Shown one piece after another: positions 1-64,000 of a stretch of 64,000 bases of DNA (position 1 is its first letter; every line of letters begins with the position of its first letter). This stretch comes from Lawsonibacter faecis (lineage in GTDB: Bacteria > Bacillota > Clostridia > Oscillospirales > Oscillospiraceae). The notes beneath the pieces were generated by a model that searched no databases, had not been told where the DNA came from, and saw only the letters and a list, made by a program, of their open reading frames with translations. A program made the position numbers and the translations under genes. The stretch covers positions 168,649 through 232,648 of the forward strand of contig NZ_JACOPQ010000002.1 in assembly GCF_014287675.1 (NCBI RefSeq), written 5' to 3'.

Positions 1-623
1 GCGTAGTTCACCTGCATGCCGAAGAAATAGCGGATGACCGCGCCGTAAATGATGCAGCAGATGATCGCGCCGACAAAGCCGCCCACGGCCCCCTCCACCG
101 TCTTCTTGGGGGAGAGCTCGGGCGCCAGCTTGTGCTTGCCGAAGGCCATGCCCGCGAAGAGGGCGAAGGCGTCGCTGGTGAAGGCGGCCACCAGGGGGAG
201 GAGGATGAGATACCGCCCGATATTCACGTCCCCCGAATTCATGGCGTTGAGCCGCACGAAGGAGGAGAGGAAATAGGGGATCAGCATGGCAAAGAAGAAG
301 GAGCCGCCCATCTTCTCCAGCGTGACGGTGTAGTGGCTGGAGATGGCCACAGCAAAAATCAGCACAAAGTAGATGAAAATACCGCACAGGGCGGAGCGCA
401 TCCCCTCGCCGATGAAGACCCAGAAGGGGATCACGCCGGACAGGGCGATGGACAGGGCGGAGATTTTGGAGTTCTTCACAAAGCCCGTGGACCAGAGCAC
501 CTCATGGAGGGCGATCATGGAGAGGGCCGAGATCATAATGGGCAGGAAGATGGGCGGCAGGGCGAAGAACACCACGAAAATGAGCGGGATGCAGACCACC
601 GCCACCAGAATACGTTTACGCAT
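1..623 (-). CDS. cdsA: Phosphatidate cytidylyltransferase CdsA, N-terminal 207 aa; gene runs off the window start
   Basis: Reverse-strand translation starting at the ATG (623) gives MRKRILVAVVCIPLIF...SPKKTVEGAVGG, the CdsA signature motif. It overlaps the uppS stop by 8 nt, as usual for uppS-cdsA. Confidence 0.85.
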   Translation of the reverse strand, partial: MRKRILVAVVCIPLIFVVFFALPPIFLPIMISALSMIALHEVLWSTGFVKNSKISALSIALSGVIPFWVFIGEGMRSALCGIFIYFVLIFAVAISSHYTVTLEKMGGSFFFAMLIPYFLSSFVRLNAMNSGDVNIGRYLILLPLVAAFTSDAFALFAGMAFGKHKLAPELSPKKTVEGAVGGFVGAIICCIIYGAVIRYFFGMQVNY

Positions 624-1371
624 TTGTGACACCTCCGAATCTCCGCTGCCGGCGCTGGTAGGCGGCCAGCGCGCGGTGGAGCTCGTCTTTACTGAAATCG
701 GGCCAGAGCACGTCGGTATAGTAGAACTCGGAATAGGCCGACTGCCACAGCAGGAAATTGGAGATACGCAGCTCGCCGCTGGGGCGGATCACCAGATCCG
801 GATCGGGCACGCCCCGGGAGAAGAGATAGCCGGAAAACTGCCCCTCCGACAGGTGGTTGGGGTCCGCCCTGCCGGACGCGCAGTCCATGGCGAAGGCCTT
901 GGCCGCCCGGATCAGCTCGTCCCGGCCGCCGTAGTTGAGGCAGATGTTTACCTGCACGCCGTCGTAGTGCCTGGAGATCTCCCTGGTCTGCTCGCAGAGG
1001 AGCCGCAGGTCCTCCGGCAGGGGCGAGAGATCCCCGAAAAAGCACATCTTGACCCTGTCCCGCTCCATCTTCTCAATGGCCTCGATGAGGTATTTCTTCA
1101 AAAGGCCCATGATGGCGGCCACCTCGTCGGAGGGGCGCTTCCAGTTCTCGGTGGAGAAGGCGTACACTGTGAGATATTCTAACCCGATTTCCTTGCAGTA
1201 CGTGGCGATGGTCCGAAAATTCTCCGCGCCGGCCGCGTGGCCGGCGGTGCGGGGCAGGCCGCGCTTCTTGGCCCAGCGGCCGTTGCCGTCCATGATGATG
1301 GCGACGTGCCGGGGCAGACGGGTGAAATCCACCAGCGCGGCGGTATTTTCCCTAGGTTTGAAAAAAGGCAT
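616..1371 (-). CDS. uppS: Undecaprenyl-diphosphate synthase (isoprenyl transferase) UppS
   Basis: ORF 616..1461; motifs HVAIIMDGNGRWA, YAFSTENWKRP and RISNFLLWQ. Start chosen at the internal Met (MPFFKP), giving the usual 250-aa length. Confidence 0.9.
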   Translation of the reverse strand: MPFFKPRENTAALVDFTRLPRHVAIIMDGNGRWAKKRGLPRTAGHAAGAENFRTIATYCKEIGLEYLTVYAFSTENWKRPSDEVAAIMGLLKKYLIEAIEKMERDRVKMCFFGDLSPLPEDLRLLCEQTREISRHYDGVQVNICLNYGGRDELIRAAKAFAMDCASGRADPNHLSEGQFSGYLFSRGVPDPDLVIRPSGELRISNFLLWQSAYSEFYYTDVLWPDFSKDELHRALAAYQRRQRRFGGVTNA

Positions 1372-1500
1372 AACCGACTTCCTAAATATAAGATTGAGGT
1401 GCGGAACGCGAATGCGTTCCGCACCAATTTCGCGAAGCGAAACCAGGCTTAAGGGCCGCAAGCGGCAGAATTGCTCCTGCCGCTTACAGCCCCCGGAGGG

Positions 1501-2055
1501 TTAAACCGCCATCAGCTCGGCTTCCTTCTTCTCGCAGAGCTCGTCAATCTGCTTGCAGCGCCTGTCGGTCATATCCTGGAGTTCCTTCTCGTAGTCCTTC
1601 AGGTCGTCCTCGGTGATCTCGGCCTTCTTCTCCATGGCCTTGAACTTGTCCATGGCGTCCCGGCGGATGTTGCGCACGGCCACCTTGCCGCCCTCGGCGT
1701 ACTTCTTCACCTGCTTGGTGAGCTCCTTGCGGCGCTCCTCGGTGAGCTGGGGGAAGCTCAGGCGGATGATGCGCCCGTCGTTCTGGGGGTTGATGCCCAG
1801 GTCGGAGGTCTGGATGGCCTTCTCGATGGCCTTGAGGAGGGAGGCGTCCCAGGGCTGGATGGCCAGGGAGCGGGGATCGGGCGAGGAGATGCTGGCCACC
1901 TGGTTGAGGGGGGTGGGGCTGCCGTAGTAGTCCACGGTGATCCGGTCCAGCACGGCGGCGTTGGCGCGGCCGGCGCGGACGCTGGCGAAGTCGCTCATAA
2001 CCACGTCGATGGTCTTCTGCATCTTTGCGTCGTATTCCTTGTTGATCTCTTTCAT
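1501..2055 (-). CDS. frr: Ribosome recycling factor
   Basis: 184-aa ORF of typical Frr length and composition (coiled-coil KELTKQVKKYAEGGKVAVRNIRRDA); lies in the conserved pyrH-frr-uppS-cdsA order. Confidence 0.9.
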   Translation of the reverse strand: MKEINKEYDAKMQKTIDVVMSDFASVRAGRANAAVLDRITVDYYGSPTPLNQVASISSPDPRSLAIQPWDASLLKAIEKAIQTSDLGINPQNDGRIIRLSFPQLTEERRKELTKQVKKYAEGGKVAVRNIRRDAMDKFKAMEKKAEITEDDLKDYEKELQDMTDRRCKQIDELCEKKEAELMAV

Positions 2056-2059
2056 ATCC

Positions 2060-2779
2060 TTATGCCTCCTTCACAATGGTGCCGATTTTCTCACCCATGA
2101 CCACGCGGTAGATGTTCTCCGGGTCCTTGAGGGCGAAGAGGATGACGGGAATCTTGTTGTCCATGGACAGGGACGTGGCGGTGGAGTCCATGACCTCCAG
2201 GTGCTGGGCCAGGATCTCGTCGTAGGTGATGGTGTCGTATTTCACGGCGCTGGGGTCCTTGTTGGGGTCGGCGGAGTAGACGCCGTCGATGTTCTTGGCA
2301 AGCAGAATCGCGTCGGCGTCGATTTCGGCGGCCCGGAGGACGGCAGCGGTATCGGTGGAGAAGAAGGGGTTGCCGGTGCCGCAGCCGAAGATGACCACCC
2401 TCCCCTTCTCCAGGTGCCGGATGGCGCGGGAGCGGATGTAGGGCTCGGCGATGGCGCGCATCTCAATGGCGGTCTGGACCCGGACCTCCAGGCCGGCCTG
2501 CTCCATCACGTCGGCCAGGGCCAGACAGTTGAGGGTGGTGGCCAGCATGCCCATATGGTCGGCCCGGGTGCGCTCCATCTTGTCGCCCCCGTCCTTCACG
2601 CCCCGCCAAAAGTTGCCGCCGCCCACCACGACGCCCACCTGGACGCCCGCGTCGGCGCACTTCTTAATCACATGGCAGACCTCGCCGATGACGCCGAAGT
2701 CCAGGCCCCGGGAGGCAGCGCCGGCCAGCGCCTCGCCGCTGATTTTGATGAGCACGCGCTTATACTGAGGTTTCGTCAT
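2060..2779 (-). CDS. pyrH: UMP kinase PyrH
   Basis: [12 protein letters not shown] and GGGNFWRG amino-acid kinase motifs. Start set at MTKPQYKRV; an alternative upstream ATG is at 2815. Confidence 0.88.
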
Positions 2780-3007
2780 AAACTCGACCCTTTCGTTGCT
2801 GTATTTTGCTTCCATACTTCAGGCATTTTATATCCTCCCTATTTTAATATAAGTTTACCCTTTTGCATAGAGGTTCGGCCAAGTTTTTTCAAATTGTTCT
2901 TATTTCGCCCCGCCCGGCCCCGGCCCCCCGACATGCGGGCAGGGGCCGCCGCGCATACCGCGGCAGCCCCTGCTGCAATTCTTTGAAATTGTGGCCGGAG
3001 GCCCGGC

Positions 3008-6000
3008 CTATTCCCCGGGCTGCGCCGCCAGATGGCGGGCGAGAATCTGGGCAATCTGCGCGCGGGTGGCCGCGCCGCCCGGCATCAGGCAGAGCCTGCC
3101 GTCCGCACCCGCTCCGCCGCTGATAAGGCCCAGGCCCACCGCCCAGCACATTGCGTCGGCGGCATAGCCGGAGACCTCCCCCGCGTCCGTGAACGGCGCC
3201 AGCACGCCGCTCTCCCCGGGCTGCTCCGCGCCGGTATAGCGGTAGAGGATGAGCGCGATCTGCTCCCGGGTGATCGCGCCCTCCGGCCGGAAGCTGCCTC
3301 TGCCGTCGCCGGCGACCACGCCGTTCTCCGCCGCCCAGGCCACCGCGTCGGCGTACCAGAGGCCGGCCTCCACGTCGGCAAAGGGCTCCGCCCCGCCCTT
3401 CGGCGCGGGGCTGCCCGCCATGCGGTGCAGAATGGTCACCAGCTGGGCGCGGCTCAGCGTGCCGTCCGCGTCAAAGCGGCCCGCGCCGACGCCCTCCATG
3501 TATCCGCGCTCCAGCATCATGTCCACCGCGTCGTGGTACCAGGCGTTCCGCCCGACGTCGGTAAAGGCATCGCTCGGGCAGACCGCCGCCTCCAGCGCCG
3601 TCCTGGCCGCCTCCAGGGCGGCGTTGACCTTCGACTTGGCCGCCGCGGTCCGGACGGCCCTCTCGCCGTCGGAGAGGGCCTGCTCCAGGCGGGCCTTCCG
3701 GCAGGCGCAGGCGCCGGCCGGGTCCATGGACTCATAGATCTCCCGCAGCTCCCGCAGGGCCTTTTTCCGGGCGGTGGTCACGGCCGTGTCCCCCCAGACG
3801 GCGATCTCCCGCTCCAGGGCGCTCACCGCCGCATCCAGCGCGTCTGCCGCTGCGTCCAGCGTCTGCTGGTCCGCCTGCCCCTTCAAAAGCCGCTCCGCCG
3901 CGTCCAGCGCGGCCTGATAAACCTCCAGAGAGGCCTCGGTCATGCCGTCAAGCTCCGCCTTTTTCGCGTTCTCGACCGCTTTCTCCAGCTTTGTCCTGTC
4001 GGGCACGGGGGCGTCCGTATCCACCACGATGCTCCCCGCCGCCTCCGCCAGGACAGCCCCGTCCCGGCTCAGGAGCCGCGCGGTGACCCCGTGGGTCCCC
4101 CGGGGCAGGTAGTGGACCGTGTAGGACCACGCGCCGTCCCTGCTCAGCGCGGCGGTGTCCTCGTACCCCGCGAAGCTCAGCGCCACGCGGTCGCCGCTCC
4201 GGGCGGTCCCTGAGAGCGCAAAGGGGAAGGCGGTCACGGAGGAGGTAATCGACACATTGTCGTACTCCGCCCGCTGTCCGCTGGTGTACATGCCACAGGG
4301 CCCGGTCGTCAGTGCCGGGGACTTGCCGTCATCCTCCACATCCAGGATTTTGTCTCCGTCGATATACAGGACAAAGTGTTCGCCCTCAATCACCGCTTTA
4401 AAATGATAGGTCTGTCCAGCCGCCATTGTAAAGCTGCTGTCCGTGACATTCTGCTTAATTTCATTGTCCGCCCGTTTCAAGAAGCGGATGCCGGTCCCGG
4501 GCGTATAGACAAACAGGTAATTGTTGTTGCTGTCCTGATAGCGGAAGGTGAGTCCGAAGGTCTTCTTGTCAATCAGCTCCGTGGGCGTCACGTCCACCTC
4601 AATGGTATAGTCGTCGCCGATACCGGCCGCCGTCACAATGGTACCCCGCGCCCCGCCGTCGGTATTCAGATAGGTCAGCGTGCCGCCGGACACCGCATAG
4701 CCGCCCGTATGGTCGGTCCACCCGCTGAGATCGCCTCCGAAGTCCTCGGTTACCTCGGCCGCCGGGCTCAGGATTTCAACGGCGCTGGCGGCGACCTCCA
4801 CCGGGACCGCGTTGGAGACGACTGTGACGATGACGCCGCTGCGGTCCTCCAGCGTCACCTCCGCGGTGATCTCCGCCGTGCCCGCGGCCCTGGCGTCAAT
4901 GACGCCAGCGCCGTCCACGGCGGCCACGGCCTCGTCCGAGGAGCGGTAGCGCACGGCGGCCCCGTCCAGCTCCGCGAAGCCGCCGTCGTCCAGCCGGGCG
5001 CTCAGGGCGGTCCCGGCCCGCTCGCCAATCCAAAGCTCGGTTTTCTCCGCCTTGAGCGCGGCGGAGACCACGGCGCCCGTGCCCTCGCCGCCCCTCAGCT
5101 CGTAGCTGTGCCCCGCCTCAAAGGGGAACTTGATGGAGCCGTTGACCTCGTTGTACTCGAACTCCACGGTCTCCTCGGCGGTGACGTCGTACACCTCCAG
5201 CGTGGATACGGACCAGCCGTCGTTGCGGTTTGTAACGGTGGATTTGGTCGCGCCGTCCACGAAGGTGTACTCGTAGACCGAGCCCTTCCCCGCCACGGGG
5301 AACACCTCGGCGAAGTAGCTCCCCTTGTGCTCCATATCCTCGCCCACCAGGACGCCCTTGCCGCCGATGAAGGCGGGCATCTGGTCAATGGGCGCCTCGC
5401 GGTCCTTCAGGGTGACGGGGCCCTCGAACACCTCGCCGGTGTCGTACTGAATCCACCTGCCCTCGGGCAGGTAGACGTCCCGGCTGTGGGCGGTCAGGTG
5501 GTCGGTGCCGAAGAGGGGCGCGGCCAGCACGGACTCGCCCAGCATCCACTGGAACATCCGCTTTTCGCTGTTAATCATATCGTAGACCGCGTCGTCCTCA
5601 GGATAGGCGATGTAGAGGGGCGTCATGGAGAGGGGGTAGCCGGTCTCATAGCTCTTGAGGGCGGCGTCGTAGATGTAGGGCGCATAGGTGCTGTGCCAGT
5701 TGATGGCCTTGAAGGCGGCGTCCTTCTTCTCCTGGTCGTCCATCTTCAGCACGTTGACGCCCACGGACTGGCTGGGGCACAGGGCCGCCATATAGGCGTT
5801 GCGGACGATGTAGTTCTGATTGGCGGGATTGTGGACGTCCGCGCCGGTGCCGCCGATGATGTCCGGGTAGACGTTGGACTGGCCGCTGGCCGCGTAGGCG
5901 AGGGAGTTGATGACCATGCGGTCGGGGGAGTTGTTGAAGCTGTTGTTATTGGCTCCGTAGTTTGCGTCGTTGATGCGCAGGACGTCGCCGGGCAGGCAGT

Positions 6001-8653
6001 AGGAGGCGTTGCGGACGATGAGGCAGTTGTCCTTCTCCTCCGCCATATACTGCTGCAGCTTGTTCCAGTTGTCGTCGTGGTGGGTGGTCTGGAGCATCAT
6101 GCAGTCTTCCTTGAAGCCGTCCACACCCCAGAGGTCGGCATGGTCGGAGAACCACTTCACCGCCTCGGGGTTCTCCGCGTCAATAACGCCCACAGGGCCA
6201 CGGGGCTCGATGCCGCCGGTGGGGTACTTGGCGCTGACGGTGTACAGGCTGCCGTCGTCGTTGGTGAGGAAATAGCCCTTGTCCAGCGCCTCGTAGACGA
6301 AATCGCCGTCCACCGACGCATCCGATTTCCCGCCGTATCTGACGCCCTTGTAGCTTTCGGGCAGCTTGATGTGGTTGCGCAGGCCCACCAGGAGCTTCAT
6401 GCCGTTTTCGCTGAAAAACTGCTTGAGCCCGTCCGGGTCCGGGAAGCGGGGGTTGGGCAGGCCGTCCTTCCGCCCCGCCGGGTCCGCCGTGTCGTCCCAC
6501 ATGCCGAAGCTGGTGGTGGTTCCCTCCAGCCCCTTGCGGTCCCCCTTCCAGAAGCCGGAGCCGATGACGCCCCAGGTGAGGTTGTAGCCGCTCTCCAGGT
6601 AGTCGGTCAGGGTGTCCGTCACGGACGCCTGGTAGGCGTTCCAGCCCAGCGAGCCGAAGGCCTCCCACCCCAGGCCGAACATCTCGAAGTGGGGCTTGGC
6701 GTCCACATAGCCCAAAGCGTTGCGCACCTGCTTGTAGTCGCCGTAGATCTCCTCCATGGTGCCGAAGAAGTAGTAAAGCCCATCCACCTTTTTGGCCCGG
6801 CAGACCCCCAGGAGGGTCTGGTCCCCGGTGATGGCCACCCGCTTGTCGTCGCTCTCGAAGAGCACCTGGGCAAAGCCGAGCTGGGGCGCGACGGAGAAAT
6901 TGCTGATGAAGCGGGCGGTGCTGTTCTTGTTGGTGAAGTCCCCCTCCTTCAGGCGGTTGACGCCCACCACGTTGGAGGTCTCCCGCACGCCCATACCCGT
7001 GTTTCCGTGGGCGCCGTAGTCCCCCAGGCCGTACATATACTCGATGCCGCCGGCCAGCCGGGCGTCGATGACGTAGTAGTCTTCCGCAGGCTCCGGATCG
7101 GGCTGCGGCTCCTCCGTGCCGTCGGTCACTCTGCCGGAGCCGGCCACGGTCCAGTCGCCGCTCAAAGTCTCAGCCGCAAAATCGTCCCGGAAGAGCTCCC
7201 CGCCCGACGCGGAGGTCACCAGGAAGCTGTCCGTCAGGCTGGTGGAGTCCTTCGTGCGGACGCCGGCCAGGCCGGATGTGAAGGTGCCATCCGCCGCGGT
7301 GAGGACGGTCTCGCCGTCCAGGGAGCAGGTAATCTGTCCGTCCCTCATGGTGGCCGCCAGCACATAGCGCTTATCAAAGCCATAGGGCTTCGCCGCGGAT
7401 TGAACGACGGTCTCCACACCGTCCACGGTCTTGCAGAGGTACAGCGTCTCCTGCGCGCCGAAGCGGAAGTCGTAGTAATTGTTCTCGTCCTGATAGCCGA
7501 AAATCAGGCCGTGGGCGGTCTCCTCGTCCCCCTTGGCGAAGGACGTCCCCGCGCTGACGGTGTAGTCCCTCCAGTCCGCCTCGCCGGTCACGGCGGTGGA
7601 GAGGGAATTGCCCACCAGCTCCAGATAGCGCACTGCGGCGGGCGCACGGGTCAGCTCCAGGCGGTCCGCGCCCATCACATAGGCGAGGGACTTCCTGAGC
7701 TGCTCCACGTCGCCGCTCTCAAAGTCGTTCTCGTAGTAGACGGTCTGCCCGTCGTTGCTCGTCACCCGGAAGTCGTCGAACCAGGCGTCCATTTTGTCCG
7801 CCCGCAGGCCCGCCGTACCCGTCAGCAGCCCGGCGGACGCCGTTGTGTCCTCCACGTCCACCACAAGCTTACCGTCCACATAGCCCTGCAGCCGGCTGCC
7901 CGTGGAGACCAGCTTCAGGGCGTACCAGGTGCCTTTTTGAATATCGACGGGCGCGGAGACGCTGAAATCCACCGACGTACCGTCCTCATTCAGCCGCTTG
8001 AGCATCACCATGCCCGGCTTGATAAAGAAGAGGTGAAAGCCGTTTGCAGCGTTGAAATGGGAGTAGACGCCCGCCGAACGGGTGCCGTCCTCCGGCAGCT
8101 TTACCCTGGCCTCCACCGTATAGTCGCCGCCCGGCACAAGGCCGTCCGCCAGCTTCCAAACCGTGGCGTCCCCGCCGCTCAGGCTCCCCTTCACCAGCAG
8201 TGCGCCGCCTTCCCCGCCGGCGTCCAGCACCTCCGGCAGATTGGCCGCGGCCGGCTCCGCGCCGCCCGGCACGGGGAGAATTTCAAACTGCACATAGCGC
8301 TCGGACAAGTGGAGCTTTACCTCCGCCCTGCCGCCCTGCTCATTGGTCACGGCAAAGCAGGCGGTATCGCCCTCCATCCCAGTGTACTCGGACTCCGTCA
8401 CCGGGTAGGACACACCCCCGGCGCTGCCGAAGCATACGCCGGACTGGGTATGCGCGTCCACGATCACCGTGCCGTCCGGCCGGTAAAATCCATAGCGGAA
8501 GCCCGCCTTTTCAATCTGAATCGTGTAGTTCTCCCGCGCGATGGTCACGGTGGTCTCCGTCACGGTGACGCCCGGCTCCGCCCCCTGTGCGGGCAGCGCC
8601 AGCACTCCGAGCAGGATGGAGACCGTCAGCAGGATTGACAGCATTCTTTTCAT
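3008..8653 (-). CDS. Very large (1,881 aa) secreted glycoside hydrolase, GH31-like catalytic core, with lectin/Big-like modules, a coiled-coil spacer and three C-terminal SLH anchoring domains
   Basis: Signal peptide MKRMLSILLTVSILLGVLALPAQGA. GH31-like nucleophile region GVDGFKEDCMM and acid/base-like GTGADVHNP. Three SLH repeats at the C-terminus (FTDVGRNAWYHDAV..., FADVEAGLWYADAV..., FTDAGEVSGYAADAM...). RBS ggaggt lies 6 nt before the ATG. Confidence 0.7.
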   Translation of the reverse strand: MKRMLSILLTVSILLGVLALPAQGAEPGVTVTETTVTIARENYTIQIEKAGFRYGFYRPDGTVIVDAHTQSGVCFGSAGGVSYPVTESEYTGMEGDTACFAVTNEQGGRAEVKLHLSERYVQFEILPVPGGAEPAAANLPEVLDAGGEGGALLVKGSLSGGDATVWKLADGLVPGGDYTVEARVKLPEDGTRSAGVYSHFNAANGFHLFFIKPGMVMLKRLNEDGTSVDFSVSAPVDIQKGTWYALKLVSTGSRLQGYVDGKLVVDVEDTTASAGLLTGTAGLRADKMDAWFDDFRVTSNDGQTVYYENDFESGDVEQLRKSLAYVMGADRLELTRAPAAVRYLELVGNSLSTAVTGEADWRDYTVSAGTSFAKGDEETAHGLIFGYQDENNYYDFRFGAQETLYLCKTVDGVETVVQSAAKPYGFDKRYVLAATMRDGQITCSLDGETVLTAADGTFTSGLAGVRTKDSTSLTDSFLVTSASGGELFRDDFAAETLSGDWTVAGSGRVTDGTEEPQPDPEPAEDYYVIDARLAGGIEYMYGLGDYGAHGNTGMGVRETSNVVGVNRLKEGDFTNKNSTARFISNFSVAPQLGFAQVLFESDDKRVAITGDQTLLGVCRAKKVDGLYYFFGTMEEIYGDYKQVRNALGYVDAKPHFEMFGLGWEAFGSLGWNAYQASVTDTLTDYLESGYNLTWGVIGSGFWKGDRKGLEGTTTSFGMWDDTADPAGRKDGLPNPRFPDPDGLKQFFSENGMKLLVGLRNHIKLPESYKGVRYGGKSDASVDGDFVYEALDKGYFLTNDDGSLYTVSAKYPTGGIEPRGPVGVIDAENPEAVKWFSDHADLWGVDGFKEDCMMLQTTHHDDNWNKLQQYMAEEKDNCLIVRNASYCLPGDVLRINDANYGANNNSFNNSPDRMVINSLAYAASGQSNVYPDIIGGTGADVHNPANQNYIVRNAYMAALCPSQSVGVNVLKMDDQEKKDAAFKAINWHSTYAPYIYDAALKSYETGYPLSMTPLYIAYPEDDAVYDMINSEKRMFQWMLGESVLAAPLFGTDHLTAHSRDVYLPEGRWIQYDTGEVFEGPVTLKDREAPIDQMPAFIGGKGVLVGEDMEHKGSYFAEVFPVAGKGSVYEYTFVDGATKSTVTNRNDGWSVSTLEVYDVTAEETVEFEYNEVNGSIKFPFEAGHSYELRGGEGTGAVVSAALKAEKTELWIGERAGTALSARLDDGGFAELDGAAVRYRSSDEAVAAVDGAGVIDARAAGTAEITAEVTLEDRSGVIVTVVSNAVPVEVAASAVEILSPAAEVTEDFGGDLSGWTDHTGGYAVSGGTLTYLNTDGGARGTIVTAAGIGDDYTIEVDVTPTELIDKKTFGLTFRYQDSNNNYLFVYTPGTGIRFLKRADNEIKQNVTDSSFTMAAGQTYHFKAVIEGEHFVLYIDGDKILDVEDDGKSPALTTGPCGMYTSGQRAEYDNVSITSSVTAFPFALSGTARSGDRVALSFAGYEDTAALSRDGAWSYTVHYLPRGTHGVTARLLSRDGAVLAEAAGSIVVDTDAPVPDRTKLEKAVENAKKAELDGMTEASLEVYQAALDAAERLLKGQADQQTLDAAADALDAAVSALEREIAVWGDTAVTTARKKALRELREIYESMDPAGACACRKARLEQALSDGERAVRTAAAKSKVNAALEAARTALEAAVCPSDAFTDVGRNAWYHDAVDMMLERGYMEGVGAGRFDADGTLSRAQLVTILHRMAGSPAPKGGAEPFADVEAGLWYADAVAWAAENGVVAGDGRGSFRPEGAITREQIALILYRYTGAEQPGESGVLAPFTDAGEVSGYAADAMCWAVGLGLISGGAGADGRLCLMPGGAATRAQIAQILARHLAAQPGE

Positions 8654-8803
8654 CGTTTACCTCCCCGCGCCGTCCGGCGCTTCCTCAATGATTTGATACC
8701 GCCCTGATTGGAACCCCCAGGTCCTCTCTCCCCCTCTCCGGCCTCTGCGGACCGGGCGCATTTATCTGCACTGGCCCCATATGCACTGTACTATTTTTTC
8801 CAG

Positions 8804-8816
8804 ACAGTTTAACTGT
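8804..8816. promoter_or_regulatory. 13-bp perfect palindrome acagtttaactgt in the AT-rich region upstream of the GH31-SLH gene; putative regulator-binding site
   Basis: Direct reading of the sequence; it sits in an AT-rich intergenic stretch between the divergent GH and DegV genes. Confidence 0.3.
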
Positions 8817-9143
8817 TTCTTCCATCACTTTTGCAAAAAAGGACAAAATACCCCCTAAATTTGCAGGTATTGCTTTTTATTTTCCATTTTGTTTGTATGA
8901 GTATACCAAATACCGCCTCTGTTTGCCTTCATTTTTTGATACTGTATCTGGATAAATCAACACAGTTATAGAATTGTTTTCTCTTGATATCCGCCTCCGT
9001 CCGGCCGCGGCGGCCCGCTCCTCCGCCGGAGTCCTCCAAAGGCGGGGCTTGCTTCCCGGGAGATTTGGCATTACAATAAAGGATATCATACGATGGAATT
9101 CAAACCCCCGGCAGCGCCCCGCGCCGCCGGAAAGGAGCGCTTT

Positions 9144-9989
9144 ATGGCAGTCAAAATTACCTCCGACAGCACCTGCGACCTGACGGCGGACCTCGTCGCC
9201 GCCCATGATATTGAAATTGTCCCTCTGTCCATCGTCAAGGACGGCAGGCCCTACCGGGACGGGGTGGAGATTACTCCCGCCGATATCTTCCGCCATGTGG
9301 ACGCCGGGGGCGATATCACCACCACCGCCGCCGTCAGCGTGGGCGAGTACCACGACGTGTTCGAGCGCCTCTCCCCCCGGTACGAGGCGGTCATCCACAT
9401 CACCATCAGCGCCGATTTCTCCTCCTGCTTCCAAAACGCCTGCATCGCCGCGGGCGATTTCGACAACGTCTACGTGGTGGACTCCCGCAACCTCTCCTCC
9501 GGCCACGGCCATGTGGTGGTGGAGGCCGCGCTGGCCGCCGAGGCGGGCATGGAGGTGCGGGACATCGTCACCTTCCTCAACGGCCTCACCCCCCGGGTGG
9601 AGGCCAGCTTCATCATCGACCGGCTGGACTACATGGTCAAGGGCGGGCGCTGCAGCGCCGTGACCATGCTGGGGGCCAACCTGCTCAGGCTCAAGCCCTG
9701 CATTGAGGTGAGGGACGGAAAGATGGGCGTGGTGAAGAAATACCGCGGCTCCTTCCAGAAGTGCCTGACGGACTACGTGAGGGACCGGCTCCAGGGCCGG
9801 GACGATATTGAGACCGAGCGTATCTTCATCACACACCCCGACGCCCCCGCCGAGGCGGTGGAGGCCGTCCGGGCGGAGATTTCCAAGTACCGGTCCTTCC
9901 GGCGGGTCATCGAGACCAGGGCGGGCTGCACCGTCTCCTCCCACTGCGGCCCCAATACCCTGGGCATCCTCTTCATCCGCAGCAAATAG
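9144..9989 (+). CDS. DegV family fatty-acid-binding protein
   Basis: ORF 9093..9989; N-terminal ITSDSTCDL and typical DegV length. Start taken at MAVKITSDS. Confidence 0.85.
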   Translation: MAVKITSDSTCDLTADLVAAHDIEIVPLSIVKDGRPYRDGVEITPADIFRHVDAGGDITTTAAVSVGEYHDVFERLSPRYEAVIHITISADFSSCFQNACIAAGDFDNVYVVDSRNLSSGHGHVVVEAALAAEAGMEVRDIVTFLNGLTPRVEASFIIDRLDYMVKGGRCSAVTMLGANLLRLKPCIEVRDGKMGVVKKYRGSFQKCLTDYVRDRLQGRDDIETERIFITHPDAPAEAVEAVRAEISKYRSFRRVIETRAGCTVSSHCGPNTLGILFIRSK

Positions 9990-10000
9990 GCAAAAAGAGA

Positions 10001-10036
10001 GCGCCCCGGCGTCAATGATGTTGACGCCGGGGCGCT
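10001..10036 (+). terminator. Stem-loop terminator after the DegV gene
   Basis: gcgccccggcgtcaa...ttgacgccggggcgc inverted repeat immediately after the stop. Confidence 0.55.
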
Positions 10037-10075
10037 CGGGCTGTCTAAAAATTCTGCGCAGGGCAAGCCTCGCAG

Positions 10076-10210
10076 AGCTGCGCCGTCCGCGGACGGCGCA
10101 GTCAAATGAAACTCCGTTATTTCCGGGGACATGGGCCTGAGAAATTGACGCTTCTCATGACGGATGGGGCGGCTTTTTCCCGAGGAATCGAGCCCCAGAG
10201 GTCATGCAGC
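10076..10210. repeat. Copy 1 of a dispersed two-hairpin intergenic repeat; truncated where it abuts the HK gene end
   Basis: About 90% identical to the reverse complement of 31081..31210: gcgccgtccgcggacggcgc hairpin ... ggggacatgggcct.gagaaa.tgacgcttctcatgacgg.tggggcg.ctttttcc...gccccag.cgtcatg. Confidence 0.8.
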
Positions 10211-10214
10211 CCGT

Positions 10215-11540
10215 CTACACCCTTCCCTCCCCGGGCAGCTCCACCACAAAGGTCGCGCCGCCGCCCGGAGTATCCTCCGCGCGGATGGTCCCGCCGTGGA
10301 GGGAGATGATCTCCCGGGCGATGCACAGCCCCAGTCCGTAGTGCTCACGGTCGGTCCGGGCGCGGTCGGTCCGGTAGAACCGCTCGAAGACCCGCTCCTT
10401 CTCCCCGTCCGGGATGCCGGGGCCGGTGTCCGCCACGGTGAAGCGCACGCCGCTCCCCGCCCGCTCCACGCCCATCCCCAGGCTGCCGCCCGCCGGCGTA
10501 TAGGAAAGGCCGTTGTCCGTCAGAACGGTGAGCGCCTGGACCATCCGCTGCCGGTCCCACCGGAAGCGCCCCAGCGCCTTTTCGGGCAGCGCCACCGCCA
10601 GGCGGACGCCCTTCTCCCGGGCCGCGTGCTCGAAGCCCTCCGCCACGTCCAGCAGCAGGGTCTCCGGCTCCGCGTCCTCCAGGTACATGGTCCAGCTCCC
10701 GCTGTCGGCGTTGGCCAGGGCCAGCATATCCCCCACCAGGCGGGACATCCGCATACACTCGCCGTCCGCGAGCTGCGTAAAGTGCTCCGCCTTTTCAGGC
10801 GCAGCATCCTTCAGCGCCGACAGGCTGGCATGAATCACCGCCAGGGGCGAGCGCAGCTCATGGGAGGCCGCGGCGATAAACTCATTCTGCCGCCGCCTGC
10901 TCTCCGCCAGGGGACGGACGGCCCGCCCGGTGAAATACCACGCGAACAACGCCAGCAGCACCAGCGCCGCCAGGGTGAAGGCCCCAAAGGCCGTCCGCTG
11001 AACGGCGAGCTCCCGCTCCTCCTCCGCCATGGACTGGATGACCAGCGCCCCAATCCAACCCTTCTCCTGGGGGACCTTAGCCACGGCCGCCCGATAGCGC
11101 GCGAGCCCGCCGTCCTCAAAAAAGAAGGCGGTCTGGTCCGGCTGGCAGCGCAGATCCGGCTCCAGGCTCAGGTCGACGCCGTAGCCCTGCCACGCCGCCG
11201 CCCTGGCCCGCTCCACCAGCTCCCGCCGCCCGCCGCCGTCCGCCGCCGCGTAGAGGATGGGCTGTCCGGAGAGCTCCAGGTAGAGGGTCAGGTTCCCGCC
11301 CGCCTCCGTCTGGGAGATCCAGGTGTGGTCCACCACGGTCTGGCTGCGCAGGTGGTACAAAATGGCGTTCACGTCGCTCTGAAAGGCCGCCTCCGCCTTG
11401 GCGGTCAGCTGAATCTGGCTCACGGCCAGGGCCGCGCCGGACATGCCCAGGACAATCACCCCCGTGGCGGCGATGCAGAGGACCGTCAGCCGGAGGCGGA
11501 GGCGGCGGAAAAGGGCCTCCTCTCCCCCGTGCTCAGCCAT
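10215..11540 (-). CDS. Sensor histidine kinase (HisKA + HATPase_c), two transmembrane segments
   Basis: H-box ASHELRSPLAV; N/G boxes DTGPGIPDGEKERVFERFYR and GLGLCIAREII; its start overlaps the response-regulator stop by 8 nt. Confidence 0.9.
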   Translation of the reverse strand: MAEHGGEEALFRRLRLRLTVLCIAATGVIVLGMSGAALAVSQIQLTAKAEAAFQSDVNAILYHLRSQTVVDHTWISQTEAGGNLTLYLELSGQPILYAAADGGGRRELVERARAAAWQGYGVDLSLEPDLRCQPDQTAFFFEDGGLARYRAAVAKVPQEKGWIGALVIQSMAEEERELAVQRTAFGAFTLAALVLLALFAWYFTGRAVRPLAESRRRQNEFIAAASHELRSPLAVIHASLSALKDAAPEKAEHFTQLADGECMRMSRLVGDMLALANADSGSWTMYLEDAEPETLLLDVAEGFEHAAREKGVRLAVALPEKALGRFRWDRQRMVQALTVLTDNGLSYTPAGGSLGMGVERAGSGVRFTVADTGPGIPDGEKERVFERFYRTDRARTDREHYGLGLCIAREIISLHGGTIRAEDTPGGGATFVVELPGEGRV

Positions 11541-12213
11541 CGGCCTGCTCCAGGCGGTAGCCCACGCCCCGGACTGTTTTGACCTCCAGGCCGCCCCCCA
11601 CCTGATTCAGGCGGCGGCGGAGAAAGTAGACGTAGTTGTCCAAATTCCCCTCCTCCACCGGCGCGTCGGGCCCCCAGACCCGGGAGAGGAGCACGCTCCG
11701 TGGGAGGGTCTGGCCGGGATTGCGAAGCAAAGCCTCCATCAGGTCCCCCTCCCGGTGGGAGAGGGAGCACTCCCCCGCCGGACCGCTCAGAATGCGCTGG
11801 GCCGGGTCGAAGGTCACCCGGCCCAGGCGGAGCCGGGCGGCGCTCTCCCAGCCCCGGGGCCGCCGGCCCATGGCCCGGATGCGGGCGATCAGCTCCTCCA
11901 TGGCGAAGGGCTTGACCAGATAGTCGTCCGCCCCGGCCTCCAGCCCCTCCACCCGGTTGGCCACCGTGTCCAGGGCGGTGACAATCAGCACGGGGGTGGC
12001 AATGCCGTCGGCGCGCATCCGGCTGAGGACGGTGGTGCCGCTCATGGTGGGAAGCATCCGGTCCAGGATGACGAGGTCGTGGGCCTGCTGGCGGATCCAG
12101 CGCAGGCCGTCGTCCCCGTCGCTGCACACGTCCACGGTGAAGCCCTCCCGCTCCAGCTGGTAGCACACCGCCTCGCACAGCTTTCTGTCGTCCTCTACCA
12201 TTAAAATCCGCAT
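11533..12213 (-). CDS. OmpR-family response regulator
   Basis: MRILMVEDD receiver domain plus a winged-helix C-terminus (VGYRL). Start set at the internal Met of ORF 11533..12303. Confidence 0.9.
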   Translation of the reverse strand: MRILMVEDDRKLCEAVCYQLEREGFTVDVCSDGDDGLRWIRQQAHDLVILDRMLPTMSGTTVLSRMRADGIATPVLIVTALDTVANRVEGLEAGADDYLVKPFAMEELIARIRAMGRRPRGWESAARLRLGRVTFDPAQRILSGPAGECSLSHREGDLMEALLRNPGQTLPRSVLLSRVWGPDAPVEEGNLDNYVYFLRRRLNQVGGGLEVKTVRGVGYRLEQADG

Positions 12214-12487
12214 CGCCGCCACCTCCCGATTATGGTATGATTGTACCACAGTTATCTCTAAATTGTCTAAAAACCCGCCGCCCTCCCGCCCCGTCCTGTT
12301 CATAAAATCGAAAGAATCTTTCGAGGAAGGCTTAGAGATTTCCCTGCTATGCTCTATCCATCACATCGGCGCGGGCGGGAAAGCCCAAAGGACAATCACG
12401 CAGGGGCGGGAGCGGGCGGCACTGCGTTCTGCGCTCACCACCGTCTTAAGCGGTAAACTCTCCGCGTCATATTGGAGGCATTTTGAA

Positions 12488-14737
12488 ATGAAACCACACC
12501 TCAAGCGTCTCATTGCGCTCACGCTGGCCCTGGCCCTGCTTGGGGTCTCCGGCTGCACGGCCGGAGACCCCAAGTCCACCGCCCCCGCCATGGGCCGCTA
12601 TGTGGAGACCCCGGCGGCCCTGCCCGCCGACTTCGCCATGGTCCTGGGCCTCCACGCCGCCGACGACGGCTCCATCGAGCTGCTGGGCTACCCCCGCCCC
12701 ACCGACGGCAGCGGGCACATCTACCTGCGCGCCTACCGCTCCGCCGACGGCGGCTCCACCTGGACCGAGGAGCAGCACGCCTGGATTGACGACCTCAACC
12801 GGGACGACAATATCTACGCTCCCGAGACCGTGGCCTGGGACGGAGACGGCACGCTCTACTTCTACCTCAACATCTACTCCGAGGACGGCGAGAACGGCGA
12901 GTGCTTCGCCCGGCTGGACGGCGAGACGATGGTCCTCTACGACGGCGCGGTTCCCGCCTCCTCCGACGGCTCCGGCATCACCGGCTTCCAGGTGGCGGAA
13001 AACGGCGACTTCATCCTGGACTGCTGGACCGAATTTATCCAGGTGGACCCGGCCACGGGGTCCGTGAAGAACGTCTACACCGCCCCCACCGCCGACGGCG
13101 GCAGCTGGAACGACGGCTATGCCGTCAGCGGCAATACCCTGGCGGTCTCCGAGGCCGGGCGCATCGTCTTCTACGACCTGACCACCGGCAGGGAGACCGG
13201 CTCCCTCCCCGCCCAGGTCCCGCCCGTCGACACCTACGACGGCAATAAGTACCGGGTGATGTCCTACGGGTCCGACGGCTCCCTCTACTTCGCCGACCCC
13301 AAGGGCCTCTACCGCGCCGTGGACGGCAGCGACACCCTGGAGCGGCTGGCCGACGGCGCGCTCACCTCCCTCTCCACCCCCTCCATCTCCCGGATGGGCC
13401 TGGCGGTCCCCGACGGCGGCAGCTATCTGGTGCTGGGCTGGAGCAACCGGGAGTGGCTGCTCTACTCCTACGCCTACGACCCCGACGTACCCACCCTGCC
13501 AGACACGGAGCTGACCATCTACTCCCTGGAGGAGGACCCCCTCATCCTCCAGGCCATCTCCGCCTTCCAGGCCACCGACCCCGGCGTCCACGTCACCTAT
13601 CAGACCGGCATCCCCGCCGACGGCTCCGTCACCCGGGACGACGCCGTCCGGGCGCTGAACACCCAGCTTGTGGCGGGCAAGGGGCCGGACGTGCTGGTGC
13701 TGGACGGCCTGCCCATGGACTCCTACATCGACAAGGCCGTACTGGCCGACCTCTCCGCCCCGCTGGAGGAGCTGAGCGCGGCGGGCGGGCTGCTCACCAA
13801 CATCACCGTCTCCCTCGCCCGGCCCGGCGGCGAAATTTACGCCGTCCCCGCCCAGTTCCAGGTGCCCATGCTCCACGGGTCCGACGACGCCATGGGCGCC
13901 ATTCACGACCTCGCCTCCATGGCCGACTGGCTGGAGTCCAACAAGCCCTCCTTCCGCACTCCCTTTATCTTCGACTCCTCCAGAAACTACCTCAGCGTCC
14001 TCTACCCCGTCTGCGCCGCCTCCCTCCAGGACGGCGGGGGCAGGATGGACCGGGAAAAGCTCTCCGGCTTCCTGGAGCAGATCAAGCGCATCACCGACCT
14101 GCGGGACGACCCGGAGGAGGCGGAGTCGGAGAACGACTTCACCACCGACTTCGACTTCGGCCCCCTGGGCTGGACCGCCGGCTACAACGGCCTGGACTTG
14201 GGCAACCTCATCCATTTCCAGGGCCTCTACGCCGCCTGGACCGCCAGCGACGCCGCCGGGGACGGCAGTACGGACACACTCTTCGGCGGGGGCTCCTTCC
14301 TCCCCGTCACCATGCTGGGGGTCTCCGCCCAGTCGGGGCAGCAGGACCTGGCCTGGCGCTTCATCGAGGCCGCCCTCTCGGACGAGGTCCAGGGCAAGGC
14401 GGTGGGCAGGGGCATCCCCGTCTCCGCCGCCGCCTTCGAGGCCTCCACCCAGGACACCAAGGAGCGCACCGACGGCGTCTTCTCCACCTACGGCACCACC
14501 TTCTATGACGCGGAGGGGGCCACCGTCCCCGTCAACATGGCGGTCCTCTATCCCCCCGAGGAATACCGGGCGGCGATGGCGGAGCGGCTCAAGGCCCTGG
14601 ACAGCCCCATTCTCTACGACGAGACGGTGCTCGAGATCATCGTCGACGAGACCCGGGACTGCTGGAGCGGAAAGACCGGCCTGGATGCCGCCGTCAGCGC
14701 CATTATGGAGAAGCTTAAGCTCTACGAGGCGGAGTAG
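12488..14737 (+). CDS. Lipoprotein with N-terminal BNR/Asp-box repeats and a C-terminal extracellular solute-binding (SBP_bac_1-like) domain
   Basis: Lipobox LALLGVSGC after MKPHLKRLIALTLA; RBS ggagg 9 nt upstream. SxDxGxTW-type repeat (SADGGSTWT). C-terminal half is SBP-like (TIYSLEEDPLILQAISAFQATDPGVHVTY...GKGPDVLVLDG). Divergent from the two-component system. Confidence 0.7.
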   Translation: MKPHLKRLIALTLALALLGVSGCTAGDPKSTAPAMGRYVETPAALPADFAMVLGLHAADDGSIELLGYPRPTDGSGHIYLRAYRSADGGSTWTEEQHAWIDDLNRDDNIYAPETVAWDGDGTLYFYLNIYSEDGENGECFARLDGETMVLYDGAVPASSDGSGITGFQVAENGDFILDCWTEFIQVDPATGSVKNVYTAPTADGGSWNDGYAVSGNTLAVSEAGRIVFYDLTTGRETGSLPAQVPPVDTYDGNKYRVMSYGSDGSLYFADPKGLYRAVDGSDTLERLADGALTSLSTPSISRMGLAVPDGGSYLVLGWSNREWLLYSYAYDPDVPTLPDTELTIYSLEEDPLILQAISAFQATDPGVHVTYQTGIPADGSVTRDDAVRALNTQLVAGKGPDVLVLDGLPMDSYIDKAVLADLSAPLEELSAAGGLLTNITVSLARPGGEIYAVPAQFQVPMLHGSDDAMGAIHDLASMADWLESNKPSFRTPFIFDSSRNYLSVLYPVCAASLQDGGGRMDREKLSGFLEQIKRITDLRDDPEEAESENDFTTDFDFGPLGWTAGYNGLDLGNLIHFQGLYAAWTASDAAGDGSTDTLFGGGSFLPVTMLGVSAQSGQQDLAWRFIEAALSDEVQGKAVGRGIPVSAAAFEASTQDTKERTDGVFSTYGTTFYDAEGATVPVNMAVLYPPEEYRAAMAERLKALDSPILYDETVLEIIVDETRDCWSGKTGLDAAVSAIMEKLKLYEAE

Positions 14738-14751
14738 CTCAAAACCCAAAA

Positions 14752-14798
14752 GGCCCCGCCGCAGAATGAAAATTTCATTCTGCGGCGGGGCCTTTTAC
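14752..14798. terminator. Bidirectional rho-independent terminator between the convergent lipoprotein and folT genes
   Basis: ggccccgccgcagaatgaaaatttcattctgcggcggggcc perfect stem followed by a T-run. Confidence 0.8.
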
Positions 14799-14835
14799 CC
14801 CTTCATCCGCGGCGCAGGGGGCGTTTCCCACGCCC

Positions 14836-15354
14836 TCAGGCGTGCTGCGCCCTGCGCAGATACAGCGTGACCGGGTGCTGCATGAGGCGCAGGACGATAA
14901 ACTGGATGGGGATCATAATGAGGTTCTGCACAATCCGGGTGGGCAGAAGGGCCAGGAAGGGGCTGCCCGTCAGGATGGTGAGCCAGTAGGTGGACAGGCA
15001 CAGGCTGATGCCCAGGCAGTTGACCGCCACGGCCAGCGCCAGCCGGGGCCAGGCGGCCCTCTCCCTGTGGAGGAGCAGGCCGAAGACCACGCCGGTCAGG
15101 ACGGCGGAGAGGGTAAACCCGGGGAAATAGGCCCCGATGGGGAACAGCACCGCCCCCAGCAGATCGGCCGCGCCCCCGGCCACGCCGGCCCACACGGGGC
15201 CGTACAGCATGCCGCACACGGCGATGGGCACGAAGCCGAAGCCGATTTTGACGATGGGCGTGGCGATGGAACAGAAGCGGGAGAGGACGATTTCAATTGC
15301 AATCAGAGCGGCCACCTGTACCATGGCCCGGACATCCAGTTTCAACCTTTTCAA
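14836..15354 (-). CDS. folT: ECF transporter S component, folate family (FolT-like)
   Basis: Multi-TM roughly 175-aa protein immediately downstream of folC and under a THF riboswitch. The annotated GTG overlaps the RBS gaggagg, so a TTG 9 nt after the RBS was chosen; alternative starts are 15372 and 15324. Confidence 0.7.
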   Translation of the reverse strand: MKRLKLDVRAMVQVAALIAIEIVLSRFCSIATPIVKIGFGFVPIAVCGMLYGPVWAGVAGGAADLLGAVLFPIGAYFPGFTLSAVLTGVVFGLLLHRERAAWPRLALAVAVNCLGISLCLSTYWLTILTGSPFLALLPTRIVQNLIMIPIQFIVLRLMQHPVTLYLRRAQHA

Positions 15355-15385
15355 TCCGATATTCCTCCTCACAAGAGCGTATCAG

Positions 15386-16693
15386 TCAATACTCGCGGCC
15401 AAAGCAGGCGCGGACGGTCCCCGTCATGTAGAGGGAGCCCAAAGCGCAGACGAGGCCCTCCGGCCCCGCCGCCTCCCGCGCCGCGGCCACCCCCTCGGGG
15501 ACGCTGCCGCACACGCGCACGGGCAGGCCGCAGCCCCTCAGACAGTCCGCCAGCGCCTGGGCCGGTAGGGCGCGCGGATTCTCGGGCGCGACGGCCACGA
15601 AGCCCGCAGCCCTGGACGCCACCTGCTCAATCAGCCCCGCGTAGTCCTTGTCGGCCAGCACGCCCAGGAGGAAAACCGCCTTCTCCCCCGGGAAATAAGT
15701 ATCCAGATTGGCGGCCACCGTCCCCGCGCACTGGGGATTGTGTCCCCCGTCCACAACGAACCAGGGGGCTTCCCCCAGGATCTCAAACCGGCCGGGCCAG
15801 CGGGTCTCCTCCAGCCCCTGCCGCACCGCCCCGTCCGGAATGGTCCAGCCCCGGCCGCGCAGGGCCAGGACGGTCTCCAGCGCCACGGCGGCGTTGCGCT
15901 GCTGGTGGGCCCCCAGCAGGCCGATGCGCAGATCGCGGAAGGGCCCGTAGTCAAACCGCTGGCCCGCCCGGCTGTCCTCCAGCGTGCGCAGGGCGGAGAA
16001 GTCGGCCACCCGCAGGGGCACGCCCTCGGCCCGGCAGACCGCCGCCGCCACCTCCATCACGGAGGGCTTCTGCTGATACATCACGGCCACGCAGCCGCGC
16101 TTGATGACCGCGGCTTTCTCGGCGGCGATCAGCTCCACGGTGTCCCCCAGCTGCTGGGTGTGGTCCAGGCCGATGTTGGTCACCACCGCCGCCTCAGGCG
16201 GCGGGATGACGTTGGTGGAGTCCAGCCGTCCGCCCAGGCCCGCCTCCAGCACCACCGCGCCGCAGCCGCGGCGCCTGAAGTACTCCAGCGCGATGCAGGT
16301 GACCAGCTCGAACTCGGTGGGGTGGTCCTCCATCCCCTCGGCGTGCCGCCGGACAAAGGCGGCGACCTCCCCCAGCCCGGCGTCGGAGATCTCCTCCCCG
16401 TCCACCCGGATGCGCTCGTGGAAGCGCCGGAGATAGGGCGAGGTGTAAAGCCCCGTCCTCAGCCCCGACGCCCGCAGGATGGACGCCAGCATCGCGGCGG
16501 TGGAGCCCTTGCCGTTGGTGCCGACCACGTGGATGAATTTCAGGCCGCGCTCCGGGTTCCCCATCCGCTCCAGCAGCTCGAAGGTGCGGGAGAGGCCCGG
16601 CCTGCTCCCCAGCCAGTGATAGCTGTGGATGTAGTCGATGGCCTCCGCCCCCGTCATCGGTTCCGGGACCGGTTCTTCTGGTAAAATGGGCAC
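15386..16693 (-). CDS. folC: Bifunctional folylpolyglutamate synthase / dihydrofolate synthase FolC
   Basis: P-loop VVGTNGKGST and Mur-ligase-like core. GTG start preceded by ggagg with 8-nt spacing; ORF table 15386..16882. Confidence 0.88.
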   Translation of the reverse strand: MPILPEEPVPEPMTGAEAIDYIHSYHWLGSRPGLSRTFELLERMGNPERGLKFIHVVGTNGKGSTAAMLASILRASGLRTGLYTSPYLRRFHERIRVDGEEISDAGLGEVAAFVRRHAEGMEDHPTEFELVTCIALEYFRRRGCGAVVLEAGLGGRLDSTNVIPPPEAAVVTNIGLDHTQQLGDTVELIAAEKAAVIKRGCVAVMYQQKPSVMEVAAAVCRAEGVPLRVADFSALRTLEDSRAGQRFDYGPFRDLRIGLLGAHQQRNAAVALETVLALRGRGWTIPDGAVRQGLEETRWPGRFEILGEAPWFVVDGGHNPQCAGTVAANLDTYFPGEKAVFLLGVLADKDYAGLIEQVASRAAGFVAVAPENPRALPAQALADCLRGCGLPVRVCGSVPEGVAAAREAAGPEGLVCALGSLYMTGTVRACFGREY

Positions 16694-16786
16694 AAAAATA
16701 CCTCCTTCTGTTTTTGGCAGCCCGTCGCCCTTTTGATGACGGGAACGCCGCACAGAGGAGGTATTTTTGCAATAGCCCCGGTATGC
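16694..16786 (-). promoter_or_regulatory. Riboswitch expression platform: an anti-SD/SD sequestering helix
   Basis: aaaaatacctcctctg is complementary to cagaaggaggtattttt, the folC RBS; this suggests translational OFF control. Confidence 0.55.
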
Positions 16787-16908
16787 GGCAGCGGGATGCG
16801 GAACACGCACTGCAAGTACTCGGTACTTTTCGTCCGGCGGACAACTCCCCGTCCCGCCGGCACTGGGTCCCTTCCGGGACACTGCACGCGCATTCCTACT
16901 CTGCCTTT
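16787..16908 (-). ncRNA. THF (tetrahydrofolate, folT-motif) riboswitch aptamer in the folC-folT leader
   Basis: Minus strand reads GCAGAGUAGGAAUGCGCGUGCAGUG...GGAAGGGA...GGACGGGGAG...GCGUGUUCCGCAUCCCGCUGCC, matching the conserved THF-riboswitch blocks (AGAGUAG, CGCGU..AGUG, UUCCGCAUCCGCU). The gene context is folC/folT. Confidence 0.75.
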
Positions 16909-16917
16909 GTGAATCGT

Positions 16918-16946
16918 ATTATATATGCATCAAATGCAAAAAGCAA
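16918..16946 (-). promoter_or_regulatory. Sigma-A type promoter for the riboswitch-folC-folT transcript
   Basis: -35 TTGCTT, 17-nt spacer, -10 TATAAT on the minus strand, just upstream of the aptamer. Confidence 0.55.
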
Positions 16947-17051
16947 TAGGAATCAGACGAAAGCATTTCTTTTTTTCAGCTTCCATAAAATTATTTCTGC
17001 ACCATTCAAAACGATTGGAACCTCTGCGGCGCGGTACGGCGCATACGGCCC

Positions 17052-18887
17052 CTACTCCACCGTCACCGACTTGGCAAGGTTCCTGGGCTTATCGATATCG
17101 CACCCGCGCATCAGCGCCACATAGTAGGCGAACAGCTGCATGGGCACCACGTCCAGGGTGGGCAGCAGCATGGGGTGGGTGTCGGGTACGGCGATAACAT
17201 GGTCCACCGTCTTGGCCATCGCCTCCGCATGGGTCCGGGTGGTGAGGCCCAGCACGTCGGCCCCGCGGCTTTTGACCTCCACCACATTGCTCATCAGCTT
17301 CTCGTAGAGCTTGCCGTAGCTGGCCAGGGCCACCACCAGGGTGCCCGGCTCGATGAGGGAGATGGTGCCGTGCTTCAGCTCCCCTGCGGCGTAGGCCTCG
17401 GAGTGGATGTAGGAGATCTCCTTCAGCTTGAGGGAGCCCTCCATGCCCACGGCGTAGTCGATGTTCCGCCCGATGAAGAAGATGGAAGGGTGGTTGAAGT
17501 AGATGGACGCGAAGTACTGCACGTCCTCCCGGTGCTCCAGGATGCTCTCCAGCTTGGCGGGGATGCGCAGCAGCTCGGCCACAATCTCGTCGTACTCCGC
17601 CCGCCCGATGGTCCCCAGCAGATCCGCGAAGCAGAGCCCGATGAGGTACACCAGCGCGAGCTGGGTGGAGTAGGCCTTGGTGGTGGCCACGGCGATCTCC
17701 GGCCCGGCCCAGGTGTAGAGCACGTCGTCGCTCTCCCGGGCGATGGTGGAGCCCACCACGTTGACGATGGACAGCACCCTGGCCCCCAGCCTGCGGGCCT
17801 CCCGCAGGGCGGCCAGGGTGTCGATGGTCTCGCCCGACTGGGAGATGACCAGGGCCAGGGTCCTGTGGGTGACGATGGGGTCGCAGTAGCGGAACTCCGA
17901 GGCCAGCGTCACCTCCACATTCTTGCGCAGCAGCCGCTCCAGGGTATACTTGGCCGCCATGCCCACATGGTAGGAGGAGCCGCAGGCGATGATGCACACC
18001 TTATCCAGCCCCTCCAGGTACTCCCTCGTCACCGTCAGCTCGTCCAGCGCCACCCGCCCCTCGTGGATGCGGGGGAAGACGGTCTCCCGGAAGGCCTTGG
18101 GCTGCTCCATGATCTCCTTGGCCATGAAGTGCTCGTACCCGCCCTTCTCCGCGGCGGAGATCTCCCAGTCCACATGGTGCCGCTCCTTTTCGATGGGCTG
18201 GAGGTAGGGGTGGCTCATGACCTGGATGCCGTCCGCGGTGAGGACGGCGATCTCCCCGTCGTCCAGGTAGCAGACCTCCCTGGTGTACTTGATGACGGCG
18301 GTCACGTCGCTGGCGAGGAAGTTGAAGCCCTCCCCCACGCCCAAAATCAGCGGGCTGTCCTTCCGGGCGGCGATGAGCTTGTCCGGGCAGTCCGAGCAGA
18401 CCACCCCCAGCGCATAGGCCCCCTCGATGCGGTGGAGCACCTTGGTCAGCGCCTCCAGAATGTCCCCCCGGTAGTAGTACTCCAGGAGCTGGGCCACCAC
18501 CTCGGTATCGGTCTGGGAGGCGAAGGCCACCCCCCTGGACTGCAGAAATTCCTTAATCTCCACATAGTTTTCAATGATGCCGTTGTGGACCACCGCGATA
18601 TGGCCGCTCCGGCTCACATGGGGGTGGGAATTCACGTCGGAGGGCTCCCCATGGGTGGCCCAGCGCGTGTGGCCCAGGCCCACGGTCCCCCGGACGGCCC
18701 CGCCCCCCTCCACAAGGCCGGACAGCACCCGCAGCCGCCCCTTGGCCTTGACCACCTTCAGCCCCTCGTCCTCAGACCATACGGCGATGCCCGCCGAGTC
18801 ATAGCCGCGGTACTCCAGACGGCTCAAGCCGTCCAGCAGAATGGGGGCGGCCTCCTCCCTGCCGATGTATCCTACGATTCCGCACAT
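17052..18887 (-). CDS. glmS: Glutamine--fructose-6-phosphate aminotransferase GlmS
   Basis: MCGIVGYIG N-terminal Cys nucleophile, two SIS domains, C-terminal KSVTVE; RBS gggagga. Confidence 0.95.
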   Translation of the reverse strand: MCGIVGYIGREEAAPILLDGLSRLEYRGYDSAGIAVWSEDEGLKVVKAKGRLRVLSGLVEGGGAVRGTVGLGHTRWATHGEPSDVNSHPHVSRSGHIAVVHNGIIENYVEIKEFLQSRGVAFASQTDTEVVAQLLEYYYRGDILEALTKVLHRIEGAYALGVVCSDCPDKLIAARKDSPLILGVGEGFNFLASDVTAVIKYTREVCYLDDGEIAVLTADGIQVMSHPYLQPIEKERHHVDWEISAAEKGGYEHFMAKEIMEQPKAFRETVFPRIHEGRVALDELTVTREYLEGLDKVCIIACGSSYHVGMAAKYTLERLLRKNVEVTLASEFRYCDPIVTHRTLALVISQSGETIDTLAALREARRLGARVLSIVNVVGSTIARESDDVLYTWAGPEIAVATTKAYSTQLALVYLIGLCFADLLGTIGRAEYDEIVAELLRIPAKLESILEHREDVQYFASIYFNHPSIFFIGRNIDYAVGMEGSLKLKEISYIHSEAYAAGELKHGTISLIEPGTLVVALASYGKLYEKLMSNVVEVKSRGADVLGLTTRTHAEAMAKTVDHVIAVPDTHPMLLPTLDVVPMQLFAYYVALMRGCDIDKPRNLAKSVTVE

Positions 18888-18920
18888 AGTCTCGTCCTCC
18901 CGGAACTCAGTATGGGTGAT

Positions 18921-18949
18921 ATTATACTTGGTATTAAAAGGAATAACAA
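18921..18949 (-). promoter_or_regulatory. glmS promoter
   Basis: -35 TTGTTA, 17-nt spacer, -10 TATAAT (perfect) on the minus strand, about 35 nt upstream of the glmS ATG. Confidence 0.6.
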
Positions 18950-18953
18950 GGCA

Positions 18954-19063
18954 AAAAAACACAAAAAGAGGGCGGGCAACTGCCCACCCCCTTTGGCGGC
19001 TTTTTTCCGGGCGGCACTCCGTGCCGCGGCAAAACCACAGGTATGCCCGCACAGCGGGCATAC
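18954..19063 (-). terminator. Tandem terminator hairpins downstream of hprK
   Basis: gtatgcccgc-tgtg-cgggcatac + ctgtggtttt; gcggcac-ggag-tgccgc; gggtgggcagttgcccgccc + tctttttgtgttttttt. Confidence 0.6.
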
Positions 19064-19091
19064 GCCGCAAAAAACAGCGTGAAACGCCGAT

Positions 19092-20063
19092 TTACAGATT
19101 CTCCTGGGCCTCCATCTGCTGGCTCATGGCCTGGTCAAAGTGCTCGTTGATCTGCTTGGTGAACTCCAGCGCGGCGTTGTAGCCCATCTTCTTGTGGCGG
19201 TTGTTCATGGCCGCCACCTCGATGATCACCGCCAGATTCCGCCCGGGCTTCACCGGCACGGTGAGAGCGGGCACCTGGACGTCCAGGATGGTGGAATAGA
19301 GGTTCTCCAGGCCCAGGCGGTCGTACATGGCGCCGTCCTTCCACTGCTCCAGATTGACCACCAGATCGATGCTGGAGGCCTCCTTGATGGCGGACATGCC
19401 GAACAGCCGCCGCACGTCGATGACGCCGATGCCCCGCAGCTCGATATAGTGGCGGATGAGCTCCGGCGCGGTGCCGATGAGCCGCTTGTCGCTGGCCCGC
19501 TTGATCTCCACCGCGTCGTCTGCGATGAGGCGGTGGCCCCGCTTCACCAGCTCAATGGCGGTCTCGCTCTTGCCCACGCCGGACTCGCCCAGCAGGAGGA
19601 TGCCCTCGCCGTAGATCTCCACCAGCACGCCGTGGCGTGTGATGCGGGGGGACAGCTCGCTGCGCAGGTAGGCGATGAGCGCGCTCATAAAGGACGAGGT
19701 GGTCTCCTGGGTGCGCAGGATGGTGCGGTCGTACTTCTCCGCCATCTCCATGCACTCGGGGAAGGGCTCCATCTCCCGGGTGATCACCACGGCCGGGATA
19801 TCCTGGGCCAAAAGGCTGTCGAAGCAGGCCCGGCGGGCCTCCGCCGTCAGTCCCGACAGATAGGTGGTCTCCACCTTGCCCAGCACCTGGATGCGGGTGG
19901 GGTCGAAGTAGTCGAAAAAGCCGATGAGCTGAAGGCCGGGGCGGTTCACGTCCTCCGTTCGGATGGCGCGGCGCTCGTAGCCCCTGCCGCCCCGCAGCAC
20001 CTCCAGATTGAACTCCTGGATTAGTTTCTCCAGCGAAACGCTGTATAAGCTCTCCACAGGCAT
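19092..20063 (-). CDS. hprK: HPr kinase/phosphorylase
   Basis: P-loop GESGVGKSE and the HprK C-terminal domain. Start set at MPVESLY (alternative 20114). Confidence 0.85.
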   Translation of the reverse strand: MPVESLYSVSLEKLIQEFNLEVLRGGRGYERRAIRTEDVNRPGLQLIGFFDYFDPTRIQVLGKVETTYLSGLTAEARRACFDSLLAQDIPAVVITREMEPFPECMEMAEKYDRTILRTQETTSSFMSALIAYLRSELSPRITRHGVLVEIYGEGILLLGESGVGKSETAIELVKRGHRLIADDAVEIKRASDKRLIGTAPELIRHYIELRGIGVIDVRRLFGMSAIKEASSIDLVVNLEQWKDGAMYDRLGLENLYSTILDVQVPALTVPVKPGRNLAVIIEVAAMNNRHKKMGYNAALEFTKQINEHFDQAMSQQMEAQENL

Positions 20064-20243
20064 TCCCTCCCTGTTGTCATTAGTCCCCTTCAGTATACAC
20101 GCTCCGGCCTCCATTTACAATAAAAACCGTACCGCGCAGGCCCGGCCGGCCCCAATGCCGCCCCGTCCGCCGTCCCCCGCCAATCGGCCGCCCGCCCCCC
20201 ATGCAGCGCACAAAAATCTTCTGTCGCGTTTTGAAAAAAATAC

Positions 20244-20272
20244 TTGCTTTTTCTTTCTATTTCTGCTATCAT
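20244..20272 (+). promoter_or_regulatory. rpmB promoter
   Basis: -35 TTGCTT, 17-nt spacer, -10 TATCAT; followed by RBS gaggagg. Confidence 0.5.
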
Positions 20273-20322
20273 ATCACTCGATGCTTTGTAAGCAAACCTG
20301 ACGAGCGAGGAGGTTCAAGCGA

Positions 20323-20511
20323 ATGGCCAAATGTGAATTTTGCGATAAGGGCGTCGTATTCGGCATCCAGGTTTCCCACTCTCACCGCCGCTCTAATCGT
20401 CCCTGGAAGCCCAATGTGAAGCGCGTCAAGGCTATCGTGGACGGCGCGCCCAAGCACGTCCATGTGTGCACCAGATGCCTCCGTTCGGGTAAGGTCACCC
20501 GCGCCGTGTGA
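20323..20511 (+). CDS. rpmB: 50S ribosomal protein L28
   Basis: MAKCEFCDKGVVFGIQVSHSHRRSNRPWKPNVKRV is an L28 signature. Confidence 0.92.
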   Translation: MAKCEFCDKGVVFGIQVSHSHRRSNRPWKPNVKRVKAIVDGAPKHVHVCTRCLRSGKVTRAV

Positions 20512-20529
20512 TTGATAACGAACGCAAAT

Positions 20530-20572
20530 AAACCCCCAGAGCCGCGAAGGCTCTGGGGGTTTATTGTTTTTT
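20530..20572 (+). terminator. Rho-independent terminator of rpmB
   Basis: aaacccccagagcc-gcga-aggctctgggggttt followed by attgtttttt. Confidence 0.85.
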
Positions 20573-20691
20573 CACCGCGCCTTCATCCCCCAATGAGTTT
20601 CAGGGGCAGATTCACCGAATACCGGAGAGGCTTTCAGGCTACAATATTCCTTTATAAAGCAGCTTTTACAGCGCAAAAAGGAGACCGACTT

Positions 20692-21267
20692 ATGAAACAC
20701 CAGGTTTGGCTAATCCGGGCCCTCGCTTTGGGCGCCGTCTTTTTCCTTGCCGTTTTGCTGGCGAAGCCCATCGGCGTATCCACCCAGTTTTCCGTGCTCT
20801 CCGGCATTCTCCACAGCGCCGTGGACGAGACGGTTATCACGGAAAACCCCGAGCGCGGGACCGGGTATGAGAGCACAAACGCCTATTATGACAGGGGCGG
20901 CGGCAAGCTGGCGCAAGCCATCGCGAACCCTTGGAATTACGAGTTTGTATTTGTGTTGGCAATTCCGGTCGGCGCCTATGCCGCGTATGCGGCGAACGAT
21001 AAGAAGCGCCGCAGTCAGATGAGCGACGCCGGGCAGCTTCCGGGAGCACCACGCCAGAGCTTCTTGCGCCGGTACCTGCCGGCCTTTCTGGGCGGCTTCA
21101 TTATCCTGTACGGGGCAAGGATGGCGGACGGCTGCACCAGCGGCCACATGATGAGCGGGATGATGCAGGGAAGCGTCAGCGGTTATTTCTTCGCCGCCGC
21201 GGCTTTTGCCACGGCGATCCCCTCGGCGCTCATCGCCCGCCGGACGGCAATCAGGGGAGGGAAATAG
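20692..21267 (+). CDS. YeeE/YedE family protein (sulfur-compound transporter component), half-size, first of a pair
   Basis: Multi-TM protein with the conserved Cys motif (ADGCTSGH); RBS aaaggag. A homologous gene follows 1 nt after the stop. Confidence 0.7.
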   Translation: MKHQVWLIRALALGAVFFLAVLLAKPIGVSTQFSVLSGILHSAVDETVITENPERGTGYESTNAYYDRGGGKLAQAIANPWNYEFVFVLAIPVGAYAAYAANDKKRRSQMSDAGQLPGAPRQSFLRRYLPAFLGGFIILYGARMADGCTSGHMMSGMMQGSVSGYFFAAAAFATAIPSALIARRTAIRGGK

Positions 21268-21268
21268 A

Positions 21269-21832
21269 ATGGATATCGTTCTTGCGATTATTTCCGGACT
21301 TCTCTTTGGATATGCACTCTACCTGGTCGGCGCGACCTCCCCCAAAAAGATTGTCTCAATGCTGAGGCTGGAGGATTTGACGCTGATGAAGACCATCGTT
21401 TTGGCCATTGGGTTTGCCAGCATTCTGCTGTCCCTCTTCAGTATGCCGGGACTCTTGAATATCGGGCACCTGAGCGTAAAAACGATGAACCTCGGCGTAA
21501 TAACCGGAGGGCTGCTGTTCGGAATCGGATTTGGCACGGTCGGAACTTGTCCCGGCACCTGCGTGGCGGCCACCTCCAGCGGCGGCGCCCGAAAAGCCGT
21601 CAGCGCCGTGCTGGGCGGGCTTTTGGGCGCCTGGGCGTTTTCCATGACCTACGGGTGGTGGAGCAGCGTCGGACTGTTCTCCGTAATGGATTGGGGAAAG
21701 CTGACCCTCTTCCATATTTCAGATAAATTCCCGTCCGTCTTTTCTCTCGGTTACGCCGGACTGCTGATTGTCGGCATCCTGTTTGTCATTTCAGCGCTGA
21801 TTCTGCCGGGCGGACGCGGAGATCCCTCGTGA
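21269..21832 (+). CDS. YeeE/YedE family protein, second half-size paralog
   Basis: GFGTVGTCPGTCVA motif; RBS ggggaggg; translationally coupled to the preceding gene. Confidence 0.7.
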   Translation: MDIVLAIISGLLFGYALYLVGATSPKKIVSMLRLEDLTLMKTIVLAIGFASILLSLFSMPGLLNIGHLSVKTMNLGVITGGLLFGIGFGTVGTCPGTCVAATSSGGARKAVSAVLGGLLGAWAFSMTYGWWSSVGLFSVMDWGKLTLFHISDKFPSVFSLGYAGLLIVGILFVISALILPGGRGDPS

Positions 21833-22043
21833 TAGCCGCAGGGCCGGGATGATAAATCCCGGCCCTGCGGCATACTTGGGAGGTTATCAGCGGTGTGGGC
21901 GGCCTGCCCGAAGCGTCAGAGGCTGAGGCCGCAAAGCAAAAAGCGGCGGCCCAATCCGGGGGCATCCGGGGCGGCAGACAAATCCTGTTTCGCTCCCCCT
22001 CGAATCGGCATATCATGTGTTATACCGATTAGGAGGTGCCAAT

Positions 22044-22505
22044 ATGATCATGCAGGCCATCGTCATCGAGGTTCAGTTGGGGCGTCTGCTCGTGCTGGAT
22101 CTGGATACACGGCAACAGGTCATTGTAAATACATCAGAGTTTCGCCGTTTTCGTACCGGCGACCTCGTGAATATCTGGTATAACGGTGTTATGACAAAAA
22201 GCATTCCCCCGCAGATTACCGCTCTGGGGATTATTGCGGTGCAGGGCGAGATGCCCCCTCTGTTTCCCCCGGGCGTCGCGCCCTGTCCGCCGAACGTGTG
22301 TCCGCCGGTGGTCAGGCCGCCTATCATCGTCCCGCCCATTTTCCCGCCGTTCTTCCCGCCCATCGTCCGCCCGCCGGTAGGTCCCCGTCCACCGGTGGGT
22401 CCCCGTCCCCCGGCGGGCCCACGTCCACCGGTCGGCCCACGTCCCCCGGCGGGCCCACGTCCACCGGTCGGCCCACGTCCCCCGGCGGGCCCACGCCCCA
22501 GATAG
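22044..22505 (+). CDS. Small protein of unknown function (paralog 1 of 3): conserved roughly 65-aa N-domain plus a proline-rich (GPRPPV/A)n tail
   Basis: RBS aggagg 7 nt before ATG. N-domain MIMQAIVIEVQLGRLLVLDLDTRQQVIVNTSEFRRFRTGDLVNIWYNGVMTKSIPPQITA is shared with the ORFs at 22757 and 57714. The tail is PVVRPPIIVPPIFPPFFPPIVRPP(VGPRPPAGPRPP)3. Confidence 0.65.
   Translation: MIMQAIVIEVQLGRLLVLDLDTRQQVIVNTSEFRRFRTGDLVNIWYNGVMTKSIPPQITALGIIAVQGEMPPLFPPGVAPCPPNVCPPVVRPPIIVPPIFPPFFPPIVRPPVGPRPPVGPRPPAGPRPPVGPRPPAGPRPPVGPRPPAGPRPR
22378..22497 (+). repeat. Coding tandem repeat, 18-bp unit (xGPRPP), about 6.5 copies
   Basis: ggtccccgtccaccggtg / ggtccccgtcccccggcg ... direct repeats. Confidence 0.8.
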
Positions 22506-22756
22506 TCCGGCCATGCCGCCCCCGACCCGGGGAGGCTTTTTATCCTTTGCCGCAAAAACAGCGCGCAGCGTCCATGTTTATCCCTCCCGCTCCCGGCCGG
22601 ATATCATAATTCCCGACGGACAAACTCCCCGGGAGGTGCGTCGCGCCCCGGCGGATTGCCGGGCAGCTTTTTTTCCACACCGGGCGGTATTTTGACACCT
22701 CCATCATGCTTTCGACATAGTATGCCATGTATGAATGATGGATGGAGGTGTCTTTT

Positions 22757-22966
22757 ATGAATACGACAATGTGTGCAACCGTCTGCAGGGTTCGCAGCGG
22801 TTCGCTGCTCGTCTGCGACCACTGCACAAACCAATTTGTAGTCGTCCATACAAACCGCGCCCGCTGTTTCTGCCCCGGCAGCCACGTCTGTATACACTAC
22901 AACGGCGTGATGGCCCAGAGTATGCCGCCTCAAATCAACGCCGACTGCATCGAGTGCTGCCGCTGA
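22757..22966 (+). CDS. Small cysteine-rich protein (paralog 2 of 3), 69 aa with 9 Cys
   Basis: RBS ggatggaggtg. LLVCDHCTNQFVVVHTNRARCFCPGSHVCIHYNGVMAQSMPPQINADCIECCR aligns with the paralog-1 N-domain (YNGVM..S.PPQI). Confidence 0.6.
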   Translation: MNTTMCATVCRVRSGSLLVCDHCTNQFVVVHTNRARCFCPGSHVCIHYNGVMAQSMPPQINADCIECCR

Positions 22967-23100
22967 CGCTTTCCGCCTGCCCGCCCGGGCAGGCGTTACA
23001 TCTCCCGCCCCTTTCCTCCTCCCCCTCTTCTTGCGCCGGACGCCGCCCCCTCACGGCCCCTTCCCCCGCCGCATAGGATGGGCCGAAGGAGGCGAATCCC

Positions 23101-23574
23101 ATGTCCGATCATCCCGGCCGTATTCCCCGCGTGCTGCTGGAGGGCCAGCCCGCGGCCCGCGCCCTCGTCAAGGGGGACGGCTCCCACCCCGAGCTGCGGG
23201 GCGAGGTCCTCTTCTACCCCTATCAGGAGGGCAGCCTGCTGCTGGTCCGGGCGGCGGGCTTCCCCGCCGACGGCTTCTACGGCTTCCATATCCACGAGCT
23301 GGGGGACTGCTGCACCGGCGGCGACATCCCCTTCTACTGCGCCGGCGGGCACTATAACCCCCAGGGCCGGGAGCACCCGGACCACGCCGGGGACCTCCCG
23401 GTCCTCCTCGCCAGCGGCGGGCGGGCCTATACCATCCTCTACACCGGCCGCTTCCGCCCCTGGGAGGTGCTGGACCGCTCGGTGGTCTTCCACGACCACC
23501 CGGACGACTACCGCTCCCAGCCCGCCGGAGACAGCGGCGGACGCATCGCCTGCGGCCCCATCGAGGCGGTCTGA
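23101..23574 (+). CDS. Cu/Zn superoxide dismutase family protein (SodC-like), with no signal peptide
   Basis: GFHIHELGDC, HPDHAGDLP and GDSGGRIACG are the Cu/Zn-SOD metal-ligand motifs; RBS gaaggagg. Confidence 0.75.
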   Translation: MSDHPGRIPRVLLEGQPAARALVKGDGSHPELRGEVLFYPYQEGSLLLVRAAGFPADGFYGFHIHELGDCCTGGDIPFYCAGGHYNPQGREHPDHAGDLPVLLASGGRAYTILYTGRFRPWEVLDRSVVFHDHPDDYRSQPAGDSGGRIACGPIEAV

Positions 23575-23591
23575 TCCCTCTTCCACGGCAC

Positions 23592-23642
23592 AAAAAACGG
23601 GCCGGCCTCCAAAGTCAGGAGGCCGGCCCGTCCGCTTTTTAT
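23592..23642. terminator. Bidirectional terminator between the SodC-like and DMT genes
   Basis: aaaaaacgggccggcctcc-aaagtcagg-aggccggcccgtccgcttttt. Confidence 0.8.
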
Positions 23643-24559
23643 TCGGCGCTCTCCGGCGCGGGGCGGGGCTGCTCCGCGTGGGGCCTGTACTGGGACAGGA
23701 ACAGCCCCGCCAGGGTGAGGGCGGTCCCCGCCACCGCCGCGGCGGTAACGGGCTCGTGGAGGACGACGGCGGAGGTAATGACCGTGATGACGGGCACCAG
23801 GAAGATGTAGACGCTGGTCTTCACCGCCCCCAGCCGCCCCACCGCCGCGTTCCAGGTGACGAAGCACAGCGCGGAGGCGCCCAGGCCCAGATAGAGCAGG
23901 TTTGCCAGGTTCACGCCCTGGGCCAGGGCCGCGAAGTCGGGCCGGAAGCCCAGCAGCGGCAGGGCGGGCAGCATGAAAACAAGCCCGTAGAGGAAAATCC
24001 GGCGGGTGGACTGGACGGTGGAGTACCCGAAGCCCCCGATCCGCCGGGTGAGCAGGGAGTACAGCGACCAGACCAGGGCCGCCAGCAGGGCCAGCAGGTC
24101 CCCGACGGGGTTGAGCTCCAGCGCCGCACTCCCGCCCCAGGTGATGAGGGCCACGCCCCCCAGGGCGGCGGCCAGCCCGGCGAAGAAGGTGGGCCGCAGC
24201 TTCTCCCCCTCGGGCATCAGCCGGGAAATCAGGGCCGTGAAGAGGGGCGACACCGCCACGATGACCCCCACGTTGGAGGCCAGGGTGTAGGTGAGGGCGA
24301 TGTTCTCCAGCAGGAAGTAGAGCGTCACGCCGCAAAGCCCGGCGGCGGCGAAGGTCAGCTCCTGCCGCCGGTCGGTCAGCTTCAGCCGGCGGGGGCACAT
24401 CAGCGCCAGGGCCAGAAAGCCCAGCACAAAGCGCAGGAACAGTATCTCCACCGGCGCGAAGGCGCGCAGCAGCACCTTGGTGGAGATGAAGGTGGTCCCC
24501 CACACCAGGATGGAGAACAGGGCGGCGCCGTGGCCGGCCAGGGTCTCTTTTTCGGGCAT
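23639..24559 (-). CDS. DMT (EamA-like) family transporter
   Basis: 10-TM topology with two EamA repeats; 306 aa. Confidence 0.75.
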   Translation of the reverse strand: MPEKETLAGHGAALFSILVWGTTFISTKVLLRAFAPVEILFLRFVLGFLALALMCPRRLKLTDRRQELTFAAAGLCGVTLYFLLENIALTYTLASNVGVIVAVSPLFTALISRLMPEGEKLRPTFFAGLAAALGGVALITWGGSAALELNPVGDLLALLAALVWSLYSLLTRRIGGFGYSTVQSTRRIFLYGLVFMLPALPLLGFRPDFAALAQGVNLANLLYLGLGASALCFVTWNAAVGRLGAVKTSVYIFLVPVITVITSAVVLHEPVTAAAVAGTALTLAGLFLSQYRPHAEQPRPAPESAE

Positions 24560-24586
24560 CTCGTCACATCCTAAAATTGTCGTCGC

Positions 24587-25417
24587 TTACGCCCTGGGCG
24601 GGCAGCCTGTAAAACACGACTGATACTGCCGGGGGGTGAGCCCGATCAGGTTCTTGAAAAAATTGGTGAAGTGGCTCTGGTCGGAGAAGCCGGTCCGAAG
24701 CGCCACGTCCACCGGCCGCACCCCCTGCTCCAGAAGGCCCTTGGCCCGGTCCACCCGGACGGTCTCCAGATAGCGGTAGGGGGAAATCCCCTTCTGCCGG
24801 GTAAAGGAGCGCAGCAGATAGCATTTGGAGAGTCCCGCCACCCGGGCCAGCGCGTCCAGTGAAATGGTCTCGCCGTAGTGCTCCTCCAGGTAGGCGCACA
24901 CCGCCCGCACCTCGGGGCGGTCCCCCGTGTCCGGCTCGGGCGGAAAGCCGCCGCCGTTTTCCTCCAGGAGCTGTTCCACGAGCAGGAGGAAGCGCTCCTC
25001 CTTGCAGAACTCCCGCTCCTCCCCCGCCACCATCTCATAGACCTCCCGGACCAGTCCGGCCAGCTCGCTCCGGTAGAAGACACACTTGGAAAAGACGGGC
25101 AGGTAGGCCCGTCCGGTGATATTCTCCGTCACCCGCTCCATCACCGGCTCGGTCACGTTGACGCAGCGCCAGTCCAGCGGGTAGGCCCCCACCTGCTCGC
25201 AGGCGTGGGGCTGGCGGGGGTTGAAGATCACCAGGTCCCCCGGCTGGATGAGGTACTGCTGCCCGCCGCAGATGGCGAAGCGCTGGCCGCTCTCGATGAC
25301 GCCGATGACATAGTGCTCATGAAAATGGGTGGGGAACTTCTGTACCACGCCCTTGAAATAGTACGCCTCGACCCCCAGCTCCGGGTCGTAGTAGATCCGC
25401 CGCTCCTCTTTTTCCAT
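24587..25417 (-). CDS. AraC family transcriptional regulator with an N-terminal cupin sensor domain
   Basis: C-terminal HTH_AraC (ISPYRYLETVRVDRAKGLL...GFSDQSHFTNFFK). Start set at MEKEERR, preceded by ggagg. Confidence 0.8.
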   Translation of the reverse strand: MEKEERRIYYDPELGVEAYYFKGVVQKFPTHFHEHYVIGVIESGQRFAICGGQQYLIQPGDLVIFNPRQPHACEQVGAYPLDWRCVNVTEPVMERVTENITGRAYLPVFSKCVFYRSELAGLVREVYEMVAGEEREFCKEERFLLLVEQLLEENGGGFPPEPDTGDRPEVRAVCAYLEEHYGETISLDALARVAGLSKCYLLRSFTRQKGISPYRYLETVRVDRAKGLLEQGVRPVDVALRTGFSDQSHFTNFFKNLIGLTPRQYQSCFTGCPPRA

Positions 25418-25507
25418 GCCGCCCCCTCCTTCCATTGGTATTTTTGCCATTCTATCATACCCCCGCGCCGCGTTCTTGCAGAATATTGCCCTGTGCCGCT
25501 CCGGAGA

Positions 25508-26002
25508 TCACTCCCCCTCCGCCAGCCCGGCCAGGGACTCACCCGCGACGCGGTAGACGGTCCAATCGTCCATGGGCACGGCGCCCAGGGCGCGGTAGAA
25601 CTCAATGCTGGGCGTGTTCCAGTCCAGGCACGACCACTCCAGCCGTCCGCAGCCCCGCTCCGCCGCAATGGCGGCCAGGCGGCGCAGAAACGCCCTCCCA
25701 AAGCCCCGGCCCCGGTATTCCGGGCGCACGTAGAGGTCCTCCAAATAGACCCCCGCCCTGCCCTGGAAGGTCGAAAAATTATGAAAAAACAGCGCGAAGC
25801 CGACGGCCTCGCCGTCCACCTCGCCGATCAGCGCCTCAGCGGCGCCCTTTTCAAACATCCACTCCCGCAGCAGCTCCTCCGTCGCCACCACCTGCCCGGC
25901 CATCTTCTCATACTCCGCCAGCTCCCGGATAAAGGCCAGCACCGCCGCCAGGTCGGTCTGCACGGCGGGACGGATTGTCATTTTGCTCTCGTTTGCATTC
26001 AT
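25508..26002 (-). CDS. GNAT family N-acetyltransferase
   Basis: Acetyl-CoA-binding motif RGRGFGRAFL; 164 aa. Confidence 0.8.
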   Translation of the reverse strand: MNANESKMTIRPAVQTDLAAVLAFIRELAEYEKMAGQVVATEELLREWMFEKGAAEALIGEVDGEAVGFALFFHNFSTFQGRAGVYLEDLYVRPEYRGRGFGRAFLRRLAAIAAERGCGRLEWSCLDWNTPSIEFYRALGAVPMDDWTVYRVAGESLAGLAEGE

Positions 26003-26089
26003 CTGACAGATTTCCCCTTTTCATGGTTTCAATAAAGTATACCACAAGTGGAATACTAGAAGCATCTCTTTCTGAAAGGAGTTTTTACC

Positions 26090-26287
26090 ATGAATTCGCT
26101 TAACCCCATCGCGGACCTGCCCATGGGCCTGGGTATGGCGCTGGCGCAGAACGTGGACGCCATGGAGCAGTTCGCCTCCCTCTCCCCCGACGAGCAGCGC
26201 CAGATCATCGACCAGACCCACACCATCAACTCCAAGAGCGAGATGCAGTCCTTTGTCCAGCACCTGACCAACCAGTACGACCTGTAG
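26090..26287 (+). CDS. Small hypothetical protein (65 aa)
   Basis: RBS aaaggag and a strong terminator immediately downstream. Confidence 0.5.
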   Translation: MNSLNPIADLPMGLGMALAQNVDAMEQFASLSPDEQRQIIDQTHTINSKSEMQSFVQHLTNQYDL

Positions 26288-26331
26288 AGGGAATCCCCCT
26301 GTCTTTTTGGCAGGGGGATTCCCTCTACAGG
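26283..26331 (+). terminator. Rho-independent terminator (20-bp perfect stem)
   Basis: ctgtagagggaatccccctg-tctttttgg-cagggggattccctctacag. Confidence 0.8.
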
Positions 26332-26450
26332 TCAAAAGAAGCCTTCGGGGCTTCTTTTGACGGCAGACCGCATGACGGACGGTGCTCGATTTCTTGGGAA
26401 ACAGTCGCCCCATGCGCTGTGAGAAGTGTCATTTCTCACAGCGCGCTGTC
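26331..26450. repeat. Copy 2 of the dispersed intergenic repeat
   Basis: gtcaaaagaagccttcggggcttcttttgac hairpin + gaccgcatgacggacgg...gagaagtgtcatttc module, homologous to 31039..31145. Confidence 0.7.
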
Positions 26451-26562
26451 CGTCATCCCGTCCGGCCTCAACAGCCACCCGCGTTTCGGGACGCGGCGGC
26501 GGGAAAGGGCACCTTTCTCCCCCCTTTCCCGTAGAATGGGCAGAGAGGGGGTGGCGGAGCCT

Positions 26563-26784
26563 ATGGCTGCATGCGGCAGCGGACCGTCGGGGGAGTTTTT
26601 GCTTATCGTGGCCACCATCGTCTCCATTCAGCTCGGCCAGGGCAGGAGCGCGGAGGAGCTGGGACTCCTCGCCGCCTTTTTCACGGTGCTGGGGGACAAT
26701 CTGGCCCTGCTGGCCGTCACCCGGACCGCGCCGGAGGGCGGCGGCGCCTGCGCCGCGGGGGACGGCACGGACGCGCAGACGTAA
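26563..26784 (+). CDS. Possible small membrane protein (73 aa, two hydrophobic segments); weak call
   Basis: ORF 26419..26784 with an internal Met after an agaggggg RBS; GC-rich coding-like composition and no homology recognised. Confidence 0.3.
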   Translation: MAACGSGPSGEFLLIVATIVSIQLGQGRSAEELGLLAAFFTVLGDNLALLAVTRTAPEGGGACAAGDGTDAQT

Positions 26785-26869
26785 AGGTCTCGTAAAATAG
26801 ATTGATAACCGGACGGGAAGCGTATAAAATAAAGAGGAACATTTACGACGGAAGAAAGCGGGCGAGGCA

Positions 26870-27805
26870 ATGAAATGCGGCGTTGTGGACGTGGGGTCCA
26901 ACACCATCAGGCTGTCCATCTACCGGTGCGAGGGCGGGCGCATCAAGCTCCTCCTGAACAAAAAGGAGATGGCCGGGCTGGCCGGATACATCAGGGACGG
27001 GGTTCTCTCGGACGGCGGCATTCTTGTGGCCTGCCGGGTGCTGTCCGGCTTCCGCGCCCTGCTGGACAATTTCGATATCAGAGAGCTCTACGTCTTCGGC
27101 ACCGCTTCTCTGCGCAACATCGTCAACACCGAGGAGGCGCTGGAGACCATCCGGGAGGTCACCGGCCTGACGGTGGAGGTGCTCACCGGCGCGGAGGAGG
27201 CCCGGCTCTCCTTTCTGGGCGCGGCGACGGGCGGCGGGGCCAGCGCCGGACTGCTGGCCGACATCGGCGGCGGCTCCACGGAGCTGGTGGCCTACAGGGA
27301 CGGGGCGGTCGTCTCCGGGTGCAGCCTGCCCATGGGCTCCCTCTCCCTCTACTCCAGATACGTGGAGGGGCTGTTCCCCACCCAGGAGGAGACCAGGCGC
27401 ATCCGCTCGTTCGCGGCCGAGGAGCTGGAGAAGGCCAGGACCCCGGGCGGCACCTGCAGGCATCTGGTGGGCGTGGGCGGCACCATCCGGGCCGCCGCCA
27501 AGCTCTGCAACGACATCGCCGGGGCCGACCCGGACAACCGCCTCATCCCGGCGGCGGAGCTTCGGGACCTCTATAAGGGGCTGAAAAAGGGGGACAAGAA
27601 CACGCTGCGGCAGATCCTCCGCTCCGCCCCCGACCGGGTGCACACCATACTGCCCGGGCTTATCATCCTCAACACCGTGCTCAAGGCCTATGAGGTGGAG
27701 ACGGTGAGCGTCAGCTCCTGCGGGGTGCGGGAGGGATACCTGCTGGACAGGGTCGTCGGGCGGCAGAAGGACGCCGGCGGCGGCGGCGCGGGCACAGACG
27801 CATAG
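26870..27805 (+). CDS. ppx: Ppx/GppA family phosphatase (exopolyphosphatase)
   Basis: N-terminal VVDVGSNTIRL and ADIGGGSTE, the actin-like ATPase fold motifs of Ppx/GppA. Confidence 0.8.
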   Translation: MKCGVVDVGSNTIRLSIYRCEGGRIKLLLNKKEMAGLAGYIRDGVLSDGGILVACRVLSGFRALLDNFDIRELYVFGTASLRNIVNTEEALETIREVTGLTVEVLTGAEEARLSFLGAATGGGASAGLLADIGGGSTELVAYRDGAVVSGCSLPMGSLSLYSRYVEGLFPTQEETRRIRSFAAEELEKARTPGGTCRHLVGVGGTIRAAAKLCNDIAGADPDNRLIPAAELRDLYKGLKKGDKNTLRQILRSAPDRVHTILPGLIILNTVLKAYEVETVSVSSCGVREGYLLDRVVGRQKDAGGGGAGTDA

Positions 27806-27885
27806 AGGCGGGCGGGGCTTTGTGAACCGCCCCCGGGAGTGACGGAGGGGCGGCAAGGAGACCGCCCCCTATGGAGGTGGGCCGA

Positions 27886-30042
27886 ATGCCCGGACAGAAA
27901 AGCATCGACACGAGATACACCCAGGAGCGGGAGCTCTCCTGGCTGCGGTTTAACGAGCGGGTCATGGACGAGGCCTGGGACGAGAGCGTCCCTCTCTTCG
28001 AGCGGCTCAAGTTCGCCGCCATCTTTACCAGCAATCTGGACGAGTTCTTCATGATCCGCGTGGGGTCCATCTACGACATGACCCTCATCAAGCAGACCCA
28101 TGTGGATTCCAAGAGCGGCATGACCCCGGCGGAACAGCTCAGGGCCATCTTCAAGGCGGTGGCCCCCCTCTACAAGCAGCGGGATAAGCTCTTCTCCCAG
28201 CTGGAGGCCCGGCTGCGCTCCTGCAACATCTGCAGTCTGTCCATCGGCGAGCTGGATACGAAGGAGCGCAAGCAGGTGGAGCGGCATTTCCGGGACTACA
28301 TTCTGCCCGTCCTCTCCCCCCAGGTGGTGGACGCCCACCACCCCTTCCCCCACCTGCCGTCCAAATCCCTGAACATCGCCCTGGCCCTGCGCCGGGACGG
28401 GCAGAACTATTTCGGGCTGGTGCCCGTGCCCAAGGCCCTCTCCCCTTTCCTCACCCTGGAGGAGAGGGGCGTGCGGTATGTGATGACCGAGCAGATCGTC
28501 CTGCACTACGCCGACGCCCTCTTCGAGTCCTACGAGGTGCTGGGCAAATGCGTCGTCTCAGTCACCCGGAACGCCGACATCAGTCCGGAGGACGAGGACT
28601 GCGAGGTGGGCGACGACTTCCGCCAGCACATGAAGAAGGTGCTTAGAAAGCGATCCCGCCTGGCTCCGGTGCGGCTGGAGGTCCAGGGCGAGGCCCCGGA
28701 GTCGCTGACGGAGTACCTCCGCGTCCGGCTGGCGCTGACGGGCGAGCAGGTTTTCAGGACCAGGGCCCCCATCTCCATGGGGTACGTCTACGCCCTGGAG
28801 GGCAGGCTCCCGGCGGAGAGCGCCGCCGCCCTCTGTTACCCGCCCTATACCCCCCGCTGGCCCGCCGGGCTGGTACGGGGGGAGAAGATCATCCCCCAGG
28901 TGCTGCGGCGGGATCTGCTGCTCTACTACCCGTTCCACTCCATGGACCCCTTCCTCCAGATGGTGCGGGAGGCGGCAAACGACCCTGACGTGCTGTCCAT
29001 CAAGATTACCATCTACCGGCTGGCCTCCAAGGCCAAGCTCATCGAGTACCTGGCCGCCGCCGCCGAAAACGGCAAGGACGTGACGGTGCTCATGGAGCTG
29101 CGGGCGCGGTTTGACGAGCAGAACAACATCGCCTGGGCCGAGCGGCTGGAGGACGCGGGGTGCACGGTGCTCTACGGGTTCGAGGGGGTCAAGGTCCACT
29201 CGAAAATCTGCCTCATCACCCGGCGCGAGCGCACCCACATCCAGTACATCACCCAGATCGGCACGGGCAACTATAACGAGAAGACGGCGAAGCTGTACAC
29301 CGATTTCTGTCTCGTCACCGCCAACCCGGCCATCGGGGTGGACGCAGCCACCTTCTTTCAGAATATGTCCACCTCCAACCTGGACGGCGAGTACCGCCAG
29401 CTCCTGGTGGCCCCTCACAGCCTCAAGCCCAGGCTCACGGCCCTCATCGACGGCGAGATTGAGAAGGCCCGCCAGGGCAGGGACGCGGGCATCTTCATGA
29501 AGGTGAACTCGGTCACCGACCGGGCGCTCATCGACAAGCTGGCCGAGGCCAGCCAGGCGGGGGTGGACGTGACGCTCAACGTACGGGGCATCTGCTGCCT
29601 GCGGCCCGGGGTGCCGGGGCTCACCGACCGCATCCGGGTCTTCTCCGTGGTGGGGCGCTTTCTGGAGCACCCCAGGGTGTATGTCTTCGGCCGCGGGAAG
29701 GACGCAAAGGTCTACATCGGCTCCGCCGACCTGATGACCCGGAACACCGAGCGGCGGGTGGAGTTGGCCTGCCCCGTGCTGGACGAGGGCGTACGGCGGC
29801 AGATAGGCCACTATATGGAGCTGCTCACCGGGGACAACGTTAAGGCCAGGGTCATGGGGAGCGACGGGTGCTGCTTCCCTATCCCCCGGAAGGGGGACGC
29901 GCCCCTGGACGCCCAGCAGGCCATGATGGAGGAGGCCGTACGGGAGGAGCCCGGGGCCGCCGTCCCTGCCGGCCCGCCCCAGAGCGCCGGCAGGGGGTTT
30001 TCCTTTGCAGAGGTTCTGGCAAGGCTGCGGAGAAAGAAATAG
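27886..30042 (+). CDS. ppk: Polyphosphate kinase 1
   Basis: ELSWLRFNERV, FTSNLDEFFMIRV and two PLD-like HKD regions; RBS ggaggtg. Start set at the second ATG. Confidence 0.9.
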   Translation: MPGQKSIDTRYTQERELSWLRFNERVMDEAWDESVPLFERLKFAAIFTSNLDEFFMIRVGSIYDMTLIKQTHVDSKSGMTPAEQLRAIFKAVAPLYKQRDKLFSQLEARLRSCNICSLSIGELDTKERKQVERHFRDYILPVLSPQVVDAHHPFPHLPSKSLNIALALRRDGQNYFGLVPVPKALSPFLTLEERGVRYVMTEQIVLHYADALFESYEVLGKCVVSVTRNADISPEDEDCEVGDDFRQHMKKVLRKRSRLAPVRLEVQGEAPESLTEYLRVRLALTGEQVFRTRAPISMGYVYALEGRLPAESAAALCYPPYTPRWPAGLVRGEKIIPQVLRRDLLLYYPFHSMDPFLQMVREAANDPDVLSIKITIYRLASKAKLIEYLAAAAENGKDVTVLMELRARFDEQNNIAWAERLEDAGCTVLYGFEGVKVHSKICLITRRERTHIQYITQIGTGNYNEKTAKLYTDFCLVTANPAIGVDAATFFQNMSTSNLDGEYRQLLVAPHSLKPRLTALIDGEIEKARQGRDAGIFMKVNSVTDRALIDKLAEASQAGVDVTLNVRGICCLRPGVPGLTDRIRVFSVVGRFLEHPRVYVFGRGKDAKVYIGSADLMTRNTERRVELACPVLDEGVRRQIGHYMELLTGDNVKARVMGSDGCCFPIPRKGDAPLDAQQAMMEEAVREEPGAAVPAGPPQSAGRGFSFAEVLARLRRKK

Positions 30043-30111
30043 GCTGAAAAGAGGCCGCTGCATTCCGATGCAGCGGCCTCTTTTCAGCCTATGGACCCCA
30101 TGGGCCGACGC

Positions 30112-30942
30112 TCAAAGCGCCAGGGCGTTATAAAGCAGGACAGACCCGCCGAAGAGGAGGTAGACATGGGCGGGATAGAAGGCGTAGAAAAAGGCCTTCA
30201 TGCTTCTGCCCCGGCGGCCGTTGTAGAGGAGGAAAAAGACCCCGGCGAAGGCGGCCATCCACTCGTAGAAATCGGTGAAGAGGAGCATCCACGCGCCGCC
30301 CGCCATGGCCCAGACGGCGTACACGTTCCACCCCACATAGACCACGGCCAGGGCGGCGGCCTGGAGGCCCCGGCGGTTTTTCAGCAGATACATCAAAATG
30401 CCGCTGATGAGGAAGGGAATCCCGCCCTCGGTGAGGAAGGGCAGGGGGAACACGGTGCACTCCGCCAGGAAGGCCCAGCCCATCACCGTGGGCGGCAGGG
30501 GCACCCGGGTGAGCACGGCAAAGAGCGCGAAGGGCACGGCCAGGGCCAGGACGCCGGGAATCCACTTTCTGTCCCGCAGCCAGTCCATGCCCTGCCAGAG
30601 GACGATGAGCACCGCAAAGGTGGCGAAGATATTGTTCTGGGGGATAAAGCCGTCGGCCCGGCCAAAGCCGAAAACGGCCATGAAATAGTTTACCGCGCCC
30701 ATCACGGCGCCGATGGCCCAGCAGCGCAGAAAGTACTTCCTCTTGCTGCGGGTATGGGTATACCCCTCAATCACGATGAAGAGGAAGATGGGGGCGGAGA
30801 GCCGCCCCAGCATGCTGAAAAAGGTGGGGATAACGCCGGTGAAGTCAAAGAAATAGTGGATATGGTCCAGGACCATCAGGACCAGTGCGATGACCTTGAG
30901 CTGGAAGCCGGTCAGACCGAATCTGGATTGGGCGAGCTGCAT
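30112..30942 (-). CDS. TraX family membrane protein
   Basis: MQLAQSRFGLTGFQLKVIALVLMVLDHIHYFF is a TraX signature; RBS gggagga. Confidence 0.7.
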   Translation of the reverse strand: MQLAQSRFGLTGFQLKVIALVLMVLDHIHYFFDFTGVIPTFFSMLGRLSAPIFLFIVIEGYTHTRSKRKYFLRCWAIGAVMGAVNYFMAVFGFGRADGFIPQNNIFATFAVLIVLWQGMDWLRDRKWIPGVLALAVPFALFAVLTRVPLPPTVMGWAFLAECTVFPLPFLTEGGIPFLISGILMYLLKNRRGLQAAALAVVYVGWNVYAVWAMAGGAWMLLFTDFYEWMAAFAGVFFLLYNGRRGRSMKAFFYAFYPAHVYLLFGGSVLLYNALAL

Positions 30943-31035
30943 GATAATTCCTCCCTTGCTTGTTGCAGCAAGTATAGCAAGGGGGTATAAAGAAAGATTA
31001 AAGCAGGAGATAAAAAGAGGTAAAGCGCGCCCGGG

Positions 31036-31210
31036 CAGCTTGTCAGGGAAGCCCCAGGGGGCTTCCCTGACAAAAGGCCGCATGACGGCTGGGGCCCGAT
31101 TTTTAGGAAAAAGTCGCCCCAGCCGTCATGAGAAGCGTCATTTCCGAGGCCCATGTCCCCAGGAATGACGAATTTTAAATTGACTGCGTCGTCCGCGGAC
31201 GGCGCGGCTC
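31036..31210. repeat. Copy 3 (the most complete) of the dispersed two-hairpin intergenic repeat
   Basis: cttgtcagggaagcccc-aggg-ggcttccctgacaa hairpin; catgacggctggggc...gccccagccgtcatg 15-bp inverted repeat; gagaagcgtcatttc; cgtcgtccgcggacggcg hairpin. Confidence 0.8.
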
Positions 31211-31289
31211 CGCAAGGCTTGCTCTGCGGAGATTTTTGACAGTCCGGGGCGCGCCGCCGGAGGGTTCCGGCGGCGCGCCTCTCCGCGGG

Positions 31290-32711
31290 TCAGGTCTCGG
31301 GCTTCTCCTCAGGCGCGGGGGCGGGGGCCGCGGCCGCGGGCGCCTCGTCCTTCTTCTCGCCCAGGAACTTGGGCAGGTTCATGCCCGCCATGTCGAACAT
31401 CTCGCTCATGGGGGGGATGGACTTCATCAGGCCGGAGATATATCCGGCGGTGCCGGTCTTGCCGTCCTGGCTCTGGCCGCCGTCCCAGACGGTGACCTTG
31501 TCGATCTTCACGTTCTTGATGGCGTCCACCTGGATGCGCATGAGGGTCTCCATCTTGTCGGCCAGCAGGAGGCGGACGGCCTCGTCGGCGTCGCCGCCGG
31601 CGGCGGCCACGATCTCCCGGAGGCCTTCGGCCTGCTTGAGCAGAATGGCCTGGGCGCCCGCGGCCTCGGCCTCCATCTTGGCGCGGATGGCGTCGGCCTC
31701 GCCCTGGGCCTTGCGGCGGATCTGCTCGGCCTCGGCCTCGGCCTCCAGCTCCTTGCGGCGCTTGTCGATCTCGGTCTTGACGATAATGTCGGCCTCGGCG
31801 GTGGCCTTCTCACGGGCGGCACGGGCGGCCTCCGCCTTCTGCTCGGCGGCGTACGCCTCCTCCAGGGCCTGGGCGGCGGCGATCTTCTCGGCGGCGGTGG
31901 CGATGCGGGTGGCCTCGGCCTCCTTCTCACGGCGCTGGGCGTTGCTCATGGCGACCTCCACCTTGGAGGAGTTCTCGCCCTGGATGGCGGTGGCGTCGGC
32001 CTGGGCCACCTGGACGCGCTGGTCACGGTGGGCCTGGGCCTCGCCGATGGAGCCGTCGCGGTCGCGCTCGGCCACGTTCTTCTTCGCGTCGTTGATAGCC
32101 TTGGCGGCGGCCTCCTTGCCCAGGGCGTCGATGTAGCCGGACTCGTCGGAGATGTCGGTGACGTTCACGTTAATGAGGCGCAGGCCGATCTTCTTCAGCT
32201 CGCCCTCCACGTTGCGGGAGACGGCCTCCAGGAACTTGTCGCGGTCGGTGTTGATCTCCTCGATGTCCATGGTGGCGATCACGAGGCGCAGCTGGCCGAA
32301 GATGATGTCCTTCGCCAGCTCCTGGATCTCCTGCAGCCGCAGGCCCAGAAGCCGCTCGGCGGCGTTTTGCATGATGCCGGGCTCGGTGGACACGCCGACG
32401 GTGAAGCGGCTGGGCACGTTGATGCGGATGTTCTGGCGGGACAGGGCGCTCTCCAGGTCCACGGAGATGGACATGGGAGTCAGGTCCAGGAACTCATAGG
32501 CCTGGATGACGGGCCAGATGAAGGACGCGCCGCCGTGGATGCATCTGGCGGATTTGCTGGAGCCGTCCTTGTTGCTGCCCACCTTACCGTAGATCACCAT
32601 GACCTTGTCCGAGGGGCATTTCTTATAGCGCTTGATCAAAAACAGCAGCAGAGAAAATAGGATTACGGCTGCGACGCAGATTAAAATCAGGGTGATAATG
32701 TTGTTAGGCAT
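31290..32711 (-). CDS. Flotillin / SPFH (band-7) family protein with a long Ala/Glu-rich coiled coil
   Basis: N-terminal TM + SPFH core; EA-rich repeats (AEATRIATAAEKIAAAQALEEAYAAEQKAEAARAA...). Downstream of nfeD. Confidence 0.85.
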   Translation of the reverse strand: MPNNIITLILICVAAVILFSLLLFLIKRYKKCPSDKVMVIYGKVGSNKDGSSKSARCIHGGASFIWPVIQAYEFLDLTPMSISVDLESALSRQNIRINVPSRFTVGVSTEPGIMQNAAERLLGLRLQEIQELAKDIIFGQLRLVIATMDIEEINTDRDKFLEAVSRNVEGELKKIGLRLINVNVTDISDESGYIDALGKEAAAKAINDAKKNVAERDRDGSIGEAQAHRDQRVQVAQADATAIQGENSSKVEVAMSNAQRREKEAEATRIATAAEKIAAAQALEEAYAAEQKAEAARAAREKATAEADIIVKTEIDKRRKELEAEAEAEQIRRKAQGEADAIRAKMEAEAAGAQAILLKQAEGLREIVAAAGGDADEAVRLLLADKMETLMRIQVDAIKNVKIDKVTVWDGGQSQDGKTGTAGYISGLMKSIPPMSEMFDMAGMNLPKFLGEKKDEAPAAAAPAPAPEEKPET

Positions 32712-32809
32712 CGTGTTCCTCTCTTTCTTAATAACAGTGGGTGAAGGCTGCGGCGGGACGGTCCCGCCGCGCTATACGCTGCGGGCGGCTGGGGCGGAAC
32801 CGTTCTGCG

Positions 32810-33550
32810 TCACGGCTCCCCGGCGACGGACTCCACCACCAGGGTATCGCCGCCGGTGACGCCGGTGACCAGCACGTCCGCGCCGGTGGGGATGGGACGC
32901 TCCTCGTCGGTGACGGCCTCGAACTCCCGCAGCTGCTCCTGCACCAGAACGTTCACCTTGCCCGGGCCCATGCGCCCGGCGGGGACGGTGAGATAGACGC
33001 TGCCGGTCCGCCCCAGGGCGTTGCGGATGTCCAGAGTGCCGTCCGACTGGAGGCGCAGGGCCTCCCGCAGGATGACGGCCACGCTTACCATGCCGATGAC
33101 GCCGATCTGAACGGCCAGGAACAGCGCGATCAGCGGATGCATGCCCAGGGTGCAGAACAGCAGGCCGCTCCAGCCGAAGAGGGTGAAGAAGGTGACGAAG
33201 CCGCGGACGGTGAAGACGTTGAGGCCGGAGAAAAGTCCGGGCCCGTGGGCCTCGCCGCCGTCGGGCGCGTCCGCGTGGAGCTCCAGATGGTCGGGCACGC
33301 CGTCCCCGTCCAGGTCCAGGGATAGGCCGTCGGGCACGCCGTCCCCGTCCAGGTCCAGGGATAGGTCGTCGGGGACGCCGTCCCCGTCCAGGTCGGCGCC
33401 CTCCGCCCCGTCCGGGCCGTCGGCATCGTGGCCGCCGCCCAGCCCGATGAGCAGGAGCACCGTCTGGATGAGCAGGATGAGCGTCGCGGGAACTGCGACG
33501 TAGAGCAGCACACGCTCCAGCGCTGTCAGGGATTCCAGCCAGATGAGCAT
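32810..33550 (-). CDS. NfeD-family membrane protein (flotillin partner) with an inserted acidic DxDGDGVPD repeat loop
   Basis: C-terminal OB-fold (GRTGSVYLTVPAGRMGPGKVNVLV...VLVTGVTGGDTLVVE), two TM regions, and three DLDGDGVPDxLSL repeats. Confidence 0.75.
   Translation of the reverse strand: MLIWLESLTALERVLLYVAVPATLILLIQTVLLLIGLGGGHDADGPDGAEGADLDGDGVPDDLSLDLDGDGVPDGLSLDLDGDGVPDHLELHADAPDGGEAHGPGLFSGLNVFTVRGFVTFFTLFGWSGLLFCTLGMHPLIALFLAVQIGVIGMVSVAVILREALRLQSDGTLDIRNALGRTGSVYLTVPAGRMGPGKVNVLVQEQLREFEAVTDEERPIPTGADVLVTGVTGGDTLVVESVAGEP
33289..33395 (-). repeat. 39-bp coding tandem repeat (about 2.7 copies) encoding DGDGVPDxLSLDL
   Basis: cgtccccgtccaggtccagggataggccgtcgggcacgc repeated. Confidence 0.75.
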
Positions 33551-33659
33551 CGGCGCTCCCCTCCTTTCATATGGTTCATGGGGTATCCGCTCCTCTCCGG
33601 TGAGACGCTTCTGAAGAGATACCGTTTGACGCTTCTAGTTTGTGACAGATTCTTCCGAT

Positions 33660-34235
33660 TTATTTTAAAACAGCCGGGGCGTCCAGCTCCGCCAGCAGGC
33701 TCTCGGCCTCCTGCCTGTAGCGGGCGGCCATCAGCGCGGTGAGAATGACCGCCATGCTCCGGCTCACCCTGGTCCGGGCGCCCGGGCAGGGCTCGCCGTA
33801 GCCGTCCAGCGCATCGCTGCACCACTGCTCCAGCTCCGCCGTGTCCGGCATGGCCTCCCCCTCCAGCCGTCCGACCAGGCGGACAATGCAGGTATAGAGG
33901 TAGGAGTCGTCGATGAGGTCGTCGGACTCGTCCGAGAGGCTGCCGTTGAAGTAGGACAGCAGCTTGCAGATCTTATCCAGCTGGAGCGCATCCTTGAGCA
34001 TATTGATGATGAGGATGCGGCAGAACTGTCTGCGGCTGTATTTTTTGTGCTGGGGCGGGGAGAGAAACCCGCGCTTCACCCAGTTCTGGATGGTGTGGGT
34101 CTCCAGTCCGGTGAGCTGCACCACCTGGGACAGGGTCAGCCCCCCTGTGAGGAACAGCGGTGAGAGCAGCGCGTCAGCCGCGTCGGGCCGGCTGAGCTCG
34201 GTCTCCACCGTGGTTCCGGGCAGGTATTGCTTCAT
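33660..34235 (-). CDS. DUF1836-like protein with a MerR-type HTH
   Basis: LTLSQVVQLTGLETHTIQNWVKRGFL helix-turn-helix; RBS ggaggg. Confidence 0.6.
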   Translation of the reverse strand: MKQYLPGTTVETELSRPDAADALLSPLFLTGGLTLSQVVQLTGLETHTIQNWVKRGFLSPPQHKKYSRRQFCRILIINMLKDALQLDKICKLLSYFNGSLSDESDDLIDDSYLYTCIVRLVGRLEGEAMPDTAELEQWCSDALDGYGEPCPGARTRVSRSMAVILTALMAARYRQEAESLLAELDAPAVLK

Positions 34236-34409
34236 ATCATCCCTCCTATCGGCTTTGACGTCAGGGCGACGAGGCATTCAAAGTCGGCGGTCCGCCTCTT
34301 GTTTGTCGCCCCCCTTAAGGTAATTAGAGTATATCATACAGTCATTTGACTGTCAATAGAGTTTGATAAACTTTTGCCAATATTTTTTGGATACGGAAAC
34401 AGATATCAG

Positions 34410-34506
34410 GATGGAGGCGGAATGGGGCGGCTTTTCCCAAGAAACCGGGCTCCATCCGTCATACAGCCTGCTGTCAAAGAAGCCCCGCGGGGCTTTCTTG
34501 GCAAGC
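34410..34506. repeat. Copy 4 of the dispersed intergenic repeat
   Basis: atggggcggcttttcccaagaaaccgggctccatccgtcat + ctgtcaaagaagcccc-gcg-gggctttcttggcaag. Confidence 0.7.
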
Positions 34507-34561
34507 TGAACGCCCGCCCGGCGCAAATGCGCCGGGCGGGCGTTGGGTGCTCGTTTTGGAT

Positions 34562-36670
34562 TTATTCGCCGGTCACGGCGTTCTGGGCGGCCACACGGCC
34601 GTAGTAGACGGCGGAGCCGATGGCCATGCCGCAGCAGGGGTACTCGGCGTCGAAGAGGCCGGTGAAGGCCACCTCGCCCGCGGCGTACAGGCCGGGGATG
34701 GGCTGGTCGTTGGTATCCAGCACGTGGGCGCCGGTGTCGATCTCCAGGCCGCCGAAGGTGACGGAGGAGCCGGGGGTCATGCGGAAGGCGTAGTAGGTGT
34801 CGCCCTCCACGGGGATCATATACTCGGCGGGCTTGCCGAAGTCGTCGTCGCTGCCCTTGGCGCACAGCTCATTGTAGCGGTCCACGGTGGCCTTGAGGGC
34901 GGCGCCGTCCATGCCGATCTGGGCGGCCAGCTCCTCGATGGTGGCGGCGTGGGGCACGGACTCAATCTGAATGCCGCCGGCCAGGGTGGGATAGGGCTCC
35001 ACGCACTTGCCGTCCTTGGAGGCGGTGATGTAGTAGCCGCAGGTGCTGTCCGCGTCGGCCAGGGCCTGGGCCACATGGGACTGGTAGGTCCACTCGTCCA
35101 CCACGCGGTCGCCGTCCTCGGAGACGATGAGGCCGGACTCCTCGTTGATGCCGCAGTAGCAGTCGTAGCTGACGTAGACCAGCTGGAGGCCGGGGGCGTC
35201 GAAGTTCTTGGCGCCCACCGCCACGGCCATGTTCAGGCCGTCGCCCACATTGGTCATGGGCACGCCGGAGTAGACGTTGGTGGGCAGGAAGTCGTTGTAC
35301 TTGGCCAGCATCTCCTCGTTGTGGGCATAGCCACCGGTGGCGAGGATGACGGCGGGGGCGTTGACGGTAATCTTGCTGCCGTCGGCCTTCTCGGCCTTCA
35401 CGCCGACCACGGCGCCGGCGGCGTCGGTGATAAGCTCGGTGGCGGGGCAGTTATAGAGGATCTGGCCGCCGGCGTCCTCATAGGTCTTGGTGAGGGGCAC
35501 GCAGAACTGGCCGCCGTGGCCGCTGGTCTGGCCGCCGCCGCCCTTGACGTTGTGGACGCGCCAGGGGGTCAGGGAGGAGTGGATGGGCTCCACGTCCTGG
35601 ATCTGGACGCCCCGGTCCACCAGCCACTGGATGTTCTCGGCGGAGGCGTCGCAGAAGGTGCGGACCAGGTCCTCGTTCATAATGCCGTCCCGGTCGTAGC
35701 TCATGAGGAAGTCGTACATCATGTCGGGGGTGTCGGTGAAGTTCTGGGCCTCCTGGGTCGAGGTGCCCGCGCCCAGAATCTTGCCGCCGCTGCGGGTGGT
35801 GGAGCCGCCGGTGACGCCGGTCTTCTCCAGCACTAGGACGTTGGCCCCCGCCTCCCTGGCGGTGACGGCGGCAGACAGGCCGGCCGCGCCGGCGCCCACG
35901 ACGACCACGTCCACGTCGAAGGTCTCGTCGGCGGGGGCGCTCTTCTCCACCACGGCGCTCTTCAGGGCCTCGGCGTCGCCGCCGGCCTTGGTGACGCACT
36001 CAGCCACGGCCTGCTTGATGGCGTTGCTGGTGACGGTGGCGCTGGTGACGCTGTCCACCGCCAGGGACTGAGCCTCCACGATAGCGGGGCCCATGGTCTC
36101 CACGGGGGAGGTCTTCAGGCCGTAGCCCAGGCCGTAGGTCTCCGTGTGGTCCTTCACCTGCACGTCGGTGATGGAGGCGTCGTCAAAGGTGACGGCCACG
36201 GTCATCTCGCCGTTGTGGCCCTTGACGGAGGCCTCGTAGGTGCCTGCCTGGTAGCCGGCGGCCTCGGGGGCCTCCTTCCCCATGGCCTCGTCCAGGCACT
36301 TCTGGACGGCGGCCTTGATGGCGTTGCAGGTGAGGGTGGCGCCGCTCTCCGTGTCCACCTCGGTGGACTGGGCGTCCAGGATCTTGGTCTTCATGGGGTC
36401 GGCGGCCACGCCGCCGATGCTCTCGGTCTCCACGGACGCGTCGATCTGGATGTCGGTGATGGCGGTGCCGCTGACGGTGACCTCCACCTTCACGGGGCCG
36501 TTCATGCCCAGGGACTCGGCGGTATAGGTACCGGCCTTGTAGACCGCCTCGGCAGCGGGGGTCTGGCTGGGCGTCTCGGACGGCTTCGTGTCGTCGCCGC
36601 CGCAGGCTGCCAGGGAGAGTACCATAGCCCCGGCCAGCGCAAGGGACAGGAGCTTCTTTGTGTGCTTCAT
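34562..36670 (-). CDS. Lipoprotein flavoprotein reductase: two FMN-binding domains plus a fumarate-reductase/urocanate-reductase-like FAD domain; likely extracytoplasmic
   Basis: Lipobox LSLAACG. Rossmann motif VVVVGAGAAGLSAAV...GANVLVLEK...GGST in an FRD/SDH-flavoprotein-like fold. Tandem FMN_bind-like N-terminal domains. RBS aacggaggtg. Confidence 0.75.
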   Translation of the reverse strand: MKHTKKLLSLALAGAMVLSLAACGGDDTKPSETPSQTPAAEAVYKAGTYTAESLGMNGPVKVEVTVSGTAITDIQIDASVETESIGGVAADPMKTKILDAQSTEVDTESGATLTCNAIKAAVQKCLDEAMGKEAPEAAGYQAGTYEASVKGHNGEMTVAVTFDDASITDVQVKDHTETYGLGYGLKTSPVETMGPAIVEAQSLAVDSVTSATVTSNAIKQAVAECVTKAGGDAEALKSAVVEKSAPADETFDVDVVVVGAGAAGLSAAVTAREAGANVLVLEKTGVTGGSTTRSGGKILGAGTSTQEAQNFTDTPDMMYDFLMSYDRDGIMNEDLVRTFCDASAENIQWLVDRGVQIQDVEPIHSSLTPWRVHNVKGGGGQTSGHGGQFCVPLTKTYEDAGGQILYNCPATELITDAAGAVVGVKAEKADGSKITVNAPAVILATGGYAHNEEMLAKYNDFLPTNVYSGVPMTNVGDGLNMAVAVGAKNFDAPGLQLVYVSYDCYCGINEESGLIVSEDGDRVVDEWTYQSHVAQALADADSTCGYYITASKDGKCVEPYPTLAGGIQIESVPHAATIEELAAQIGMDGAALKATVDRYNELCAKGSDDDFGKPAEYMIPVEGDTYYAFRMTPGSSVTFGGLEIDTGAHVLDTNDQPIPGLYAAGEVAFTGLFDAEYPCCGMAIGSAVYYGRVAAQNAVTGE

Positions 36671-36703
36671 TGCGCACCTCCGTTAGTTTTGTCAACATCG
36701 TCA

Positions 36704-36724
36704 AAATGTTAACATTATGTTAAA
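36704..36724. promoter_or_regulatory. Overlapping palindromes (aatgttaacatt / ttaacattatgttaa) at the -10/TSS of the flavoprotein gene; putative repressor operator
   Basis: Read directly from the sequence; located between -10 TACAAT (36724..36729, minus) and the RBS. Confidence 0.4.
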
Positions 36725-36751
36725 ATTGTAACAGAATAGCGTTAAAAGTCA
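36724..36751 (-). promoter_or_regulatory. Promoter of the flavoprotein reductase gene
   Basis: -35 TTGACT, 16-nt spacer, -10 TACAAT on the minus strand. Confidence 0.5.
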
Positions 36752-36969
36752 AGATTACGTTTTTACAGTTCATCCAAAAATTAGTTGGTTTTCCAGTTGA
36801 ACCGTATGGGAGGGAGACGGGCGCGGATCGGCGTATCCGGGATACGTCCCCCCCTTGGGGACATCCCGGCCCGCCAGTCCGCGCCCGTGTCTTTTTCCAG
36901 TTAAATTTTCTCTTTTCCGCCCCATGGGCGGTCCCGCAGTGACCTTTGCCGCCGCGCCGGCGGCAAAGG

Positions 36970-37830
36970 TCACTCCTGCCCGCTGAAAAACCGGCGGATT
37001 TCGTCCAGGCGGGCCACCGTCTGGTCGTACCCGTCCTGGTAGAGCGCCTTTATCTTCTCCACGTCCCGCTCGGTGCGGGAGAAGCCCTTGGTGTTTTTGG
37101 GGGAGATCAGCATGACCCGCCCCTCCCGCTCCAGCTGGAACAGCCGGGCGCGGCAGGCGTTGTAGGTGTCCGCCCGGCGGCGCATGGTGTCGCAGAAATT
37201 GGGGTACTTCCTGTACCAGCGCTCCAGCAGGGGCTGGAGCTTCTCCGGCTCCCGCCAGTACCCCCGCTCCCGGGTCTCAATCACCAGCACTCTGTCGCAG
37301 CCCCTGGCGAAGGCCCGCTCATAGGGGATGGCGTCGGCCGCGCCGCCGTCCATATAGGGCTTGTTGTTGATGCGGTAGACGGGGAACAGAAAGGGCAGCG
37401 CGCAGGTGGCCTGGAGGAGGACGAAATTGTCGTCGTACCGGGGCACGGGGAGATATTCCGCCGCGCCGGTATCCAGGTTGGTCACCACCGCCTCCACCTC
37501 CCCGGGGTAGGCGGCGAAGGCGTCGTAATCAAAGGGGATGAGCTGGTTGGGGATGGTGTCGTATGTAAATTCCAGCCCGAAATAGCAGTGGTGGTTGCCG
37601 GGCTTGGCCATGTTGCGCGGACCCATATAGCGCTTGTCGTTGGCGAAGCGGGTCAGAATCTCCAGGTTGCGCCCGCTCTGCCCGGAGAGGTAGCTCACGC
37701 CGTAGGCGATGCCCGCGGACACGCCGATGCAGTAGTCGGGCAGAATACCGCCCGCCAGCAGGCCGTCGCACGCGCCGCTGGAGAAGATGGTGCGGAAGGC
37801 GCCGCCCTCCAGAACCAATCCTGTTTTCAT
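36970..37830 (-). CDS. Patatin-like phospholipase
   Basis: GGAFRTIFSSG oxyanion motif, GVSAG nucleophile elbow (GxSxG) and DGG catalytic Asp. Confidence 0.85.
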   Translation of the reverse strand: MKTGLVLEGGAFRTIFSSGACDGLLAGGILPDYCIGVSAGIAYGVSYLSGQSGRNLEILTRFANDKRYMGPRNMAKPGNHHCYFGLEFTYDTIPNQLIPFDYDAFAAYPGEVEAVVTNLDTGAAEYLPVPRYDDNFVLLQATCALPFLFPVYRINNKPYMDGGAADAIPYERAFARGCDRVLVIETRERGYWREPEKLQPLLERWYRKYPNFCDTMRRRADTYNACRARLFQLEREGRVMLISPKNTKGFSRTERDVEKIKALYQDGYDQTVARLDEIRRFFSGQE

Positions 37831-37952
37831 AGGTCATCACTTCCTTGGCCTTTATTATAGCCTTTTTGACTGGAAATGTAAATTGAAGTTTGGCGGCGGC
37901 GGCGAGGGCGGGCCCGCCGGGCGCGGGGATGGAGGGGGCGGCCGCGCACCGC

Positions 37953-37980
37953 TTGACAATTTTGCGCGGAGGGCTATAAT
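37953..37980 (+). promoter_or_regulatory. Promoter of the marR-tauE operon
   Basis: -35 TTGACA, 16-nt spacer, -10 TATAAT. Confidence 0.6.
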
Positions 37981-38027
37981 AGTTCTCAATTCAATCGTTC
38001 TATTTTCAACCATTCGGAGGTGCGCCC

Positions 38028-38468
38028 ATGCCGCAGCCCATCGACTTCATGCGGATGATCCAGCAGATCCGGCGGCGCTACGCCGAGAGCCTCCGGCCGC
38101 TGGAGCGGCGCTGGATGCTGACCGGGAACGAGATCGACGTGCTCCTCTTCCTCGCCAACAACCCCGGGTACGACACGGCCCGGGACGCCGTGGAGATGCG
38201 GGGGCTGAGCAAGTCCCACGTGTGCAAGTCGGTGGACGCCCTCACCAGGAGGGGCTGGCTGGCGGGCGAGCAGGACAAGAGGGACCGGCGGTGCGTCCAC
38301 CTGCGCCTACTCCCCCCCGCCGTCCAGGCGGTGGAGGAGTGCCGCCTCGCCCAGCGGGCGTTTCTCGGCACGCTCTACGGCGGCGTCACCGACGATGAGC
38401 TGGAGACCATGGAGCGGGTGCTGCACAAGCTGGAACACAATATAAAGGGTGGTTCATCATGGCGCTGA
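38028..38468 (+). CDS. MarR family transcriptional regulator
   Basis: Winged-helix region LTGNEIDVLLFLANN...LSKSHVCKSVDALTRRGWL...DRR. Confidence 0.8.
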   Translation: MPQPIDFMRMIQQIRRRYAESLRPLERRWMLTGNEIDVLLFLANNPGYDTARDAVEMRGLSKSHVCKSVDALTRRGWLAGEQDKRDRRCVHLRLLPPAVQAVEECRLAQRAFLGTLYGGVTDDELETMERVLHKLEHNIKGGSSWR

Positions 38469-39229
38469 GTATGATCGTCTATATCATCGCGGGCCTGGGG
38501 GCCGGCATCGGCACGGGGCTGGCGGGCCTTTCCGCCGCCGCGGTCATCTCCCCCATGCTCATTACCTTCCTGGGATTCGACGCCTACGAGGCGGTGGGCA
38601 TCGCCCTGGCCTCCGACGTGCTGGCCTCGGCCATCTCGGCCTATACCTACGGCAGAAACAAGAATCTGGATGTGAAAAACGGCCTCATCATGCTGTGCAC
38701 GGTGCTGGTCTTCACCCTCTTCGGCTCCTGGGCCGCGTCCCTGGTGCCCAACACCATGATGGGCGGCTTCTCGGTGGTGATGACCTTCCTGCTGGGCGTG
38801 AAGTTCATCGCCCGGCCCGTCATGACCACCAAGGAGGTCCAGGCCGGAAAGAGCCCCAGGACCAAGCTCGTCCAGTCCCTGGCGTGCGGCACGGTCATCG
38901 GCTTTATCTGCGGCTTCATCGGCGCGGGGGGCGGCATGATGATGCTCCTCATCCTCACCAGCGTGCTGGGCTACGAGCTGAAGACCGCCGTGGGCACCAG
39001 CGTGTTCATCATGGCCTTCACCGCGTTCACCGGGGCGGCCTCCCACATGGTCATCGGCGGCTTCCCTGACCCGCTGGCCCTGGCGGTGTGCGTCATCGCC
39101 ACCCTGGCGGGGGCGCGGGGCTCCGCCCTCTTCGCCAATAAGGCCGACCCCAAGACCCTCAACCGCATCACCGGCGCGGTGCTGGCCGTGCTGGGCCTGG
39201 CGATGATGGCCGTGAAATTCTTCGGATAG
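38459..39229 (+). CDS. TauE/SafE family sulfite/anion exporter
   Basis: 8-TM protein with duplicated halves (GAGIGTGLAG... / GFIGAGGGMMM); overlaps the marR stop by 10 nt. Confidence 0.8.
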   Translation: MALSMIVYIIAGLGAGIGTGLAGLSAAAVISPMLITFLGFDAYEAVGIALASDVLASAISAYTYGRNKNLDVKNGLIMLCTVLVFTLFGSWAASLVPNTMMGGFSVVMTFLLGVKFIARPVMTTKEVQAGKSPRTKLVQSLACGTVIGFICGFIGAGGGMMMLLILTSVLGYELKTAVGTSVFIMAFTAFTGAASHMVIGGFPDPLALAVCVIATLAGARGSALFANKADPKTLNRITGAVLAVLGLAMMAVKFFG

Positions 39230-39248
39230 AGAAACAGGAGGCGGGCAT

Positions 39249-39554
39249 ATGGCCGATTTGGAAAAAGCCTTTACCCAGGAGCTGCTGGACAAGTGCGCGC
39301 AGGCAGAACGGGCGTGCGGGTACAACCCCGCCCGCCTCGTGCAGGCGCTCACGAAATACGGCGGGGTGCGCGCCGCAAGGGAGCTGCTCCGCAGGAACGG
39401 CGCTTCGGACGGATTCGCCAGGCTGCAGGCGTGCGGCCGCCTGGACTTGACGCTGGAGGCCACGGTGGCGGACCGGAAATACGCGGCGCTCTTCACCGAC
39501 GATGAGGTCAACGCCTGCTTCGCACTGCTGTGCGAGTATGGCTTTTTCGGGTGA
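39249..39554 (+). CDS. Hypothetical protein (101 aa)
   Basis: ORF with coding-like composition; no motif recognised. Confidence 0.45.
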   Translation: MADLEKAFTQELLDKCAQAERACGYNPARLVQALTKYGGVRAARELLRRNGASDGFARLQACGRLDLTLEATVADRKYAALFTDDEVNACFALLCEYGFFG

Positions 39555-39558
39555 GGGT

Positions 39559-39837
39559 ATGGTATACTGGGTCTACATCCTCCGCTGCGGCGACGGCAGC
39601 CTCTACACCGGCATCGCCCATGACGTGGAGCGCCGCCTGGCGGCCCACGCCGGCGGCAGGGGCGCCAAGTACACCCGGGGCCGGGGGCCGCTGGCGGTGG
39701 TCTACCGGGAGGCCTGCCCCGACAAGTCCGCCGCCCTGCGGCGGGAGCTGGCCATCAAGGCCATGACCCGGGCGGAGAAGCTCCGGCTCATCGAAGCCGG
39801 GGCCCCTGATGAAACCACAAGAGAACGGGACGGTTAA
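39559..39837 (+). CDS. GIY-YIG nuclease family protein (UPF0213)
   Basis: VYWVYILRCGDGSLYTGIAHDVERRLAAH...YT; GIY-YIG core. Confidence 0.75.
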   Translation: MVYWVYILRCGDGSLYTGIAHDVERRLAAHAGGRGAKYTRGRGPLAVVYREACPDKSAALRRELAIKAMTRAEKLRLIEAGAPDETTRERDG

Positions 39838-39838
39838 C

Positions 39839-40813
39839 ATGCGCTACTACATGGCCCCCATGGAGGGGGTGACCGGCTGGGTCTACCGCAATGCCTTCCA
39901 CCGGCATTTCACCGGCCCGGACAAGTACTATATGCCCTTCCTCTCCCCCAGGGCGGAGCACCATTTTTCCAAAAAGGAGCTTCAGGACGTGCTGCCCGAG
40001 CACAACGAGGGGCTCAGCGCCGTCCCCCAGCTCATGACCCGCTCCGCGGAGGATTTCGTCTGGGCGGCGGGCGAGCTGGGGCGGATGGGCTACCGGGAGG
40101 TGAACCTCAACCTGGGCTGTCCCTCGGGCACGGTGGTCGCCAAGGGGAAGGGCTCCGGCCTGCTGGCCAGTCCGGAGGAGCTGGACGCCTTTCTGGACGG
40201 AATTTACTCCGCGCCTCTGGACGTCTCCGTCACGGTGAAGACCCGCCTGGGGCTCCGGGCGCCGGAGGAGTTTGAGGCCCTGCTGGAGGTCTTTGGCAAA
40301 TACCCCATCCCGGAGCTCACAGTCCACCCCAGGGTCCAGAAGGACTTTTACAAAAACCGCGCGAGGCCGGAGTGGTTTGCGCGGGCCTGGGAGGTATCCT
40401 CCGCCCCCCTTTGCTACAACGGCGACCTGGTGAGCCTGGCGGACTGCCGGGCGGCTGCCGCCCGCTTTCCCGGAATTGAGGCGCTGATGCTGGGCCGGGG
40501 GCTGATTGCCAATCCCGGCCTTATCTCCCGGCTCAGGGGCGGGCCGGGGACGGACAGGGACGCCCTGCGCGGGTTCCACGACGAGCTCTACCAGGGCTAC
40601 TGCGAGACCTTCCGCAGCCGCCGCAACGCCGTCATGCGGATGAAGGAGGTCTGGTTCTACCTCATCCACCTGTTCCGCGACAGCGAAAGGCACGCCAAGA
40701 AGCTGCGCAAGGCCGCCGACCCGGCGGAGTACGAGGCCCGGGCCGCGGCCATCTTTCGGGATTTGGAGCTGCTGGAGGACCCCACGCTTTTTCAGACGGA
40801 TACCGGATGGTAA
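39839..40813 (+). CDS. tRNA-dihydrouridine synthase (Dus family)
   Basis: YMAPMEGVTGWVYR N-terminal Dus signature and a TIM-barrel core. Confidence 0.8.
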   Translation: MRYYMAPMEGVTGWVYRNAFHRHFTGPDKYYMPFLSPRAEHHFSKKELQDVLPEHNEGLSAVPQLMTRSAEDFVWAAGELGRMGYREVNLNLGCPSGTVVAKGKGSGLLASPEELDAFLDGIYSAPLDVSVTVKTRLGLRAPEEFEALLEVFGKYPIPELTVHPRVQKDFYKNRARPEWFARAWEVSSAPLCYNGDLVSLADCRAAAARFPGIEALMLGRGLIANPGLISRLRGGPGTDRDALRGFHDELYQGYCETFRSRRNAVMRMKEVWFYLIHLFRDSERHAKKLRKAADPAEYEARAAAIFRDLELLEDPTLFQTDTGW

Positions 40814-40854
40814 ACGGCAATATGATGCGTCCGCGCCCATGGGCGCGGACGCAT

Positions 40855-40915
40855 TTATGCTTGTCAGGAAAGCTCCGAGGGGCTTCCCTGACAGAGGGCT
40901 GCATGGCGGATGCTT
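40855..40915. repeat. Copy 5 (partial) of the dispersed intergenic repeat
   Basis: cttgtcaggaaagctccgaggggcttccctgacag hairpin + gctgcatggcggatgc. Confidence 0.6.
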
Positions 40916-41024
40916 ATTTGATTCCGCCGCCCGCGGGCGGCGGCTCTGCGGGGCTTTCTCCGGGGAGGGCTTTTTGGCAGCCTGGATGCATCCGCACTTG
41001 CATTTTCCCGGAATCCGTATTATG

Positions 41025-41043
41025 ATATTTTTACTAAAAATAT
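41025..41043. promoter_or_regulatory. AT-rich palindrome ATATTTTTAcTAAAAATAT upstream of galR; putative GalR autoregulatory operator
   Basis: 19-bp perfect inverted repeat around a central c; a related palindrome lies in the galK promoter. Confidence 0.5.
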
Positions 41044-41057
41044 GGAGCGGATGCACT

Positions 41058-42101
41058 ATGGCAACCCTGAAGGAACTGGCCGCCCGGACGGGCTACTCCC
41101 CCGCCACCATCTCCCGCATCCTCACAGGAGACCCGGATCTGGCCGTCTCGGAGGAGACCCGCCGCCGGGTGCTGGAGGCCGCCGGCGACCTGAACTACGC
41201 CGCCACCAAGAGCCGCCGGGGCCGGGCACCCAAGCGGCTGCTGCGCCTGGGCATCGCCGAGATGCTCACCCCCGCCGAGCAGCTGGACGACCCCTACTAC
41301 CTCTACCTGCGCAACTTTCTGGAGCAGGCCTGCCTGGATCAGAAGCTCTCCCCCATGCCCCTGCGGCGGCACGGAGCGCTCTTCCTCCCGCCGGAGGACG
41401 GCGGCGTGGACGCGGTGGCGGCCATCGGCATCTTCACCCCCGCCCAGATCCAGAGCCTGCGCACGGTGAGCGGCAATCTGGTCTTTCTGGACTCCTCCCC
41501 GGACGAGGCACACTGCGACTCCGTGGTGCTCAATTACGCGCTGGGCATCTCCCAGGCGCTGGAGTACCTGCTGGGCCTGGGCCACACCCGCGTGGGCTTC
41601 ATCGGCCCCACCATGAAGCTGGACGACTGGAAGCAGCCCGCGCCCGAGGAGCGCTGCCGCATCTTCCGCGCCTACATGGCGGAGCGGGGCCTCTTCGACC
41701 CCGCCCTCCTCATCGACGGCCCCATGGACGCCCGGCAGACGGCCCAGGCCCTGGAAGCCTTCCTCGCCTCCGGCCGCCCCCGGCCCACCGCCCTGCTGGC
41801 CGCCAACGAGGAAAATGCCCTGGGCGCGGTGCGCGCCCTCTCCCGCGCGGGGCTCTGCGTCCCGGGGGACATCTCCCTGGTCTCCTTCAACGACACCCCC
41901 CTCTCCGAGCTGGCGGAGCCGCCCCTCACGTCGGTCTCCACCCATGTGCGGGAGATGGCCCGCACCGCCGTGCGCCTGCTCTGCGAGCGCGCGTCCCTGG
42001 GGGACAGGCCCCCGGTGCGCACCCTGCCGCAGAAGGTGGTCGTCCCCCCCACGCTGGTGGTGCGGGAGAGCACCGCGCCGCCAAGGGCAAGAGAGGGGTG
42101 A
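41058..42101 (+). CDS. galR: LacI-family transcriptional regulator (GalR-like)
   Basis: MATLKELAARTGYSPATISRIL HTH and a periplasmic-binding-like core; immediately upstream of galKETM. Confidence 0.85.
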   Translation: MATLKELAARTGYSPATISRILTGDPDLAVSEETRRRVLEAAGDLNYAATKSRRGRAPKRLLRLGIAEMLTPAEQLDDPYYLYLRNFLEQACLDQKLSPMPLRRHGALFLPPEDGGVDAVAAIGIFTPAQIQSLRTVSGNLVFLDSSPDEAHCDSVVLNYALGISQALEYLLGLGHTRVGFIGPTMKLDDWKQPAPEERCRIFRAYMAERGLFDPALLIDGPMDARQTAQALEAFLASGRPRPTALLAANEENALGAVRALSRAGLCVPGDISLVSFNDTPLSELAEPPLTSVSTHVREMARTAVRLLCERASLGDRPPVRTLPQKVVVPPTLVVRESTAPPRAREG

Positions 42102-42219
42102 GCGGGAAGGGGCGCGGCTCCCGCCCTTCATTTCAATCCCCTTCTCCCCGCCAAATGCACAAGGTAACGACGCTTTTTTTGTGGGGATTCACAAAGTTTT
42201 CCGACTGTGGAAATAGCCG

Positions 42220-42248
42220 TTGAATTTTTAGTAAAAATTAAATATACT
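42220..42248 (+). promoter_or_regulatory. gal operon promoter with an embedded operator palindrome AATTTTTAgTAAAAATT (42223..42239)
   Basis: -35 TTGAAT, 17-nt spacer, -10 TATACT; the spacer is the 17-bp palindrome. Confidence 0.55.
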
Positions 42249-42279
42249 GTAGCCAAGAAAATGGATTGGAGTGACTTCC

Positions 42280-43581
42280 ATGCTCACCTGCCAAACGCTC
42301 ACGCAGCAGCTTTTGTCCGGCGCTCACGACGCCCGCCTGGAGCGGGTCTACTGCTGCCGGGACGCCGCCGCCCTTGACAGCGTCCGCGCCCGGGCCGTCC
42401 GGGCCGTGGACCGGTTCCGGGAGCTCTTCGCCGCCGGGGAGGCCCCCGCCGCCCTCTTCAGCGGTCCGGGGCGCACCGAGATCGGCGGCAACCACACCGA
42501 CCACCAGCACGGCCGTGTGCTGTGCGCCAGCGTCAATATGGATATGCTCGCCTGCGCCGCCCCCAACGGCACCGGGCTGGTGCGCGTCCACTCCGAGGGC
42601 TACCCCACCCTGACGGTGGACCTCGCCTCCCTGGTCCCCCACCCCGAAGAGCGCGACACCTCCGCCGCCCTGGTCCGGGGCGTGGCGGCGCGGATGGCCG
42701 ACCTGGGCTTCTCCCCCCGGGGGTTCGACGCCTACGTCTGCTCCTCCGTCCCCGCCGGGTCGGGCCTCTCCTCCTCCGCCGCCTACGAGGTGCTGGTGGG
42801 GACCATTTTCAATTCCTTTTTCTGCGGTGGTGCCCTCTCCCCGGTGCAGATTGCCCAGATCGGCCAGTACGCCGAGAACGTCTATTTCGGCAAGCCCTGC
42901 GGCCTGATGGACCAGATGGCCTCCGCCGTGGGCGGCACCGTGGCCATCGACTTCCGGGACCCCCAAGCCCCCGCGGTGCGGAAGATTCCATACGACTTCG
43001 CCCGCTCCGGCCATACCCTTTGCATCATCGACTCGGGCGCGGACCACGCCGACCTCACAAGCGAGTACGCCGCCATCACCAGCGAGATGGGGGCGGTGGC
43101 CGCCCACCTCGGCAAGGCCGTCCTGCGGGACGTGGCGGAGGGCGATTTCCGCGCCGCCGTCCCCGCCCTGCGCGGGGCGCTGGGGGACCGGGCGGTGCTC
43201 CGGGCCATCCACTTCTACGCCGACGACCGCCGGGCCGGGGAGGAGGCCCGGGCGCTGGAGGCGGACGACTTCGGCCGCTTCCTGGCCCTGGTGCGGGAGT
43301 CGGGCCGCTCCTCCAGCCTCTGTCTGCAAAACACCTTTGCCGCCTCCAACCCCCGTCAGCAGGCCATCCCCCTGGCCCTGTGCCGGGCGGAGGAGCTGCT
43401 GGGCGGCGCGGGGGCCGTCCGGGTCCACGGCGGCGGCTTCGCCGGGACCATCCAGGCCTTCGTACCCAACGGGCTGCTGGAGCCCTTCCTCACCGGGATG
43501 GAGGAGCTGCTGGGCAGGGATATGTGCCACATTCTCGCCATCCGCCCGGAGGGCGGGTGTCTGCTGGCGGGAGAAGTATAA
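42280..43581 (+). CDS. galK: Galactokinase
   Basis: GRTEIGGNHTDHQHG and PAGSGLSSSAA GHMP-kinase motifs; RBS ggattggag. Confidence 0.9.
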   Translation: MLTCQTLTQQLLSGAHDARLERVYCCRDAAALDSVRARAVRAVDRFRELFAAGEAPAALFSGPGRTEIGGNHTDHQHGRVLCASVNMDMLACAAPNGTGLVRVHSEGYPTLTVDLASLVPHPEERDTSAALVRGVAARMADLGFSPRGFDAYVCSSVPAGSGLSSSAAYEVLVGTIFNSFFCGGALSPVQIAQIGQYAENVYFGKPCGLMDQMASAVGGTVAIDFRDPQAPAVRKIPYDFARSGHTLCIIDSGADHADLTSEYAAITSEMGAVAAHLGKAVLRDVAEGDFRAAVPALRGALGDRAVLRAIHFYADDRRAGEEARALEADDFGRFLALVRESGRSSSLCLQNTFAASNPRQQAIPLALCRAEELLGGAGAVRVHGGGFAGTIQAFVPNGLLEPFLTGMEELLGRDMCHILAIRPEGGCLLAGEV

Positions 43582-43594
43582 AGGAGGTTTTCTT

Positions 43595-44587
43595 ATGGCG
43601 ATTCTGGTATTGGGGGGAGCCGGCTACATCGGCTCCCACACGGTATACGAGCTCATCGACGCGGGGCGGGACGTGGTGGTGGCCGACAATCTGCAGACCG
43701 GCTTCCGCGCCGCCGTCCACCCCAAGGCCCGGTTCTACGAGCTGGACATCCGCGACCGCCCGGCCCTGGACGCCCTCTTTGAGCGGGAGTCCATCGAGGG
43801 GGTCATCCACTTCGCCGCCTCCTCCCAGGTGGGCGAGAGCATGACCGACCCCCTGAAGTACTACGACAACAACCTCTGCGGCACCATGGTCCTTCTCCAG
43901 TCCATGGTGGCCCACCAGGTCGGTAAAATCGTCTTCTCCTCCACCGCCGCCACCTACGGCGAGCGGTCGCAGATGCCCATTCTGGAGAGCGACCGGACCG
44001 AGCCCACCAACTGCTACGGGGAGACCAAGCTCTCCATGGAGCGGATGATGGGCTGGGTCTCCCGGGCCCACGGCCTGCGGTACGTGGCCCTGCGCTACTT
44101 CAACGCCTGCGGCGCCCACCCCTCGGGCAGCATCGGCGAGGCCCACGACCCGGAGACCCATCTGGTGCCCGTCATCCTCCAGGTCCCCAACGGCCGGCGC
44201 GCCGCCGTCTCGGTCTTCGGCGGCGACTACCCCACCAAGGACGGCACCTGCGTGCGGGACTACATCCACGTCACCGACCTGGCCCAGGCCCACATCCTGG
44301 CGCTGGACTATCTGCTCCGGGGCGGTGAGAACAATGTCTTCAATCTGGGCAACGGTGTGGGCTTCACGGTGAGGGAGGTCATTGAGTGCGCCCGCGCCGT
44401 CACCGGCCACCCCATCCCCGCCGAGCTCTCACCCCGCCGGGCAGGTGACCCGGCCCAGCTGGTGGCCTCGTCGGAGAAGGCCAAAGCAGTCCTGGGCTGG
44501 AGGCCCAGATACAACGACCTGGAGACCATCGTGGCCTCCGCCTGGAACTGGCATAAAAATCACCCCAACGGCTATCAGGAGGGCTAA
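43595..44587 (+). CDS. galE: UDP-glucose 4-epimerase
   Basis: ILVLGGAGYIGSH Rossmann fold; YGETK catalytic YxxxK; RBS aaaggagg. Confidence 0.92.
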   Translation: MAILVLGGAGYIGSHTVYELIDAGRDVVVADNLQTGFRAAVHPKARFYELDIRDRPALDALFERESIEGVIHFAASSQVGESMTDPLKYYDNNLCGTMVLLQSMVAHQVGKIVFSSTAATYGERSQMPILESDRTEPTNCYGETKLSMERMMGWVSRAHGLRYVALRYFNACGAHPSGSIGEAHDPETHLVPVILQVPNGRRAAVSVFGGDYPTKDGTCVRDYIHVTDLAQAHILALDYLLRGGENNVFNLGNGVGFTVREVIECARAVTGHPIPAELSPRRAGDPAQLVASSEKAKAVLGWRPRYNDLETIVASAWNWHKNHPNGYQEG

Positions 44588-44589
44588 CC

Positions 44590-46095
44590 ATGAAGGACAT
44601 CAACACCGCCGTCGCCCAGCTCGCGGCCTACGCCGAGCGCACCGGCCTCATCGAGCCCTGCGAGAGAACCTGGGCCGTAAACACGCTGCTGGAGGGCCTG
44701 GGCCTTAGCTCCTACGCGCCCCCGGAGGGACCCGTGTCCGGGGACGCGGACCTGAACGAGCTTCTCAACGCCCTGATGGACGACGCCCACGCCCGGGGCG
44801 TGCTCCCGGAGGACTCCATCGCCTACCGGGACCTCTTCGACACCGCCCTCATGGGCCGCCTCACCCCCCGGCCCGCCCAGGTGGCGGAGAGGTTCCGCGC
44901 ACTCTACGCCCAGAGCCCCGAGGCGGCCACCGACTGGTACTACAAGTTCAGCCAGGACACCAACTATATCCGCCGCGACCGCATCGCCAGGGACATGAAG
45001 TGGGTCACCTCCACGCCCTACGGCGACCTGGACATCACCATCAACCTCTCCAAGCCGGAGAAGGACCCCAAGGCCATCGCCGCCGCCCGGAACCTGCCCG
45101 CCTCGGCCTACCCCCGCTGCCAGCTCTGCGCCGAGAACGAGGGTTACGCGGGCCGCCTGGACCACCCCGCCCGGGGGAACCACCGCATCGTGCCCATCAC
45201 CATCAATTCCTCCCCCTGGTTCCTGCAGTACTCCCCCTATGTGTACTATAATGAGCACTGCATCTGCCTCAATGCCGAGCACACCCCCATGAAAATCGAC
45301 CGGGCCTGCTTTGCAAAGCTATTAGACTTTACAGCCCAGTTCCCCCACTACTTCGTCGGCTCCAACGCCGATCTGCCCATCGTGGGCGGTTCCATCCTGG
45401 CCCACGACCACTTCCAGGGGGGGCGGTTCACCTTCGCCATGGAGAAGGCCCCCGTGGAGCGGGCGGTCTCCTTCCCCGGCTTTGAGGACGTGGAGGCTGG
45501 CATCGTCAAGTGGCCCATGTCGGTCATCCGCATCGCCTGCGCCGACCGGGCTCGGCTGGTGGAGCTGGCGGACAAAATCCTGACCTCCTGGCGGGGCTAC
45601 ACCGACGCGGACGCCTTCGTCTTCGCCGAGACGGTCGGCGAGCCCCACAACACCGTCACCCCCATCGCCCGGAAGCGCCGCGGCAGGTTCGAGCTGGATC
45701 TGGTGCTGCGCAACAACATCACCACCGCCGAGCACCCCATGGGCCTCTACCACCCCCACGCCGAGCTGCACCACATCAAGAAGGAGAACATCGGCCTCAT
45801 CGAGGTGATGGGCCTGGCCGTCCTCCCCGCCCGGCTCAAGGACGAGCTGAGCGCCGTGGCGGACTGTCTGGCGGCGGGGGTTGACCTCCGGGCCGACGAG
45901 CGGACCGCCAAGCACGCAGACTGGGCGGAGGGCTTCCGTGTAAAGTATCCCTCCATTACAGCAGAAAACGCCATGGATATCGTAAAGGAGGAGACCGGCC
46001 TCGTGTTCGCCCAGGTGCTGGAGCACGCCGGGGTCTACCGCCGCAGCGAGGCCGGACAGGCCGCGTTCCTGAAATTTATAGGGCAGGTGAACTGA
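44590..46095 (+). CDS. galT: UDP-glucose--hexose-1-phosphate uridylyltransferase (type 2 GalT)
   Basis: About 500-aa Firmicutes-type GalT (e.g. YPRCQLCAENEG, HDHFQGG); position in the gal operon. Confidence 0.85.
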   Translation: MKDINTAVAQLAAYAERTGLIEPCERTWAVNTLLEGLGLSSYAPPEGPVSGDADLNELLNALMDDAHARGVLPEDSIAYRDLFDTALMGRLTPRPAQVAERFRALYAQSPEAATDWYYKFSQDTNYIRRDRIARDMKWVTSTPYGDLDITINLSKPEKDPKAIAAARNLPASAYPRCQLCAENEGYAGRLDHPARGNHRIVPITINSSPWFLQYSPYVYYNEHCICLNAEHTPMKIDRACFAKLLDFTAQFPHYFVGSNADLPIVGGSILAHDHFQGGRFTFAMEKAPVERAVSFPGFEDVEAGIVKWPMSVIRIACADRARLVELADKILTSWRGYTDADAFVFAETVGEPHNTVTPIARKRRGRFELDLVLRNNITTAEHPMGLYHPHAELHHIKKENIGLIEVMGLAVLPARLKDELSAVADCLAAGVDLRADERTAKHADWAEGFRVKYPSITAENAMDIVKEETGLVFAQVLEHAGVYRRSEAGQAAFLKFIGQVN

Positions 46096-46096
46096 C

Positions 46097-47143
46097 TTGA
46101 CAGAGCTTACTTCCCGCCCCTTCGGGGCGACTGCAGAGGGGACTTTTGTGGAGTGCTGGACCCTCGATAACCATAACGGCATGACCGCCGAAATTCTGAC
46201 CTACGGCGGCATCCTGCGCACTCTGACCGTCCCCTCCCCCACCGGCCCCCGGGACGTGGTGCTGGGCCTGGACACCGTGGCCGACTACGAGGCCAACCCC
46301 GGCCCCCATCTGGGCGCGCTGGTGGGCCGGGTGGCGGGCCGCATCAGCGGCGCGTCCTTCGCGCTCAACGGCAAGGAATATCACTTGACAGCCAACGCCC
46401 CCCACACCTGTCTCCACGGCGGGGCCAAGGGCTACGCCAAGCAGGTGTGGCAGGCCGAGGCCGTGGACGGCAAGCTGGTCCTGACCTACTTCAGCCCCGA
46501 CGGCGAGGAGCATTTCCCCGGGAATCTGAAGGTAAGGGTCGTCTACGCCCTCACCGCCAACAATTCTCTCACCATCGAGTACTTCGCCGAGACTGACGGG
46601 TCGACCATCGTGAACCTCACCAACCACAGCTATTTCAATCTGGAGGGGCACGGCGCGGGCACGGTGGACGGCCATACCGCCCAGTTCTTCGCCGACTATA
46701 TCACTGAGAACAACGCCGAGAAGGTCCCCACCGGGGTGCTCATCGGCGTGACGGGCACCCCCTTCGACCTCCGGGAGCCCAAGCTCCTGGGTCCCGGCCT
46801 CATAAGCGGCCATCCCCAGATCGCGGCGGCCCACGGGTACGACCATAACTTTGTCCTCAAGTCCCAGCTGGACGGCGTGTTCCAGACCGCCGCCGTCCTG
46901 GAGGCGGGGGGCGTGCGCATGGAGTGCGAGACCACCCAGCCCGGCGTGCAGTTCTATACCGCCAACTTCCTGGATGTGCCCCGGGGCAAGGACGGCGCGG
47001 CCTACGGCGTTCACTCCGGCCTCTGCCTGGAGACCCAGGGCTGGCCCGACGCCGTCCACCACCCGGACTTCCCCTCCCCCGTCCTCAAGCCCGGCGAGAC
47101 GTACCACCACCTGACGGTGTACCGGTTTACAAGCGCGAAGTGA
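46097..47143 (+). CDS. galM: Aldose 1-epimerase (galactose mutarotase)
   Basis: Aldose_epim fold motifs (NHSYFNL, HGG); TTG start 1 nt after the galT stop. Confidence 0.8.
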   Translation: MTELTSRPFGATAEGTFVECWTLDNHNGMTAEILTYGGILRTLTVPSPTGPRDVVLGLDTVADYEANPGPHLGALVGRVAGRISGASFALNGKEYHLTANAPHTCLHGGAKGYAKQVWQAEAVDGKLVLTYFSPDGEEHFPGNLKVRVVYALTANNSLTIEYFAETDGSTIVNLTNHSYFNLEGHGAGTVDGHTAQFFADYITENNAEKVPTGVLIGVTGTPFDLREPKLLGPGLISGHPQIAAAHGYDHNFVLKSQLDGVFQTAAVLEAGGVRMECETTQPGVQFYTANFLDVPRGKDGAAYGVHSGLCLETQGWPDAVHHPDFPSPVLKPGETYHHLTVYRFTSAK

Positions 47144-47183
47144 CCTCCGGTGGCGGGGAAACGCCATTCAAAATCAAGATATA

Positions 47184-47230
47184 CAGCGGGGACCCGCAGG
47201 CCTTTGGCCTGCGGGTCCCCGCTGTTTTTC
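47184..47230 (+). terminator. Strong rho-independent terminator ending the gal operon
   Basis: cagcggggacccgcaggcc-tttg-gcctgcgggtccccgctg + tttttc. Confidence 0.85.
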
Positions 47231-47306
47231 GCCTATAGACGGAACAAGAGCCGAACGCCCGCTCCTGACGTTCGGCTCCCGCACCAAGGAAAGAGGATAC
47301 AATGAA

Positions 47307-47456
47307 ATGAAGAAAGCTGTCTCTTGCAAGTGTTATGATACAGGTAAGTTGTTACGGATTCACTCCTCAAATGTTACAAGGACTTTAAATCTTTTTGGAC
47401 AGTCTGTAAAGCCCGGCGGGAGATGTTCAAATCCACCAGATTGTGCTATACTATGA
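47307..47456 (+). CDS. Candidate small ORF (49 aa, 4 Cys) in the AT-rich leader of the radical-SAM operon; uncertain
   Basis: aggaaagagga RBS 9 nt before ATG; MKKAVSCKCYDTGKLLRIHSSNVTRTLNLFGQSVKPGGRCSNPPDCAIL. Codon usage is AT-rich and atypical for this genome, and a predicted promoter overlaps its 3' end. Confidence 0.25.
   Translation: MKKAVSCKCYDTGKLLRIHSSNVTRTLNLFGQSVKPGGRCSNPPDCAIL
47426..47452 (+). promoter_or_regulatory. Possible extended -10 promoter for the acyltransferase/radical-SAM operon
   Basis: TTCAAA, 15-nt spacer, TGcTATACT. Confidence 0.35.
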
Positions 47457-47489
47457 CAAAGTTTACCTTTTGGAGAGGGCGTGCGGGCC

Positions 47490-48572
47490 ATGGAACTGCG
47501 CTATGCGAACACCCGGCGGGAGCAGGGGGACTACCTGCGCTTTCTTGAGTCGGTCTACCGGGGCGACCCCTGCTTCCGCAGCGCCAATTCCTACCTCCTC
47601 CGCCGGCTCTTCCGCGGCGCCTCCCCCTTCTGCGAGGACCGGGAGATTCTGCCCGCGATGGTGTATGACGGCGGGAGACCGGCGGCCCAGGCGGTGTTCA
47701 TCGCCGCGGGGACGGAGTATCCCGCGCTGCAGCTCGCCTTCTTTGAGGCCCTGCCGGGGCAGGAGGCCGCGGTGGATCTGCTGCTTGCGGAGGGGCGCGC
47801 CCTCTGCCGGGCCAGGGGCCTGCACCGAATCACCGTGGGGCTCAACGGCCATGTGAACTACGGCCTGGGACTGCTGCTGGACGCTCCGGACGCCCCGCCG
47901 GTCTTCGGCTGCGGGTACAACCCCGGCTACTACGCGGACTACTTCGCCCGGCCGGGGCTGCGGGAGGTCCCCATGACCTCCTACCGCTGGAGCATGCCCG
48001 CCGCGGCCCTGGCGCGGTACGGTCCCTACTGCCGCCGCCTGGAGGGGAGATACACCCTGCGCACCGTGTCCGCCCGGACCCTGCGCCGGGACGCGGCCCT
48101 CTACGCGGACCTGTGCAACCGCTGCTTCGAGGGCCACCCCTTCTACTACCCCCGCCGGGCGGAGGAGGACTATGAGATGCTGAGGGAGCTGCTCCTCCTG
48201 GCCGGGCCGGAATTTCTGATACTAGCCTTCCAGGGGGACGCCCTCTGCGGCCTGGCGCTGTGGTACCCCGATTTCAACGAGCTGATTTCCCCCGGCGGCG
48301 GGATAGGCCCCGCCGCCCTGCTGCGCATCAAGCTCCTCCCCCGCAGGATAAGGCAGATGAAGCTGGCCCAGCTGGCCGTCCTGCCGGAGCACAGCCGCAG
48401 GGGCCTCCCCCTGCTCCTGCTGCGGGAGGTGAGCCGCCGGTGCGCCGGGCGGTTCACCGGCGGCGAATCCTCCTGGATACTGGACGGAAACAGCCTCTCC
48501 GCCGATCTCACAACGGCCCTGGGCGGCGCGCCGTACCGCCGCTACGCGGCCTGGGAAATGGATGTGGACTGA
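47490..48572 (+). CDS. Tandem-GNAT (FemAB-like) acyl/aminoacyl transferase family protein 1
   Basis: About 360-aa two-lobe protein with a C-terminal GNAT-like region (LAQLAVLPEHSRRGLPLLLL); RBS ggagaggg; first gene of a coupled five-gene operon. Confidence 0.55.
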   Translation: MELRYANTRREQGDYLRFLESVYRGDPCFRSANSYLLRRLFRGASPFCEDREILPAMVYDGGRPAAQAVFIAAGTEYPALQLAFFEALPGQEAAVDLLLAEGRALCRARGLHRITVGLNGHVNYGLGLLLDAPDAPPVFGCGYNPGYYADYFARPGLREVPMTSYRWSMPAAALARYGPYCRRLEGRYTLRTVSARTLRRDAALYADLCNRCFEGHPFYYPRRAEEDYEMLRELLLLAGPEFLILAFQGDALCGLALWYPDFNELISPGGGIGPAALLRIKLLPRRIRQMKLAQLAVLPEHSRRGLPLLLLREVSRRCAGRFTGGESSWILDGNSLSADLTTALGGAPYRRYAAWEMDVD

Positions 48573-49563
48573 TATGGAGGAGTGCAGGCATACCGTTCTG
48601 CCCGCCCCCACGCCGGAGCTTTTATCCGCCCTGCCGGGCATCGGCCCCCTGGGGGACCCCCGGCTCTGGGCGGGCGCGGCACGGGGCAGCGGCGTTGCCG
48701 TGGAGTGCCATCTGCTGGAGCGGGGCGGGGAGCGCGCCTTCTGCTCCGTCTACCCCCTGCGGCTCAATCTGCTGACCTACAGCCGGGCGCGCCTCTCGTG
48801 GCCGGTCCGGCTGTGCGCCCTCCCCTGCTCGGTCGGCGCGCCGGGGTACTGGGCCTCCTCCCCCGGGATGCGTGAGCTGCTCTTCCGCTACCTCGCCGCC
48901 CTCCCCGGCGGGCTGCTGGTGCTGAATACGGAGGAGTTTCAGGACACGCCCGGCTTCGTCCGGGGCCGCACCCTGCCCGCCTGCGTGCTGGATCTGCGCT
49001 GGGACAGCTTTGAGGCGTATATGGGCAGCCTCCGCGCCCCCTACCGCCGCAGGCTCCGGCTGGCGCGGGCGGCCCTGCCGGGGCTTGCGATCCGGGATTT
49101 GCCCCGGCGGGAGTTCACCCAGGGGCACTACGCCCTCTATGAGAATATCTACCGGCGGTCCGCCTTCCCCGTGGAGAAGCTGACCATCGACTTCTTCCGG
49201 GACCTGCCCGGCGAGCTGGTGGAGTTCTCCCTGGACGGAGAGTGCGTGGGCTTCGTCCAGCTCCTGGGCCGGGGGGACACCCTCTGGTTCTTCTTCTGCG
49301 GCATGGCGGACGGCCTGCCGTGGCGGGCGGACCTCTACTATCTGATGCTCTGCGAGATTGTCCGCCGGGGCATCGAGGGCGGCTACCGGACCGTCGACCT
49401 GGGCCAGACCACCGAGGAGACCAAGACCCGCTTCGGCGCCCGCATTGAGGAGCGGGGCTTCTATGCCCGCCACGCCAACCCCCTCGTGCACAGGCTGCTC
49501 GCCGCCGGAAAGGGGCTGCTGGAGTACCGGGACGTCCCCGCAGCGCACAGACCATTCAAATAG
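48562..49563 (+). CDS. Tandem-GNAT (FemAB-like / Acetyltransf_6-like) acyltransferase family protein 2
   Basis: C-terminal half LYENIYRRSAFPVEKLTIDFFRDL...GECVGFVQLLGRGDTLWFFFCGMADG...YYLMLCEIVRRGIEGGYRTVDLGQT...KTRFGA matches the FemAB-like GNAT fold; overlaps the upstream stop (alternative start 48574). Confidence 0.6.
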   Translation: MWTDMEECRHTVLPAPTPELLSALPGIGPLGDPRLWAGAARGSGVAVECHLLERGGERAFCSVYPLRLNLLTYSRARLSWPVRLCALPCSVGAPGYWASSPGMRELLFRYLAALPGGLLVLNTEEFQDTPGFVRGRTLPACVLDLRWDSFEAYMGSLRAPYRRRLRLARAALPGLAIRDLPRREFTQGHYALYENIYRRSAFPVEKLTIDFFRDLPGELVEFSLDGECVGFVQLLGRGDTLWFFFCGMADGLPWRADLYYLMLCEIVRRGIEGGYRTVDLGQTTEETKTRFGARIEERGFYARHANPLVHRLLAAGKGLLEYRDVPAAHRPFK

Positions 49564-49574
49564 AGGAGGTCTCC

Positions 49575-50888
49575 ATGAAAATTCTGCTTGTCCGCCCCAA
49601 ATTCTTCTCCCTGGTCGCCAACCTGGAGCCCTTGGGGCTGGAATACCTGGGCGGGGCCCTCCGGGAGGAGGGCATCCCCTACGAGATATGGGACGAGTTT
49701 CAGGCCCCCTTCGCCCTCCGCTTCACCCGGCTGCGGCGGAAAATCCGCCGGGAGCGCTTTACCGCGGTGGGCTTCAGCGTGAACGCCAACACCGCCGACG
49801 AGGTGCGGGAGAAGGCCCGCGCCCTCAAGGCGGAGTTTCCCCGGCTCACCGTTCTGGTGGGCGGGCCGGAGGCGGAGGTCAACTACCGGGACTTCTGCAC
49901 CGAGGGCGTGGACTTCGTCTGCTACGACTACGGCGTGGAGACCTTCCGCGCCATGTGCGCCTCCGGGTTTGACCCGGCGGCAGCAGCCGCCCTGCCCGGA
50001 CTGGCCCGGCGGACGGGGGACGGCTGGGTGTGCAATCCCCCGGCGCCGCCCGTCTCCAACTTCACCGTCCAGCCCGACCGGGAGCCCATGCGCCGGAGCT
50101 GGAGGCGCAACTTCATCTTCGGCAAGGGGCCCCACGCCCTGGTGAAGGCCTCCTTCAGCTGTCCCTTCCGCTGCGCCTTCTGCTACTGCACCATGATGAA
50201 CGGCGGGGTTTACACGCAGCGGCCCCTCAGCGACGTGCTGGCCGACATCGAGGCGCTGGAGGCGGAGCGCATCTGGCTGGTGGACGACGATTTTCTCCTG
50301 AACCGGGAACGGGTGGTGGAATTCTGCGATCTGGTGCTGAAAAGGGGCGTCCGAAAGCAGTTCATGGCCTACGCCCGGGCCGACTTCCCGGCGGAGCACC
50401 CGGACCTCCTCCCCCTGCTCTACCGGGCGGGCTTCCGGGACATTCTGGTGGGGCTGGAGGCCGCCGACGACGCCACCCTGGACGCCTACCACAAGGAGAC
50501 GGGCAGGGCGGTCAACGAGGCGGCCATCCGCAATCTCCGGGCCGCGGGGCTGGTGTGCAACGGCCTTTTCGTGGTGAGCCACGCCGCCACCCGGGAGGAT
50601 TTCCGCAATCTCCTGGACTTTATCCGCAAAAACAGGCTCCTATGGGTGGTCTTCGGCATCTTCACGCCCTACAAGGGGAGCGACGCCTATGAGGAATACC
50701 GGGACAGGCTGCTCACCCGCAAAGCCAAAAAGCTGGACGGCCTCCATGTGACCATCCGGCCCGAGCATATGTCCAAGCTCATGTTCTACCTGCGGGTCGT
50801 CCTGCTCCACGCCGCCACCTACCCCAAGCTCCTCTTCCGCATCCTCCGGGGCACCGCCTACGATACGGAGAAGGACGGGTGGTGGTGA
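49575..50888 (+). CDS. Cobalamin-binding radical SAM protein (class B) 1
   Basis: N-terminal B12-binding-like domain (MKILLVRPKF...LGLEYLGGAL). CxxxCxxC motif SFSCPFRCAFCYC. RBS gaggagg. Confidence 0.8.
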   Translation: MKILLVRPKFFSLVANLEPLGLEYLGGALREEGIPYEIWDEFQAPFALRFTRLRRKIRRERFTAVGFSVNANTADEVREKARALKAEFPRLTVLVGGPEAEVNYRDFCTEGVDFVCYDYGVETFRAMCASGFDPAAAAALPGLARRTGDGWVCNPPAPPVSNFTVQPDREPMRRSWRRNFIFGKGPHALVKASFSCPFRCAFCYCTMMNGGVYTQRPLSDVLADIEALEAERIWLVDDDFLLNRERVVEFCDLVLKRGVRKQFMAYARADFPAEHPDLLPLLYRAGFRDILVGLEAADDATLDAYHKETGRAVNEAAIRNLRAAGLVCNGLFVVSHAATREDFRNLLDFIRKNRLLWVVFGIFTPYKGSDAYEEYRDRLLTRKAKKLDGLHVTIRPEHMSKLMFYLRVVLLHAATYPKLLFRILRGTAYDTEKDGWW

Positions 50889-50889
50889 G

Positions 50890-52248
50890 ATGAACGTGCT
50901 GCTCCTCCGCCCCAGACCCCACAGGGAGACCATCGGACTGCAGAACGTGATGATCTGCGAGCCGCTGGAGCTGGAGTACCTGGCCGCCGCGCTCCTGGAG
51001 GCGGGACACCGGGTGGAGATCGTGGATCTGATTCTGGACCGCCGCCCCCTGGAGCGGATTACGGCGCAGTTCCAGCCCCGGCTGGTGGGCATCACAGGGT
51101 ACGTCGCCCATGTGAACGTGGTGAAGGCCCTGGCGGCCCGGGTCAAGGCGCTGGTCCCGGGCGTATGGGTGGCGGTGGGCGGCGTCCACGCCGAGGTGGT
51201 TCCCCGGGACTGGGAGGACCCCGCCGTCGACTTCATCCTCACCGCCGGGGGCGGGCGTACCCTGACCGCCCTGGCCGACGCCCTGGAGCAGGGCTGCGCG
51301 CCCCCGGCGGAGGGCGTCTGGAACCCGGAAGACCCCGTCCGGCGGCCCAACGCCCCGGATCTCTCCGCCCCCCTCCCCTGGCGGGAGGGCGTGGCGCGCT
51401 ACCGCAGGCGCTATTACTACATGTTCCACCGGGACTGCGCCCTGGTGAAGACCTCCTACGGCTGCCCCTACGAGTGCTCCTTCTGCTTCTGCCGGCAGGT
51501 GACCGGATACGCCGCCCGGCCTGTGGCGGACGTGCTGGACGAGCTGGAGACCATCCCCCAGAAGGAAATCTATCTGGTGGACGACGATTTTCTCTTCAAC
51601 GAGGCCCGGCTGGCCGCCTTCTGCGGCGCTCTGGAGGCGCGGGGCATCCGCAAGCGGTACCTGGTCTACGGCCGGGCCGACTTCATAGCCGCCCACGAGA
51701 GCCTCATCGACCGGCTGCGGAGAAACGGACTGAGGGCGGTGATCATCGGCCTGGAGTCCGCCGACGACCGGGAGCTGGACCGCTATCAGAAGCACTCCAC
51801 CGCCCAGACCAACGAGGACGCGGTGCGCATTCTGCAAAGGTGCGGCGTGGAGTGTTACGGAGCCTTCGTCCTGGGCCCGGACTGGGGGAAGGACGAGTTT
51901 CGCGCCCTGGCCCGGTGGATAAAGCGCCTGGGCATCACCTTCGTCAATCTGCAGCCCCTGACGCCCCTGAAGGGCACGCCGGAGTTCGGGGCCTGGCGGG
52001 ACAGGCTCATCGTCCCGGCGGAGGAATTTGAAAAGTGGGACATGGCCCATCTGGTGGTGCGGCCGGGAAAGCTCAGCGTGCGGCAGTACTATTGGCAGAT
52101 GACCCTGCTCTACTGGAAGACCATGGCCAACCCCGCCCGGGCCTGGGGCATGGCGAGGCGTTACGGCTTTTTAGAGACCCTGAAGCTCTCCCTGGGGGCC
52201 ATGAGGGTCAACTGGCAGTACATCAAAAAGATAGTCAGGGGGAAATGA
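50890..52248 (+). CDS. Cobalamin-binding radical SAM protein (class B) 2
   Basis: B12-binding-like N-domain (MNVLLLRPRP...LELEYLAAAL); CxxxCxxC SYGCPYECSFCFC; the start lies 1 nt after the preceding stop. Confidence 0.8.
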   Translation: MNVLLLRPRPHRETIGLQNVMICEPLELEYLAAALLEAGHRVEIVDLILDRRPLERITAQFQPRLVGITGYVAHVNVVKALAARVKALVPGVWVAVGGVHAEVVPRDWEDPAVDFILTAGGGRTLTALADALEQGCAPPAEGVWNPEDPVRRPNAPDLSAPLPWREGVARYRRRYYYMFHRDCALVKTSYGCPYECSFCFCRQVTGYAARPVADVLDELETIPQKEIYLVDDDFLFNEARLAAFCGALEARGIRKRYLVYGRADFIAAHESLIDRLRRNGLRAVIIGLESADDRELDRYQKHSTAQTNEDAVRILQRCGVECYGAFVLGPDWGKDEFRALARWIKRLGITFVNLQPLTPLKGTPEFGAWRDRLIVPAEEFEKWDMAHLVVRPGKLSVRQYYWQMTLLYWKTMANPARAWGMARRYGFLETLKLSLGAMRVNWQYIKKIVRGK

Positions 52249-52250
52249 AC

Positions 52251-53564
52251 ATGAAACTGCTCCTCATCCAGTCCACCCCCTACGACCTGGAGCGCAGGCC
52301 GGTGAAGAAAAAGCGGCTCTACTTCGTGGGGCTGGCCTTCCCCATTCTGGCGGCTCTGACGCCGGCGGACTGGGAGGTGGAGGTCTGCCTGGAGACCATT
52401 GAGGACATCCCCTGGGATACCGACGCGGACCTCGTGGGCATCAGCAGCATGGGCCACGCCGTCATCCGCTCCATCGATATCGCGGCGGAGTTTCGCCGCC
52501 GGGGGAAAACGGTGGTGATGGGCGGGTACATGACCAGCCTCATGCCCGGGGAGGCCGCCAAGCACTGCGACAGCGTCATCGTGGGGGACGGCGAGACGGT
52601 CTGGGCGGAGATGCTCTCAGACTTCGCGCGGGGAGAGCTGAAGCCCCGGTACGAGAGGCCGGTGGAAGCCCTCACCTGGCCCCTGCCCCGGTACGAGCTG
52701 CTGCTCGGCAAGAAAATCGGCAGCTTTCTCCCGGTCCAGGCGGGCCGGGGCTGCCCCCACAGCTGCTCCTTCTGCTCGGTCTACTGCCTGTACCATAACC
52801 GCTACCTCCAGCGGCCGCTGGAGGAGGTGGTCCGGGACATCAGGCGTGTCAGGGAGCTGGGCTTTCGCCGCTTCCTCCTCCTGGACGACAACATCTGCGC
52901 CAACCCCGGCTATATGTCCGCCCTCTGCGACGAGATTAAGAAGCTCGGCATGACCTGGTTCTCCCAGTGCTCCATCAACATCGCCAGGCAGCCGGAGCTT
53001 CTCAGAAAGGCCGCGGAGAGCGGGTGCATCGCCCTCTCCTTCGGGCTGGAGAGTATCTCCAGGGAGAGCCTGGAGGCCATGGACAAGGGCTGGGAGGACC
53101 CGGGGGAATACCGGCGGCTGCTCGGCATCATCGCCGACGCGGGGATCGACATCTCCACCGAGATGGTGGTGGGGGCCGACGGGGACACCCTGGAGTCCAT
53201 CGCCGCCACCGCCGCCTTCATCGAGGAGAGCGGCGCGGTGGTCCCCCGGTTTTACATTCTCACCCCCATCCCGGGCACCCTGTTCCACAAGCAGATGGAG
53301 GAGCAGGGGCGGATTTGGAACCACGATATGTACTCCTACAACGCCGCCGAGGCCGTCCACATCCCCAGGCATATGACCCCGGAGGAGCTGACCAAGGCCT
53401 ACTGGGATCTCTACGAGGCGGTTTTTGCCTACAAGAGCATCTTTAAACGCACGGTGCTGCACCGCCGCTTCTGGCGCAGGCCCTTCATGTACCTCTTCTA
53501 CCTGGGGGTGAACCTCTTTTACAGGGGGCAGATCAAACGGCGGATTACGCCGAATATTATTTGA
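52251..53564 (+). CDS. Cobalamin-binding radical SAM protein (class B) 3
   Basis: B12-binding-like N-domain; CxxxCxxC GRGCPHSCSFCSV; the start lies 2 nt after the preceding stop. Confidence 0.8.
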   Translation: MKLLLIQSTPYDLERRPVKKKRLYFVGLAFPILAALTPADWEVEVCLETIEDIPWDTDADLVGISSMGHAVIRSIDIAAEFRRRGKTVVMGGYMTSLMPGEAAKHCDSVIVGDGETVWAEMLSDFARGELKPRYERPVEALTWPLPRYELLLGKKIGSFLPVQAGRGCPHSCSFCSVYCLYHNRYLQRPLEEVVRDIRRVRELGFRRFLLLDDNICANPGYMSALCDEIKKLGMTWFSQCSINIARQPELLRKAAESGCIALSFGLESISRESLEAMDKGWEDPGEYRRLLGIIADAGIDISTEMVVGADGDTLESIAATAAFIEESGAVVPRFYILTPIPGTLFHKQMEEQGRIWNHDMYSYNAAEAVHIPRHMTPEELTKAYWDLYEAVFAYKSIFKRTVLHRRFWRRPFMYLFYLGVNLFYRGQIKRRITPNII

Positions 53565-53569
53565 CGCCG

Positions 53570-53612
53570 GCAAAGAAGGGGCATTTGGCTCAGCCAAATG
53601 CCCCTTCTTTGC
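53570..53612. terminator. Bidirectional terminator between the radical-SAM operon and vanY-like gene
   Basis: gcaaagaaggggcatttggct-c-agccaaatgccccttctttgc 21-bp stem. Confidence 0.85.
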
Positions 53613-53614
53613 GA

Positions 53615-54427
53615 TTATCGGGCCGTTTCGCTCTCAAGGTATTCCTCCAGGCAGAGGCCCTGCGTATAAATCTCCCGGGCCGCGGCCTGTCCCACGTAGC
53701 GGTAGTGCCAGGGCTCGTAGATGATGCCGGTGGTTTCGCTCTTCCCGCCGGGGTAGCGGAGGATGAAGCCGTACTCCCAGCTGTGGTCCATCAGCCACTT
53801 CTGGACGGCGGTCTCCTCCTGGCTCTCGTTCAGGTTCTGGTTATTGAGGTCCACAATATCCACCGCAAGGCCCAGCTGGTGCTCGCTGGTGCCGGGCACA
53901 GCCACGGCCTTGGCGGCCTCGGTCTCCGCCTCCGCCCGCGCATACCCCAGGGCGAGGAGCTTGTCCACCTGGTTATTGTAGAGCCGCTCCTGCCTGTCCG
54001 TCGAGCGGTAGGCGGAGCAGATCACCGGCGAGAGGCCCGCCGCCCGGCAGTCGTCCATCATCTCCTGGAGGGCGGGATAGCAGCGCTCGTCCACGAAGAG
54101 GCCGTTTTTCAGCTTCACCAGGGTCGCCTCGTACCCTTCGGGGAGGGGGTTCCAGGGGTTGACCAGAAGCAGCCGCCAGTCGTCGGCGGCGGGCTTGTCC
54201 GCCGCCGGATCGGACGCCGGGGGAGAAACGGCGTCCGGGGACACGGGCTGCGCCTCCTCCTGTACCACAAGCGTATCAATGCCGCCGGACGGCCATTCGG
54301 CCACCCAGCGGGCCCCCATGAGCAGCAGTCCCACCGCCACCGCCCCGGCCACCGCCAGCCGTGTACCTACGGTCCGCCGCCTGCGCCGCCGCGCGCGTAC
54401 CATGCCGTTTCCGTCTCTGCGTCCCAT
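53615..54427 (-). CDS. D-alanyl-D-alanine carboxypeptidase, VanY / peptidase M15B family, membrane-anchored
   Basis: SAYRSTDRQERLY, SEHQLGLAVD and EPWHYRYVG zinc-peptidase motifs; N-terminal Arg-rich + TM anchor. Start set at Met37 of ORF 53615..54535. Confidence 0.8.
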   Translation of the reverse strand: MGRRDGNGMVRARRRRRRTVGTRLAVAGAVAVGLLLMGARWVAEWPSGGIDTLVVQEEAQPVSPDAVSPPASDPAADKPAADDWRLLLVNPWNPLPEGYEATLVKLKNGLFVDERCYPALQEMMDDCRAAGLSPVICSAYRSTDRQERLYNNQVDKLLALGYARAEAETEAAKAVAVPGTSEHQLGLAVDIVDLNNQNLNESQEETAVQKWLMDHSWEYGFILRYPGGKSETTGIIYEPWHYRYVGQAAAREIYTQGLCLEEYLESETAR

Positions 54428-54513
54428 ATGAAAAATCACCCTTCTTTCTGTTGATGACAACAGGATAGAGGGGTGATTCCTCATGCCGGCAACGCTCCGG
54501 CATCCAAACGGCA

Positions 54514-55209
54514 TCAGAGGTTGAAATAAATCCATTCGCCCCGCAGGCGCAGGGCGGCCGACCGCCCGGAGGCCTCGCCCTCCGCCGCTTTAAAGAAGGT
54601 AAGGAGATAATCGCCGGACCCCTCCCCGTGGGCCTCCAGCGCGGCACTCACCTCATCCACGGGGTAATTGGTGCGGCAGTACTCCGCCACGGCCATGACG
54701 GACTCCTGGTACGGGCTTTTCACAAAGCTCACCGTGGGGACCCCCACCCGGATCTGGAGGGCCACCATCAGGCCGCTGCCGTCGTCCAGCCAGAGGGTTT
54801 CCCGGACGCCTGCGTCATCCGTCCACACGCAGCGCCAGTAGACGGCGCAGAGGCCCGGGTCCTCCCGGCTGGTGATGAGTACCGGCGTGACTGCGGGGAC
54901 GGTATAGACCATCCCCAGGGCCGACAGCTTGACCATCGTATCGGTGGCGGCGGCCCGGACCTCCTCCGCCGTCATCCGGCGGCCCCCGGCCAGCTCCACC
55001 TGGGACTGCCCCAGGTCGAAGAACGCCAGGGCCTCAAGGACGTCCATGTCCTGGGTCAGTACCAGCGAGACCTGGACGTCCTCCCGCTGGGAGATCTCCC
55101 CCAGCAGCCGCCGGTCCAGGGCCAGCGCGGTGATGCGCGGCAGGGCCGCGCCCACGCACAGAAGCAGGAGCGTGAGGAGGATGGGTATCAGCTTAGCAGC
55201 CCGCTTCAT
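54514..55209 (-). CDS. Secreted/membrane hypothetical protein co-transcribed with the two-component system
   Basis: Signal/TM N-terminus MKRAAKLIPILLTLLLLCVGA; overlaps the HK stop. Confidence 0.55.
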   Translation of the reverse strand: MKRAAKLIPILLTLLLLCVGAALPRITALALDRRLLGEISQREDVQVSLVLTQDMDVLEALAFFDLGQSQVELAGGRRMTAEEVRAAATDTMVKLSALGMVYTVPAVTPVLITSREDPGLCAVYWRCVWTDDAGVRETLWLDDGSGLMVALQIRVGVPTVSFVKSPYQESVMAVAEYCRTNYPVDEVSAALEAHGEGSGDYLLTFFKAAEGEASGRSAALRLRGEWIYFNL

Positions 55210-56606
55210 GCCGCGCCCCCTCTCAGCTCCGCCGTTACGGTGGTCCCCTGCCCCGGCGCGCTCTCAAAGCGGAGGGCTCCGCCGTGGAGCGCCGCGATCT
55301 CCCGGCACAGGGCCAGGCCCAGCCCCGCGCCCCCCTGCTCCCGGGAGCGGGATTTGTCCACCCGGTAAAAGGCGTCGGTCAGGTGCTCCAGGGCCTGGGG
55401 CGGAATACCCCGCCCGCTGTCCCGCACGGTAATGCGGCAGCCGCCGGGCAGCATTTCGGAGCGGACGCGGATCTCGCCCCCCCGGCCGTCCATGGCCTTG
55501 AGGGCGTTGTCCCAGAGGTTGACCAGCAGAGACTTGACGAGGTCCGGCTCCATGAGGCAGACCCCCTCGGCGCAGATGCAGGTGAGCGCCACCCCCTGCC
55601 GCGCGTAAATCGGCCCCAGATGGGCGGCCAGGCCCCGGATCAGGGCGGCGGGCCGGACCGGGACGAGGGACGCCCCGCCCCGCCTCAGCACCAGCAGGTC
55701 CATCAGCTTCTGGGAGAGGTTCTCCAGCCGCTTGCCCTCGGCCACGATATAGTTTGCGGCCTCGGCCTGCTCCTGGGGGCTCAGGGTCTGGCCCCGGAGC
55801 AGATCGGCATAGCCGATGATGGAGGTCATGGGGGTCTTCATCTCGTGGGCAAAGCTGCCCAAAAAACGCTCCTGCCGTTCCACCGCCTCCTCCAGCTGGG
55901 AGATGGTGCCCTCCAGCGCTTCGGCCATGGTGTTGAAATCCCGGGCGACGAGGCCAATCTCGTCCTCAGAGCGGACCCGCACCCGGCTGGAGAGCCGCCC
56001 GGAGGCCAGAGCCCGGGACGCCCCGGAGAGGCTCACCAGGGGCTTTGTGAGCACATGGGAGATGCTGTACGAGAGCAGGGCGCACAGGCCGGCGGTCAGA
56101 AGGAAGACCCACAGGTAGGTCTGCTGCTGCATCCGGCGGGTCTCGAAGAGGGACGAGATGTCCCGGGCCAGGTCCAGGCGGAGCGTCTCTCCCCCCGCCT
56201 CCAGGGCGCCGGTCAGGGCCAGGGCGTACCCGCCGCCGTCCGTGGGCACATAGCGCATCACGCACCGGCCGGGCTGCACGGGCTGCGGGGAAACGGCCAG
56301 CGCGGCGGGGCCGAACGCATAGACGCTCTCCCCGCCGGCGGAGAGGCGCAGGGCCGTCCAGGCCCCCCCGTTCCGGCCCGAGAGCTGCTCCAGCGTGGAG
56401 GAGATATCGGCGTAATCGGACTGGCCGGCGGCGCTGTTGACGATGCGCAGGGTGCCCACCACCATCTGGTAGGCGTTGTACGCCGCCTGCTGCTCCCGCT
56501 CCAGCGTGTTCTGAAACGAGATGGAGATGAGCAGGCTGCCCCCCACGCCGAACAGAACCGACAGCAGCCCCAGCATACAGAGGGTCATCTTCAGGCGAAA
56601 CTTCAT
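55206..56606 (-). CDS. Sensor histidine kinase (HAMP-HisKA-HATPase)
   Basis: H-box SFAHEMKTPMTSIIGYADLL; G-box GGAGLGLALCREIAALHGG; two TM segments. Confidence 0.9.
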   Translation of the reverse strand: MKFRLKMTLCMLGLLSVLFGVGGSLLISISFQNTLEREQQAAYNAYQMVVGTLRIVNSAAGQSDYADISSTLEQLSGRNGGAWTALRLSAGGESVYAFGPAALAVSPQPVQPGRCVMRYVPTDGGGYALALTGALEAGGETLRLDLARDISSLFETRRMQQQTYLWVFLLTAGLCALLSYSISHVLTKPLVSLSGASRALASGRLSSRVRVRSEDEIGLVARDFNTMAEALEGTISQLEEAVERQERFLGSFAHEMKTPMTSIIGYADLLRGQTLSPQEQAEAANYIVAEGKRLENLSQKLMDLLVLRRGGASLVPVRPAALIRGLAAHLGPIYARQGVALTCICAEGVCLMEPDLVKSLLVNLWDNALKAMDGRGGEIRVRSEMLPGGCRITVRDSGRGIPPQALEHLTDAFYRVDKSRSREQGGAGLGLALCREIAALHGGALRFESAPGQGTTVTAELRGGAA

Positions 56607-56607
56607 C

Positions 56608-57261
56608 CTATACCTCCAGGCGGTAGCCCACCTTGTTCACCGCCTGGAGCTGCTTCTCCCAGCCCACCTTTTTCCGCAGGCGCTGCACGTGCAGGTCCAC
56701 CGTCTTGCTGCCGAACTGGTACTCCTCGCCCCAGACCCGCTCGTAGATGGTCTCCCGGAACAGGGCCCGGCGGGGGTTCCGGGCGAAGAGGAGCAGCAGG
56801 TCGTACTCCTTTTTGGTCAGGGCAATCTCCGCGCCGTCCCGGCGCACCTGCATGGCGCAGGGGTCAATCTCCAGGCCGCCCACCCGGAGCACCGCCTCGT
56901 TCTTCCGCCAGCGGCGCAGCACCACGTCCACCCGGGCCAGCAGCTCCACAATTTCAAAGGGCTTGACGATATAGTCCTCAGCCCCGGCCCGGAGGCCCCG
57001 CACCCGGTCGTTCACCGCGTTTTTCGCCGTGATGAAGATGACCGGCATCTCCATGGGGCGGATGTACTCCATCAGCTCAAAGCCGTCGATCTCGGGGAGC
57101 ATCACGTCCAGCAGGACGAGGTCATAGCGGCCCCGCTCCAGCAGATCGGCGGCCTCCGCCCCGTCAAAGGCGCAGGTACAGGCGTAGCCCTCCTTGGTCA
57201 GGCTGAGGCGAAGCAGATTGGAGATGGGCTTCTCGTCCTCCACAATCAGGATTCTTATCAT
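56608..57261 (-). CDS. OmpR/VanR-like response regulator
   Basis: MIRILIVEDEKPI receiver domain; winged-helix C-terminus VGYRLEV; RBS aaggaggg. Confidence 0.9.
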   Translation of the reverse strand: MIRILIVEDEKPISNLLRLSLTKEGYACTCAFDGAEAADLLERGRYDLVLLDVMLPEIDGFELMEYIRPMEMPVIFITAKNAVNDRVRGLRAGAEDYIVKPFEIVELLARVDVVLRRWRKNEAVLRVGGLEIDPCAMQVRRDGAEIALTKKEYDLLLLFARNPRRALFRETIYERVWGEEYQFGSKTVDLHVQRLRKKVGWEKQLQAVNKVGYRLEV

Positions 57262-57391
57262 GCTATCCCTCCTTACCGCCGCCCAGCATACATCGTTCCG
57301 GCATCAAAACGGCAACGGTTCTGAGGTATTGTACCGGATTTCGGCCCGCGCCGCAACTGCGCGGGCCGATGAAATGTAAGAGGTGTCATGA

Positions 57392-57428
57392 CAAAAAGAA
57401 AACCGCCCCGGAACGGGGCGGCGGGCGG
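57392..57428 (-). terminator. Terminator after the paralog-3 small protein gene
   Basis: ccgccccgttccggggcgg + ttttc on the minus strand. Confidence 0.6.
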
Positions 57429-57429
57429 G

Positions 57430-57714
57430 TCATCTGCGGCGGGGCGGGCGGCAGCCGCGGCACCCGAAGGGCGGGCGCACCACGGGCGGGAGCACCGTGG
57501 GCGGAAATACCGCCGGTATCAGCTCAATTCTCTGGGCGCTGATCTGCGGCGGAATGCTGTTGGTCATCACGCCGTTATACCAGATACGTACCAGGTCGCC
57601 GGGCTGAAACCGGTTGGCGGCGGGCGTATGGACCACCACTCTCTGCCGGGTCTCCCGGTCCAGTACCAGCAGACGCCCCCACTGCACGTCGAGCACGGCT
57701 GCATGCATTATCAT
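57430..57714 (-). CDS. Small protein of unknown function (paralog 3 of 3): conserved N-domain plus a short Pro/Cys/Arg tail
   Basis: MIMHAAVLDVQWGRLLVLDRETRQRVVVHTPAANRFQPGDLVRIWYNGVMTNSIPPQISA is about 60% identical to paralog 1; RBS ggaggtg. Its 5' region is near-identical to that of paralog 1. Confidence 0.65.
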   Translation of the reverse strand: MIMHAAVLDVQWGRLLVLDRETRQRVVVHTPAANRFQPGDLVRIWYNGVMTNSIPPQISAQRIELIPAVFPPTVLPPVVRPPFGCRGCRPPRRR

Positions 57715-58081
57715 GTCGGGCACCTCCAATCACTACAACACAGGATATGTCGGGAGAGGGCGGCGTGTGACGAATCCCGTCAGACGCCGCCGGAGGCGTG
57801 CAGAAAGACCGCCTGAGAGGGCCGCGGCCCTCTCAGGCGGTCTTTCATGATTTTTCCCCGTGCCCGGCGCTCATGCTGTGCCGGAAGTGCTCGCCAATCT
57901 GCATAAGCTCCCCGTAGGTGGAGATCTCCACGCCGGAGCGGTTGATATAGCTCTTCACCGCCGGCGGCAGAGAGGAGAAGTACCGCTCCATGGCCGGTTC
58001 CCTGTATTTCAAATTCATCACCCCGCTTAGTATGCCGCGAAACGACGGCCAGGGAGATGGTGGATGCTGGCAGCGGCGGCG

Positions 58082-58548
58082 TCAGCGGTTCAGGAGCCAG
58101 ACGCCGAAGTTGAGATAGGCCGCAAAGACCGACCACGCCAGATACGGAACCTGAAGCCAGGCGGCGGGCCTGTCGATTTTATAATAGGCCCGGATCATAA
58201 GCCCGACGGCGGCGGCCAGGGCGAGCAGCCACACAAAGGCGAAGAGGCGCAGCCCCAGAGCGAAGAACCACACGCTCCACAGGAGATGGCGAGCTGAAGG
58301 CCGTAGAGCGCAAGCGCCGCGCCGCGCCCCCTCCCGCGGGTCAGCCAGACCCGCGCCGCCCCGGCGCCCATGAGAATATACAAAATGCCCCAGACCACGG
58401 GAAAGGCCGCGGAGGGCGGCGTCAGCGGCGGCTTGGCGAGCCGCTCGTAGGCGGGCAGCCCTCTCATGACGGCAATGGCCGACAGTCCGCCGGCCGCAAG
58501 GGATATCAGGATAAACACAAGGTAGGGCATATATTTTTTCCATCTCAT
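58082..58548 (-). pseudogene. tspO: TspO/MBR family protein interrupted by a 1-nt frameshift
   Basis: N-terminal part (MRWKKYMPYLVFILISLAAGGL...ALALYGLQLAIS) is in the frame of ORF 58195..58548; C-terminal part (LWSVWFFALGL...WLQVPYLAWSVFAAYLNFGVWLLNR) is in the frame of ORF 58082..58558. The join is near 58278..58290 in a short C-run. Confidence 0.7.
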
Positions 58549-58946
58549 ACTTTATCACCCGTGGATAGTATGCCTGCCGGGAGGCGAAGTATGAACCCGA
58601 AGGTCCGCAAATCCTCCGCGTTCATTCGGCCCGGGCGGATGAGATGCAGGGCGCGGAACAAAAAAAGGGGGCCGCCCACGAAATCAACGTCTTTCGGTAA
58701 AGCGTTTTCCCGTTCATCTGTCATTCAGAACTGGGCCGCGCAGCGGCGGACCGAAGGGAACCGCGCGGCCAACGAAAGCGCGGCCCCACAGCCTGGCGCG
58801 CCCCGGGGCGGTCTCTCTTGCCCCTGCGGGACAATTCACCTCCCAGAATCCCTTTTCATAGGAGTAGCAGCCCCTGAATTTCCCTCTGAATCCTTTGGTC
58901 AGAGGTTTTTTGTCAAACGGAGGCGGCCCAGCGCGGCTGCGCCTTC

Positions 58947-61565
58947 CTATCCATCTGATTGGACGCTTTCGGCGATCTCGTCATTGCCGACGACTACAAT
59001 GTCGTCGCTGTCAAACTCACATTCCGCCAGCCCGGGGTTGATTCCCTTGTCCACCCGGTTGTATTTATTGTCCAAAGCGGTCAGGCATTCGTTTTTCCAG
59101 CTGATGCGGCCGCAGTAATCCGAAAACTTTTTAACAATGCTCGGCCCCAGCCTGTCGCTGTAGACGTCTGGCATCCGCAAAAGGAGCTGCGCCATATTCA
59201 GCAGCGCAGCATCCGATATTCCCTCACCGCTGGCCGAATGGTATTTTATTATCATATCCACGTACGTATGAACGGAATATGCAAAATAGCGGTAGGACGC
59301 CTTTTCAATCAGCTCCTCAATCTGCTTTTTTCCTATGTCAAAATAATACTGCGCATGCTGCGGCTCATTGTAAACGCCCCATACCCCCCAGGTCATATAA
59401 TTTTTGGCCTGCGCATGCTTTACATGGTAAGAGGTATTATTGCGAATCGCCGCCGCCTCGGAAAACGCATTGTTCGCCTCTTCAAAATGTTCCATGTCCC
59501 GGTGCAGGATACCCCGCTGCACCCAATAATAGCTTAGATGCTTACACACCTTCTCAATCTGCAAAAACAGGTTGAGCATCATGGAATCGTCGAGCTGCAA
59601 TTGTTTGCGCAGGCTTTTAATCTTAAGCAGCTTTTGGAATATTTCGTTTTGAACCGTCTCCTCCTGCTCGCTGAGGTTCCGGGCGAGGAAGCGCACGGCA
59701 AAGTTGATCCAGGACAAAAGCTCGTCCCGGTCCAGCTGCGTTTGCACCGACGCCCACAGAAGCCGGGAGCACCGTATGGAAATCCGGTCGTCCTGCAGGC
59801 GGATTAGGTCGGCGTAGTCCAGCGCGAATGTGTGCATGTCCACCTCCAGCCCGCAGCCGGAGAGAATATTGGAAAAAAGCGCTGCGGAAATCTCTGATAT
59901 GTCCAGAGCGCCAAACGTGCTGAGGATGAGAAAGGCCGTCTTGTTTTGGGACGCCTGCATGCGCTCAATCATGTCGGAAAAATAGCTGACAAACTGGCGC
60001 CCCTCCTGCGCCGTATAAAGCACGTCAATCAGGTCGTTCAGCTTCCGGATATAGTCGATGCACTCCTTCCGCGTGTTCCCGTAAAGCCGCAGTTTGTTCA
60101 GGTGATTTGTCTCCTCCAGCTTGTCGTAGATATTGGCCGCCTGGCGCCCGTCTTTTGTCTTTTCGGAAATATAGACCTCTTCCAGGCTCTCGTAGGAATC
60201 CAATAAATATTTCTTTGAATTGTGGTCCTGCAGACTGCCCGTACAGATAAAGATCAGGCTGCTGACGTTAGGCGGGCATTTATTGAGGATATCCTTTACA
60301 CGATTGTAGTAGTACGACATCCTCTCCGCCAGAATCGCCACCTTTGCCCCCTCGGGGAGGACCTCCAGATATTCGATAATCCGCTCCTGGTATGCGGTCG
60401 CGTTCATGGAATAGGGGAGGTTGAAGACGGAAAACTCATAGTCAAGCCGCATCAAATCCACGCCAAGCCGAATGGCCGCGCATGTTTTCCCCACATACGC
60501 CTCGCCATAAATCGCCACCAGATGATGCTTCCCTTTGGACGCGAGGGCCTTGGCCCTCCCGTCCACCTGCGGCCTTATGATATCAATATTCTTGATGAAG
60601 TCGTACGGCCGCGGCGGCGCCCCCATGTATAATTCGCTCATGTATTGATTGAGCTTGTTCTCATCCGCCGGGACCTGCTCGTCATAGAAAACCATTCCAT
60701 AATCGCGCATTTTCCGCCGCGCCTCGCCCACCGCTGCAATGCGGTCTTTGATCGTGGTCAAGAATTTCTGCGCCGTCCAGGGGATAAAGTGCATGTTCCG
60801 CTTTTCCTCAATTTTGCGCACAAGCTTCCGATTGTTGATCTTGGGCGAGACAAAGAAATAATGGGGCGGCTGGACAATTTCAACCATGGAATTGAGCTGC
60901 TGGATGATAAGCTGCAGGTCCTCCTCCTGAAATTCCGTCCCCAGAAAGACGACGTCATTGGTCAGGGAGAGATATCCGAACGTGTTCAGCGCCCAGCTGG
61001 GGATCGCTTCATAGTTTCTGTATTCGGCGGAGTCAAAGACGAAGCCCAAATCCGGTCTGTTTACAGAGCCGTGCAGCTTGTACAGCTCCAGCGAAGTCCC
61101 GTTGTGCAGCGTGGAGCATTGCTTGACATGGACAAGAGGGCGCTGCTTCGCCGGCACGTTTGAATAAATGGCCTCGACCAGATCGTCAATATTCAGTGTA
61201 AAAATATGCCGCCACGGGTAGTCCAGCAGGAACATATGAAAATCGCCGCTTAAGCAGCGGCAGCCCGAAAAGCGCTTTTGCAGGAAGCGGTCCCTCTGCT
61301 CCACTAGGTGTTCCATCTCAATGTTGTCGCAGGTTTTCTTCAAATCGGAGCGTTCGGCCCAGTAATCCTCCAAATCCTCCTTCTTAACCGTCTTGCTTTT
61401 GGCCAAGACTTCGTCAAACAGTTCTCCGGCCAACTCGCTGCCGGCCGGCAGCGGTTTGCCGTCCTGGCTCTGGATACCCTTGGAAAAGCCGGCGCCCAAA
61501 ACAAGGATTGGCGTGCGGATCGACATTCTATCAATCAAAAGCTGTTCATCGCCGACAAGATACAT
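58947..61565 (-). CDS. SIR2_2 (sirtuin-like, DHS-like NAD-binding) domain + P-loop NTPase + C-terminal helical-repeat protein; Avs5-like (SIR2-STAND) antiphage defence candidate
   Basis: SIR2_2 blocks ILVLGAGFSKG...PLP, IFTLNIDDLVE and LYKLHGS...FDSAEYRNY. Walker A GEAYVGKT. Long alpha-helical C-terminal region. Start at MYLVGDEQ after ggagga; alternatives are 61580 and 61670. The region has lower GC than its flanks. Confidence 0.7.
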   Translation of the reverse strand: MYLVGDEQLLIDRMSIRTPILVLGAGFSKGIQSQDGKPLPAGSELAGELFDEVLAKSKTVKKEDLEDYWAERSDLKKTCDNIEMEHLVEQRDRFLQKRFSGCRCLSGDFHMFLLDYPWRHIFTLNIDDLVEAIYSNVPAKQRPLVHVKQCSTLHNGTSLELYKLHGSVNRPDLGFVFDSAEYRNYEAIPSWALNTFGYLSLTNDVVFLGTEFQEEDLQLIIQQLNSMVEIVQPPHYFFVSPKINNRKLVRKIEEKRNMHFIPWTAQKFLTTIKDRIAAVGEARRKMRDYGMVFYDEQVPADENKLNQYMSELYMGAPPRPYDFIKNIDIIRPQVDGRAKALASKGKHHLVAIYGEAYVGKTCAAIRLGVDLMRLDYEFSVFNLPYSMNATAYQERIIEYLEVLPEGAKVAILAERMSYYYNRVKDILNKCPPNVSSLIFICTGSLQDHNSKKYLLDSYESLEEVYISEKTKDGRQAANIYDKLEETNHLNKLRLYGNTRKECIDYIRKLNDLIDVLYTAQEGRQFVSYFSDMIERMQASQNKTAFLILSTFGALDISEISAALFSNILSGCGLEVDMHTFALDYADLIRLQDDRISIRCSRLLWASVQTQLDRDELLSWINFAVRFLARNLSEQEETVQNEIFQKLLKIKSLRKQLQLDDSMMLNLFLQIEKVCKHLSYYWVQRGILHRDMEHFEEANNAFSEAAAIRNNTSYHVKHAQAKNYMTWGVWGVYNEPQHAQYYFDIGKKQIEELIEKASYRYFAYSVHTYVDMIIKYHSASGEGISDAALLNMAQLLLRMPDVYSDRLGPSIVKKFSDYCGRISWKNECLTALDNKYNRVDKGINPGLAECEFDSDDIVVVGNDEIAESVQSDG

Positions 61566-61859
61566 CAGAATTTCCTCCATATGTATATTTGAATACACGA
61601 ATGTGTCAAATATACATATTATACGACAGGGCAAATCATGTTGCAATCGAAATTTGGCGATTTTTCTCAAAAGGCGGAAATCAATTCACTGGTTATTTGT
61701 GCGTTATTCCGGCAGTACAAGGAAAGCTCTGCTCCCAAAAACAGAAAGCCCTTGCAATCACTAGCTTTTCTAGCAATTGCAAGGGCTCCAAGAGTGTAAC
61801 ACACAAACAAAATAGATGCCACGCAGTCTTGCCCAACCGTTTGAATAACTAAAAAATAA

Positions 61860-62347
61860 AGGGAGACGGTTTAACAATATTTTCAAGCTTAGAGAATACT
61901 GCCTCAATATATGGGAACAGTTCCCTGTTGTCAAATTGTAGTCGTTCCTCTACTGCATCTGCCTGGCAAACTAGCTTTGCACATCCTTAGCATTGCTTGG
62001 GTAGTCTGCTTCACCAAGCTTAATTTTATAATGACAACTTCGCTTTAACTCCTCCATCTCCGAATACTGGAAGCATCCGTAGTTAATGTTGCATGGGTAT
62101 TCCTTTTCAAACTGGACGTCCATATAAGTGGTCAAGCCAACCATAGGATGTACTTCGCACTGGCCAACAGTTCATCCACCGCCGCCCTGATCCATCTGAG
62201 GTTACCGGTTGGAGAGGGGATTCCCTTCTCGCAAAGCATATCCACTGCCTTGCCCAAGCTGGCTCCAACGAGGTAATAAGCAAAGATACTGCGGACGGTT
62301 TCCCCCTTTTCGTCACCCACCAAAATGTATCCATAGGGTATCCTCAT
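61860..62347 (-). pseudogene. Remnant of a large serine recombinase (recombinase-domain fragment)
   Basis: ORF 62132..62347 (-) VRSIFAYYLVGASLGKAVDMLCEKGIPSPTGNLRWIRAAVDELLASAKYI matches the Recombinase domain of large serine recombinases (IFxLYxxGxSxxxIAxxLNxxGIPxPxGxxWxxxxVxxIL). No intact resolvase catalytic domain. Low GC. Confidence 0.45.
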
Positions 62348-62484
62348 ATTTACCGCCTCACTTCCTTAAACATAAATAAAAGCAGGTTTGAATGAGAACC
62401 GACTCACTCAAATCTGCTTAGCAATTCTTCTGATATAGTGATGATAACTAATTTAGAACCCACACTTTAATGCAAATTCAACAC

Positions 62485-62530
62485 TAAATAGCAAAATCTG
62501 CGTATAACGATAGTTATACGCAGATTTTGT
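62485..62530 (-). terminator. Terminator downstream of tRNA-Ser
   Basis: aaaatctgcgtataac-tatc-gttatacgcagatttt perfect stem + U-run. Confidence 0.8.
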
Positions 62531-62536
62531 CTGCTT

Positions 62537-62627
62537 TGGCGGAGAGAGAGGGATTCGAACCCTCGGTACGCTATCAACGTACACACGATTTCCAATCGTG
62601 CGCCTTCGTCCACTCAGCCATCTCTCC
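62537..62627 (-). tRNA. tRNA-Ser (anticodon GGA), class II with a long variable arm, encoded CCA
   Basis: Minus strand GGAGAGAUGGCUGAGUGGACGAAGGCGCACGAUUGGAAAUCGUG...GGUUCGAAUCCCUCUCUCUCCGCCA; acceptor stem GGAGAGA/UCUCUCC. Confidence 0.85.
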
Positions 62628-62686
62628 ATGGCAGTTGACAAACAGCAAACCGCGATTCAATTGTTTGCTGCCGAAGCAACGTTGAT

Positions 62687-62715
62687 TATTATAACCACTT
62701 TTCCTGTTCGAGTCA
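62687..62715 (-). promoter_or_regulatory. Promoter of tRNA-Ser
   Basis: -35 TTGACT, 17-nt spacer, -10 TATAAT on the minus strand, about 55 nt upstream of the tRNA 5' end. Confidence 0.55.
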
Positions 62716-62745
62716 AGAGAAAAATGAAAATTAAAAGGAAATTTT

Positions 62746-62786
62746 TGCGCCCGGCGGCGGAGGCCGGAAGCCTCCGCCGCCGGGCG
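62746..62786 (-). terminator. Terminator hairpin after the AIM24-family gene
   Basis: gcgcccggcggcggaggcc-gga-agcctccgccgccgggcgc. Confidence 0.6.
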
Positions 62787-62796
62787 CATCGGGCAA

Positions 62797-63474
62797 TTAT
62801 TTGCTGCCCGTGTTGAAGAAGGGCGCCAGCGCCGAGGCGAAGCCGCTGACCGGCATGGTCTGAAGCACCACCCTGCCCGGGCCGCTGACCACGGTGTTGA
62901 ACATCCCCTCCCCGCCGAAGAGCACATTCTTCACGCCCTTGACGGTCTGGATATCGATGGAGCAGGTGGCGTCAATCATAGCCAGATTCCCCGTGTCCAC
63001 CACAATCTGCTGTCCGGCCTGGAGCTCGTACTCCACGGCGTAGCCGTCCACCTCCAGGAAGGCCGTCCCATGGCCGGAGAGCTTCTGCATGATAAAGCCC
63101 TCGCCGCCGAAGAAGCCCGCGCCCGCCTTCTTCTGGAAGAAGACCGAAAGCTCCACCCCGGACTCGGAGGCCAGGAAGCCGCTCTTCTGGACGACCACCG
63201 GCCGGTCGGGGGTAATCTCCACGGCCTTGATGGAGCCGGGAAAGCTGGAGGCGAAGGCGATCATGCCCGCGCCCTTGGCCGTATAGATATTCTGGAACAT
63301 GGACTCGCCGGAGAACATCCGCCCGAAGGCCTTGCCGAATCCGCCCGCCGAGGTCTGCATCTCCATATTGGGACTCATCCAGCACATGGAGCCCCGCTCG
63401 GTGATCATGGACTCCCCGCCCTCCAGCTCGCACACCACAACGGGCATCGGCTCGCCGATTACTTGATACTTCAT
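62797..63474 (-). CDS. TIGR00266 / AIM24 (DUF124) family protein
   Basis: MKYQVIGEPMPVVVCELEGGESMITE...FGGEGFIMQKLSGHG... pattern; RBS aggagg 8 nt before the internal Met chosen as the start. Confidence 0.65.
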   Translation of the reverse strand: MKYQVIGEPMPVVVCELEGGESMITERGSMCWMSPNMEMQTSAGGFGKAFGRMFSGESMFQNIYTAKGAGMIAFASSFPGSIKAVEITPDRPVVVQKSGFLASESGVELSVFFQKKAGAGFFGGEGFIMQKLSGHGTAFLEVDGYAVEYELQAGQQIVVDTGNLAMIDATCSIDIQTVKGVKNVLFGGEGMFNTVVSGPGRVVLQTMPVSGFASALAPFFNTGSK

Positions 63475-63662
63475 CTCTCCAACCTCCTGTTTCATTTTGA
63501 TTTTAATATGGGGTTCTTTGTACAATTATACTACGGAAAGCGAAATACCACAAGTAAAACCGCCTTCCATTGCAGATGCGGTTAGGTGTTGACCTGGGCG
63601 GGAAAAGCGTCTAAACTATTGCATTATACCAAATGCCAAACCTTATGAATGGAGCGATAATA

Positions 63663-64000
63663 ATGGAACTGACCCGCGCGCAGGCGCTGGACCTGCTGAA
63701 AGAGTACAACAAGGAACCCTTCCACCGCCGCCACGCCCTCACCGTGGAGGCCGTCATGCGCTGGTACGCCAATGAGCTGGGTTACGGCGGCGAGGCCGAC
63801 TTCTGGGCCGCGGTGGGTCTGCTCCACGACCTGGACTTCGAGCTGTGGCCCGACGAGCACTGCGTCAAGGTGCGGGAGCTGATGGAGGCGCAGGGCCTGG
63901 ACGAGGCCCTCATCCGCGCCGTGGTGAGCCACGGCTGGGGTATGACCGGCGCGGACGTGAAGCCGGAGCACGAGATGGAGAAGGTCCTCTTCGCCGCCGA
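63663..64000 (+). CDS. HD-domain phosphohydrolase, N-terminal part; runs off the window end
   Basis: HRRHALTVEAV...LLHDLD is an HD motif; RBS ggagcg. Confidence 0.6.
   Translation, partial: MELTRAQALDLLKEYNKEPFHRRHALTVEAVMRWYANELGYGGEADFWAAVGLLHDLDFELWPDEHCVKVRELMEAQGLDEALIRAVVSHGWGMTGADVKPEHEMEKVLFAA

Follow-up and report, generated by a model that had tools for sequence, protein, structure and literature searches.

The window, by which we mean the whole 64-kb stretch of DNA that was analyzed, comes from a gut strain of Lawsonibacter faecis/Pseudoflavonifractor and carries two adjacent genes (ORF1 and ORF2) for small proteins with a common domain, a gene for a leaderless Cu/Zn superoxide dismutase (SOD) directly 3' of them, and, about 35 kb from the pair, a third paralog that the earlier note on this DNA had not covered. 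The features are as follows, with scores for the promoter-like elements taken from the weight matrix described below.

21990-22017, plus strand: promoter-like element of ORF1 (TC at 21990-21991, 17-nt spacer, CATATCATG at 22009-22017; score 26.2, best in the window)
22044-22505, plus strand: ORF1, 153 aa; residues 1-65 form a DUF3221-type OB-fold domain, followed by an 88-aa tail
22325-22495, plus strand: tandem DNA repeats in the part of ORF1 coding for the tail (4.1 copies of a 12-bp unit, 22325-22372; 6.8 copies of an 18-bp unit, 22374-22495)
22647-22673, plus strand: terminator-like hairpin and T run between ORF1 and ORF2
22697-22724, plus strand: promoter-like element of ORF2 (AC at 22697-22698, 17-nt spacer, CATAGTATG at 22716-22724; score 21.4)
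22757-22966, plus strand: ORF2, 69 aa; DUF3221-type domain alone, 10 Cys, C-terminal CCR
23053-23080, plus strand: promoter-like element of the SOD gene (AC at 23053-23054, 17-nt spacer, CATAGGATG at 23072-23080; score 9.5)
23101-23574, plus strand: leaderless Cu/Zn SOD, 157 aa; Pfam Sod_Cu (PF00080), 87.4 bits (cutoff, 28.9)
23597-23631: strong terminator after the SOD gene
57768-57741, minus strand: promoter-like element of the third paralog (AC at 57768-57767, 17-nt spacer, CATATCCTG at 57749-57741; score 23.2)
57714-57430, minus strand: coding sequence of the third paralog, 94 aa, with a short Pro tail containing GCRGC; with its promoter-like element the feature spans 57430-57768

ORF1 and ORF2 are real genes. 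The good ribosome-binding sites ascribed to them earlier were confirmed (AGGAGG, then 7 nt to the ATG, for ORF1; GGAGG 8 nt 5' of the start for ORF2), and the two had 32 and 12 homologous protein clusters, respectively. An alignment of 61 aa shows 51% identity between them (E = 3e-16), in agreement with the proposal that they share an N-terminal domain of about 65 aa. The gap between them also holds a second, weaker terminator-like hairpin (22520-22532). A Gly-rich ORF on the reverse strand (22073-22555) was rejected as the mirror of the Pro-rich tail, the conserved domain lying in the plus frame.

The tail of ORF1 contains 39 prolines (45%), with GPRPPx repeats near its end, a CPPNVC motif (C-x4-C), and a basic, Arg-rich C terminus. 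The Pro-rich character, the GPRPPx units, and the underlying 18-bp repeat had all been described correctly, but the tail measures 87 to 88 aa and not 90; Tandem Repeats Finder alternatively resolved the 22374-22495 array as 3.1 copies of 36 bp with a 95% match. Strains of the same species encode ORF1 proteins of 147, 153, and 159 aa, an in-frame repeat polymorphism. The earlier note had also held that ORF2 replaces the tail with a separate domain containing 9 Cys. Instead, its entire 69 aa constitute the common domain in a Cys-substituted form with a C-terminal CC, and the count is now 10.

The family, which had been left unnamed, is a known one: a Pfam/DUF search together with fold comparison identified the domain shared by ORF1, ORF2, and the third paralog as Pfam DUF3221 (PF11518), with the YobA fold. 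The third paralog passed the gathering cutoff of 26.4 bits (28.3 bits) and is annotated by NCBI as a DUF3221 domain-containing protein, while ORF1 scored 21.3 bits (24.6 for the domain alone) and ORF2 scored 16.0. DUF3221 was matched at E < 0.01 by 24 of 32 aligned members, and relatives with several domain copies scored 40 to 63 bits; none of the NCBIfam models matched the three paralogs. The structure prediction that had been proposed for the N-terminal domain gave an OB-fold barrel (AlphaFold pLDDT 97.4), with strand 1 running from residue 2. In this model the N terminus of ORF1 and ORF2 is the first barrel strand, and a signal peptide is absent. When the family profile was searched against PDB sequences, the matches were all insignificant (best E, 0.056), and the link to YobA required the fold comparison, in which the predicted fold was that of the solved DUF3221 structure (YobA, 4QY7). 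Unlike Bacillus subtilis YobA, which is exported, the window proteins of this fold family begin at strand 1, and they add Pro-rich repeat tails or many cysteines as well as a sigma-K-type promoter. We found nothing useful on the function of DUF3221 or B. subtilis yobA in the literature searched.

A genome scan confirmed 228 loci, and a representative search returned 737 clusters at E <= 0.001. Invariant columns of the family alignment contain hydrophobic residues, Gly, or Pro (A, V, I, G, P, P, and A), and the barrel contains an invariant loop, NG-x-MT-x-S-IPPQ. Short members carry a Cys within their last 6 residues in 65 of 76 cases. The Cys-rich short members have 8 to 14 Cys per ~70 aa, and in this subgroup Cys is conserved at ORF2 positions 20, 36/37, 45, 64, and 68, with frequent His. 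Distant relatives with 2 to 5 domain copies possess signal peptides, which indicates that the domain itself is not spore specific, and there are multidomain versions with Pro linkers. Across the 228 loci, carriers were Clostridia only, mainly Oscillospirales. They include Anaeromassilibacillus senegalensis, a described spore former, and this distribution was counted in favor of the spore reading. The formal descriptions of many carrier species give them as non-spore-forming.

The SOD gene had been recognized before as encoding a leaderless Cu/Zn enzyme, and we found that the metal ligands are all kept and that its promoter is of the family type too. In the alignment to 7B4O, every Cu/Zn ligand is present, as are the catalytic Arg and the Cys of the disulfide (H-x-H, GGH-x-NP, two more His, Asp, the VFHDH His, and R-x-x-C-G). 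The NCBIfam SodC equivalogs all scored the protein far under their cutoffs. The PDB matches included B. subtilis YojM, which we take to be a lipoprotein without Cu ligands; the window SOD, in contrast, is leaderless and keeps every ligand. The idea that small Pro- or Cys-rich genes beside a SOD form a general pattern did not survive, since the adjacency occurs in just 4 of ~82 species; the SOD gene directly follows a family gene here and at loci L039, L040, and L060. As an obligatory partner the SOD was rejected: it was found at none of loci L001 to L014 and, among the genome loci, only at those three.

Next, we looked into the upstream regions. The CATAnnnTG elements reported before ORF1 (22009) and ORF2 (22716) are real, and a third, previously unlisted one lies before the SOD gene (23072). 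Among 80 nonredundant Oscillospirales family genes, 71 have CATAnnnT 15 to 60 nt 5' of the start codon, compared with 4.6% of random windows and 8.7% of other ORFs as controls. A C occurs at -18 relative to CATAnnnT in 57 of the 71 and a G after the T in 49, while the spacer positions are unconserved, giving the consensus AC-17-CATAnnnTG for the family upstream regions. ORF2, the SOD gene, and the third paralog match this consensus exactly; ORF1 has TC instead of AC, and the ORF2 element overlaps a good sigma-70-like promoter, TTGACA-18-CATAGT. An Rfam scan of the 20- to 24-kb part of the window gave zero matches at E <= 1, and the conserved upstream block corresponds to no described RNA family. 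According to a published rule, a -35 of AC denotes sigma-K and one of ATA denotes sigma-E, with the CATA-type -10 common to both, and the sigma-K rule holds in Bacillus and Clostridioides alike (PMC3789822). The sigma-K pattern applied here was an AC -35, a spacer of 16 to 17 nt, and a CATAnnnT(A/G) -10 near the start codon; AC-17-CATAnnnTG matches it and is of the sigma-K type. The conservation of this motif is the strongest result of the analysis. The earlier idea of a mother-cell sigma promoter is much strengthened by it, since the motif recurs in 71 of the 80 genes compared and has a -35 of the sigma-K type.

We scored the 64 kb with a weight matrix trained on other species only, with the window left out. 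The three paralogs took the first, second, and third ranks. A generic sigma-K pattern had 5 matches in the window, where 1.55 would be expected, and 3 of the 5 lie 20 to 32 nt 5' of ORF2, the SOD gene, and the third paralog. Furthermore, the matrix matched a sigK gene at locus L091 (score 15.2), 2 kb from a family gene and identified as sigK by NCBIfam (286 bits against the SigK cutoff of 252), and a leaderless Amidase_3+SH3 gene at L020. A GH18+LysM gene at L077 was discarded as a matrix control: its Pfam match begins at profile position 207, so that the motif is probably intragenic. None of the window ORFs that were scanned is a sporulation gene.

Other neighbors were also considered. Genes for CopM/DUF305 adjoin a family gene at L004/L017, L009, and L060 and are fused to the domain at L086, L091, and L093 (NCBIfam CopM, 103 to 125 bits against a cutoff of 90). 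The adjacent copies are membrane anchored and extracytoplasmic, and the OB-CopM fusion genes look sigma-A driven. YkwD/SafA-like spore genes (TIGR02909, above cutoff) beside ORF1 homologs were rejected as coregulated partners and provide weak context only, because their products carry signal peptides and the CATA motif is lacking; in the other genomes, the family-type motif was absent upstream of neighboring YkwD and CopM genes alike, both of which encode exported products. We counted these motif-less exported neighbors against a role in the spore, together with the exported multicopy relatives, the sigma-A-like fusions, the TC of ORF1, the sigma-70-like overlap at ORF2, and the many carriers described as nonsporulating.

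The reading we favor, with a probability of roughly 0.55, is that the DUF3221 mini-proteins and the SOD are late mother-cell products, transcribed under sigma-K and deposited as components of the spore coat or outer layers. Because the three paralogs and the SOD gene all carry a sigma-K-type promoter, their products are probably spore-surface proteins. Sigma-K RNA polymerase would transcribe ORF1, ORF2, the third paralog, and the SOD gene solely during endospore formation; the products, which lack a signal peptide, would be synthesized in the cytoplasm of the mother cell and would most likely be added to the developing spore. There, the barrel with its NG-x-MT-x-S-IPPQ loop may act as an assembly or interaction module, while the basic Pro-rich repeat tail of ORF1 with its C-x4-C and the dense and C-terminal cysteines of ORF2 may serve in cross-linking or spacing, the cysteines acting via disulfides or bound metal. 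Redox chemistry at this site would come from the SOD. Of all this, the fold, the family membership, the conservation of the promoter motif, and the repeat polymorphism are established, whereas dependence on sigma-K, location on the spore, and a part in cross-linking are inferred. The absence of an export signal, a polymorphic-repeat tail with 45% Pro, and 10 Cys in the 69 aa of ORF2 are traits resembling those of coat proteins.

The closest parallel in promoter type is the set of Clostridioides difficile sigma-K coat and exosporium genes (cotA, cotE, the catalase genes cotCB and cotD, sodA, and the genes for CdeC and CdeM), which have the same AC -35 and CATA-type -10 (PMC3789822). Their products are likewise leaderless and include redox enzymes and Cys-rich proteins (CdeC and CdeM). 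The two sets have no sequence homology, and spore location has been demonstrated in C. difficile, whereas here it is predicted from sequence. In addition, the coat SOD of C. difficile is of the Mn/Fe type and that of the window is Cu/Zn. In B. subtilis, the coat protein CotG is cross-linked in a SodA-dependent manner, and small Cys-, Tyr-, or Pro-rich proteins are found in the coat. The idea of a SOD near repeat- or Cys-rich small coat proteins is the same, but the protein families differ, the B. subtilis genes are not known to be clustered, and the SOD adjacency of the window is limited to 4 of ~82 species.

A metal-handling role for the Cys-rich protein, and perhaps for the whole family, is unlikely, although it is compatible with spore expression. 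The protein would bind Cu or Zn as a chaperone, sink, or store for a cytoplasmic SOD and would work with CopM-type metallochaperones, as the SOD gene at four loci, the adjacent or fused CopM genes, and the conserved Cys and frequent His of the Cys-rich subgroup would suggest. However, metal-ligand residues conserved across the whole family were absent: Cys is missing from the domain in the Pro-rich subgroup, and His is nowhere conserved family-wide. CusF-type Cu(I) chaperones have the OB fold in common with the family, which has no family-wide Met, His, or Cys metal site. Moreover, the adjacent CopM proteins are not coregulated in addition to being extracytoplasmic, and linkage to SOD or CopM occurs in few of the ~82 species.

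We consider it rather unlikely that the motif is recognized by a different sigma factor or by some other regulator and that the proteins are ordinary small cytoplasmic proteins of stress or vegetative cells. The many carriers described as nonsporulating, the sigma-70-like promoter at ORF2, and the want of an experimental promoter consensus for the Oscillospirales would fit such a site, as would the TG ending, found in 49 of the 71 genes where the B. subtilis consensus ends in TA. Against this, two blocks at a fixed 17-nt spacing with an unconserved spacer are typical sigma factor architecture, the motif agrees with the rule of Bacillus and Clostridioides, and it recurs upstream of a sigK gene.

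Late mother-cell proteins without a structural role, such as small Zn-binding anti-sigma factors like CsfB or basic-tailed OB-fold proteins that bind nucleic acids, would draw on the same promoter evidence as the spore-coat reading, and this alternative seems quite unlikely to us. B. subtilis CsfB is Cys-rich and binds Zn. Its production in the mother cell (PMC4383634) makes this small protein a precedent, and the Arg-rich C terminus of ORF1 also fits. However, the presence of several paralogs per genome, three of them within 64 kb, does not favor regulators, and strain-variable repeat tails and tandem multidomain versions with Pro linkers typify structural surface proteins. Finally, small size and 8 to 14 Cys might recall RiPP precursors or bacteriocins, but the entire sequence of ORF2-type peptides folds as a conserved OB barrel without leader/core organization, adjacent maturases or exporters were absent at all loci examined, and there was no NCBIfam match, making this extremely improbable.

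The spore-surface reading bears on the Oscillospirales (Lawsonibacter, Flavonifractor-like bacteria, Oscillibacter, Ruminococcus, and Butyricicoccus), which are abundant gut anaerobes. To our knowledge, the composition of their spore coat is uncharacterized, and Bacillus and C. difficile coat proteins show poor conservation beyond their own groups. It is conceivable, although we regard it as doubtful, that the Oscillospirales spore surface is built in part of lineage-specific, expanding DUF3221 mini-proteins, the Cys-rich ones forming a copper/redox module with a coat Cu/Zn SOD and CopM-type domains. If this is true, DUF3221 would gain its first function and a major group of gut anaerobes its first coat components, in spores that drive the host-to-host transmission of these bacteria. 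The three paralogs and the leaderless Cu/Zn SOD make a concrete gene set and a first functional lead for DUF3221. Moreover, the promoter signature, conserved in ~70 species, is a candidate marker of the sigma-K regulon in the Oscillospirales, and a genome with the motif could belong to a species that has kept the capacity to sporulate even though it is described as nonsporulating.

The window carries three genes sharing a domain of roughly 65 aa: two adjacent ones (ORF1 and ORF2), followed on the same strand by a Cu/Zn superoxide dismutase (SOD) gene, and a third paralog on the opposite strand.

22044-22505, plus strand: ORF1, 153 aa, own ribosome-binding site
22374-22495: 18-bp tandem repeat, 6.8 copies, coding for the GPRPPV/A units of ORF1; a 12-bp repeat lies ahead of it
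22757-22966, plus strand: ORF2, 69 aa, own ribosome-binding site
23101-23574, plus strand: Cu/Zn SOD gene, 157 aa, own ribosome-binding site; Pfam Sod_Cu 87.4 bits versus a cutoff of 28.9
57430-57714, minus strand: third paralog, 94 aa, with GCRGC in a short Pro tail; DUF3221 28.3 bits, above the Pfam cutoff
within 57430-57768, minus strand: promoter-like element AC-17-CATATCCTG, read upstream of the third paralog

Over a stretch of 61 residues, ORF1 and ORF2 share 51% identity (E = 3e-16). The 88 residues of ORF1 beyond residue 65 form a tail that contains 39 prolines, a CPPNVC motif and the GPRPPV/A units. ORF2 is the shared domain alone, with ten cysteines and a C-terminal CCR; the earlier note had counted nine and described a compact domain in place of the tail, and we correct both points. 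The remainder of its observation was borne out. Terminator-like hairpins lie in the ORF1-ORF2 gap and 3' of the SOD gene, so ORF1, ORF2 and the SOD gene look like separate transcription units. The 250-bp spacer (22506-22756) holds two such hairpins, at 22520-22532 and 22647-22663, and an Rfam search of the region returned no RNA family. Just upstream of ORF1, a YeeE/YedE-type sulphur-transport gene pair (20512-21832, plus strand) has low third-position GC (0.67 to 0.69), and the composition of the 20.2- to 22.9-kb stretch is unlike its surroundings.

The earlier note could not name the family and proposed a Pfam search, which now supplies a name. ORF1 and ORF2 matched DUF3221 (PF11518) at 21.3 and 16.0 bits, both below the cutoff of 26.4; the third paralog exceeded it, and 24 of 32 aligned family members matched at E < 0.01. 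By these matches the proteins belong to an already described domain of unknown function, of which they form a divergent branch, and a novel fold or superfamily is rejected. NCBI labels the third paralog, which is flanked by a two-component system and a TspO gene, "DUF3221 domain-containing protein [Lawsonibacter faecis]" and ORF2 "hypothetical protein." NCBIfam holds no model for the domain of the three proteins, and the literature searched mentions DUF3221 a single time, in passing.

A word-indexed search recovered 32 clusters resembling ORF1 and 12 resembling ORF2, and an exhaustive search with a profile, run over 1.84 billion representatives, gave 737 clusters at E <= 0.001, many with 2 to 5 tandem domain copies and some with signal peptides. 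Among the multicopy relatives (P0045-P0048, P0032, P0054 and P0094 have 2 to 5 copies per protein), some lack a leader, have linkers rich in Pro and finish with a degenerate copy that ends in Cys, and others have signal peptides. Scanning one genome per species confirmed 228 loci. The best 80 of these were all from Clostridia and nearly all from Oscillospirales (Oscillibacter, Lawsonibacter, Pseudoflavonifractor, Butyricicoccus, Ruminococcus, Anaeromassilibacillus, Intestinibacillus, Zongyangia, Angelakisella, Evtepia and C. viride), with one from a "Christensenella sp." Most members are the domain without other parts, typically about 70 aa, and a C-terminal cysteine is a family trait (within the last six residues in 65 of 76 short members). 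The Cys-rich subgroup conserves cysteines at ORF2 positions 20, 36/37, 45, 64 and 68, and Pro-rich tails are mainly confined to the Oscillibacter/Lawsonibacter/Pseudoflavonifractor group. The tandem of a Pro-rich and then a Cys-rich gene recurs at loci L009/L010 and is reversed in Lawsonibacter hominis (L020). Among strains of the window species, ORF1 is polymorphic, with 159 aa in GCA_009718705.1 (L095, 1926-2405), 147 aa in L096 and 153 aa in L097; these lengths lie whole GPRPPx (18-bp) units apart, so the repeat is part of the translated protein and its evolution keeps the reading frame. The intact ORF1 of the L095 assembly has no gene call.

The regions upstream of all family genes from 97 loci and the window were reduced to 80 nonredundant sequences. 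CATAnnnT was present 15 to 60 nt before the start codon in 71 of the 80 (89%), versus 4.6% of random windows of the same DNA and 8.7% of other ORFs (at least 150 aa, with a ribosome-binding site). A C stood 18 nt upstream of CATA in 57 of the 71, often as AC, and a G followed the T in 49; the 17-nt spacer between the two blocks was essentially without conservation. The resulting consensus is AC-17-CATAnnnTG. In the published rule (PMC3789822), the -35 is AC for sigma-K but ATA for sigma-E, and both have a CATA-type -10; the conserved motif is therefore of the sigma-K type by its architecture. The earlier note had described CATAnnnTG elements upstream of ORF1 and ORF2 as resembling mother-cell sigma -10 boxes and had suggested a sigma-K regulon prediction. 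When every position of the window, on either strand, was scored with a weight matrix trained without the window's own sequences, the three paralogs ranked first to third (26.2, 23.2 and 21.4; next best, 16.4). The generic pattern AC-N16/17-CATAnnnT[AG] occurred five times in the window (1.55 ± 1.2 expected); ORF2, the SOD gene and the third paralog each have one of these 20 to 32 nt upstream. The ORF1 element has TC instead of AC, and the ORF2 upstream region also holds a sigma-70-like promoter. Two further generic AC-N17-CATA matches, near 61597-61931, have no ORF behind them; a 907-aa SIR2_2-domain protein (58947-61670, minus strand) has unusually low third-position GC (0.69 versus about 0.9).

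Across the 1.58 Mb scanned, 74 of 121 matrix matches precede family genes. Two of the other matches serve as controls. In L091, the motif (score, 15.2) precedes sigK, which lies on the minus strand some 2 kb away from the family gene and scores 286 bits with the NCBIfam SigK model (cutoff, 252); this is consistent with the autoregulation of sigK in C. difficile and B. subtilis (PMC3789822). In L020, CATAGGATG (score, 16.9) lies upstream of a leaderless 246-aa Amidase_3+SH3 protein (gene start about 1573), whose architecture resembles that of mother-cell lytic amidases and which may be one. A conserved 83-aa protein (MDQKEMIERLKRNPAAVQALL...; about 2934 in both L081 and L068), 1 kb from a family gene and without a Pfam or NCBIfam match, has strong motif scores of 21.1 and 17.4 and is another candidate for the family's regulon.

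The link to a SOD drawn in the earlier note exists but is not widespread: the window, two Oscillibacter species (L039 and L040) and Intestinibacillus massiliensis (L060) have a gene for a leaderless Cu/Zn SOD immediately downstream of a family gene, and the remaining ~78 species loci lack it. All four SOD genes have CATAnnnT(A/G) near their start; that of L060 is preceded by AC-16-CATATGCTA. The window SOD has no signal peptide. Bacterial SodC proteins lacking one are unusual. Aligned with 7B4O, the window SOD has all Cu and Zn ligands in place, as well as the catalytic Arg and the disulfide Cys. The L039 (4640-5089) and L040 (4281-4712) SODs end in SCCR or SCCC, the kind of Cys cluster that also closes the Cys-rich paralogs. 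At L060 (3252-4768), a membrane-anchored CopM, a DUF3221 mini-protein and the leaderless SOD follow in a row on one strand. CopM/DUF305 (above the NCBIfam CopM metallochaperone cutoff) adjoins family genes in L004/L017, L009 and L060, and ORF1 homologs (in Lawsonibacter celer, Pseudoflavonifractor phocaeensis and others) have as a neighbor a YkwD-family protein that exceeds the TIGR02909 cutoff and in one case has a SafA/ExsA LysM domain. Because the YkwD and adjacent CopM genes lack the CATA motif and their products are exported or membrane anchored, we rejected both as coregulated partners. Three genomes of Ruminococcus (L086, L091 and L093) encode fusions of CopM/DUF305 to the family domain; these fusions (about 4001-4750) are leaderless, with 249 to 252 aa and 11 to 14 cysteines, and the sequences upstream of them look TATAAT-like rather than sigma-K-like. 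A copper or metal-handling role for the family, compatible with spore expression, is unlikely but stands first among the alternatives.

The best-supported reading, ranked above its rivals and to which we give a probability of roughly 55%, is that the family genes are of a late mother-cell, sigma-K type and encode leaderless DUF3221 mini-proteins that, along with a leaderless Cu/Zn SOD, are probably deposited on the spore surface. The analysis shows the family and its fold, a conserved promoter of sigma-K-like architecture, the lack of leaders in the products, the repeat polymorphism and the C-terminal Cys trait; beyond these, transcription would depend on sigma-K, the products would reside in the spore, and their Cys and Pro parts would act in cross-linking or spacing. 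Weak points of this reading are the many carriers formally described as nonsporulating and the sigma-70-like promoter of ORF2; the carrier Anaeromassilibacillus senegalensis is a described spore-former. That the motif is unrelated to sporulation is improbable and comes second among the alternatives, followed by a nonstructural role in the mother cell, also doubtful. A modified-peptide precursor is very improbable for these DUF3221 proteins.

The DUF3221/YobA domain family, sigma-K-type coat-like genes as a class and SOD in spore coats are already known. The branch of leaderless proteins in Oscillospirales, its variants with Pro repeats or many cysteines, its highly conserved sporulation-type promoter and its occasional association with Cu/Zn SOD and CopM appear to be new. 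Rather than a new kind of system, the family offers a lead for DUF3221, a domain without known function, and a solid, testable lead for the spore biology of gut anaerobes.

Follow-up and report, generated by a model that had tools for sequence, protein, structure and literature searches.

Five copies of an intergenic repeat in the window

The window (the whole 64-kb stretch of DNA analysed) carries five homologous copies of an intergenic repeat, designated c10, c26, c31, c34 and c40, all of which lie inside 31 kb, three on the + strand and two on the − strand (Table 1). BLASTN of positions 31020-31260 against the window returned them with E values of 1.6e-42 to 7e-10, and a degenerate core pattern gave four window matches, against zero expected from 100 shuffles. 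A profile HMM trained on 12 copies and a covariance model both found exactly these five copies and none further in the 64 kb; two end-like 16-mers, at 282-297 and 47391-47406, fall in a coding region and an unrelated spacer and do not mark extra copies.

All five copies are placed between genes, and in the flanking ORFs third codon positions are strongly biased towards GC, as in real genes. Copy c10 lies between convergent DegV and histidine kinase genes (assigned by Pfam) and begins 3 nt past the stop codon of the latter, c26 between a 65-aa ORF and a DUF6774 gene, c31 between a flotillin/Band_7 gene and TraX, c34 between genes for an FAD/FMN flavoprotein and a MerR/DUF1836 protein, and c40 between Dus and a LacI-type regulator. 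Five loci in both orientations, always intergenic, had been proposed in an earlier note from the letters alone, and this is borne out by BLASTN, the pattern, both models and the GC3 bias of the ORFs. Only c31 is of full length, whereas the other four copies are truncated or internally deleted. The identity between the copies at 10.1 and 31.1 kb amounts to 82% over 188 nt, or 84% over 98 nt ungapped, so that the earlier figure of about 90% over roughly 95 nt was too high.

Table 1. Repeat copies, their parts, adjoining stem-loops and neighbouring genes (positions in the window)
Feature	Position	Strand	Description
c10	10037-10214	−	modules B to E and right TIR; hairpin A and left end missing; 150.8 bits (covariance model)
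Host stem-loop at c10	10000-10036		AGCGCCCCGGCGTCAA...TTGACGCCGGGGCGCT; between the convergent genes; touches right end
Histidine kinase gene	10215-11540	−	neighbour of c10
c26	26328-26455	+	hairpin A variant, module B and start of hairpin C, replaced or diverged beyond; HMM E = 1.5e-27
Host stem-loop at c26	26287-26326		AGAGGGAATCCCCCTG...CAGGGGGATTCCCTCT; after the 65-aa ORF; touches left end
c31, full-length copy of the candidate MITE	31036-31246	+	211 bp; covariance model 214.7 bits, E = 1.9e-58
c31 left TIR	31036-31051	+	reads CAGCTTGTCAGGGAAG
c31 hairpin A	31040-31073	+	15 bp
c31 hairpin B	31081-31130	+	15 bp outer stem, 4 bp inner stem, conserved U-rich/A-rich loop
c31 hairpin C	31136-31170	+	10 bp stem, 13-nt loop
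c31 hairpin D	31184-31207	+	10 bp
c31 hairpin E	31208-31231	+	7 bp, then T-run
c31 right TIR	31231-31246	+	
c31 left flank	31025-31035		GCGCGCCCGGG; 11 nt, resembles an arm of the 31247-31279 hairpin
Host stem-loop at c31	31247-31279		GGCGCGCCGCCGG/CCGGCGGCGCGCC; downstream of the flotillin/Band_7 gene; touches right end
Flotillin/Band_7 gene	31290-32711	−	neighbour of c31
c34	34416-34508	−	left TIR, hairpin A and most of module B; ends inside module B, remainder deleted; E = 4.3e-20
Host stem-loop at c34	34510-34543		ACGCCCGCCCGGCGC...GCGCCGGGCGGGCGT; downstream of the flavoprotein gene; touches left end
FAD/FMN flavoprotein gene	34562-36670	−	neighbour of c34
c40	40857-40984	+	both TIRs and hairpins A, D and E; modules B and C deleted; left TIR with ATG for CAG; 74.3 bits (covariance model)
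Host stem-loop at c40	40824-40856		GATGCGTCCGCGCCC AT GGGCGCGGACGCATTT; downstream of Dus; touches left end
c40 right flank	40985-40995		GATGCATCCGC; 10/11 match to the first 11 nt of the 33-bp 40824-40856 hairpin
Dus gene	39809-40813	+	neighbour of c40

Architecture and fold of the unit

The unit consists of five hairpins (termed A to E) enclosed by 16-bp terminal inverted repeats (TIRs), and full-length units measure 203-215 bp. The three parts named in the earlier note are all present, but its size of about 170 nt and its count of parts were wrong: c31 is 211 bp long, with five hairpins plus TIRs. The TIRs are of the CAGCTTGTCAAAGAAG type in this species, and the opposite end reads as the reverse complement (CGGACTGTCAAAAATC / CAGGCTGCCAAAAAGC); the two ends thus run CAGCTTGTCAAAGAAG ... 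TTTTTGACAGYCYG here and CAGCGTGTCGAAAAAG ... GTTTTTCGACAGTCTG in Flavonifractor sp. An10. The TIRs in the window are degenerate, with 10-11 of 16 positions matching, and are cleaner in An10 (CAGCGTGTCGAAAAAG / CAGACTGTCGAAAAAC, the right end of copy An10_1 being CAGACTGTCGAAAAAC) as well as in two related elements, L136 and L260. Across species the two TIRs change together, as TGTCAAAGAAG/TTTTTGACA versus TGTCGAAAAAG/TTTTTCGACA.

Hairpins A and E are unrelated. At each end of the unit, a GC stem-loop (hairpin A on the left, hairpin E on the right) is preceded by an A-tract and followed by a T-tract, and the ends therefore resemble the terminators that are targeted (see below). In c31, hairpins B and C are joined by the linker TGAGAAG, and C and D by an AT-rich one.

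The predicted RNA fold of c31 has a free energy of -111.4 kcal/mol (z = -7.4 against 200 shuffles). A frame opening at a conserved ATG meets a stop in c31 and is not conserved among the copies, and coding potential was rejected. No promoter-like site was found, and a simple terminator consensus scan of c31 called neither hairpin A nor hairpin E. At Rfam gathering thresholds the window yielded just a THF riboswitch and a tRNA, and relaxed scans of two copies brought up nothing but microRNA-type hairpins below threshold; no part of the unit thus has an Rfam family in these scans.

Stem-loops at the borders of the copies

Each window copy adjoins one intact GC-rich stem-loop, with a gap of 0-2 nt. 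Four clean copies outside the window revealed the complete arrangement, in which the same stem-loop is directly repeated and touches both ends of the element. These target duplications measure 31 bp in L136, 28/29 bp in An10_3, 24 bp in L191 and 23 bp in L260; in L136 and L260 the two hairpin copies match perfectly, and those of L191 and An10_3 are set apart by a single base or a 1-nt indel.

None of the window copies has a full duplicated hairpin, and only remnants of 7-11 nt, which could be chance, are seen beside c31 and c40. We take the stem-loop at the right border of c31 for the surviving copy of a duplicated target. The 11 nt at the opposite border match this hairpin at 9 of 11 positions in inverted orientation, share a 7-nt direct match with it, and have a T-rich tract after them on the − strand, as expected behind a terminator; judged from these letters, they probably represent what erosion has left of a second target copy. 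The right flank of c40 may likewise be read as a remnant of the second target copy with an internal deletion.

Distribution in conspecific genomes and relatives

The comparison sample comprised isolate assemblies from NCBI and gut metagenomes that encode the flotillin neighbour of c31 residue for residue. Flotillin homologues put the organism in the vicinity of Flavonifractor/Pseudoflavonifractor. Copies c26, c31, c34 and c40 are nearly identical in every sampled conspecific assembly or contig that spans them, whereas c10 was met in just one other contig (L067). All length differences at these loci are assembly artefacts, made up of N runs or spurious G/C letters at the GC-rich hairpin next to the copy. 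No presence/absence polymorphism was seen among the sampled conspecific assemblies, so mobility in this species would be historical, as we infer it, and the strain-specific plasticity that the earlier note had attached to the repeat finds no support in this sample.

Eight copies were found outside the window, so the family is not merely local, and its stems covary. Four of them lie at other loci of the metagenome assembly ODIR01, which also holds contigs 99% identical to two of the window loci; three lie within 21 kb in Flavonifractor sp. An10, and one is carried by an IMG/VR contig of 63% GC. Five other relatives (flotillin identity 88-94%), represented by 13-21 kb each, contain no copy of the family. 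One of these five, the sister species L136 (93% Band_7 identity), carries a sibling element of 212 bp with the same ends and a different interior, and L260 has a related 163-bp element, again with the same ends. At the site of L136 orthologous to c34, the terminator hairpin and a conserved promoter are present and the element is absent, in flanks too diverged to give exact junctions.

In a genome collection from which the species is seemingly absent, a strict 28-position pattern gave zero matches, and the 19-mer GGAAAAAGYCGCCCCAKCC gave 63 loci, all of them chance by nhmmer. A metagenome scan returned 66 loci, and only the six from ODIR01 are real. Viral scans with a module B/C pattern and with a hairpin C 19-mer returned nothing, a relaxed module B pattern produced a single match due to chance, and the unit had no BLASTN match in plasmid and phage collections.

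Autonomous IS1182-family elements with the same ends

When the 16-mer end was used to scan IMG/VR and the hits were screened for inverted pairs, two 1.5-kb elements bounded by ends of the same type emerged. One of them, at positions 2526-4050 of contig L263, is bounded by CAGCCTGTCGAAAAAG and CAGCTTGTCGAAGAAC and flanked by an exact 40-bp duplicated stem-loop. Its 473-aa ORF matches NF033551, the NCBIfam model for the IS1182 family transposase, at 399 bits (cut-off 270) and contains the Pfam domains DUF772, DDE_Tnp_1 and DDE_Tnp_1_6. Further relatives were obtained from viral contigs and from two identical-protein look-ups, which together give partner ISs of 1.5-1.7 kb. The ends of these relatives read CAGnCTGTCGAAAAAG, or CAGACTGTCAAAAAA/CAGACTGTCAAAGAA, the latter being 13/15 identical to the end of the window copies; overall, the IS ends CAGCCTGTCGAAAAAG, CAGACTGTCAAAGAA and CAGTCTGTCGAAAAAG share 13/15 to 14/16 identity with those of the short unit.

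The footprint of these ISs is also the same. At 13 complete IS loci with both flanks matching, which represent 11 distinct sites, a stem-loop of 15-40 bp is duplicated at both ends; nine of the 11 sites show it as an exact direct repeat, and the remaining two have identical stems with an inverted loop. Some short metagenome contigs have two different flanking hairpins, each still touching the IS end, which are probably due to chimeric assemblies or to recombination between IS copies. The left end of ISEfa7 and of the gut ISs consists of the terminal repeat, a stem-loop, and then an inverted repeat or T-run.

For the ~150-bp interior of the unit (modules B to D), none of the recovered ISs has an equivalent, and the repeat is not a piece of one of these elements. 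The window and the loci fetched from this species and from Flavonifractor sp. An10 contain no IS1182-family transposase gene; the sources of the partner ISs were other gut and viral contigs, mostly of lower GC (32-54%). Among 240 homologues compared by amino-acid composition, no clear candidate emerged for a GC-rich relative of the transposase that might belong to this species. The TGT ends, together with the presence of IstB in L139, had suggested an IS21 partner, which was rejected because no matching ends flank the IstB gene. The gut IS1182 clade is very abundant, with single 90%-identity protein clusters of up to 9,539 member sequences.

Conservation of the stems and the interior

Base pairing was counted on a covariance-model alignment of 13 copies with 61 pairs of a hand-drawn structure. 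In total, 88.5% of the cells are paired and 30 of the 61 pairs have changes on both sides, counts to be read with the alignment fitted to the structure and the copies related by descent. None of 500 shuffles attains any of five pairing measures, and sliding the partners by 1-3 columns leaves only 6-11 such pairs. RNAalifold on a gappy 12-copy alignment gave only five pairs. There are 40 G:T cells and 31 A:C cells, and helices B and E lean opposite ways; with G:T barely above A:C and these two helices opposed, there is no clear sign of one selected RNA strand. The stems may instead be kept at the DNA level, or through templated repair between the arms of a palindrome.

Hardly any variation between species is seen in the hairpin C loop (GAGGCRCATGTCCCC) or in the linkers TGAGAAGTGTC, TTTGATT and AACTCTGCGAGG. 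Such cross-species conservation of the interior, loop sequences included, is not required of a purely selfish MITE. The ~150-bp interior (hairpins B to D) might be a functional module under selection and not junk, although this is unlikely. If it were true, the interior could be a structured RNA that is brought to 3′ UTRs and affects transcript stability or termination; alternatively, it could serve as a DNA or RNA cofactor without which the IS1182-type transposase would not recognise extruded terminator hairpins.

Discussion

We consider it very probable that the repeat is a ~210-bp non-autonomous MITE family of the IS1182 lineage that was mobilised in trans, here in an Oscillospiraceae bacterium near Flavonifractor/Pseudoflavonifractor, because both its ends and its insertion footprint are common to autonomous IS1182-family ISs. 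Mobilisation would be due to an IS1182-family DDE transposase supplied in trans. The target would be chosen by structure and not by sequence, as the duplicated hairpins share no sequence; as the footprint shows, it is a GC-rich stem-loop, typically an intrinsic terminator at the 3′ end of a gene. The whole 15-40 bp stem-loop is duplicated, which places a fresh insertion between two hairpin copies, and the simplest cutting mechanism would be staggered strand transfer at the two palindrome feet with subsequent filling of the gap. The first hairpin copy would then retain the upstream A-tract and the second the T-tract, as the arrangement in L291 suggests. The ends of the element, by analogy with the terminators they resemble, may halt read-through in place of the hairpin whose T-tract has been displaced, and the terminator-like role suggested in the earlier note is plausible.

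The window copies are probably old and inactive, one flanking hairpin copy having presumably eroded in each. This age is suggested by their occurrence in all conspecifics sampled (c10 in one contig), by the internal deletion of four of the five, and by the single intact hairpin beside each.

Other dispersed, intergenic, hairpin-forming and modular repeats include BOX and RUP of S. pneumoniae, ERIC, Correia and REP/BIME, which are often co-transcribed with their neighbours. REP/BIME units are 20-40 nt imperfect palindromes that depend on RAYT and have no TIRs or target duplications; PATEs of IS200/IS605 also lack both and insert with a strand bias. BOX, RUP, ERIC, Correia and REP/BIME are not known to duplicate a terminator hairpin on insertion, and none of them shows sequence similarity to the present unit, for which Rfam shows nothing. 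Within the IS1182 family, ISfinder gives direct repeats of 0-60 bp.

The strong pairing raises a different explanation, namely a multi-copy structured non-coding RNA, either a 3′-UTR or a small-RNA module, whose hairpins are under RNA selection and whose ends are incidental. The two-sided changes (30/61 pairs, 88.5% of cells paired, 0/500 shuffles, 6-11 in the slid controls), the near-invariant loop of hairpin C and linkers, the fold z-score of -7.4 and the absence of the interior from the partner ISs all speak for it. However, the copies point either way with respect to their neighbouring genes, and modules are freely deleted in copies that are nonetheless fixed. There is no consistent strand bias in the mismatched cells (40 G:T versus 31 A:C, helices B and E opposed), no promoter-like site and no Rfam match, whereas the TIRs and the hairpin-length target duplications are common to the ISs. 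The arms of a palindrome can moreover co-vary by templated repair with no function needed, and the alignment behind the counts was fitted to the structure. Taken together, this explanation is improbable.

Three further origins concern how the copies were spread, and each appears less probable still. A REP/BIME dispersed by RAYT, or a PATE dispersed by an IS200/IS605 Y1 transposase that recognises single-strand hairpins, would fit a hairpin-rich, modular and intergenic unit with CAG at both ends. The 16-bp TIRs and long target duplications are absent from those systems, though, the copies show no strand bias (three + versus two − within 31 kb), and the left and right hairpins are unrelated, whereas PATE has similar subterminal hairpins at both ends. 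We give this origin almost no credence. Accordingly, the MITE half of the earlier label "MITE/REP-like" stands, given the TIRs, the lack of an ORF, the dispersal and the IS1182 ends and footprint, and the REP half falls away, since the partner is a DDE transposase and not RAYT. Equally hard to credit is that the copies are immobile and stem from local segmental duplication or recombination of terminator regions. Their fixation across the conspecific assemblies sampled (c10 seen in one other contig) and their clustering within 31 kb would agree with this, but their flanks are mutually unrelated, other species have copies at unrelated loci with exact target duplications, and the orthologous site in the sister species is empty. 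Movement by an IS30-family, IS1630-like transposase is only slightly less remote: the footprint of IS1630, the only IS for which duplication of terminator inverted repeats has been published, is the same, with a terminator stem-loop as target and the whole inverted repeat duplicated (19-26 bp; PMC2853133; title of Calcutt et al. 1999, cited in PMC7648426), yet all autonomous elements found with the present ends encode IS1182-family transposases, and no IS30-type gene lies beside such ends in the elements recovered. The IS1182-lineage MITE is therefore the origin that we retain.

MITEs derived from the IS1182 family are already known, and the less ordinary features here are the hairpin-duplicating footprint and the conserved interior of five hairpins. 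MITEPye1 of Paracoccus yeei derives from an IS1182-family IS and is flanked by 4-bp direct repeats (PMC11578231). Like the present unit, it is short, ORF-less and intergenic, with stem-loops, IS1182-type TIRs and presumed mobilisation in trans. The two differ in that a whole 15-40 bp stem-loop, and not 4 bp, is duplicated here; their sequences are unrelated, their hosts are Alphaproteobacteria and Clostridia, respectively, and the interior of the present unit has five hairpins and is conserved across species.

Among autonomous members, a named relative is ISEfa7 of E. faecium, which is ~50% identical in protein sequence. Its end, CAGACTGTAGACAAAG, has the same motif as the MITE, and that of the gut clade reads CAGyCTGTCGAAAAAG (e.g. 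WP_021661141.1). The left end of ISEfa7, composed of terminal repeat, loop and inverted repeat copy, has the architecture of MITE hairpin A. Such ISs possess a transposase gene, whereas the MITE has none and its interior is unrelated; they share a preference for terminator hairpins. Some members of the family target palindromes, as relayed in PMC4923244, and IS1272 of Staphylococcus, the best-studied IS1182 member, targets terminator hairpins, with reported loss of part of the hairpin and no target duplication (PMC4923244, PMC5678879). In the gut clade and its MITEs, by contrast, the hairpin is duplicated. This published footprint is opposite to that seen here and counts as a point against. 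Outside the family, IS1630 of Mycoplasma fermentans (IS30 family) is described as duplicating terminator-derived inverted repeats of variable length (19-26 bp) and variable sequence (PMC2853133; PMC7648426). Terminator inverted repeats are thus targeted and duplicated in both systems; IS1630 is an autonomous 1.4-kb IS with an IS30-family transposase, and the likeness described is one of footprint.

A MITE of this kind would account for the recurrent, unannotated intergenic repeats of Flavonifractor-like gut Clostridia, and would connect them to the very abundant gut IS1182 clade. It would also follow an uncommon insertion rule, in which a terminator stem-loop of any sequence is accepted and duplicated whole, and would allow the hairpin deletion of IS1272 and an IS1630-like behaviour to be set side by side within a single transposase family. 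The copies and the GC-rich hairpins flanking them break or corrupt short-read assemblies, and the copies are potential recombination sites. Insertion of this type spares genes and leaves a hairpin on each side, and could thereby rewire the 3′ ends of genes and the read-through between them.

Duplicated target stem-loops and the hairpin beside the 31 kb copy

At two insertion sites of the partner insertion sequences (ISs), the stem-loops duplicated at the element ends have identical stems and an inverted loop. One is the pair at 911-933 and 2443-2465 in contig locus L213, where the loops read CTTTG versus CAAAG, and the other flanks the IS in loci L302/L303, where they read TTGTG versus CACAA. 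With the stems identical and the loop inverted, the two copies at each site are therefore reverse complements of each other, and not a plain direct repeat. Recombination between the arms may have flipped the loop, or the inversion may hint at how the element inserts.

Other assemblies of this species do not reproduce the GC-rich terminator hairpin that adjoins the 31 kb MITE copy (window 31247-31281): at the equivalent positions, about 4438-4520 of loci L002, L003 and L004 and 11434-11620 of L142, they show runs of N or ~180 bp of junk made up of G and C only. This replacement is a sequencing or assembly artefact at the hairpin and does not represent true polymorphism.

Other features of the window

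Features in the window are compiled in the table. The surface protein combines GH31, laminin-G/3-keto-disaccharide-hydrolase-like, Big_2, FIVAR and SLH domains. Neither the ORF overlapping the 18-bp array nor the protein of the ORF containing the 39-bp repeats has a Pfam match; the latter ORF is a conserved hypothetical gene that has the MerR/DUF1836 gene on one side and the flotillin gene on the other. The first gene of the paralogous pair encodes B12-binding and radical SAM domains, and several segments of 45-76 nt, 72-78% identical, recur across the pair exactly 1297 nt apart. The two inverted repeats, separated by 35 kb, overlap with small ORFs and probably represent small paralogous genes that run in opposite directions. 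Towards the end of the window (58-64 kb) the GC content falls from about 65% to 50-57%, and the SIR2_2 ORF within this stretch may be a defence-type gene gained by horizontal transfer.

Additional features of the window
Feature	Position	Strand	Detail
1881-aa surface protein	3008-8653	-	
THF (tetrahydrofolate) riboswitch aptamer, RF01831	16787-16905	-	Rfam 75.8 bits; gathering score 36
Inverted repeats	22006-22232 vs 57526-57752		109 nt at 73%; 88 nt at 78%
ORF overlapping 18-bp array	22073-22555	-	
Seven tandem copies of 18-bp unit	22350-22516		CGTCCACCGGTSGGYCCM
ORF with 39-bp repeats	32810-33550	-	
Three tandem 39-bp repeats	33259-33402		
Neighbouring paralogous genes	49575-50888; about 50900-52000	+	
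907-aa ORF, SIR2_2 domain	58947-61670	-	Pfam E = 2.9e-13
tRNA-Ser(GGA)	62537-62627	-	Adjoins SIR2_2 ORF

Further sequences in metagenomes

The 19-mer GGAAAAAGYCGCCCCAKCC has nine separate exact matches in one Acidobacteriota MAG, CAWIIJ01 (loci L075, L077, L079, L086, L104, L105, L108, L115 and L116), none of which scored as a member of the MITE family (nhmmer, best E = 0.01). We therefore suspect that this MAG carries a separate dispersed repeat, distinct from the MITE family.

The IS1182 clade with MITE-type ends is extremely abundant in gut metagenomes (transposase clusters P0241, P0194, P0310, P0195 and P0268), single 90%-identity clusters holding 1,500-9,500 member sequences each. This abundance, together with the origin of most members from contigs of 1.5-2 kb, suggests that ISs of this clade routinely break assemblies.

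Follow-up and report, generated by a model that had tools for sequence, protein, structure and literature searches.

A conserved cassette of anaerobes that joins two tandem-GNAT proteins to B12-type radical SAM proteins: a candidate route to tailored amides

VlmA, PacB and DhpH/DhpK are, alongside FemX/FemABX, the MprF synthase domain and Sbb17, tandem-GNAT transferases that depend on aminoacyl-tRNA, and we know of no described tRNA-dependent tandem-GNAT system in which B12 radical SAM enzymes are the partners. In the late steps of mycothiol synthesis, the cysteine ligase MshC is followed by the tandem-GNAT acetyltransferase MshD. Several class-B radical SAM paralogues per cluster are found in the bottromycin and thienamycin clusters; the class includes TokK/ThnK, CysS, PhpK, QCMT/MgmA, HpnR, BchE and the cobalamin-free AprD4. 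The exosortase-A (PEP-CTERM) module, which we take to be uncharacterised, presumably combines an AMP-ligase (TIGR03098), an acyl carrier protein (ACP), a PLP decarboxylase (TIGR03099) and a FemAB-like protein (TIGR03019). According to a review, more than half of the radical SAM classes are without a validated function. The B12-dependent classes are the hardest to assign. Here, we describe a compact, conserved and apparently self-contained cassette of four to five genes that carries both kinds of protein and encodes neither an NRPS or PKS nor a precursor peptide.

The window analysed was a 64,000-nucleotide stretch of Lawsonibacter faecis DNA, in which five translationally coupled genes, g1 to g5, follow each other on the + strand (47490-53564). 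The first, g1 (47490..48572; 360 aa), overlaps g2 (48562..49563; 333 aa, or 329 aa from an alternative ATG start at 48574) by 11 nt; gaps of 11 nt and 1 nt precede g3 (49575..50888; 437 aa) and g4 (50890..52248; 452 aa), and g5 (52245..53564; 439 aa) begins in a 4-nt ATGA overlap with g4. This start of g5 agrees with all homologues, the ORF list having given a longer GTG ORF. The operon is bounded by two perfect 20-bp hairpins. The upstream one belongs to the intrinsic terminator at the end of the gal operon (47183..47230, + strand), in which the hairpin (47183-47225; -47.9 kcal/mol, z -10.96) is followed by UUUUU. The other is a bidirectional terminator hairpin (53570..53612, both strands) that separates g5 from the convergent VanY gene; its folding energy is -38.1 kcal/mol for the + strand and -37.6 for the - strand, with z about -7.8 to -7.9. 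These data bear out the preliminary description of an isolated operon with a strong terminator on either side, transcriptionally separate from the preceding gal operon. The upstream terminator lies 3' of the galM stop (47143). A consensus terminator scanner called neither hairpin. The genes galE, galT and galM precede the operon, and on its downstream side VanY and a two-component system are encoded on the opposite strand.

An own leader and a promoter-like element had also been described. The leader is AT-rich (GC about 0.60 vs 0.65-0.72 in the flanks), with no Rfam match and no unusual folding. The putative promoter (47424..47452, + strand) is more provisional: it was read by eye as an extended -10 TGcTATACT (47444-47452) with a weak -35 TGTTCA, and a consensus promoter scan did not call it. 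A Shine-Dalgarno-like GGAGAGGG (47472..47479, + strand), likewise read from the sequence, stands 10 nt 5' of the g1 ATG.

Relatives of g1 were found in 199 species of anaerobes belonging to several phyla. The same block recurs in the 80 loci fetched in the scan of these relatives, across many phyla, and this recurrence places the operon beyond chance; conservation of the block in relatives, named earlier as a test, thus reaches far beyond Oscillospiraceae. Across 83 loci (80 fetched in the scan, some on shared contigs), g1 and g2 adjoin in 77. A natural fusion of the two (P0157) was also found, the C-terminal half of which is 35% identical to g2 (E 6e-36). Adjacency and fusion together indicate that g1 and g2 act together. 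Among the radical SAM proteins, g4 (orthogroup A) has 62 locus members in an orthogroup drawn at 42% identity and a median identity of 50% to the best homologue in 72 loci, while g5 (orthogroup B; 54 loci) is the most conserved protein of the cassette, with a median of 63% identity across phyla. Both orthogroups are present in nearly all loci long enough to contain them. As judged by sequence comparison, the conserved core is g1, g2, g4 and g5. Orthologues of g3 (orthogroup D), 52-54% identical, occur in a subset of loci only, including Lachnospiraceae-type ones, and g3 is classed by the same comparison as a variable tailoring enzyme. The number of radical SAM genes per locus ranges from 1 to 6, with 0-4 further B12 radical SAMs as variable additions, which is typical of variable tailoring.

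Both transferases had been described as FemAB-like, and this holds for the second of them. The AlphaFold model of g1 (pLDDT 93.9) is a tandem GNAT of MshD rather than FemAB type, with MshD, glucosamine N-acetyltransferase and ORF14 as structural neighbours. Two GNAT domains are predicted in one chain, as in MshD and Eis, and the C-terminal domain retains the CoA-binding beta-alpha loop Q/R-x-x-G-x-G/A. From the model, g1 is assigned as a tandem-GNAT N-acyltransferase of the MshD / glucosamine-N-acetyltransferase / Eis structural type; in sequence it is about 17% identical to MshD. A match to g1 was found in neither Pfam nor NCBIfam, and the protein defines a family lacking a model in either collection; both g1 and g2 would deserve family models of their own. 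The present annotation of g1 is 'hypothetical protein'.

By contrast with g1, g2 has the FemX topology of the tandem-GNAT fold and ranks structurally alongside Sbb17 (its best match, solved with the amino-sugar compound streptothrisamine), FemX, FemA and MprF/LysPGS. Its sole Pfam match is Acetyltransf_6 (PF13480; residues 156-286, 1e-7); neither FemAB (PF02388) nor any NCBIfam model matched, and searches of the PDB with the single sequence and with a 32-sequence profile returned no homologue. The resemblance of g2 to FemX/FemABX, the MprF synthase domain and Sbb17 is therefore one of predicted fold, with no similarity at the sequence or profile level. The helical coiled-coil arm of FemA is a proposed tRNA binder, and a FemX-style coiled coil had been suggested as something to look for. 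In the g2 model, which lacks such an arm, the longest helix has at most 18 residues and there is no inserted helical hairpin. The FemA-type arm is also missing from Weissella FemX and Sbb17, so an armless g2 is still compatible with tRNA use. The cassette clusters encode no dedicated tRNA gene and no aminoacyl-tRNA synthetase paralogue, and Acetyltransf_6 members may alternatively use CoA thioesters. Taken from its model, g2 is a candidate amide synthase dependent on aminoacyl-tRNA or on aminoacyl or acyl thioesters.

The class-B architecture reported for the last three genes was recovered with Pfam, in the form of an N-terminal Rossmann-like B12-binding domain (PF02310, cut-off 32.1) followed by a Radical_SAM core (PF04055) with a CxxxCxxC motif. 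The scores are 56.0 and 58.5 bits for g3 (CPFRCAFC), 60.4 and 55.4 bits for g4 (CPYECSFC), and 32.7 and 62.7 bits for g5 (CPHSCSFC). The B12-binding domain of g5 is thus marginal, and in its orthologues it is likewise 'weak' or 'faint'. Radical SAM proteins gave E-values of 6e-3 to 5.5e-13 against PDB chains, the nearest solved structures to g5 being AprD4 (5.5e-13) and QCMT (9ccb, 8.9e-11). QCMT is a methylase, whereas AprD4 has a B12-type domain and binds no cobalamin; class-B radical SAM enzymes have no universal cobalamin-ligand motif. Of the three enzymes described as cobalamin-dependent, g3 and g4 have clear B12 domains; for g5, cobalamin binding is doubtful, given its marginal domain and AprD4 as its nearest solved relative.

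No operon protein reached the NCBIfam equivalog cut-off of HpnR, BchE, PhpK, BzaD or QCMT, the scores falling 4- to 10-fold below the cut-offs. The top matches of g3 and g4 were HpnR (162 bits for g4, cut-off 650) and BchE (best score 119.5, cut-off 481), both of which act on lipophilic substrates. The best match of g5 was the PhpK family (83.8 bits, cut-off 600); the best scores for QCMT and BzaD were 41 (cut-off 360) and 39 (cut-off 450). The nearest characterised relatives of g5, namely PhpK, ApyD and QCMT, act on N-acyl amino acids or peptides. With these cut-offs so widely missed, and with curated families and literature searches on the cassette yielding nothing relevant, the earlier statement that no characterised pathway matches this gene order stands. 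PADLOC named no defence system, g4 and g5 giving weak matches (25.8 and 19.6 bits) to the candidate model PDC-M51A.

In other loci, the variable additions comprise a class-I methyltransferase, a fatty-acid-CoA-ligase-like enzyme with an ACP, a LysA-like PLP decarboxylase and an AdoMetDC-like decarboxylase. A PLP decarboxylase overlaps the g1 start on six independent contigs (L079, L083, L085, L090, L091 and that of P0041). Those of L079, L083 and L085 are mutual orthologues (413-501 bits), and the L083 and L085 proteins are LysA-like by NCBIfam (155-169 bits, cut-off 298). An AdoMet_dc homologue lies immediately 5' of g1 on Kiritimatiellia, Lentisphaerales and Electrothrix contigs, the copy scanned (L046) scoring below the equivalog cut-off. 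Upstream of g1, 22 loci carry an AMP-binding, long-chain-fatty-acid-CoA-ligase-like enzyme together with a PP-binding carrier protein. These accessory genes suggest that the acceptor is an amine or amino acid and that, in some lineages, the acyl donor is bound to a carrier protein. As none of the decarboxylase, ligase, ACP and methyltransferase genes is present in the Lawsonibacter operon, carrying their meaning over to it is an extrapolation. Across the loci compared, neither a precursor peptide nor a tRNA gene, exporter or regulator is conserved.

Such ligases, carrier proteins, LysA-like decarboxylases and Acetyltransf_6-type GNATs, which recur around g1-g2 in different lineages, also recall the exosortase-A module. 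The cassette decarboxylases score 72-95 bits against TIGR03099 (cut-off 478); the module has no radical SAMs, and the cassette has no exosortase context. Mycothiol synthesis differs in other ways. Ligation in the cassette would fall to a FemX-fold enzyme and not to a CysRS paralogue, MshA and MshB genes are lacking, and nothing in the mycothiol pathway is equivalent to the radical SAM tailoring.

Our preferred reading, which is tentative, is that the cassette makes and then modifies a small N-acyl-aminoacyl-amine, either a minimal pseudo-peptide or a lipo-amino compound, and needs neither a ribosomal precursor nor an NRPS to do so. The donors, acceptor, order of steps and radical SAM chemistry that we infer would be as follows. 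An aminoacyl group would be moved by g2 to a primary amine, giving an amide; the donor would most likely be aminoacyl-tRNA, or possibly a carrier-bound thioester where the AMP-ligase and ACP are present, and the acceptor a diamine, polyamine or diamino acid. The LysA-like PLP or AdoMetDC-like decarboxylase that other lineages encode beside g1 could supply or decarboxylate this acceptor, which in Lawsonibacter would come from housekeeping metabolism. The free amine would then be N-acylated by g1 from acyl-CoA, or from acyl-ACP where ligase and ACP occur, an order that would mirror the MshC-then-MshD logic of mycothiol. Lastly, the radical SAM enzymes would alter unactivated carbons of the peptide-like scaffold, most likely by cobalamin-using C-methylation for g4 and g3, and by methylation or some other radical transformation for g5.

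A broader form of this proposal, which we consider somewhat doubtful, is that the cassette represents a previously unrecognised, phylum-spanning amide route. A FemX-fold enzyme would aminoacylate a (poly)amine from aminoacyl-tRNA, an MshD-like GNAT would cap the product, and one to six B12-type radical SAMs would add C-methyl groups or other modifications to this non-ribosomal, non-NRPS scaffold. The products would be natural products or cell components of human-gut Oscillospiraceae and Lachnospiraceae, rumen bacteria, digester Clostridia and, in a reduced form, cable bacteria. If our preferred reading holds, tRNA-dependent amide synthesis would extend to the metabolism of anaerobes and gut commensals, class-B radical SAM enzymology would gain new substrates, and the cassette would lead to metabolites or envelope components of the gut and rumen that form a new family.

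The lack of a conserved exporter is unusual for a secreted metabolite and counts against the small-amide reading. It would suit a role in membrane-lipid tailoring, an unlikely alternative in which a lipid head group is aminoacylated or N-acylated, or an N-acyl amine lipid made, by the MprF-like g2 or by g1, and the radical SAMs methylate or cross-link hydrocarbon chains in the manner of HpnR and the archaeal and bacterial lipid radical SAMs. Given the HpnR and BchE matches of g3 and g4 and the hydrophobic, aromatic-rich C-terminal tails of g3, g4 and g5, a membrane lipid substrate fits at least as well; MprF/LysPGS among the best structural matches of g2, and the 22 loci with a ligase and ACP, point the same way. 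However, the HpnR and BchE scores are far under their cut-offs, and the models of g1 and g2 are compact tandem GNATs with no fused flippase-type membrane domain as in MprF. Glycerolipid, fatty-acid-synthase and polyprenyl genes are not conserved in the block, GNAT or acetyltransferase partners go unmentioned in a 2026 review on radical SAM enzymes that modify lipids, and the decarboxylases point to substrates derived from amino acids.

An amino-sugar acceptor is possible in view of the amino-sugar acetyltransferases among the structural neighbours of g1. In the corresponding alternative, which we consider quite improbable, g2 would, in the manner of FemX or Sbb17, attach an amino acid to the amine of an amino sugar or stem peptide, g1 would N-acetylate as MshD and the GlcN-acetyltransferases do, and the radical SAMs would tailor the sugar or side chain like AprD4. 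The streptothrisamine-bound Sbb17 structure, the action of FemX on peptidoglycan precursors and the kinship of g5 with the aminoglycoside enzyme AprD4 are consistent with this, as are the gal operon and VanY on either side of the operon in the window. These neighbours, however, are kept in none of the other loci compared, and the block has no conserved glycosyltransferase, sugar-nucleotide or Mur/Fem genes. PilZ domains are frequent regulators of exopolysaccharide systems, and fusions to PilZ occur among distant g1 relatives, but these are paralogues at about 170 bits.

Maturation of a ribosomal peptide or conserved protein, with methylation by the B12 radical SAMs and acylation of the N-terminus or lysines by the GNATs, is very improbable: B12 radical SAMs do often tailor RiPPs and proteins, there are weak matches to ApyD, rSAM_ocin_1 and the MCR glutamine methyltransferase, a conserved macromolecular substrate would be in keeping with the very high conservation of g5, and the leader holds a 49-aa Cys-rich ORF (47307-47456), but this ORF is missing from a 61%-identical relative whose leader fails to align, short ATG-started same-strand ORFs around the block are shared only by near-identical genomes, leader peptidase, RRE and transporter genes are not conserved, and the carrier protein, the ligase and the decarboxylases speak for chemistry on small molecules. 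As no precursor ORF is conserved across loci, the peptide option raised in the preliminary description is disfavoured.

Cultured carriers of the cassette are Lawsonibacter faecis, Pseudoflavonifractor phocaeensis, Youngiibacter multivorans, Anaerovirgula multivorans, Acetoanaerobium noterae and Lachnospiraceae bacterium G41. They include human-gut isolates, which makes the cassette directly testable. Isolates of Lawsonibacter faecis and Pseudoflavonifractor carry proteins identical to those of the operon in the window.

Both the listed ORFs and the sequence itself show the five genes (g1 to g5) to be co-directional, running on the plus strand as g1 (47490-48572, 360 aa), g2 (48562-49563, 333 aa), g3 (49575-50888, 437 aa), g4 (50890-52248, 452 aa) and g5 (52245-53564, 439 aa when read from an ATG that overlaps the g4 stop codon as ATGA). 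Genes g1 and g2 overlap by 11 nt, g2 and g3 lie 11 nt apart, a single nucleotide separates g3 from g4, and g4 and g5 overlap by 4 nt; such spacing means translational coupling, which the preliminary description had proposed from the sequence alone. The strong terminators that it placed on either side of the operon were also recovered, as two perfect 20-bp hairpins. The first (47183-47225, plus strand; -47.9 kcal/mol, z -11) is followed by UUUUU, and the second (53570-53612; -38.1 kcal/mol, z -7.9) folds equally on both strands. A consensus terminator scan of positions 46000-55000 returned 11 weak sites and missed both hairpins, neither of which satisfies its stem and tail rules. A second GC-rich hairpin (47248-47278, plus strand; GAGCCGAACG...CGTTCGGCTC), this one lacking a U-tract, immediately follows the galM terminator.

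The 250-nt spacer 5' of g1 is AT-rich against a genome of ~65-70% GC, in agreement with the leader described earlier. By eye, it contains a putative extended -10 element (TGcTATACT, 47444-47452, plus strand) with a weak -35, and a ribosome-binding site, GGAGAGGG, on the same strand. Rfam searches of the leader (E<=1) yielded chance matches on the terminators and nothing else, and the leader folded no better than shuffled sequence; a riboswitch or other leader RNA was thus rejected. Upstream of the operon are galE, galT and galM. On the other side, at 53615-57261 on the minus strand, are genes for a VanY D,D-carboxypeptidase, a 231-aa protein without a Pfam match, a histidine kinase and a response regulator, a block that converges on the operon terminator and is not found beside the cassette in other genomes. 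Operon and flanks have equal GC content, and recent horizontal transfer into the Lawsonibacter faecis genome was rejected. Exact-sequence look-up showed g1, g4 and galT to be identical to L. faecis proteins, g4 and galT being identical to proteins of Pseudoflavonifractor sp. BIOML strains as well. Near-identical copies of g5 with different starts occur in both, and the P. phocaeensis copies fall in the same 90% clusters. We take these organisms (L. faecis, the Pseudoflavonifractor strains and P. phocaeensis) to be human-gut Oscillospiraceae. The NCBI annotation look-up, which covered g1, g4 and g5, gave 'hypothetical protein' for g1 and 'B12-binding domain-containing radical SAM protein' for g4 and g5.

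The class-B architecture attributed to g3, g4 and g5 held for all three. Each carries a CxxxCxxC motif and matches the Pfam B12-binding and Radical_SAM families, at 56 and 58 bits for g3, 60 and 55 bits for g4, and 32.7 (cut-off 32.1) and 62.7 bits for g5. Against NCBIfam, all best matches were sub-threshold: HpnR (120 and 162 bits versus 650) and BchE for g3 and g4, and the PhpK family (84 versus 600), ApyD and the 'ladderane' B12 radical SAM for g5. Among solved structures, g3 and g4 weakly matched AprD4, TokK and TsrM, while g5 matched AprD4 (5.5e-13) and 9CCB (8.9e-11). According to a review, the latter is QCMT/MgmA, which C-methylates a glutamine of methyl-coenzyme M reductase, and AprD4 has a Rossmann-like domain that leaves cobalamin unbound. 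The idea of cobalamin-dependent methylases is thus reasonable for g3 and g4, and doubtful for g5, whose B12-binding score is marginal and whose nearest solved relative binds no cobalamin. The nearest characterised relatives of g5 act on an N-acetyl amino acid (PhpK), RiPP peptides (ApyD) and a protein glutamine (QCMT).

To what extent the cassette is conserved was assessed with g1, a transferase of the MshD structural type. A word-indexed search found 59 relatives, all of ~360 aa; an exhaustive profile search gave 420 clusters at 50% identity (E<=1e-30), and a one-genome-per-species scan placed g1 relatives in 199 species, from which 80 loci were fetched. Most carriers are Clostridia (Lachnospiraceae, Clostridiaceae, Oscillospiraceae, Peptostreptococcales and Sedimentibacter), the others being Ca. 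Electrothrix/Desulfobulbaceae, Calditrichales, PVC/Kiritimatiellia/Lentisphaerales, Sumerlaeota, Cloacimonadota and Prolixibacteraceae. A plasmid collection gave a single match, to an unannotated 2.6-Mb replicon of Acetoanaerobium noterae.

When the ORFs of the loci were searched with the window proteins, g1 and g2 were adjacent in 77 of 83 loci and were followed by one to six B12-type radical SAM genes. Clustering of the latter at 42% identity showed that nearly all loci of sufficient length contain orthogroups A (g4) and B (g5), and that orthogroup D (g3) occurs in the window, in its close relative L086 and in Lachnospiraceae-type loci; further orthogroups were C, E, F and G. Radical SAMs of groups C, F or G almost always have as their neighbour a ~210-aa class-I SAM methyltransferase, which was found in 53 loci and is absent from the window operon. 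Median identity to the window proteins was 34% for g1, 36% for g2, 50% for g4 and 63% for g5. The layout of L086, a 61% identical relative, is exactly that of the five window genes. P0157 (718 aa) is a natural g1-g2 fusion, which argues that g1 and g2 act together. In the cable-bacteria loci (L055, L059, L067 and L068; Ca. Electrothrix/Desulfobulbaceae), the two contigs that reach far enough, L059 and L067, hold a reduced cassette of g1-g2, one group G B12 radical SAM and a class-I methyltransferase, and lack the orthogroup A and B enzymes that are core elsewhere.

Several accessory genes recur. In 22 Lachnospiraceae-type loci, an AMP-binding enzyme, whose best matches are long-chain fatty-acid-CoA ligases (all below cut-off), and a 72-85-aa PP-binding carrier protein are encoded upstream of g1. 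Six independent contigs encode a PLP decarboxylase with the Orn/DAP/Arg fold whose gene overlaps the g1 start: L079 (Cloacimonadota), L083 (Prolixibacteraceae; decarboxylase at 2065-3219), L085, L090, L091 (decarboxylase at 8847-10004) and the JGI contig of P0041. The comparable copies, from L079, L083 and L085, are mutually orthologous (413-501 bits), and the two scanned against NCBIfam (L083 and L085) are LysA-like at 155-169 bits, below the LysA cut-off of 298. An AdoMet_dc homologue (61 bits versus a cut-off of 75.65 in the scanned copy, from L046 at 1856-2302) lies directly upstream of g1 in Kiritimatiellia, Lentisphaerales and one Electrothrix contig, and 4-7 kb from g1 in other Electrothrix/Desulfobulbaceae contigs; across the four cable-bacteria loci it is adjacent or 4-7 kb upstream. 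Some loci have an ABC-ATPase-like gene, a CobW/HypB-like GTPase and a PF04060 Fe-S protein beside the radical SAM genes, and these may serve the delivery or reactivation of a cofactor (metal or corrinoid). This trio is found in L017 (16793-19630), L029, L034 and L037; in L017 it precedes a 227-aa protein and then the g5 orthologue. Seen at one locus each are a NUDIX-HD protein and a pair of additional non-B12 radical SAMs. Other neighbours (purC, SelO-like, NiaR-like, DegV and aldo-keto reductase genes, among others) were rejected as members on account of lineage-specific synteny. Across the loci there was no conserved exporter, regulator, glycosyltransferase, NRPS/PKS, tRNA gene or small ORF.

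The fixed pairing of a FemX fold (g2) with an MshD fold (g1) suggests that an amine is N-acylated twice in succession. In our preferred model, g2 would transfer an aminoacyl group to the amine and g1 would cap the new alpha-amine, a logic that we liken to mycothiol synthesis by MshC/MshD and to the Sbb17-type enzymes that a PDB entry names. Dedicated decarboxylases recur, in two unrelated folds and coupled directly to g1, and point to an acceptor that is an amino-acid-derived amine, or a diamino acid decarboxylated later; in lineages without them, such as Lawsonibacter, the acceptor would be drawn from housekeeping metabolites. In Lachnospiraceae, the ligase/ACP pair suggests that a carrier protein can bear one acyl donor. 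The radical SAM enzymes would act last, on a peptide-like scaffold, and their variable paralogue number looks like variable tailoring. We infer this mechanism from folds, domains, gene order, gene fusion and co-occurrence. As to the aminoacyl donor, a profile search of the PDB with g2 gave no match and hence no residue-level comparison with FemX or MprF, no dedicated tRNA genes lie inside or beside the clusters, and all five protein families are mildly basic or neutral, so that pI does not discriminate tRNA binding.

That the cassette tailors a membrane lipid is unlikely, though it deserves consideration: the fold of g2 is MprF-like, g3 and g4 have affinities to HpnR and BchE, the C-terminal tails of g3 to g5 are hydrophobic, a fatty-acid-ligase-like enzyme accompanies an ACP, and an exporter is lacking. 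However, neither g1 nor g2 is fused to an MprF-type membrane domain, lipid-synthesis genes are absent, and GNAT partners go unmentioned in a recent review on lipid radical SAMs. We give distinctly little weight to modification of an amino sugar or the cell envelope; GlcN-acetyltransferases are among the structural neighbours of g1, and affinities to Sbb17, FemX and AprD4 and the gal and VanY genes beside the operon would fit, but these neighbours are not kept at other loci. Modification of a RiPP or protein is very improbable, since no conserved precursor was found in the loci. A 49-aa Cys-rich ORF (MKKAVSCKCYDTGKLL...CSNPPDCAIL; 47307-47456, plus strand), preceded by the purine-rich stretch AAGGAAAGAGGA, sits within the AT-rich spacer, 5' of the putative promoter of the operon. 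The 61%-identical L086 lacks this ORF and other loci have no counterpart, nor do the loci share any small-ORF family beyond near-identical genomes; the ORF was rejected as a leader peptide or RiPP precursor. A defence system was also rejected, PADLOC giving no known system and just weak matches to the candidate model PDC-M51A.

The gene set has no description in the curated models, solved structures and papers searched, the literature covering B12 radical SAM enzymes with GNAT, FemAB, ACP, polyamines, membrane-spanning lipids, Sbb17 and 9CCB. Although its components come from known superfamilies, their combination, the g1 family itself and the product are uncharacterised. We rate the cluster as a candidate small-molecule tailoring type that combines GNAT/Fem-type transferases with class-B radical SAMs. 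The lead is good, and testable because several cultured carriers exist, among them human-gut isolates as well as Anaerovirgula multivorans, Youngiibacter multivorans, Lachnospiraceae bacterium G41, Alloiococcus sp. CFN-8 and A. noterae.

The g1 family itself shows further arrangements. In the Cloacimonadota-type loci L079 (9899-12185) and L090 (10001-12186), two consecutive g1 paralogues precede g2, with a DUF4070-type B12 radical SAM and a decarboxylase upstream of the pair. Fusions in the wider family (P0292, P0302, P0242, P0248 and P0157) comprise PilZ with a g1-like domain, a 2x[4Fe-4S] ferredoxin with g1, a g1-g1 tandem and g1-g2; those with PilZ suggest that distant paralogues are under c-di-GMP control.
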